Positions 1 through 17,201 of a stretch of DNA of 17,201 nucleotides are shown one piece after another. The number at the start of each line of letters is the position of its first letter. The stretch's first letter is position 1. The stretch spans positions 1-17,201 of the forward strand of contig JBDRUH010000029.1 in the NCBI GenBank assembly GCA_039801225.1, in the 5' to 3' direction. Under the pieces are notes generated by a model, which had not been told where the DNA came from, searched no databases, and saw only the letters and a list, made by a program, of their open reading frames with translations. Source of the DNA: a candidate division WOR-3 bacterium. Lineage in GTDB: Bacteria; Hydrothermota; Tepidihabitantia; Tepidihabitantales; Tepidihabitantaceae. The position numbers and the translations under genes were made by a program.

Positions 1-141
1 GGACAAAGTTTTTTAATATCGGCAAGCGTGTTGAATATGCCTTTCCTGCTTTCACCCTATATTAAGATAGGGTAGGTTTTACGTTTTAGAAAGTGTCAAT
101 ACGACATTTTCCTTGGGGATACATAAGCAGGAAATTTTAAT

Positions 142-169
142 TTGACTTATCCTGTTTTAAGTATAGCAT
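142..169 (+). promoter_or_regulatory. Putative sigma70-type promoter of tldD-tldE (TTGACT-N16-TAGCAT)
   Basis: TTGACT at 142-147 and TAGCAT at 164-169; the ATG at 176 follows the -10 element after a 6-nt gap. Confidence 0.55.
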
Positions 170-175
170 AGGATT

Positions 176-1855
176 ATGAAGAAATTTTTGATAATCGTTA
201 GTTTATTAACTCTTCCCCTCTTTGCCCAGGAAAATCGGTTAATCAAGATAATGGAAAGGGAGTTGTGGCGCTCCTTTAATGGGCTAAAGAATGCCGGCAA
301 GGAACCCTTATATTTTTTACAATATGAGGTAATTGAGGAGGAGGAACTCAACATTTCTGCCTTTAACGGCGCGATAGAGAATACCGAACACAACCGAAAC
401 CGTTATCTCACCGTTGATGTAAGGGTGGGCAATTATAAGTTGGACAATACTCATCAACTCCGGGGAAAATACGGCTCCAGCGGATTTGATTTTTACACAC
501 CTTCTTATGAACTGATTCCCTTGGAAGATGATGAATTTTCCATCCGGGAGGTTCTCTGGAAAAGAACCGATGAGGAGTTTAAAAAGGCGCAAGAGCGGAT
601 TATCAAAGTAAAGGCGGAGAGGGAAACCAAGGTTTTGGAGACGGACACCTCTCCCGACTTTTCTTCTGCCGAGAAGCAGGTTGATATTGGCGATAGGGCA
701 ACGCTATCGGTTGATACCCTCAGTTGGGTAGGACGGTTAAAAGAGTTGTCAAAGGTTTTTAAGGAGTATCCTTGGATTTACTCTTCGGTTGTTGGCTTAA
801 CGGCAAGGGCGGTTACCAAATATCTGGTCAATACCGATGGAACAAAGATTGTTGAGGGCAACACTAAGTATTATCTCCGGGTGAATGCGTCTACCAAGGC
901 GGAGGATGGTATGGAGTTATTTCTTTACCGTCATTTCTATTCCCACTCTCCTGCAGGGCTGCCTTCGGATGAAAAGATAAAGTCAACCATAGCGGGTTTA
1001 ATCAGTGATTTGGACCTTTTGCGCAAGGCGCCCCTGGTTGACCCGTACAGTGGACCGGCAATATTGAAGAATCGTGCTGCCGGGGTATTTTTCCATGAGA
1101 TATTTGGTCACCGGATTGAAGGGCATCGCCAGAAACTGGAAAGGGAAGGGCAGACATTTAAGGATAAGGTTGGGAAAAAGATTTTGCCGGAGTTCATATC
1201 AATTTACGACGACCCGACTCAAGAGAGTTATGGTAATAAAGATTTGAACGGTCATTATAAATATGATGATGAGGGTGTAAAGGCACAACGGGTTACTGTG
1301 GTAGATAACGGTGTGTTAAAAAACTTTCTTACCACCCGCTCACCTATTGAAGGTTTTCCCCGTTCCAATGGGCACGGACGAAGGCAATATGGATATAAAG
1401 TTGTTGCCCGGCAGGGAAATTTAATTGTGGAGTCTAAGAATCGTGTCTCCCCTGACAGTTTGCGCAAGATGCTGATTGAGGAGTGTAAGAGGCAGAATAA
1501 GCCCTACGGTTTGATTTTTGAAGATATCGCGGGCGGTTTTACGATGACCGGTCGGGGTGGTTTACAGGCGTTTAATGTTACACCGTTACTGGTGAAGCGG
1601 GTATATACCGATGGTCGGGAAGAGGTGGTGAGGGGGGTAAATATTGTTGGCACACCGTTGATTGCCTTCTCCAAAATCTTAGCCACTGGCGACGACCCGG
1701 ATGTATTCAATGGCACCTGTGGTGCTGAATCTGGTGCCGTGCCGGTTTCCGGAGTATCGCCCTCAATCTTAACCGGTGAAATGGAGGTGGAGAAGAAGGT
1801 AAAGGAACAGGAAAAGTTACCGATTCTGCCTTCACCAATAGGAGGTAAGCGATGA
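176..1855 (+). CDS. tldD: TldD/PmbA family metalloprotease, catalytic TldD-like subunit, with predicted signal peptide
   Basis: 559 aa. HExxxH motif FFHEIFGHRIEG, YDDEGV, SNGHGR, RQGNL, and a C-terminal Cys in GTCGAESG as the probable third metal ligand. N-terminus MKKFLIIVSLLTLPLFA-QE looks like a Sec signal. Confidence 0.88.
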   Translation: MKKFLIIVSLLTLPLFAQENRLIKIMERELWRSFNGLKNAGKEPLYFLQYEVIEEEELNISAFNGAIENTEHNRNRYLTVDVRVGNYKLDNTHQLRGKYGSSGFDFYTPSYELIPLEDDEFSIREVLWKRTDEEFKKAQERIIKVKAERETKVLETDTSPDFSSAEKQVDIGDRATLSVDTLSWVGRLKELSKVFKEYPWIYSSVVGLTARAVTKYLVNTDGTKIVEGNTKYYLRVNASTKAEDGMELFLYRHFYSHSPAGLPSDEKIKSTIAGLISDLDLLRKAPLVDPYSGPAILKNRAAGVFFHEIFGHRIEGHRQKLEREGQTFKDKVGKKILPEFISIYDDPTQESYGNKDLNGHYKYDDEGVKAQRVTVVDNGVLKNFLTTRSPIEGFPRSNGHGRRQYGYKVVARQGNLIVESKNRVSPDSLRKMLIEECKRQNKPYGLIFEDIAGGFTMTGRGGLQAFNVTPLLVKRVYTDGREEVVRGVNIVGTPLIAFSKILATGDDPDVFNGTCGAESGAVPVSGVSPSILTGEMEVEKKVKEQEKLPILPSPIGGKR

Positions 1856-3648
1856 AGAGGAAATTGCCCAATGTTACTATAGTTATTGCGGTTTTATTTT
1901 CTGTTTTCTTTACGACGGCCCTTCATTCGCAGGATTTGCCGGTATTGCGGGCAATGGAGGATGAGTTACAAAGGACAATGAAGAACCTGAAATTGGGAAA
2001 GGAAAAACCGCCCTATTATGTTGCCTATAGAGTTGATGATGAGGAGAAAATAACCATTTCCGGTCGTTTTGGGGCAATTGTTGAAGATGGGTTAAATAGA
2101 GAGCGGAAACTTTATGTTGACCTGCGGGTGGGCGATTACGATTTTGACAACGCCAACTTTGTGCCGATGTCAGATTATGGTTTTAGTTTCGGCGCCGGTG
2201 ATAATGCGGTTCAATTACCATTAGATGACGATTACGATGCCATCCGGCAGAAGATTTGGCTGGCGACAGATGAAAGATACAAAGAGGCGATTGATGTCCT
2301 TTTCAGAAAAAAATCTTTTCTGGCACATAAGGAGATTACCGAGAAAATTCCTGATTTTTCCCAATCAACCTCCTATGTGATGATTGCTGAGCCGCAGAAA
2401 TTAAAGGTTGACCGAGTTTCCTGGTTAAAAAATATTCGGGAGATATCAAGCCTGTTCCGGCAATACCCCAAAATTCAGACATCAAAGGTTTTTTTCTCGG
2501 TGAGGCGCTTAACAAGGTATTTTATTGACTCCGAAGGAAATAAGCAAATTACCAACTCTTCTATCGTTCGTATAGAAGCCTGGGCAAGCACCCGGACCAA
2601 AACCGGTGCCGAGGTTAAAAATGCGGTTAATATTCTTGCCCCGACGCCAGAAGATTTACCGCCGATTAGTGCAATTATGAACCGGATTAAGGCGATGGCT
2701 GAGACATTGTCCTATTACACTGAGGCAAAAGAGGAAAAGGATTATACCGGACCGGTTCTTTTTGACGGCAGCGCCGCAGGGCAACTTTTCTATCAACTCT
2801 TTGGTAAAGGGGTGTCCGATACAAGAAAGCCGTTATACGAACAGGAAGGGATGTCGGAAATGGTTGAAGACAAGACCGGCTTTCTCGCCGATAGGTTGGA
2901 GAAGTTGGTTCTGCCCAAGGAGTTCTCAGTTGAGGACGACCCAACATTAACCAAGTTTAATAACATCCCGCTCATCGGTGGTTATTTAATAGATGACGAA
3001 GGTGTTAGAGCCGAGAGGATTGAGCTGGTAAAGGCGGGGAGGTTGGTCAGTTTACCGGTGAGCCGGAGGCCGACCAAGGAGATTAAAAAATCTAACGGTC
3101 ATGGCCGATATTTCAATGGAACGGTACGCAGTTATATCAGCAACCTGATTGTCCAAAGCGAAAAGACAACTCTGGACCTGGAAAAAGAGTTAATCGCCCT
3201 GTGTAAAGACAATGACCTTGAGTATGGAATTGTTATTACTCAACTTGCCACTTCTTTACCGAAAACAACCGAGGAGATGGTTGAAGAGATTTACTCCTAT
3301 TTTGGTGGCAGTAAGACTGAAATACCCCTACTTAATGCCCCTTTAATCGCCTATAAACTCTATACCGATGGCAGAAAGGAGCTGATTAGAGGATTAAAAT
3401 TTGAGGGGGTTACGCCAGCGGTGTTAAAGGATATAGTTGCGGTGGGCAGGATAATGAATGTCCATAACGCCATAATTCAAGAAAGGTTTGGTAGTGGTTA
3501 TCTGCCAATTTCGGTTGTTGCCCCCTCGGTGATAGTTCAAAAGATGACACTGACTGGTAAAGAGGAGAAGGCGAAAAAGCCACCATTTTTACCCCATCCC
3601 TATTTCGGGAAAATTGATTTTATCGGCGCGGTTTTGCCCAATAGGTAG
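1852..3648 (+). CDS. TldD/PmbA family protein, non-catalytic TldE/PmbA-like subunit, with predicted signal peptide
   Basis: 598 aa paralog of the upstream gene (shared DLRVGDY, YTGPVL, DDPT, IDDEGV, SNGHGR, YTDGRKELIRG). The HExxxH position reads FYQLFG and the Cys ligand is absent. ATGA overlap with tldD and SD GGAGG upstream. Confidence 0.85.
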   Translation: MKRKLPNVTIVIAVLFSVFFTTALHSQDLPVLRAMEDELQRTMKNLKLGKEKPPYYVAYRVDDEEKITISGRFGAIVEDGLNRERKLYVDLRVGDYDFDNANFVPMSDYGFSFGAGDNAVQLPLDDDYDAIRQKIWLATDERYKEAIDVLFRKKSFLAHKEITEKIPDFSQSTSYVMIAEPQKLKVDRVSWLKNIREISSLFRQYPKIQTSKVFFSVRRLTRYFIDSEGNKQITNSSIVRIEAWASTRTKTGAEVKNAVNILAPTPEDLPPISAIMNRIKAMAETLSYYTEAKEEKDYTGPVLFDGSAAGQLFYQLFGKGVSDTRKPLYEQEGMSEMVEDKTGFLADRLEKLVLPKEFSVEDDPTLTKFNNIPLIGGYLIDDEGVRAERIELVKAGRLVSLPVSRRPTKEIKKSNGHGRYFNGTVRSYISNLIVQSEKTTLDLEKELIALCKDNDLEYGIVITQLATSLPKTTEEMVEEIYSYFGGSKTEIPLLNAPLIAYKLYTDGRKELIRGLKFEGVTPAVLKDIVAVGRIMNVHNAIIQERFGSGYLPISVVAPSVIVQKMTLTGKEEKAKKPPFLPHPYFGKIDFIGAVLPNR

Positions 3649-4883
3649 CCAATCTGGGCGAGTTGAATATAGGTATCACATAGCGCCGCAAGGTAGGTCG
3701 CCTCAGCCTGAGCCAAGTTTGCTTGAACCTCTAATAGTTCCACAAACGGTAAGGCGCCAAGCCGGTATTGGGTAAGGGCAAGTTCCTCTAGTTCCTTGTT
3801 GAGTTCCAGATTGCGTTTTGCCTGCTCATAGCGGGTTTTTGCCTCTTCGTAACCGGCAATAGCGATGCCAGCGGTGGCACGTAACTGAAGCCGAGTTTTG
3901 GCAAGGGTGGCGCGGGCACGCTTAGAGCCAGCAAGGGCATCACCGATGTTTAGGATAATGGCTTTGATATCCACAGGCAGAGAGATTCTAATTCCCTGGG
4001 TGATGCTAGACTTTTCTTTATAAGATGAGAAGAAGGGAAATAAGGTATCTGAGTAACCCCAGGTGCGATAGAGGCTCACCGAAGGAAGGAGACGACAGAG
4101 TGTGCTGGTGAGGTTAATACCGGCAATGGTGGACAGTTTTTGTGCCATTTTTCTATTGGGGTTGGTGCGTTCTATTAAAATAAGTAAACTGTCCGGGTCG
4201 GTAATCTGCCACTCTGGTGGCGAACTGATTTGTTCTGTTGCCCGGATAAATAGCGGTTGATTAATTCCAGCGGTGGCTTTGAACATTTCCTGAGCATTAA
4301 TTAAATTCTTTTCGGCGCTGAAAAGTCCAAGTTGTGCTTGGGTATAGAAGACCTCGCTGCGGAGAAGGTCTATTCGGGATATCTGACCGAGGCGGAACCG
4401 CTCAGTAGTGAGTCTTTTCTCTTCCTTTGCTTGTTCAAGGGTCTTTCGGGAGGCGTCAAATAAAAGTTGCGCTTTGAGAAGGTTTAAATAGTCGGTGGTA
4501 ACATCGCAGAGGAGTCGGGCGGTCTTATCTTTGACCTCACAAGAATAGTAGTCCGCATTAATAATGGAGTTAATTAGGCTGGCAAATACCGAAGGGTCAA
4601 AAAGCACCTGCTGAATGGTGATATCTCCCTTCCAGAGATTAGGGTTTCCTTCCTGGGTGACGCTAAAAAATGAGGCGGTGGCAGCGGGCAGAAGGGCGTT
4701 TATCCCTTCACCAAAACTGGTAATTCCCTGAATTCGGGATGCGGCAATTTCACCTTGCAGTGGACCATTTTTTAGGGCAATAGTAAGTGCCTGGTCAAGA
4801 TTAAGGTCTATAGTGTCGGCTGATGTTAACGCTAATGCTAAGGTTAAGGCATAAAGCGCTCGGGTTATGATGTTTGGCGCCAT
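3600..4883 (-). CDS. TolC family outer-membrane efflux protein
   Basis: LNLDQALTIALKN, DVTTDYLNLL, ERFRLGQISRIDLLRSE and QYRLGALPFVELLEVQ are typical OEP repeat motifs. Start re-assigned from 4976 to the ATG at 4883 (MAPNIITRALYALTLALALTSA, signal-like), which overlaps the upstream stop as TAATG. Confidence 0.85.
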   Translation of the reverse strand: MAPNIITRALYALTLALALTSADTIDLNLDQALTIALKNGPLQGEIAASRIQGITSFGEGINALLPAATASFFSVTQEGNPNLWKGDITIQQVLFDPSVFASLINSIINADYYSCEVKDKTARLLCDVTTDYLNLLKAQLLFDASRKTLEQAKEEKRLTTERFRLGQISRIDLLRSEVFYTQAQLGLFSAEKNLINAQEMFKATAGINQPLFIRATEQISSPPEWQITDPDSLLILIERTNPNRKMAQKLSTIAGINLTSTLCRLLPSVSLYRTWGYSDTLFPFFSSYKEKSSITQGIRISLPVDIKAIILNIGDALAGSKRARATLAKTRLQLRATAGIAIAGYEEAKTRYEQAKRNLELNKELEELALTQYRLGALPFVELLEVQANLAQAEATYLAALCDTYIQLAQIGYLLGKTAPIKSIFPK

Positions 4884-5638
4884 TATTGAATCGCCAGACC
4901 ACCAGAGAGGGTGAGAAGACCGGCGAGGAGAAGGATGTAAACCAGCCACAAGGAAAATACCACAAGTGTTATCCACTTCATCTGGAGATTGAAGACGGTT
5001 TTGAGCCCGAGGCTGACCAGAATTAACTCCCAGATGGTGAAGATATCAATACAGGAGAGGAGACCTTTGAGGTAAAGAGGGATAGCGGGAAAGGCAAGGG
5101 CAAGGTTGGTGGTGACGGTGAGTTTACCGGTGGTGAGCATTAAGAGACTATGAAATAAAGCGCTGGGAACCCGGATTAGGGCGGAGTTGGTGGTGATGGC
5201 GAAGGTGCGGGCAAAACTGGTGGTAGCACCCAAGAGGGGAAGAAGAAGGTTGAGGATTGTTGCCCAGAGAAAAATTTGGAGTGCTGACCAGAGGAGTGCC
5301 GGTATACTACGAAGGAGGAAGCGAAGAAATAGACCGGGCTTTGAGGCATTTTGATAGAACTCCAGTTCGGAACGGGAAGCGGCATCAATTCGATCCATCG
5401 CCATTTCCCTTTGGTCGGCAGGCATCCGTCCTTTTTCAACTTGCTGGTCAATGAAATCTTTTGCTCGGGCGATTCGTTCCTCGGCGGTGGTTATTAGAGC
5501 CGAGCGAGGGAGCAGAACAACTGTTAGGTTGCCAATTAAGAGTGGGAGAAGAAGGGCAAGAACAAAAGGAATAACCCAGACCGGTTTTTCGGACAGGGAT
5601 TGAAATCGCCGGCTTGGTGAAAAGATTATATTAAGCAT
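4883..5638 (-). CDS. Yip1/YknW-like membrane protein
   Basis: 251 aa. N-terminal IIFSPSRRFQSLSEKPVW motif, one TM, a helical soluble loop, then about 4 more TMs with IDIFTIWELILVSLGLK; this layout is typical of bacterial Yip1-domain proteins. Confidence 0.75.
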   Translation of the reverse strand: MLNIIFSPSRRFQSLSEKPVWVIPFVLALLLPLLIGNLTVVLLPRSALITTAEERIARAKDFIDQQVEKGRMPADQREMAMDRIDAASRSELEFYQNASKPGLFLRFLLRSIPALLWSALQIFLWATILNLLLPLLGATTSFARTFAITTNSALIRVPSALFHSLLMLTTGKLTVTTNLALAFPAIPLYLKGLLSCIDIFTIWELILVSLGLKTVFNLQMKWITLVVFSLWLVYILLLAGLLTLSGGLAIQ

Positions 5639-7026
5639 TAGCGTTTTCCTTTTAAAACTATCCGACCGGTGTGCTGGGCGTTCTGCCGGAACTGGGGCCA
5701 GATGGTCTCAAGAGGAGGTGCATCACCATAAAAGGCATATATCCCGCCATCCCAGGAGCCGACATAGACCGTTCCATCAGCAGCGATGGCTGGCGAGGAG
5801 GTGTAATAAATTTCCTTATTTTCCGAGGCAATTTCTTGAGTAAATAAAAGCCTACCCGTAGAAGTAAAGGCGTAGAAAATACCATCGTCAGAGAGGGAGT
5901 AAATCGTTCCGTTCTTACTCACCGCTGGAGTGGCACAGATGATGTCATTGGTCTCGTAAAGAGTTTGAACCGTGCCAAGAGAAGGTTTAACACAGAGATA
6001 GTAACCATCGGTGCCGAAGAGCAGCGCTCCGTCCGAAGCGAAGACCACTTCAGTTCGGATTTCGTCCTCGTCCGGGCTCGGTGCGCGCCAGCGTAGCCGA
6101 CCGTTTGGTCCTATGCAGTAAAGATAGCCATCAGAGTTGCCGACATAGATATTGCCCTTTTCATCCAAGACTGGGGCCGGGAAAAAGTATGAGCCTTCCG
6201 GAGTGCCAAATGCCCAGCGTTTTATTCCCTTGGGAGTAAAACAGTAAAGCGAATCGGCCGATAGATAAATTAGACCAAATGCGATGGTGGGTGCCGAAGC
6301 GATCTCATCACCCAACTGCCGGGTAAAAAGAATTTTACCTTTTTGATTCAGAGCGATTAATTTACCCGAGTCGGTCCCGAGGTAAATTTTGCCATCCGGG
6401 CTTACCGCCACCGGGCTCCAGAGTTCATCACCGAGATGGACCGACCAGTGAAGTTTGCCTAAGGTATCAAGGCAATAAAGGTGGGAGTCAAGCGATGGGA
6501 GATAGACAAAACCGCGGTCAATCGTTGCCCCAGCATAAATCGGTCCTTTAGTGGTGAAACTGAAGCGAAGATTGCCCTGAGGAGATAAAGAGTAAAATGT
6601 GCCACCTTCGTCGCCGATGTAGATGTTGCCGTGCTGGTCAAGGGCAGGAGCAGCCACAATCGCTTCAAGAGTGGGGAAAAACCATTTAATTAGTGAGGGC
6701 TTTACCTCAACTGAGCAAGGCTTGCTCCAAGAAGACCTGTTGCCTTGGGCATCCCTTGCCATAACCCGGATGGTAAAAGTTCCGATGGAACGGTAGCGGT
6801 GAAAGCGGGAGATGTTTATTGGCTGTCGTATTGGTTCGGTCCAATCCAATGTCTCACCATCTCCCCAGTCAATCTTGTAAGATAAAGGAAACTGAGCATC
6901 GCGGGGTGGAAAGATGACCAGTTCCAGTTCATTGGTGGTATCAGATTGTAGTGGGCAGATGAATGAATCGGGCGGCGGTACGAGAACCTCGCCGAGTATA
7001 AAAATAAAAAATAAGACCTGACTCAT
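5638..7026 (-). CDS. PKD-like domain plus PQQ-binding-like (BamB-type) beta-propeller repeat protein
   Basis: N-terminal YKIDWGDG...HRY...GTFTIRVMARD (PKD-like), followed by about 8 repeats of the type sPa.d.dG.iYvGs.dG.lya...G.l.W. Confidence 0.82.
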   Translation of the reverse strand: MSQVLFFIFILGEVLVPPPDSFICPLQSDTTNELELVIFPPRDAQFPLSYKIDWGDGETLDWTEPIRQPINISRFHRYRSIGTFTIRVMARDAQGNRSSWSKPCSVEVKPSLIKWFFPTLEAIVAAPALDQHGNIYIGDEGGTFYSLSPQGNLRFSFTTKGPIYAGATIDRGFVYLPSLDSHLYCLDTLGKLHWSVHLGDELWSPVAVSPDGKIYLGTDSGKLIALNQKGKILFTRQLGDEIASAPTIAFGLIYLSADSLYCFTPKGIKRWAFGTPEGSYFFPAPVLDEKGNIYVGNSDGYLYCIGPNGRLRWRAPSPDEDEIRTEVVFASDGALLFGTDGYYLCVKPSLGTVQTLYETNDIICATPAVSKNGTIYSLSDDGIFYAFTSTGRLLFTQEIASENKEIYYTSSPAIAADGTVYVGSWDGGIYAFYGDAPPLETIWPQFRQNAQHTGRIVLKGKR

Positions 7027-7040
7027 AATTCCCTTCTTTT

Positions 7041-9980
7041 CTATCTTATTCGGACTGTTTTCCCCCAGGTTTCGCCAGTCGGCGTCCAGACGCGATAGAA
7101 GTAAATACCCCGGGGAACTAAGGTGTTAGTTTCATCCCGACCATCCCAAATAAAATCCGCTTGACCAGCAACCGGTTTTGTCTTTGCTAAATTCCTTATT
7201 AGCCGACCGGTATTGTCATATATTTGGAGACGGACAACGCTCGGCTGAGTTAAGAAAATGGTGAGGTTTGTTTGGGAGGTGAATGGATTCGGCTGGGCAG
7301 AGGTTCGCAGCGTCCGGCTTTCATTAAAAGTTAAAGGCGGGGTTTCATCAATTCCCACATTCATATTAAATCCGACCACTTTCATAATCTGGTTGTTATA
7401 CCCGGAGGAGTATTGCATAATTGTTATCCAGTAAGAGCCATCTCTTGGGTCGTATTCAATCCCCCGCAGGTTCCATTCGGTATTGGGAAACCGGTATTGT
7501 TTACGGAGAGTTCCGGTTATTCGGTCAATTTCCTGCATTGCGCAGGAATCAAAATATGTGCCCGCCGCATCAAACCAGGTAAATATATTTAAAAGCGAAG
7601 GGGTGTTAGTTTGACAGTGGTAGTCAAGCGCCAAACATCTCGTGCCGTAATAACCACTGACCGGATGGATAATGGTGTCAAGAATATTGCCCAGTGTGTC
7701 ATAGACAAAAATCCGCTGTTGATTTGTTGTCCGCCGGTCGCTCAGATAAATTTTATGGCTCTCTTCGTGTTCCACCACCCCGCAGGGGTATTCGGGCTGA
7801 GGTGTGTTGAAGTAACGGACAACCGTTCCCGTTGGGGTAATTTTATAAACCCGTTTAGATGGGTTGGCAACAAGCCAGAAGGTATTGTCATAGGAACAGT
7901 AGGAGATATCGGTGCAGGAGTCTTCGGGTAGCGAGACCGTTCCCTGTAACTGAAGTAAGCTATCCGAAGTGTACTTATAGGCTAAAGCGCTCATAAAGTA
8001 GACGCAGTAGATCAGGTTGTCCTGTTGGTTGTAGGCGACGCCGTAAAGTCCCCAGTCACTTGGCATTCCCGGACAGGGCTTTGGTCCCCAGATAATAGTT
8101 CCGGGTTGAGGTGGAGGTGTGCCAATGGTGAGAAGGATGCGAATTTTTGTTGAGTAGTCGGCACTTTCACCCTGGACAAATAACGAGCAGGGTATTATTG
8201 TACCCGGTGGAATTGAACCGGATGCGGAAAGGGCAATTGGGTCGGCGAAATTGGTCGTCTCCTTTCCCGAGGGGATATTACCCCAACTGCCGATTGAATC
8301 GGTTACGGTCAGTCTGTTATCGGTGGAGCGGAATACACCAACAATGTTATTACAGCCAGCACCGCCTGAGTTACGCAGGGTTATCAACAACCGGGCATTC
8401 TCACCCGGGTCAATCTTGCCGTTATTATTACCGCCAGGCGGAGAGTCATTGACGGTTACTTTTCTTAATACGATGAGAGGTCCGCCGGAACCGGTAACAT
8501 AATTAACCGCGGCTAAGGCATCAATCCTGCCGGCACCAAAGTCATTATCTTTCCCCGGTGCTCCAAGGTCTACCGCAGTTACTTCTAAAATTGAATCCAC
8601 CACCGCCGGGGTTAAATCCGGATTTTTAGAAAGCATGAGACAGACCGTCCCGGCAACATGGGGTGTTGCCATTGATGTCCCTTCGTTATCGTAATAGCCA
8701 CCGCCAATTTTACAGGATTTTATTGCCACACCGGGCGCGCTCATATCCGGTCGGGTCAATCCAGGTGGATAGGCATAGTCGTTATAAGGAGAAACATTCT
8801 GCCAGGTTACCGGCCCCTGACTGGAAAAGTCGGCGATGGAGTCAAGGGAATCGGTTGCGCCAATTGACATTATTCCTGAGAGCGTCCCTTCGCCGGTGTT
8901 TTCGGGATTCCACCAGGGTGGCGGCACATTTCCAGGGCAGCGGCAGGAGTTCGGAGGAGAGAGGTAGCGTTCATTACCAGCCGCGACAACTTGGATTAAA
9001 CCGGCGGCATTCACATTGTCGGCTGCCTGGCGCCAGGTCGCCTGATGAGGACTCCAAGAGATTTGCCAACCTAAGGACATAGTATAAAGGTCAGCACCGT
9101 TATTTGGTGATAAGGGCGGTGAGACGCAAAATTCCATCGCCTGCCAGCATTGGCTTTCGGCGACTGAATCTGCCACGGTCCGCACCCGGCAGACCATCAG
9201 TTGAGCATCAGGGGCAACACCGCACTGCGTTCCGCTGGTGCCATCGCTGGCTACTGTGCCAGCGGTGTGGGTGCCATGACCATTTTCGTCCATCGGGTCG
9301 TTGTTATTTTCTTCAAAGTTCCAGCCATGATGGGGATAGTTAGGGTCGGTCCACAGATGGTCAGACAGGTCTGGGTGGGTGTAATCACAGCCGGTATCAA
9401 TATGACCGCAGACAACTCCTGCGCCAGTAAAACCCTGCGCCCATACCTCGGGTGCTTTAATTTTATTTACCCCCCAAGTAATCTCCTCACCTCCGTTTTC
9501 ACAATCCTTTCCTGGTTCTAATAGGTCAGGGCAGTATGCTAAATCGTAGTTGACATAGTAAACTTCTTCTCTTTCGCTAATCTCTTGAATAACCGCAGGT
9601 GTTGCTTCACAGTATATCGCATTCACAATCCATAAGGGGCGGATATCGGCAACTCCGCCGGATGATGTCCGGGATTGGAGAAATTCCAATAGATTTGTCT
9701 GTTCCCGAGTGGAAAAATCTTTTAAAATCTGGGCAACCTTTACCCGCCGTTCGCGTCGTGAGAGTCCTTTGACTAATACACTTAACGACTCCTTGTCAAA
9801 CTGATTCTTCAAGACGATATGGATGGGCAAGCGCTGATTACTCTCGGCGGTAGTTAGGTGCTTTTTTAGTTCAGGCGTAATTAGTCCGCCCAGTGGCTCG
9901 TTATAAGATTCAAATAGTTGATTCGGGAAAATTGCTCCTATGAGCATTACTGAAATTATCAAAGCGGCTCTTTTTATCAT
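7041..9980 (-). CDS. Secreted multidomain S8 (subtilisin-like) serine peptidase with C-terminal FlgD-Ig/T9SS-type domain
   Basis: 979 aa. Catalytic triad HIDTG / NGHGTHTAGT / GTSMATPHVAG, oxyanion AAGNE, signal peptide and propeptide. C-terminal PNPFT...IYDNTGRLIRNL...WDGRD...GIYF. SD GGAGAGG. Confidence 0.93.
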   Translation of the reverse strand: MIKRAALIISVMLIGAIFPNQLFESYNEPLGGLITPELKKHLTTAESNQRLPIHIVLKNQFDKESLSVLVKGLSRRERRVKVAQILKDFSTREQTNLLEFLQSRTSSGGVADIRPLWIVNAIYCEATPAVIQEISEREEVYYVNYDLAYCPDLLEPGKDCENGGEEITWGVNKIKAPEVWAQGFTGAGVVCGHIDTGCDYTHPDLSDHLWTDPNYPHHGWNFEENNNDPMDENGHGTHTAGTVASDGTSGTQCGVAPDAQLMVCRVRTVADSVAESQCWQAMEFCVSPPLSPNNGADLYTMSLGWQISWSPHQATWRQAADNVNAAGLIQVVAAGNERYLSPPNSCRCPGNVPPPWWNPENTGEGTLSGIMSIGATDSLDSIADFSSQGPVTWQNVSPYNDYAYPPGLTRPDMSAPGVAIKSCKIGGGYYDNEGTSMATPHVAGTVCLMLSKNPDLTPAVVDSILEVTAVDLGAPGKDNDFGAGRIDALAAVNYVTGSGGPLIVLRKVTVNDSPPGGNNNGKIDPGENARLLITLRNSGGAGCNNIVGVFRSTDNRLTVTDSIGSWGNIPSGKETTNFADPIALSASGSIPPGTIIPCSLFVQGESADYSTKIRILLTIGTPPPQPGTIIWGPKPCPGMPSDWGLYGVAYNQQDNLIYCVYFMSALAYKYTSDSLLQLQGTVSLPEDSCTDISYCSYDNTFWLVANPSKRVYKITPTGTVVRYFNTPQPEYPCGVVEHEESHKIYLSDRRTTNQQRIFVYDTLGNILDTIIHPVSGYYGTRCLALDYHCQTNTPSLLNIFTWFDAAGTYFDSCAMQEIDRITGTLRKQYRFPNTEWNLRGIEYDPRDGSYWITIMQYSSGYNNQIMKVVGFNMNVGIDETPPLTFNESRTLRTSAQPNPFTSQTNLTIFLTQPSVVRLQIYDNTGRLIRNLAKTKPVAGQADFIWDGRDETNTLVPRGIYFYRVWTPTGETWGKTVRIR

Positions 9981-10024
9981 ACACCTCTCCTTTGGTTTTT
10001 AATCCAAACATAAAAATCGCTCAA

Positions 10025-10052
10025 ATTATATCTCTGTTTCATCTATGGTCAA
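10025..10052 (-). promoter_or_regulatory. Putative sigma70-type promoter of the S8-propeller-Yip1-TolC operon (TTGACC-N16-TATAAT)
   Basis: Minus strand: TTGACC at 10052-10047, perfect TATAAT at 10030-10025, about 45 nt upstream of the ATG at 9980. Confidence 0.7.
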
Positions 10053-10125
10053 GGTTATGGACAAAGCGGTTGTCTGCACAGGTAAAATTTGTCCTCAGAG
10101 CTACTTTCGTCTCTCAATTTAAGGT

Positions 10126-10139
10126 ACACCTATAGGTGT
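10126..10139. promoter_or_regulatory. Perfect 14-bp palindrome ACACCTATAGGTGT, candidate operator
   Basis: Exact self-complementary sequence lying between two divergent candidate promoters. Confidence 0.4.
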
Positions 10140-10165
10140 GCTTCTTAAAATTGCACTGATGAGAT

Positions 10166-10193
10166 TTGACAAAAGTCTGTAAAACTGTAATCT
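10166..10193 (+). promoter_or_regulatory. Putative sigma70-type promoter of the lipoprotein gene (TTGACA-N16-TAATCT)
   Basis: TTGACA at 10166-10171, TAATCT at 10188-10193, SD AAGGAG at 10202-10207, ATG at 10215. Confidence 0.6.
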
Positions 10194-10214
10194 TAAAACG
10201 AAAGGAGCGATAAC

Positions 10215-10856
10215 ATGAAGAAAAAGCTGTTTGTGATACTTATACTTGGCGCAGTGGCGGTTTTTGTCAGTTGCAACCTTTTTGGCGGCGGTAAAGAGGA
10301 TTACTATCCGACAACTGTCGGCAGCAAATGGGACTATTCAGGCTATGTCCTGCGAAGCACCGCAACCGACGCCACACCGGATACGATTGAAAAGATAAAT
10401 GTTACCGTAAGGGCAACCAAAAGGGATAAACTTAATACGGGCGAAGATGTAACCGAAATGGTTTCAACTATGGATGTCCATATTTACTACCCTATGGACA
10501 CTACCTATACAGGAGTTGATACCAGCTACATCCGCGAGACCGAAAATGCGGTTCTGGAGTATGGTAGTAAAAGCGAAATAGAGCCCGACACCATCCTTGC
10601 CCTTCCTCTAACAAAAGATAAAACCTGGAGTAATGATTCTTACAAAGTGATCGACCAGGAGAATGTTACGGTTCCTGCTGGTACTTACAAGAAAGCTTGG
10701 AAGATAGAGCATACGACAACCGAGGGTGGTGAAACCTATAAAGAATACTACTGGTTCGCCAATAACATCGGGCTGGCAAAAGTCTTCTGGCAGCAGTCCT
10801 ATGGCACCGACTTGATAACCTTTACTATCGAACTGGTCTCAGCCTCTATTAAATAA
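10215..10856 (+). CDS. Hypothetical lipoprotein, beta-strand rich
   Basis: MKKK + hydrophobic stretch + FVSC lipobox, YYPTTVGSKWDY, C-terminal ENVTVPAGTY...WFANNIGLAK motif, strong SD. Confidence 0.8.
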   Translation: MKKKLFVILILGAVAVFVSCNLFGGGKEDYYPTTVGSKWDYSGYVLRSTATDATPDTIEKINVTVRATKRDKLNTGEDVTEMVSTMDVHIYYPMDTTYTGVDTSYIRETENAVLEYGSKSEIEPDTILALPLTKDKTWSNDSYKVIDQENVTVPAGTYKKAWKIEHTTTEGGETYKEYYWFANNIGLAKVFWQQSYGTDLITFTIELVSASIK

Positions 10857-10880
10857 TAACCTTCTCATCTCAACCTCCTT

Positions 10881-10912
10881 ACGGGCGGCACATCCCGCCG
10901 CCCGTTCTTTTT
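10881..10912 (+). terminator. Rho-independent terminator
   Basis: 9-bp stem ACGGGCGGC/GCCGCCCGT with a 7-nt loop, followed by TCTTTTT, about 25 nt after the lipoprotein stop. Confidence 0.88.
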
Positions 10913-11036
10913 GCTCTCGTTTAGTCATGAGAACCTCAGAACCCATAACTCATCCCCTATAAATTACCCGCTGAAAACCCAATGCAAGACAAACCTTTAG
11001 GTCTGTATTCTAACCTTTTTGATTTTTAAATTTTTC

Positions 11037-11065
11037 TTGACATGTGAACAATCGTTCACTATAAT
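11037..11065 (+). promoter_or_regulatory. Perfect-consensus sigma70 promoter of the lexA-polymerase cassette (TTGACA-N17-TATAAT)
   Basis: TTGACA at 11037-11042, TATAAT at 11060-11065, 17-bp spacer. Confidence 0.88.
11044..11059. promoter_or_regulatory. Putative SOS box / LexA operator GTGAAC-AATC-GTTCAC
   Basis: Perfect 6-bp inverted repeat with a 4-bp spacer. It contains the GAAC-N4-GTTC core of the Firmicutes/Actinobacteria LexA box and lies between -35 and -10 of a lexA-like gene. Confidence 0.82.
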
Positions 11066-11071
11066 TGACCT

Positions 11072-11656
11072 ATGCGTAAGAAAACGGAATTAAGAGAACG
11101 GGCAGAAGAGATTTCACGGTTTTATCAGGAGAGACGGCGGATGCCTTCGTATTCAGAAATCGCCGGTCTGTTTGGCTGGCGTTCTAAGAATGCGGTCTTC
11201 CGTTTGGTAACAAAACTGGAACACCTTGGTCTGATTGCCCGGGATAATAAGGGTAGGCTCATTCCCAAAACAGTTATCAATCCGTTAAAGGTTTTGGGCA
11301 CGGTTGAAGCCGGGTTTCCCTCACCGGCTGAGGAGGAACTCTTAGACAAAATCTCACTTGACCAGTGGCTGATAAGTAACCCTAATGCCGCTTTTCTTTT
11401 GAAGGTTACCGGTGACTCAATGTCCGGTGCTGGAATTCTACCCGGAGATATGGTTTTAGTTGATCGTTCTTTGGTACCCAAAAATGGCGATATTGTCATT
11501 GCTGAGGTTGATGGCGAGTGGACGATGAAGTATTTCTTCCGGAAAGGCGGTATGGTAGTTTTGCATCCAGCAAATCCGAAATATCAGCCAATAAAACCAA
11601 ATGATGAGTTGAAAGTCGGTGGGGTGGTTACCGCAGTGATCAGGAGATATCGATGA
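11072..11656 (+). CDS. lexA: LexA-family repressor (winged HTH + S24 peptidase) with UmuD-like cleavage loop
   Basis: 194 aa. wHTH MPSYSEIAGLFGWRSKNAVFRLVTKLEHLGLI, Ala-Gly site VEAGFPSPAEE, catalytic Ser in VTGDSM and Lys in WTMKY. Confidence 0.88.
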   Translation: MRKKTELRERAEEISRFYQERRRMPSYSEIAGLFGWRSKNAVFRLVTKLEHLGLIARDNKGRLIPKTVINPLKVLGTVEAGFPSPAEEELLDKISLDQWLISNPNAAFLLKVTGDSMSGAGILPGDMVLVDRSLVPKNGDIVIAEVDGEWTMKYFFRKGGMVVLHPANPKYQPIKPNDELKVGGVVTAVIRRYR

Positions 11657-12897
11657 GCAATCAACCATTAATAATTTTTGACTGGCATAATGCGATAATG
11701 CATATTGATGCCGACGCCTTTTTTGTTGCCTGCGAACAGGCGACTAACCCCAGACTTTTAGGCAAACCGGTGGTGGTAGGTAAGGAGAGGGGAATTGTTA
11801 CCGCAGCAAGTTATGAAGCAAAGGAATTAGGTGTAAAGAGGGGGATGAGAATCTGGGAGGTGAAAAGACTCTGTCCGGAGACGATTGTCATTAACTCCGA
11901 TTACGAGAAATACAGCCTATTTTCAATGCGGATGATGGCAATCCTTAGAGGTCTTTCTCCGCTGGTTGAGGAATACTCAATTGATGAAGCATTTGTTGAT
12001 ATAACCGGTCTCAGGCGTTACTATCGCTGTTCTTACGAGGAACTTGGTCGCCGGGTGAAGGAGAGGATTAAAAAGGAACTGGGTATATCGGTATCGGTCG
12101 GCATCAGCCTTACCAAAGTTCTGGCGAAAATTGCCTCCCGGCACAAAAAGCCGGATGGTTTGACCGTAATTCCGGGTAGACAGGTTCATCGTTATCTAAA
12201 GAGCCTGCCGGTTGAAGAGGTGTGGGGCATTGGACATAATACCGCTGCCTGGTGTGCAAAATTGGGCATCAGAACTGCGCTGGAGTTTGCCCGTAAGCCC
12301 GAGGATTTTGTCCGGCGTAACTTCGCTAAACCATTATATGAGATATGGCAGGAGTTGAATGGCAAACAGGTGTATTTGGTCTCTCCTGACCCCAAAACCA
12401 GTTACAAATCCATCAGTAAAGTCCAGACCTTTTCACCGACTGCGGACCGGTTTACTGTTTACGCTCATCTCAACGCCAATCTTGACGACGCCTGCTTCAA
12501 AGCCCGGCGCTGGCAACTGGTACCTCAGCGACTCATTCTATTTTTACGGACTCAGGACTATCAGGAAAGGGCGATAGAATTGAAACTTACCTCTCCCTGT
12601 GCCTATCCCTTGATGCTCAGCCCTTTTGTCCAGAAGGGTTTTGAAGAGATTTTTCAGCCCGGGGTGGCTTATCGCCAAACCGGTGTCGTCCTTACCCACC
12701 TAATTTCGTCCCGAAATATTCAGTTTTCCCTCTTTGAAGACCCGGTGAAACTAAAGAGAATAGAACGATTATATCAGGCGGTTGACAGCCTTAAGATAAA
12801 ATTGGGGGATGAGGTATTGACCAACGGGCTGTGTTGCCAACGTTCTTTTAAAGAGAATCGTTTAAAAATTCCGTTGATGAATATAAACTTGAGGTAA
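11653..12897 (+). CDS. dinB: Y-family translesion DNA polymerase (DinB/UmuC-like)
   Basis: 414 aa. HIDADAFF, ASYEAK..GV..GM, YSIDEAF, SVGIS.TKVLAKIAS..KPDG, VWGIG, little-finger domain, and clamp-binding-like QFSLF. ATGA overlap with lexA. The family is secure; dinB versus umuC is not. Confidence 0.88.
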   Translation: MSNQPLIIFDWHNAIMHIDADAFFVACEQATNPRLLGKPVVVGKERGIVTAASYEAKELGVKRGMRIWEVKRLCPETIVINSDYEKYSLFSMRMMAILRGLSPLVEEYSIDEAFVDITGLRRYYRCSYEELGRRVKERIKKELGISVSVGISLTKVLAKIASRHKKPDGLTVIPGRQVHRYLKSLPVEEVWGIGHNTAAWCAKLGIRTALEFARKPEDFVRRNFAKPLYEIWQELNGKQVYLVSPDPKTSYKSISKVQTFSPTADRFTVYAHLNANLDDACFKARRWQLVPQRLILFLRTQDYQERAIELKLTSPCAYPLMLSPFVQKGFEEIFQPGVAYRQTGVVLTHLISSRNIQFSLFEDPVKLKRIERLYQAVDSLKIKLGDEVLTNGLCCQRSFKENRLKIPLMNINLR

Positions 12898-13006
12898 TTT
12901 CGTTAGAAAAAGCCAACCGATAGGGTGTGGTTGTTTAAGATTGAAGACCGCAACAGACTTAAAAGGTAAAGGTGACAAAATTTTCCGCCCGCAAAATAAT
13001 AAGCCC

Positions 13007-13034
13007 TTGACCTGAAAATGAGTCTAACTATAAT
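13007..13034 (+). promoter_or_regulatory. Putative sigma70-type promoter of the C-N hydrolase operon (TTGACC-N16-TATAAT)
   Basis: TTGACC at 13007-13012, TATAAT at 13029-13034; ATG at 13044 with no SD in between. Confidence 0.7.
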
Positions 13035-13043
13035 TTTCTCCTT

Positions 13044-13832
13044 ATGGTAGTCGGAGTTTTCCAGTTTGCGCCCAAACCAAAGGCAATTGAAGAGAATCTT
13101 ACCCGTATAATCAGACGGCTCACCGATATTAAAGCCGACCTGGTTGTTCTCCCTGAATTGTGCCTGACTGGCTATATGTTTTCTTCCCGGGAAGAGGTTT
13201 GTAAGTATGCCCAGAAGGTTCCTGACGGTCCGGTCCTTTCTGTGCTTTTGGATTTCTGCTCTCGGCGTAACATGAACCTTGTTCTCGGCATTCCAGAATT
13301 GGCTGAAAATAGAGTATTCAATTCGGCAATTTTATTAACCGCCACAGGTAATATCCACCTGTATCGCAAGGTTCACCTCTTTGGTGACGAAAAAGAGCTG
13401 TTTGACCCGGGTGACCTACCCTTCCCGGTTTTCCAAATAGATGGAGTAAAAATTGGTATGCTGGTATGTTTTGATTATTTTTTCCCGGAAGGTGCTCGCA
13501 GTCTGGCGTTGCGCGGCGCTCAGATTGTCTGCCATCCAGCAAATTTAATTCTCAAATACGCCCAGACGATGACAATTACCCGCTCTCTGGAAAACCGCGT
13601 TTTCTGGCTTCTTGCCAATCGCATCGGCACAGAAGAACTGAATGGTAAACAGTTGAGTTTTACCGGGGAAAGTCAAATTGTTGCCCCGGATGGGAGTCTA
13701 CTTGTTCGGGCTCAACCGGATGTTGAAGAACTGCTGCTGGTAGATATAAATCCGCTTCAAGCGTTGGATAAAAATGTGACCCCAAAGAACGATATTATCG
13801 CCAACCGGCGACCCGAACTCTACTATCGTTAG
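13044..13832 (+). CDS. Nitrilase-superfamily carbon-nitrogen hydrolase
   Basis: Glu-Lys-Cys triad motifs VLPEL, YRKVHLF and LVCFD; also ENRV..LLANRIG, GESQIVAPDG and RRPELY. Confidence 0.92.
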   Translation: MVVGVFQFAPKPKAIEENLTRIIRRLTDIKADLVVLPELCLTGYMFSSREEVCKYAQKVPDGPVLSVLLDFCSRRNMNLVLGIPELAENRVFNSAILLTATGNIHLYRKVHLFGDEKELFDPGDLPFPVFQIDGVKIGMLVCFDYFFPEGARSLALRGAQIVCHPANLILKYAQTMTITRSLENRVFWLLANRIGTEELNGKQLSFTGESQIVAPDGSLLVRAQPDVEELLLVDINPLQALDKNVTPKNDIIANRRPELYYR

Positions 13833-13840
13833 GAAGGAAA

Positions 13841-14416
13841 ATGAAAAAGTCCACCTGGGAAACGCTCTGGACGATGATTTATATTGTCGCCGGATTGACT
13901 GGGGGTTGGCTCACCTGGTTTTTTCTCCCGGGAAGAAAAATGGCTCAACTCCCGCCTAAACTGCTTCCTTTCCTCATCCTCGGGTTAGCTGGTGCCTTAA
14001 TATATGCTGCGGTTCGACTGCGCGGTTTGGGTTATGCGATTCTGATGGTTATTCTCCTTTTCTTTCTACAAATGGCTTTAACCCCTCCTTTACGAAAAGA
14101 GGCGGCGATTCGAGCGGGAATCTGGGCGGCACCTTTTGGAGTAGGATTCATTGCTACTGGATATCTATTCCGCCTCTTGCGCCGGGTGCCATTAGGAAAG
14201 TTTATTCTGATGGGAATTATGGCTGGCCTGGCACAAGCAGTGGCTGCCGCCGTGTTTCGTATCCGTGCTGGAGAAACGGTATCTAAGGTGCTTCTTTTAT
14301 GGCAAGTTACCATCGGTGGTATGCTGGGTATTTTTCTTGGCATTCTTATAGAGATTTTTGAACTGCTGCCCATCAGGAAAAGAGAAACCTTAGATAGAGA
14401 ATTTCCTCCAATCTAA
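13841..14416 (+). CDS. Hypothetical integral membrane protein (about 6 TM)
   Basis: 191 aa with alternating hydrophobic segments; purine-rich AGGAAGGA upstream; TAATG coupling to the next gene. Confidence 0.75.
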   Translation: MKKSTWETLWTMIYIVAGLTGGWLTWFFLPGRKMAQLPPKLLPFLILGLAGALIYAAVRLRGLGYAILMVILLFFLQMALTPPLRKEAAIRAGIWAAPFGVGFIATGYLFRLLRRVPLGKFILMGIMAGLAQAVAAAVFRIRAGETVSKVLLLWQVTIGGMLGIFLGILIEIFELLPIRKRETLDREFPPI

Positions 14417-14985
14417 TGGAATTGAAGGAAATTCTTACCTGGCATTTTACTCGTTACCCTTTACTTCAAGCCGAAGATATTATTAAACTAATCTATCAAG
14501 GTGTTTTTGGACCCGGGCATCTCGTAAATAAGCGAGAGTCGTTTCGGGAAGTTGAGGAAAGATTAAAAAACGAGTTTGCCCGCCTCACTCCGCCGTCGGC
14601 TGTCAGCTGTCGCCCGGAATCGGGCGCCCGATTTGGGCGGCTGTTGGCCGGTAGTGAGGAAACCGAGCCTGTTGATCCTGACGGGTTACTGGTGCGGGTT
14701 AATTTAGCACCGATCGCCAATTCTCAGACACATCAGGTTTTACTCCAAAAAGCACTGAAGGAAACAATAAAGACCTTTACTCCTAACCCTTCACTTTTTC
14801 TACCTCGGATTGAACTGGCTCAAGAATGGTGCGAAAGATACCTGCCTAGCCAAAAAGAACGGTTGAAACTTTTAGAGGAGAACCTTAATTTCCCGCCTTC
14901 CCACTCCGAGATTTACCTGCAAACATACCGACCGGCTTACCGCGTTGTCCTCTTCCGGTTGTGGGTTTCCCCACACCGCATCTAA
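14416..14985 (+). CDS. Conserved hypothetical protein
   Basis: 189 aa, translationally coupled. Motif-like segments RYP....EDIIKLIYQGVFGPGHL, LVRVNL and HSEIY...YRPAYRVV. Confidence 0.75.
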   Translation: MELKEILTWHFTRYPLLQAEDIIKLIYQGVFGPGHLVNKRESFREVEERLKNEFARLTPPSAVSCRPESGARFGRLLAGSEETEPVDPDGLLVRVNLAPIANSQTHQVLLQKALKETIKTFTPNPSLFLPRIELAQEWCERYLPSQKERLKLLEENLNFPPSHSEIYLQTYRPAYRVVLFRLWVSPHRI

Positions 14986-15616
14986 GACAGAAATTTTTTA
15001 TCGGGCAGTCTTCACATTTCGGTCTTTTAGGTAAACAAACCGTCTGACCAAAAGCGACCAGCACTTTATTACACTCTACCCAGATGTGTTTAGGCAAAAT
15101 TTTCTGCAACTTTCTTTCGGTCTCCTCTGGTCGTTGTGAACTAACTAATCCCAGTCGGTTAAATATGCGGTGGACATGGATGTCAACTGCAATCGCTGGA
15201 ATACCAAACCCTTGGGAAAGAACTATGTTGGCAACCTTTCTGCCTACCCCGGGTAACCGGACAAGCCGCTTAAAGATATTAGGCACTTTGCCATTCTCCT
15301 CATCAATAATTATTTTTGCCAATCGGGGTAAAACCTGCGCCTTCTTTTTGTAAAACCCAACTGGATATATAAGTTTCATTACCTCTTTGGGGTTAAGTTT
15401 AGCCAGTGTCTGTGGGTCTGGTGCCCGGCAAAATAGTCGTTTTATCACTTCAGTGGTAACCCGGTCCTGAGTTCGGGTGGACAGGACCGCGCTAACTAAC
15501 ACCTGCCAGGGCTCATTTCGGGGCATCTTCTTCACGGGGGCTGACAGTTCCGGGTAAATCTTTTGTAAACGGCGAAAGATCAACTGAACTTTCTGATGCT
15601 TACTCTTAATTGTCAA
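14885..15616 (-). CDS. nth: Endonuclease III (HhH-GPD DNA glycosylase/AP lyase, 4Fe-4S)
   Basis: LVSAVLSTRTQD, IYPVGFY..KA, HhH LPGVGRKVAN, AVDIHVHR, and C-X6-C-X2-C-X5-C (CLPKRPKCEDCPIKNFC). The TTG start is uncertain. Confidence 0.93.
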   Translation of the reverse strand: MTIKSKHQKVQLIFRRLQKIYPELSAPVKKMPRNEPWQVLVSAVLSTRTQDRVTTEVIKRLFCRAPDPQTLAKLNPKEVMKLIYPVGFYKKKAQVLPRLAKIIIDEENGKVPNIFKRLVRLPGVGRKVANIVLSQGFGIPAIAVDIHVHRIFNRLGLVSSQRPEETERKLQKILPKHIWVECNKVLVAFGQTVCLPKRPKCEDCPIKNFCLRCGVGKPTTGRGQRGKPVGMFAGKSRSGKAGN

Positions 15617-15622
15617 AAGAGA

Positions 15623-16033
15623 CTAAAGTTTCAAAAGTTTTAAAATGGCGGTAAAACCCATCGTCATAATCAGGGCAAGGCTGAGGACGACTACAATCGG
15701 ATGCCAGCGCATAAACGGAGTAAGTTTGCCCGGCTGAGACCGCCCAAAGGTTACCAGAGCGGCAAGAAATATGAGCGCAGTAGAAATAATCGCCAGAGGT
15801 AAATGACCGAAAATCTTTACCTCTTCACCCCGACCACTGAGAATTGTGCTTATCCACAATCCTAAAAATAGATTGACAACAACGAGGGAGAAATAAATAA
15901 TGGTTTGGGTCCTTACCCGACGCAGAGGGAAATCCCATTCACCCAGCCGGGACAAACTTACCTGTCCAAGTATAATTCCATAAATCAGCGTTAAAACCGC
16001 CAGGACAGGATGAATAAAACCATACCAAGGCAT
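15623..16033 (-). CDS. Hypothetical 4-TM membrane protein with intramembrane histidines
   Basis: 136 aa with four hydrophobic helices; His in FIHPVL, FGHLPL and RWHPIV. Confidence 0.72.
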   Translation of the reverse strand: MPWYGFIHPVLAVLTLIYGIILGQVSLSRLGEWDFPLRRVRTQTIIYFSLVVVNLFLGLWISTILSGRGEEVKIFGHLPLAIISTALIFLAALVTFGRSQPGKLTPFMRWHPIVVVLSLALIMTMGFTAILKLLKL

Positions 16034-16061
16034 AATTTACTCTTTTTCGCCTGTTTTTGAA

Positions 16062-16132
16062 AGCGGCCAACGGGAATTGAACCCGTGTAACCGGCTTGGG
16101 AAGCCGGGGCTCTACCACTGAGCTATGGCCGC
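16062..16132 (-). tRNA. tRNA-Gly (anticodon CCC), CCA not encoded
   Basis: Reverse complement folds as GCGGCCA TA GCTC AGTGGTA GAGC C CCGGC TTCCCAA GCCGG TTAC ACGGG TTCAATT CCCGT TGGCCGC T. All four stems pair perfectly and the discriminator is U73. Confidence 0.97.
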
Positions 16133-16143
16133 ATAACTAAAAT

Positions 16144-16171
16144 AATATAAACCCATTAGAGGCTATGTCAA
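16144..16171 (-). promoter_or_regulatory. Putative promoter of tRNA-Gly (TTGACA-N16-TATATT)
   Basis: Minus strand: TTGACA at 16171-16166, TATATT at 16149-16144 (an alternative TATTAT would give N18); the tRNA begins at 16132. Confidence 0.65.
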
Positions 16172-16182
16172 GAAAGCAATTC

Positions 16183-16210
16183 TTGACTCTAGGCTATTTA
16201 AAAGCAAACT
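16183..16210 (+). promoter_or_regulatory. Possible promoter of cutA (TTGACT-N16-CAAACT)
   Basis: TTGACT at 16183-16188 and a weak -10 at 16205-16210; ATG at 16218 without SD. Confidence 0.4.
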
Positions 16211-16217
16211 TTAAGAA

Positions 16218-16556
16218 ATGGCCGAATATTTTCAAGTATTTATTACCACCCCTACTCAGGTAAGCGCCCAATCGATTTGTCAAAGGCTCTTAAGAGAACG
16301 ACTAATTGCCTGTGCGCAGATTTTGGGTCCGCTCAGAAGCAGTTACTGGTGGCGCGGAGAAATTAATAGAAGTAAAGAATGGCTCTGTATAGTTAAAACT
16401 GACCGGCGGCACTACCGGAAAATGGAAGAAAGAATTAAACAACTTCACCCTTACGAAATACCGGAAATTATCGGACTACCAATAGTCGTCAGTTTGGCTG
16501 AGTATCGTAATTGGCTCAAGAAAGAGTTGCCGAAAAATCGCCCGTCCCGAGGCTAA
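16218..16556 (+). CDS. cutA: Divalent-cation tolerance protein CutA
   Basis: 112 aa. ITTP, RLIACAQI, SSYWWRGEI...E, IVKT, LHPYEIPEII, Y..WL. Confidence 0.95.
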   Translation: MAEYFQVFITTPTQVSAQSICQRLLRERLIACAQILGPLRSSYWWRGEINRSKEWLCIVKTDRRHYRKMEERIKQLHPYEIPEIIGLPIVVSLAEYRNWLKKELPKNRPSRG

Positions 16557-16557
16557 T

Positions 16558-17201
16558 TTGGCTATTTCTGACCTTATTGCTAACCTTCAACACCCTGACC
16601 CGAAGGTCCGCAGCGCCACAATTGAACAGTTAGTTCGAGTGGGTACCGAGTCAGCGGCTGGGGCTTTGGTATTTTTGCTAGCCGACCCAGAACCAGAAAT
16701 ACGAGTTAAAGCAAAGGAAGCGCTCACTGCCCTCGGCAAAGCGGCAATTGAACCGGTGATTCGCTATCTCGCTAACTGGGAGGGTTCTATTGGAACAGTT
16801 ATTCCGGAACTTTTAGGCGACCTTGGTGCTCAAGCAGGAGTTGATATCCTCCTTAAACATCTCTCAGAAAAAGAGGAAGAAGTTCGGGCAGCAATTGCTC
16901 GCGCCCTTGGAAAAATAGGCACAGAAAAAGTTTTGCCTGGACTCTTAGAGTTGTTGCGCGATTTTAACCCTAAGGTACAAATAGCCGCAGCAGAAGCATT
17001 GGGCGAACTAGGCTTCAGTGAAGCGGTTAATCCTTTAATTGATGAATTACAGGATGATAATCCCGCGGTGCGTCGTGCTGCTGCAGCAGCACTGGGGAAA
17101 ATCGGTGATAAAAGTGCCGCCCTTTTTCTTTCTCAACTTTCCGCCAAAGAAAACATACTTGATGTGCGTCAGGCTGCAGAAAAGGCTTTAGAGGAAATAT
17201 C
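16558..17201 (+). CDS. HEAT/PBS-lyase repeat protein, 3'-truncated by the window end
   Basis: Not in the ORF track. Open frame from TTG at 16558 (GAGG at 16549-16552) reads MAISDLIANLQHPDPKVRSATIEQL...LADPEPEIRVKAKEAL...EEVRAAIARALGKIG...NPKVQIAAAEALGELG...DDNPAVRRAAAAALGKIGDK; about 31-aa repeats and no stop before 17201. Confidence 0.9.
   Translation, partial: MAISDLIANLQHPDPKVRSATIEQLVRVGTESAAGALVFLLADPEPEIRVKAKEALTALGKAAIEPVIRYLANWEGSIGTVIPELLGDLGAQAGVDILLKHLSEKEEEVRAAIARALGKIGTEKVLPGLLELLRDFNPKVQIAAAEALGELGFSEAVNPLIDELQDDNPAVRRAAAAALGKIGDKSAALFLSQLSAKENILDVRQAAEKALEEI

Follow-up and report, generated by a model that had tools for sequence, protein, structure and literature searches.

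A leaderless two-gene cassette of a LexA/UmuD-hybrid repressor and a Y-family polymerase in a candidate division WOR-3 bacterium, with a possible polymerase-subunit role for the cleaved repressor

When a self-cleaving repressor is encoded directly ahead of an error-prone polymerase, does it only silence the polymerase gene, or may its cleaved half also become part of the enzyme? The question is raised by a two-gene locus of a candidate division WOR-3 bacterium, located in a window of 17,201 nucleotides (the whole stretch of DNA that was analysed, contig JBDRUH010000029.1), for which a sequence-only reading had proposed a self-contained mutagenesis cassette whose LexA/UmuD hybrid both represses the operon and, once cleaved, assists the polymerase. 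The reading favoured here, at a probability of about 0.5, is that of an autoregulated, leaderless, damage-inducible mutagenesis module of two genes with a UmuD'-like accessory fragment. Operons of lexA and a polymerase, as well as UmuDAb-type repressors, are known; what is new is this LexA/UmuD-hybrid variant with a polymerase clade of its own.

The cassette is preceded by a hairpin that ends the upstream gene and marks the 5' border of the module, and its control region is laid out as follows:

10881..10905, + strand: intrinsic-terminator-like hairpin and T run (9-pair stem with 8 GC pairs, T-rich tail)
11037-11042, + strand: -35 hexamer TTGACA, conserved in related loci
11044-11059, + strand: operator GTGAAC-AATC-GTTCAC (core GAAC-N4-GTTC), a palindrome within the promoter spacer
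11060-11065, + strand: -10 hexamer TATAAT, 6 nt ahead of the start codon

The two hexamers and their 17-nt spacer agree with the sigma-70 consensus at 12 of 12 positions, the sole perfect match in 10700-13200. In all 34 other loci, promoter and operator are kept with no more than one mismatch; 32 of these loci have the exact operator core and the remaining two deviate from it at one position, and the core is also exact in all four relatives from the same taxonomic family. Judged by its recurrence in 34 other loci from several phyla, the arrangement of promoter, operator and gene is not a product of chance. The -10 hexamer is separated from the in-frame start codon by exactly 6 nt in 27 of 35 loci (window included), and this short gap implies a leaderless repressor mRNA. 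Because the cassette's own operator is conserved, autorepression by the predicted 194-aa LexA-fold protein is well supported.

From motif searches, the cassette appears to be the whole regulon in this genome. The perfect 16-mer occurs once in 1.5 Mb, at the cassette, and the sites with one or two mismatches (32 under the strict motif) lie mostly inside ORFs; GAAC-N4-GTTC is found 25 times against about 23 expected, and this lack of enrichment gives no evidence of a wider regulon. The core is the motif of Bacillus-type LexA (the Gram-positive-type LexA box, or Cheo box), but in this genome the box stands within a promoter only at the cassette itself. A multi-gene SOS regulon including recA, as is a feature of LexA, was not seen in the strict motif search, and two relatives that carry the cassette have no box in the 300 nt around recA. 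The assembly itself, which is 88.8% complete, yielded no RecA. The search of the same assembly for a second, canonical lexA returned the cassette repressor as the only S24 protein, and one Y-family polymerase gene was found, at the cassette. With one S24 protein, one Y-family gene and one perfect operator, the cassette does look self-contained.

The first gene encodes the repressor, which contains GTVEAGFPSPAEE (translation of the ORF at 11072-11656). Its parts are:

11072-11656, + strand: repressor gene (P0001), 194 aa, with a LexA fold and a UmuD-scoring S24 domain
11072..11269, + strand: N-terminal winged helix-turn-helix, residues 1 to ~66 (AF2 model, Foldseek, TIGR00498)
11309..11353, + strand: predicted Ala80-Gly81 self-cleavage site and arm GFPSPAEEELLDK (cleavage by analogy with the family)
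11417..11419, + strand: codon of Ser116, predicted nucleophile by analogy with the S24 family
11528..11530, + strand: codon of Lys153, predicted general base by analogy with the S24 family
11642..11656, + strand: ribosome-binding site AGGAG in the end of the repressor gene and ATGA stop/start overlap (11653-11656), read from the sequence

The joining of a LexA-type winged helix-turn-helix to an S24 domain, as the sequence-only reading had it, was confirmed. In the AF2 model (pLDDT 75.3), three helices and a beta hairpin within residues 2-65 (H2-21, H27-34, H39-51, E55-57, E63-65) are followed by an S24 barrel, the protein aligns over its full length to the LexA structures 3k2z and 3jso in Foldseek (E 1e-13 to 1e-14), and the Pfam Peptidase_S24 match covers residues 74-186. 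A80, G81, F82 and E87 do not vary among 24 repressor sequences, in which P83, S84 and L90 reach a conservation of at least 90%; the arm GFPSPAEEELLDK would be the new N-terminus after the predicted cut. Invariance extends to G114, S116 and M117 around the predicted nucleophile and to W150, T151 and K153 around the predicted general base. The ATGA coupling to the polymerase gene is likewise present, and a 4-nt overlap of the two genes was also found in three other loci (L004, L005 and L007).

By score, the protein is indeed a LexA/UmuD hybrid, since it passes both curated models, with the domains assigned by envelope coordinates from whole-protein NCBIfam scans: 124.4 bits on TIGR00498 lexA (cut-off 110.95, residues 14-192) and 122.2 bits on NF007621 UmuD (cut-off 110, residues 79-191). 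All six cassette proteins reach the UmuD cut-off (113.8-127.9 bits), whereas none of 11 canonical LexAs does (67.9-91.7 bits). The LexA model gives 119.5-128.8 bits for the cassette proteins and 158.6-289.5 for the same 11 canonical LexAs; the three classical UmuDs all fail it and obtain 162-171 bits on the UmuD model, against 122 for the cassette repressor. The best PDB sequence match is UmuD (8gmt, 82.4 bits, residues 76-193), nearly matched by the C-domain chains of M. tuberculosis LexA (74-78 bits), and those of E. coli LexA score 57.9-62.6 bits. The motif contrast drawn earlier holds in the fetched E. coli sequences (QCGFPSPA in UmuD, VAAGEP in LexA), and the repressor arm GFPSPAEE resembles CGFPSPA of UmuD. 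The motif is not confined to these two, however: one group of canonical LexAs in the same phylum has AGFPIPA.

In the S24 tree, 18 canonical LexA C-domains form a clade (97/95) without the cassette domain, which therefore does not group with canonical LexA, the first of the outcomes that would have spoken against the sequence-only reading; in the best tree it also stands outside the UmuD group, itself poorly supported (64/13). The AU test rejected the union of the cassette neither with UmuD (p 0.65) nor with LexA (p 0.27), and the outgroup used, lambda CI, does not settle the deep rooting. On these trees, the cassette S24 domain is a third lineage, inside neither canonical LexA nor classical UmuD, and its deep position is ambiguous.

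The second gene encodes the polymerase:

11653..12897, + strand: Y-family polymerase gene (P0002), 414 aa, with IMS, IMS_HHH and IMS_C domains
12721..12735, + strand: QFSLF, residues 357-361, a motif of the beta-clamp-binding type (presumed function)
12757..12828, + strand: RecA-N-terminus-like motif, residues 369-392, RLYQAVDSLKIKLGDEVLTNG, from the alignment with UmuC and other PolY enzymes
12856..12894, + strand: conserved extreme C-terminal tail, residues 402-414, RLKIPLMNINLR

The polymerase is predicted to be intact: Pfam scores are 166 bits for IMS, 42.4 for IMS_C and 26.6 for IMS_HHH, and the catalytic residues D19, D111 and E112 are invariant among 24 polymerase sequences. Both the QFSLF motif and the C-terminal tail noted by the sequence-only reading are present, and from the alignment and family conservation the layout is a clamp motif, a RecA-N-terminus-like motif and then the conserved C-tail. 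Q357 and F361 are invariant, and QFSLF aligns with Q..LF of UmuC and other polymerases. The RecA-N-terminus-like motif, a concept taken from an excerpt of PMC6511836, was identified by eye, with the RecA N-terminus of a relative used for comparison, and includes the invariant G385. The tail contains LYQAVDSLKIKLG, L404 and P407 in it are at least 90% conserved, and its hydrophobic end resembles that of UmuC. DinB-like polymerases that lie beside canonical LexA also have a RecA-N-terminus-like motif and a conserved end.

The polymerase phylogeny, which had been proposed as a way to assign the enzyme to the DinB or the UmuC type, assigned it to neither clade. The cassette polymerases form a clade (support 97) apart from the UmuC clade (100) and from the DinB-like enzymes, and lie outside the clade that holds E. 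coli DinB; with three groups and no outgroup, the tree cannot place the cassette clade nearer to UmuC or to DinB. Model scores agree, with 173.7 bits on the UmuC model (cut-off 431) and all nine DinB models under their cut-offs (best 230 bits against 381).

In the proposed mechanism, a repressor dimer would bind GTGAAC-N4-GTTCAC in its own promoter spacer and shut off both genes, a step that is strongly supported by the comparison of loci. RecA on single-stranded DNA would trigger self-cleavage at Ala80-Gly81 by the Ser116/Lys153 dyad, as in the S24 family, every residue required for this step being invariant; the DNA-binding domain would thereby be released and the operon derepressed. The polymerase would be translated by coupling at the ATGA overlap and would act at stalled forks by means of its QFSLF clamp motif and its RecA-N-terminus-like motif. 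The C-terminal fragment, with the arm GFPSPAEEEL, may then stay on the polymerase as a UmuD'-like accessory subunit, using the conserved C-terminal tail of the enzyme; this is the least certain step, with odds of about even. If the fragment is a subunit, a single cleavage event would both induce and complete the enzyme. The family is dispersed over several phyla, and this lineage probably gained the cassette by horizontal transfer, in place of the canonical lexA-polY pair.

Of the dual role suggested at the outset, repression is supported by the conserved operator, and the polymerase-subunit part is supported indirectly, by the Caldimicrobium form, the arm and the tail. In the excerpted part of PMC6511836, conserved PolY tails go with a small subunit, and in the model of PMC11791011, as far as it was available, the last four UmuC residues pair with UmuD' and a conserved UmuD' arm reaches the active site. 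PMC12926913 predicts RecA to be the only partner of many PolY enzymes that bear a RecA-N-terminus-like motif; the term 'LexA' is absent from the main text of that paper, and the supplements of the papers cited may list this polymerase group. In the literature searched, we found no description of a LexA C-fragment as a polymerase subunit and no paper using the term 'lexA-dinB' for such an operon.

Structure prediction of the cleaved C-terminal dimer with the polymerase, a check that had been recommended with the original claim, gives weak support. The complex of the S24 fragment and the polymerase scores 0.36 (runs 0.36, 0.42, 0.34), which falls in the weak band, against 0.01 for the best of three controls; the partner has a pLDDT of 77 or more, and at least 73% of contacts recur between runs. 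Of 157 solved complexes, 116 reached the mark for such predictions, as did 2 of 215 mismatched pairs; at scores of 0.60 or less, only 18 of those solved complexes passed, along with both of the mismatched pairs. These counts are only rough for the present case, since our own alignments were used and one chain was included in two copies.

A natural variant of the pair bears on the same step. In nine Caldimicrobium-type loci, the first gene encodes 127 aa of S24 domain only, with no DNA-binding domain; its product is 52-57% identical to repressor residues 75-194, and the gene lies 9-13 nt ahead of that of a polymerase 52-56% identical to the cassette polymerase; the pair is located directly behind metK-ahcY and has no operator. 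This protein is the sole S24 match in six of six such genomes, and keeps the Ser/Lys dyad and about 11 residues ahead of the Ala-Gly site. Its gene is under purifying selection (median dN/dS 0.053, from the 13 of 36 pairs with unsaturated dS). A tentative extension, possible but somewhat doubtful, would see the cassette as a living LexA-UmuD intermediate, in which one RecA-triggered cut derepresses the operon and makes an activating subunit, and UmuD-type subunits would have arisen when operonic LexAs shed the DNA-binding domain, as in Caldimicrobium, where the winged helix-turn-helix and the operator would have been lost together and the S24 half would have stayed with the polymerase.

The same observations have to be weighed against the serious possibility that the locus is a plain lexA-polY operon. 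The protein would then be a self-cleaving repressor and nothing more, a divergent paralogue of LexA or its replacement, and the polymerase would act by itself or with RecA and the clamp; ancestry, or a cleavage or RecA-docking surface, would account for the UmuD-like score and GFPSPA, which would not mark a polymerase interface. Such an operon would agree with the passing of the LexA equivalog model, with the full LexA fold and with a phylogeny that does not join the S24 domain to UmuD, and inserts of up to ~4.6 kb between the two genes are tolerated. The pairing of lexA with a Y-family polymerase is also common, as had been expected: such polymerases also adjoin canonical LexAs in the same phylum and in Nitrospirota, and polY operons including lexA are noted in the excerpt of PMC6511836, where a Geobacter operon is transcribed as one unit. 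UmuDAb was found to be regulatory only (PMC4807011), and the type described as commonest is PolY-RecA lacking a small subunit (PMC12926913). What a plain operon leaves unexplained is the S24-only protein beside the same polymerase clade in six Caldimicrobium-type genomes without operator or LexA, the cross-phylum invariance just after the cleavage site, and the split at the UmuD cut-off between cassette proteins and canonical LexAs.

In E. coli, intact UmuD is said to restrain polymerases, and the S24 domain could similarly act here as a brake, the uncleaved protein or the fragment keeping the polymerase inactive or limiting its errors. We regard this as unlikely, although the comparative evidence for a physical partnership applies equally to it and is silent on the direction of the effect; the few residues ahead of the Ala-Gly site in the Caldimicrobium form indicate that a long inhibitory N-terminal part is not needed there. 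Less likely still is a recently transferred, decaying or selfish cassette without a host role, whose conservation would reflect spread. Its patchiness is in line with such an origin, the cassette type occurring in 5 of 121 genomes of this phylum, all within one family; copies in other phyla are 62-67% identical to it, and the flanks vary within the family, with no synteny shared in same-family relatives except weak matches (26-30% identity) to one beta-propeller gene in the flanks of L004, L159 and L160. Broken copies exist as well, with the L026 polymerase split into 129 and 251 aa and an in-frame TGA in that of G138. However, both window genes are intact with all catalytic residues present, they are the only LexA-type and the only Y-family gene found in the genome, no relative of at least 60% identity was seen among the best 5000 of 72,556 plasmid records, and no integrase or transposase adjoins the cassette in the window.

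Linkage of the two genes varies across the family. A cassette-type polymerase lies downstream in the available DNA of 25 of 35 cassette loci; for five further genomes, it is located ~4.6 kb downstream of lexA on the same contig in three and on a differently numbered contig in a fourth, and in one genome with a cassette-type LexA no cassette-type polymerase was found. In Nitrospirota, where some cassette forms occur alongside a canonical LexA, repressor and polymerase genes are often separated by unrelated genes. These inserts are diverse: some resemble toxin-antitoxin genes on inspection, an IS200-like transposase is matched weakly, and a pyrimidine-dimer glycosylase is encoded as well. No ImuB-C-like gene, such as Geobacter has at this position, was found among them.

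Among known systems, Acinetobacter UmuDAb, sometimes in an umuDAb-umuC operon, is similar in combining a UmuD-like C-domain with an N-terminal LexA-like helix-turn-helix, and in the sections of PMC4807011 and PMC8565304 available it self-cleaves upon damage and keeps both its own gene and those of error-prone polymerases repressed, in a minimal regulon. The cassette repressor has this architecture, with a UmuD-like C-domain, a helix-turn-helix and its own operator, through which it would repress. As a precedent, UmuDAb serves for a UmuD-like repressor and not for a UmuD accessory function, which was tested and not found: it did not complement an E. coli umuD mutant in a heterologous test and was judged purely regulatory (PMC4807011, in part). 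Unlike UmuDAb, which is compared here by description, the cassette repressor has an N-domain recognisable as LexA (by TIGR00498 and the alignment to LexA structures), its operator, a GAAC-N4-GTTC palindrome, lies in the spacer of a sigma-70 promoter, its polymerase falls outside the UmuC clade and its family spans several phyla. UmuDAb works with the corepressor DdrR and clusters with Moraxellaceae UmuD.

With E. coli umuDC (DNA polymerase V, UmuD'2C-RecA), the cassette shares an S24 gene followed by a tightly coupled Y-family polymerase gene, the G-F-P-S-P-A arm after the cleavage site and the Ser/Lys dyad, and UmuC and the cassette polymerase have in common the Q..LF clamp motif, the RecA-N-terminus-like motif and a hydrophobic extreme C-terminus. 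In contrast to E. coli UmuD, the cassette protein has a DNA-binding domain and is presumably its own repressor, and its cleavage site is Ala-Gly, not Cys-Gly. Canonical lexA-polY operons (same phylum, Nitrospirota, and Geobacter lexA-imuB-C-polY) likewise place LexA and a Y-family polymerase in one damage-inducible unit, but canonical LexA C-domains fail the UmuD cut-off (11 of 11) and their polymerases belong to the DinB-like clade, and no ImuB-C gene lies between the two cassette genes, unlike in Geobacter. In a canonical Nitrospirota operon (G002), the promoter is built in the same way, from TTGACA, a spacer containing the box and TATAAT, and is followed by a small ORF, the polymerase and a canonical lexA. 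The small ORF has a weak DUF6504 match (19.3 bits against a cut-off of 24.2). The lexA2-imuA-imuB-dnaE2 'adaptive mutagenesis cassette' is another dispersed, LexA-linked mutagenesis cassette, from which the present one differs in having two genes only, with a predicted-active Y-family polymerase and no imuA, imuB or dnaE2. That cassette is also mentioned in the excerpt of PMC6511836.

Should the fragment prove to be a polymerase subunit, induction and activation of the polymerase would be tied to one proteolytic event in one polypeptide; among the SOS mutagenesis circuits described so far, none would be more compact, and there would be a concrete path by which UmuD could have arisen from LexA. 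The family itself contains natural controls, namely full-length forms, Nitrospirota forms coexisting with canonical LexA, and Caldimicrobium S24-only forms. Regardless of the subunit role, the cassette represents a multi-phylum LexA lineage with a near-invariant leaderless promoter-operator and a one-operon regulon, accompanied by a distinct clade of Y-family polymerases. Both results fit the picture, outlined in the portion of PMC8565304 available, that S24 repressors have repeatedly become specialised silencers of error-prone polymerases.

The two-gene arrangement proposed in the sequence-only reading, a LexA/UmuD hybrid followed by a Y-family polymerase, is confirmed at 11037-12897 by the open reading frames, their ATGA overlap, the promoter and the domains of both products. 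The locus lies on contig C29 of a 1.50-Mb genome in 72 contigs (completeness 88.8%), and the best protein hits are labelled candidate division WOR-3.

Elements of the cassette and its borders (window positions)
10881-10905, terminator-like hairpin preceding the cassette promoter
11037-11042, forward strand, consensus -35 hexamer TTGACA
11044-11059, palindrome GTGAAC-AATC-GTTCAC inside the promoter spacer
11060-11065, forward strand, consensus -10 hexamer TATAAT
11072-11656, forward strand, gene of the LexA-fold repressor P0001, 194 aa
11653-12897, forward strand, gene of the Y-family polymerase P0002, 414 aa
13007-13034, promoter-like site belonging to the next gene after P0002, a CN-hydrolase gene

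The cassette promoter matches the consensus at 12 of 12 positions with a spacer of 17 nt, and the P0001 start codon (11072) lies 6 nt past the -10 hexamer and lacks a ribosome-binding site, so that the cassette mRNA is probably leaderless. The P0002 start codon has AGGAG 7 nt upstream, and no terminator-like site was found 3' of its gene. Upstream of related lexA genes, the core GAAC-N4-GTTC is exact at 32 of 34 loci and has one mismatch at the other two, always within the spacer of a TTGACA/TATAAT-type promoter; it is also exact in all four further relatives from the window's family, and the distance from the -10 hexamer to an in-frame start is exactly 6 nt at 27 of 35 loci, the window counted. 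Such conservation across loci speaks strongly for autoregulation at a leaderless promoter, with the repressor predicted to bind the operator. In the public protein collection the P0001 product appears as a 171-aa form, P0003 (100% identity, 88% query coverage), whose start was apparently set at Met24 by the gene caller; the true start, leaderless and lacking a ribosome-binding site, was probably missed for that reason. The window also holds a tandem TldD/PmbA-like gene pair (176-3648), an S8 subtilase of 979 aa whose C-terminal domain is FlgD-Ig-like (7041-9980) and, on the opposite strand some 2 kb beyond the cassette, an endonuclease III-type glycosylase (14885-15616).

A check for a second, canonical lexA found none in the window's genome (88.8% complete), which has one S24 match and one Y-family match. 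The perfect operator 16-mer occurs there once in a strict motif search, the 32 sites that differ from it at one or two positions are mostly within long open reading frames, and the plain core is found 25 times versus about 23 expected. In two cassette-bearing relatives that have just one S24 protein apiece, no box was found within 300 nt of recA. The cassette thus seems to be the entire LexA regulon of this genome. A search for RecA gave nothing over the Pfam cut-off in the genome itself, probably owing to an assembly gap since 17 of the 21 genomes of the family have RecA; it was likewise not found over that cut-off in G076, a 96%-complete cassette-bearing relative. The cassette type is also the only S24 protein in one WOR-3-like and one Verrucomicrobiota genome, and two Nitrospirota genomes carry both the cassette and a canonical LexA (203 and 205 aa; VAAG.P) downstream of a DinB-like polymerase. 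One of these two, G002, has a second promoter (locus L137, site at 1501, G002:C7:62581-62594; locus L130) composed of TTGACA, TGAAC-N4-GTTCA in the spacer and TATAAT, with a start about 7 nt further on, which precedes a small ORF (weak DUF6504 match, under cut-off), a DinB-like polymerase and the canonical lexA. As this promoter shares its build and box with that of the cassette, both LexAs of G002 may use one box.

In the AF2 model of P0001 (pLDDT 75.3), residues 2-65 form three helices plus a beta hairpin, and a linker of low confidence (68-94) leads to the barrel; at full length the model aligns by Foldseek with LexA structures (3k2z, E 2.6e-14; the LexA-DNA complex 3jso, 2.4e-13). Pfam Peptidase_S24 covers residues 74-186, and among 24 aligned family members A80, G81, F82, E87, S116 and K153 are invariant and P83, S84 and L90 at least 90% conserved. 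Fold and conserved residues together predict a LexA-type DNA-binding domain, an Ala-Gly cleavage site, a Ser/Lys dyad and a UmuD-type GFPSPA arm, in agreement with the winged helix-turn-helix and S24 fusion read from the sequence. P0001 scores above the cut-offs of both the NCBIfam LexA equivalog (124.4 bits, cut-off 110.95, residues 14-192) and the UmuD subfamily (122.2 bits, cut-off 110, residues 79-191), and whole-protein scans of three groups set the cassette type apart.

NCBIfam scores of three groups of S24 proteins (UmuD cut-off 110 bits)
Canonical LexAs (n = 11; E. coli, Streptomyces, a clostridial species, two Nitrospirota, six from the window's phylum): LexA model 158.6-289.5 bits; UmuD model 67.9-91.7 bits, none passing
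Classical UmuDs (n = 3; E. coli, Kiloniella, one genome from the window's phylum): LexA model 82.9-97.3 bits; UmuD model 162.1-171.5 bits
Cassette-type proteins (n = 6; window, two family relatives, Nitrospirota, Verrucomicrobiota and Patescibacteria members): LexA model 119.5-128.8 bits; UmuD model 113.8-127.9 bits, all six passing

The top PDB sequence match of P0001 is UmuD 8gmt (82.4 bits, residues 76-193), with which full-length Thermotoga LexA ties (82.1 bits), and the C-domains of M. tuberculosis and E. coli LexA reach 74-78 and 57.9-62.6 bits, respectively; given the tie and the M. tuberculosis score, the UmuD likeness is real and not exclusive. The GFPSPA arm was taken earlier as a UmuD signature; AGFPIPA also occurs in one canonical LexA group of the window's phylum. 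Canonical-length LexAs in one genus of the phylum (L096, L099, L102, L106-L108) read VSAGFPIPAIEE, partly UmuD-arm-like; no polymerase was seen within their 1.5-kb flanks, and the one scanned member is the top of the canonical set under the UmuD model (91.7 bits). On a Comamonas plasmid (L163, 2453-3873), an 'S24 family peptidase' of 212 aa whose N-terminal part is LexA-like scores under both the LexA and UmuD cut-offs, and its gene overlaps a phage Gp37/Gp68-family gene and not a polymerase gene.

A careful maximum-likelihood tree was built from 60 S24 C-domains, picked by the analyst from the loci at hand, with lambda CI as the sole outgroup on a very long branch. The grouping with canonical LexA that would have spoken against the hybrid was not seen, as the LexA clade (97/95) leaves out the cassette proteins, which share one side of a branch (93/47) with short forms from Caldimicrobium; the classical UmuD grouping is weak (64/13). 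Since AU tests reject neither cassette plus UmuD (p 0.65) nor cassette plus LexA (p 0.27), the P0001 S24 domain is best placed as a third lineage.

Pairs of this kind had been expected elsewhere, and the neighbourhood survey bears this out. Among the P0001 homologues listed there were 120 clusters (64-100% identity), those named being LexA from WOR-3, Nitrospirota and Thermodesulfovibrionales. In species-representative genomes, 35 loci with a near-full-length cassette-type LexA (51-82% identity) were found in Nitrospirota, Verrucomicrobiota, Kiritimatiellae, Lentisphaerales, Patescibacteria, a 'Bacteroidales' MAG and other bacteria, and a P0002-type polymerase (40-80% identity) follows on the same strand within the flanking DNA examined at 25 of them; one of these is split and six run off the end of that DNA. 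Whole genomes were searched for five of the other ten loci, and four of the remaining five cover less than 2.6 kb downstream. The polymerase lies about 4.6 kb downstream on the same contig in three of the five genomes (one copy broken by an in-frame TGA), on a contig numbered differently from that of lexA in the fourth, and the fifth has only a 34%-identical enzyme. Inserts in the Nitrospirota gap include toxin-antitoxin-like genes (by inspection), a weak IS200/Y1-type transposase match and a pyrimidine-dimer DNA glycosylase. In this phylum the gap is an insertion hot spot (L010, L012, L014, L015, L020, L006, L024, L031), and the spacing of about 4.6 kb recurs in three genomes. Some copies are decaying: the L026 polymerase (4598-5916) is split into frames of 129 and 251 aa, and that at G138:C5:342154-343327 has an in-frame TGA beside a LexA matching only residues 3-182.

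Sampling of the window's phylum (121 genomes) showed an S24 protein in 88; 29 inspected loci comprised 24 canonical LexA-like, four classical UmuD and one atypical protein. The cassette type (E <=1e-30) occurs in only five of the 121, all in three genera of the window's family, and four other genera of that family have a canonical lexA-polymerase pair instead. Flanking genes differ between the family copies, and the window's cassette is 62-67% identical to copies in other phyla, which suggests horizontal acquisition; no close relative (at least 60% identity) was found on plasmids among the best 5000 of 72,556 records.

P0002 has the IMS, IMS_HHH and IMS_C domains and, across 24 sequences, invariant D19, D111 and E112, and scores under every curated NCBIfam cut-off (best DinB model 230 vs 381; UmuC model 173.7 vs 431). 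Set against DinB and UmuC in a quick tree of 44 polymerases, it belongs to neither, as the cassette and Caldimicrobium enzymes form their own group (97) beside the enzymes adjoining canonical LexAs with E. coli DinB (98) and the UmuCs adjoining short UmuDs (100); with only three groups and no outgroup, the tree gives no nearest pair. The clamp-type motif QFSLF (357-361) is followed by a stretch comparable to a relative's RecA N-terminus (369-392) and a conserved extreme tail (402-414; L404 and P407 at least 90%), whose hydrophobic end is similar, in the alignment, to that of UmuC. E. coli DinB ends at its clamp motif, and polymerases adjoining canonical LexAs have the RecA-like stretch but another conserved end motif. 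The stretch is present in the DinB-like polymerases of L124-L131, and in four of five aligned ones (L127, L124, L130, L128) the C-terminus is a conserved ..S-P-S-W-R-P-type motif, which the alignment places opposite the S-P-R-Y-T-T-R stretch of UmuC. Passages of PMC6511836 describe a conserved tail after the RecA-N-terminus-like motif in polymerases that have a small subunit (UmuC; YqjW and UvrX), name the UmuC tail as the main UmuD' site and note that UmuD' lacking its arm does not support mutagenesis.

Whether the cleaved fragment (residues 81-194) also acts on the polymerase has to be weighed against a purely regulatory P0001, a possible though somewhat doubtful account. UmuDAb, the precedent invoked earlier, is indeed an HTH-bearing UmuD relative sometimes followed by umuC, but failed to complement an E. 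coli umuD mutant and was regarded by its authors as regulatory (PMC4807011, passages). Passages of PMC12926913 give PolY-RecA lacking a small subunit as the commonest of the predicted mutasome types, and LexA is never mentioned in its main text. The AGFPIPA motif of a canonical LexA group, the tolerated inserts between the two genes and the AU tests on deep S24 placement also speak against the dual role. Against a purely regulatory protein stand nine loci, from Caldimicrobium and from a Thermodesulfobacteriaceae MAG related to it, which encode a 127-aa S24-only protein. This protein begins about 11 residues ahead of an Ala-Gly that is followed by FPSQ, still has its Ser/Lys dyad and shares 52-57% identity with P0001 residues 75-194. 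Its gene lies 9-13 nt 5' of a polymerase 52-56% identical to P0002, the pair directly behind metK-ahcY, and neither a box nor an own promoter was found there. The short form is the sole S24 match in all six such genomes searched and shows low non-synonymous divergence with synonymous sites saturated (median dN/dS 0.053, from the 13 of 36 pairs with finite dS). As both Caldimicrobium sequences nest within the cassette group in the two trees, loss of the DNA-binding domain is the simplest reading. Selection therefore maintains an S24 domain of the cassette lineage beside a P0002-type polymerase where no repressor function is possible, which is the best argument for a polymerase-linked role.

A complex prediction of P0002 with two copies of the fragment (24-row alignment for each) scored 0.36 (runs 0.36, 0.42 and 0.34), versus 0.01 for the best of three controls, with partner pLDDT of at least 77 and at least 73% of contacts common to the runs; no interface was reported. 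Of 157 solved complexes used in calibration 116 passed, against 2 of 215 mismatched pairs; the passes at scores of 0.60 or less were 18 of the 157 and both of those mismatches, a guide only rough here because of the analyst's own alignments and the two-copy chain. As no UmuC-named chain was among the 60 PDB sequences listed for P0002, memory of solved Pol V is not evident as the source of the score, though it may have contributed. The prediction thus lends weak support to an association of P0002 with two fragments.

The nearest systems in kind are UmuDAb/umuC, umuDC and lexA-polY operons. P0001 represents an S24 lineage of its own, passing the LexA and UmuD models alike, and P0002 a separate Y-family clade; the cassette is a conserved, autoregulated and probably leaderless LexA-type plus PolY module. 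In the dual role first proposed, autorepression is supported by the conserved operator and the subunit half indirectly supported: with a probability of about 0.5, the cleaved P0001 fragment would also serve the polymerase as a UmuD'-like subunit.
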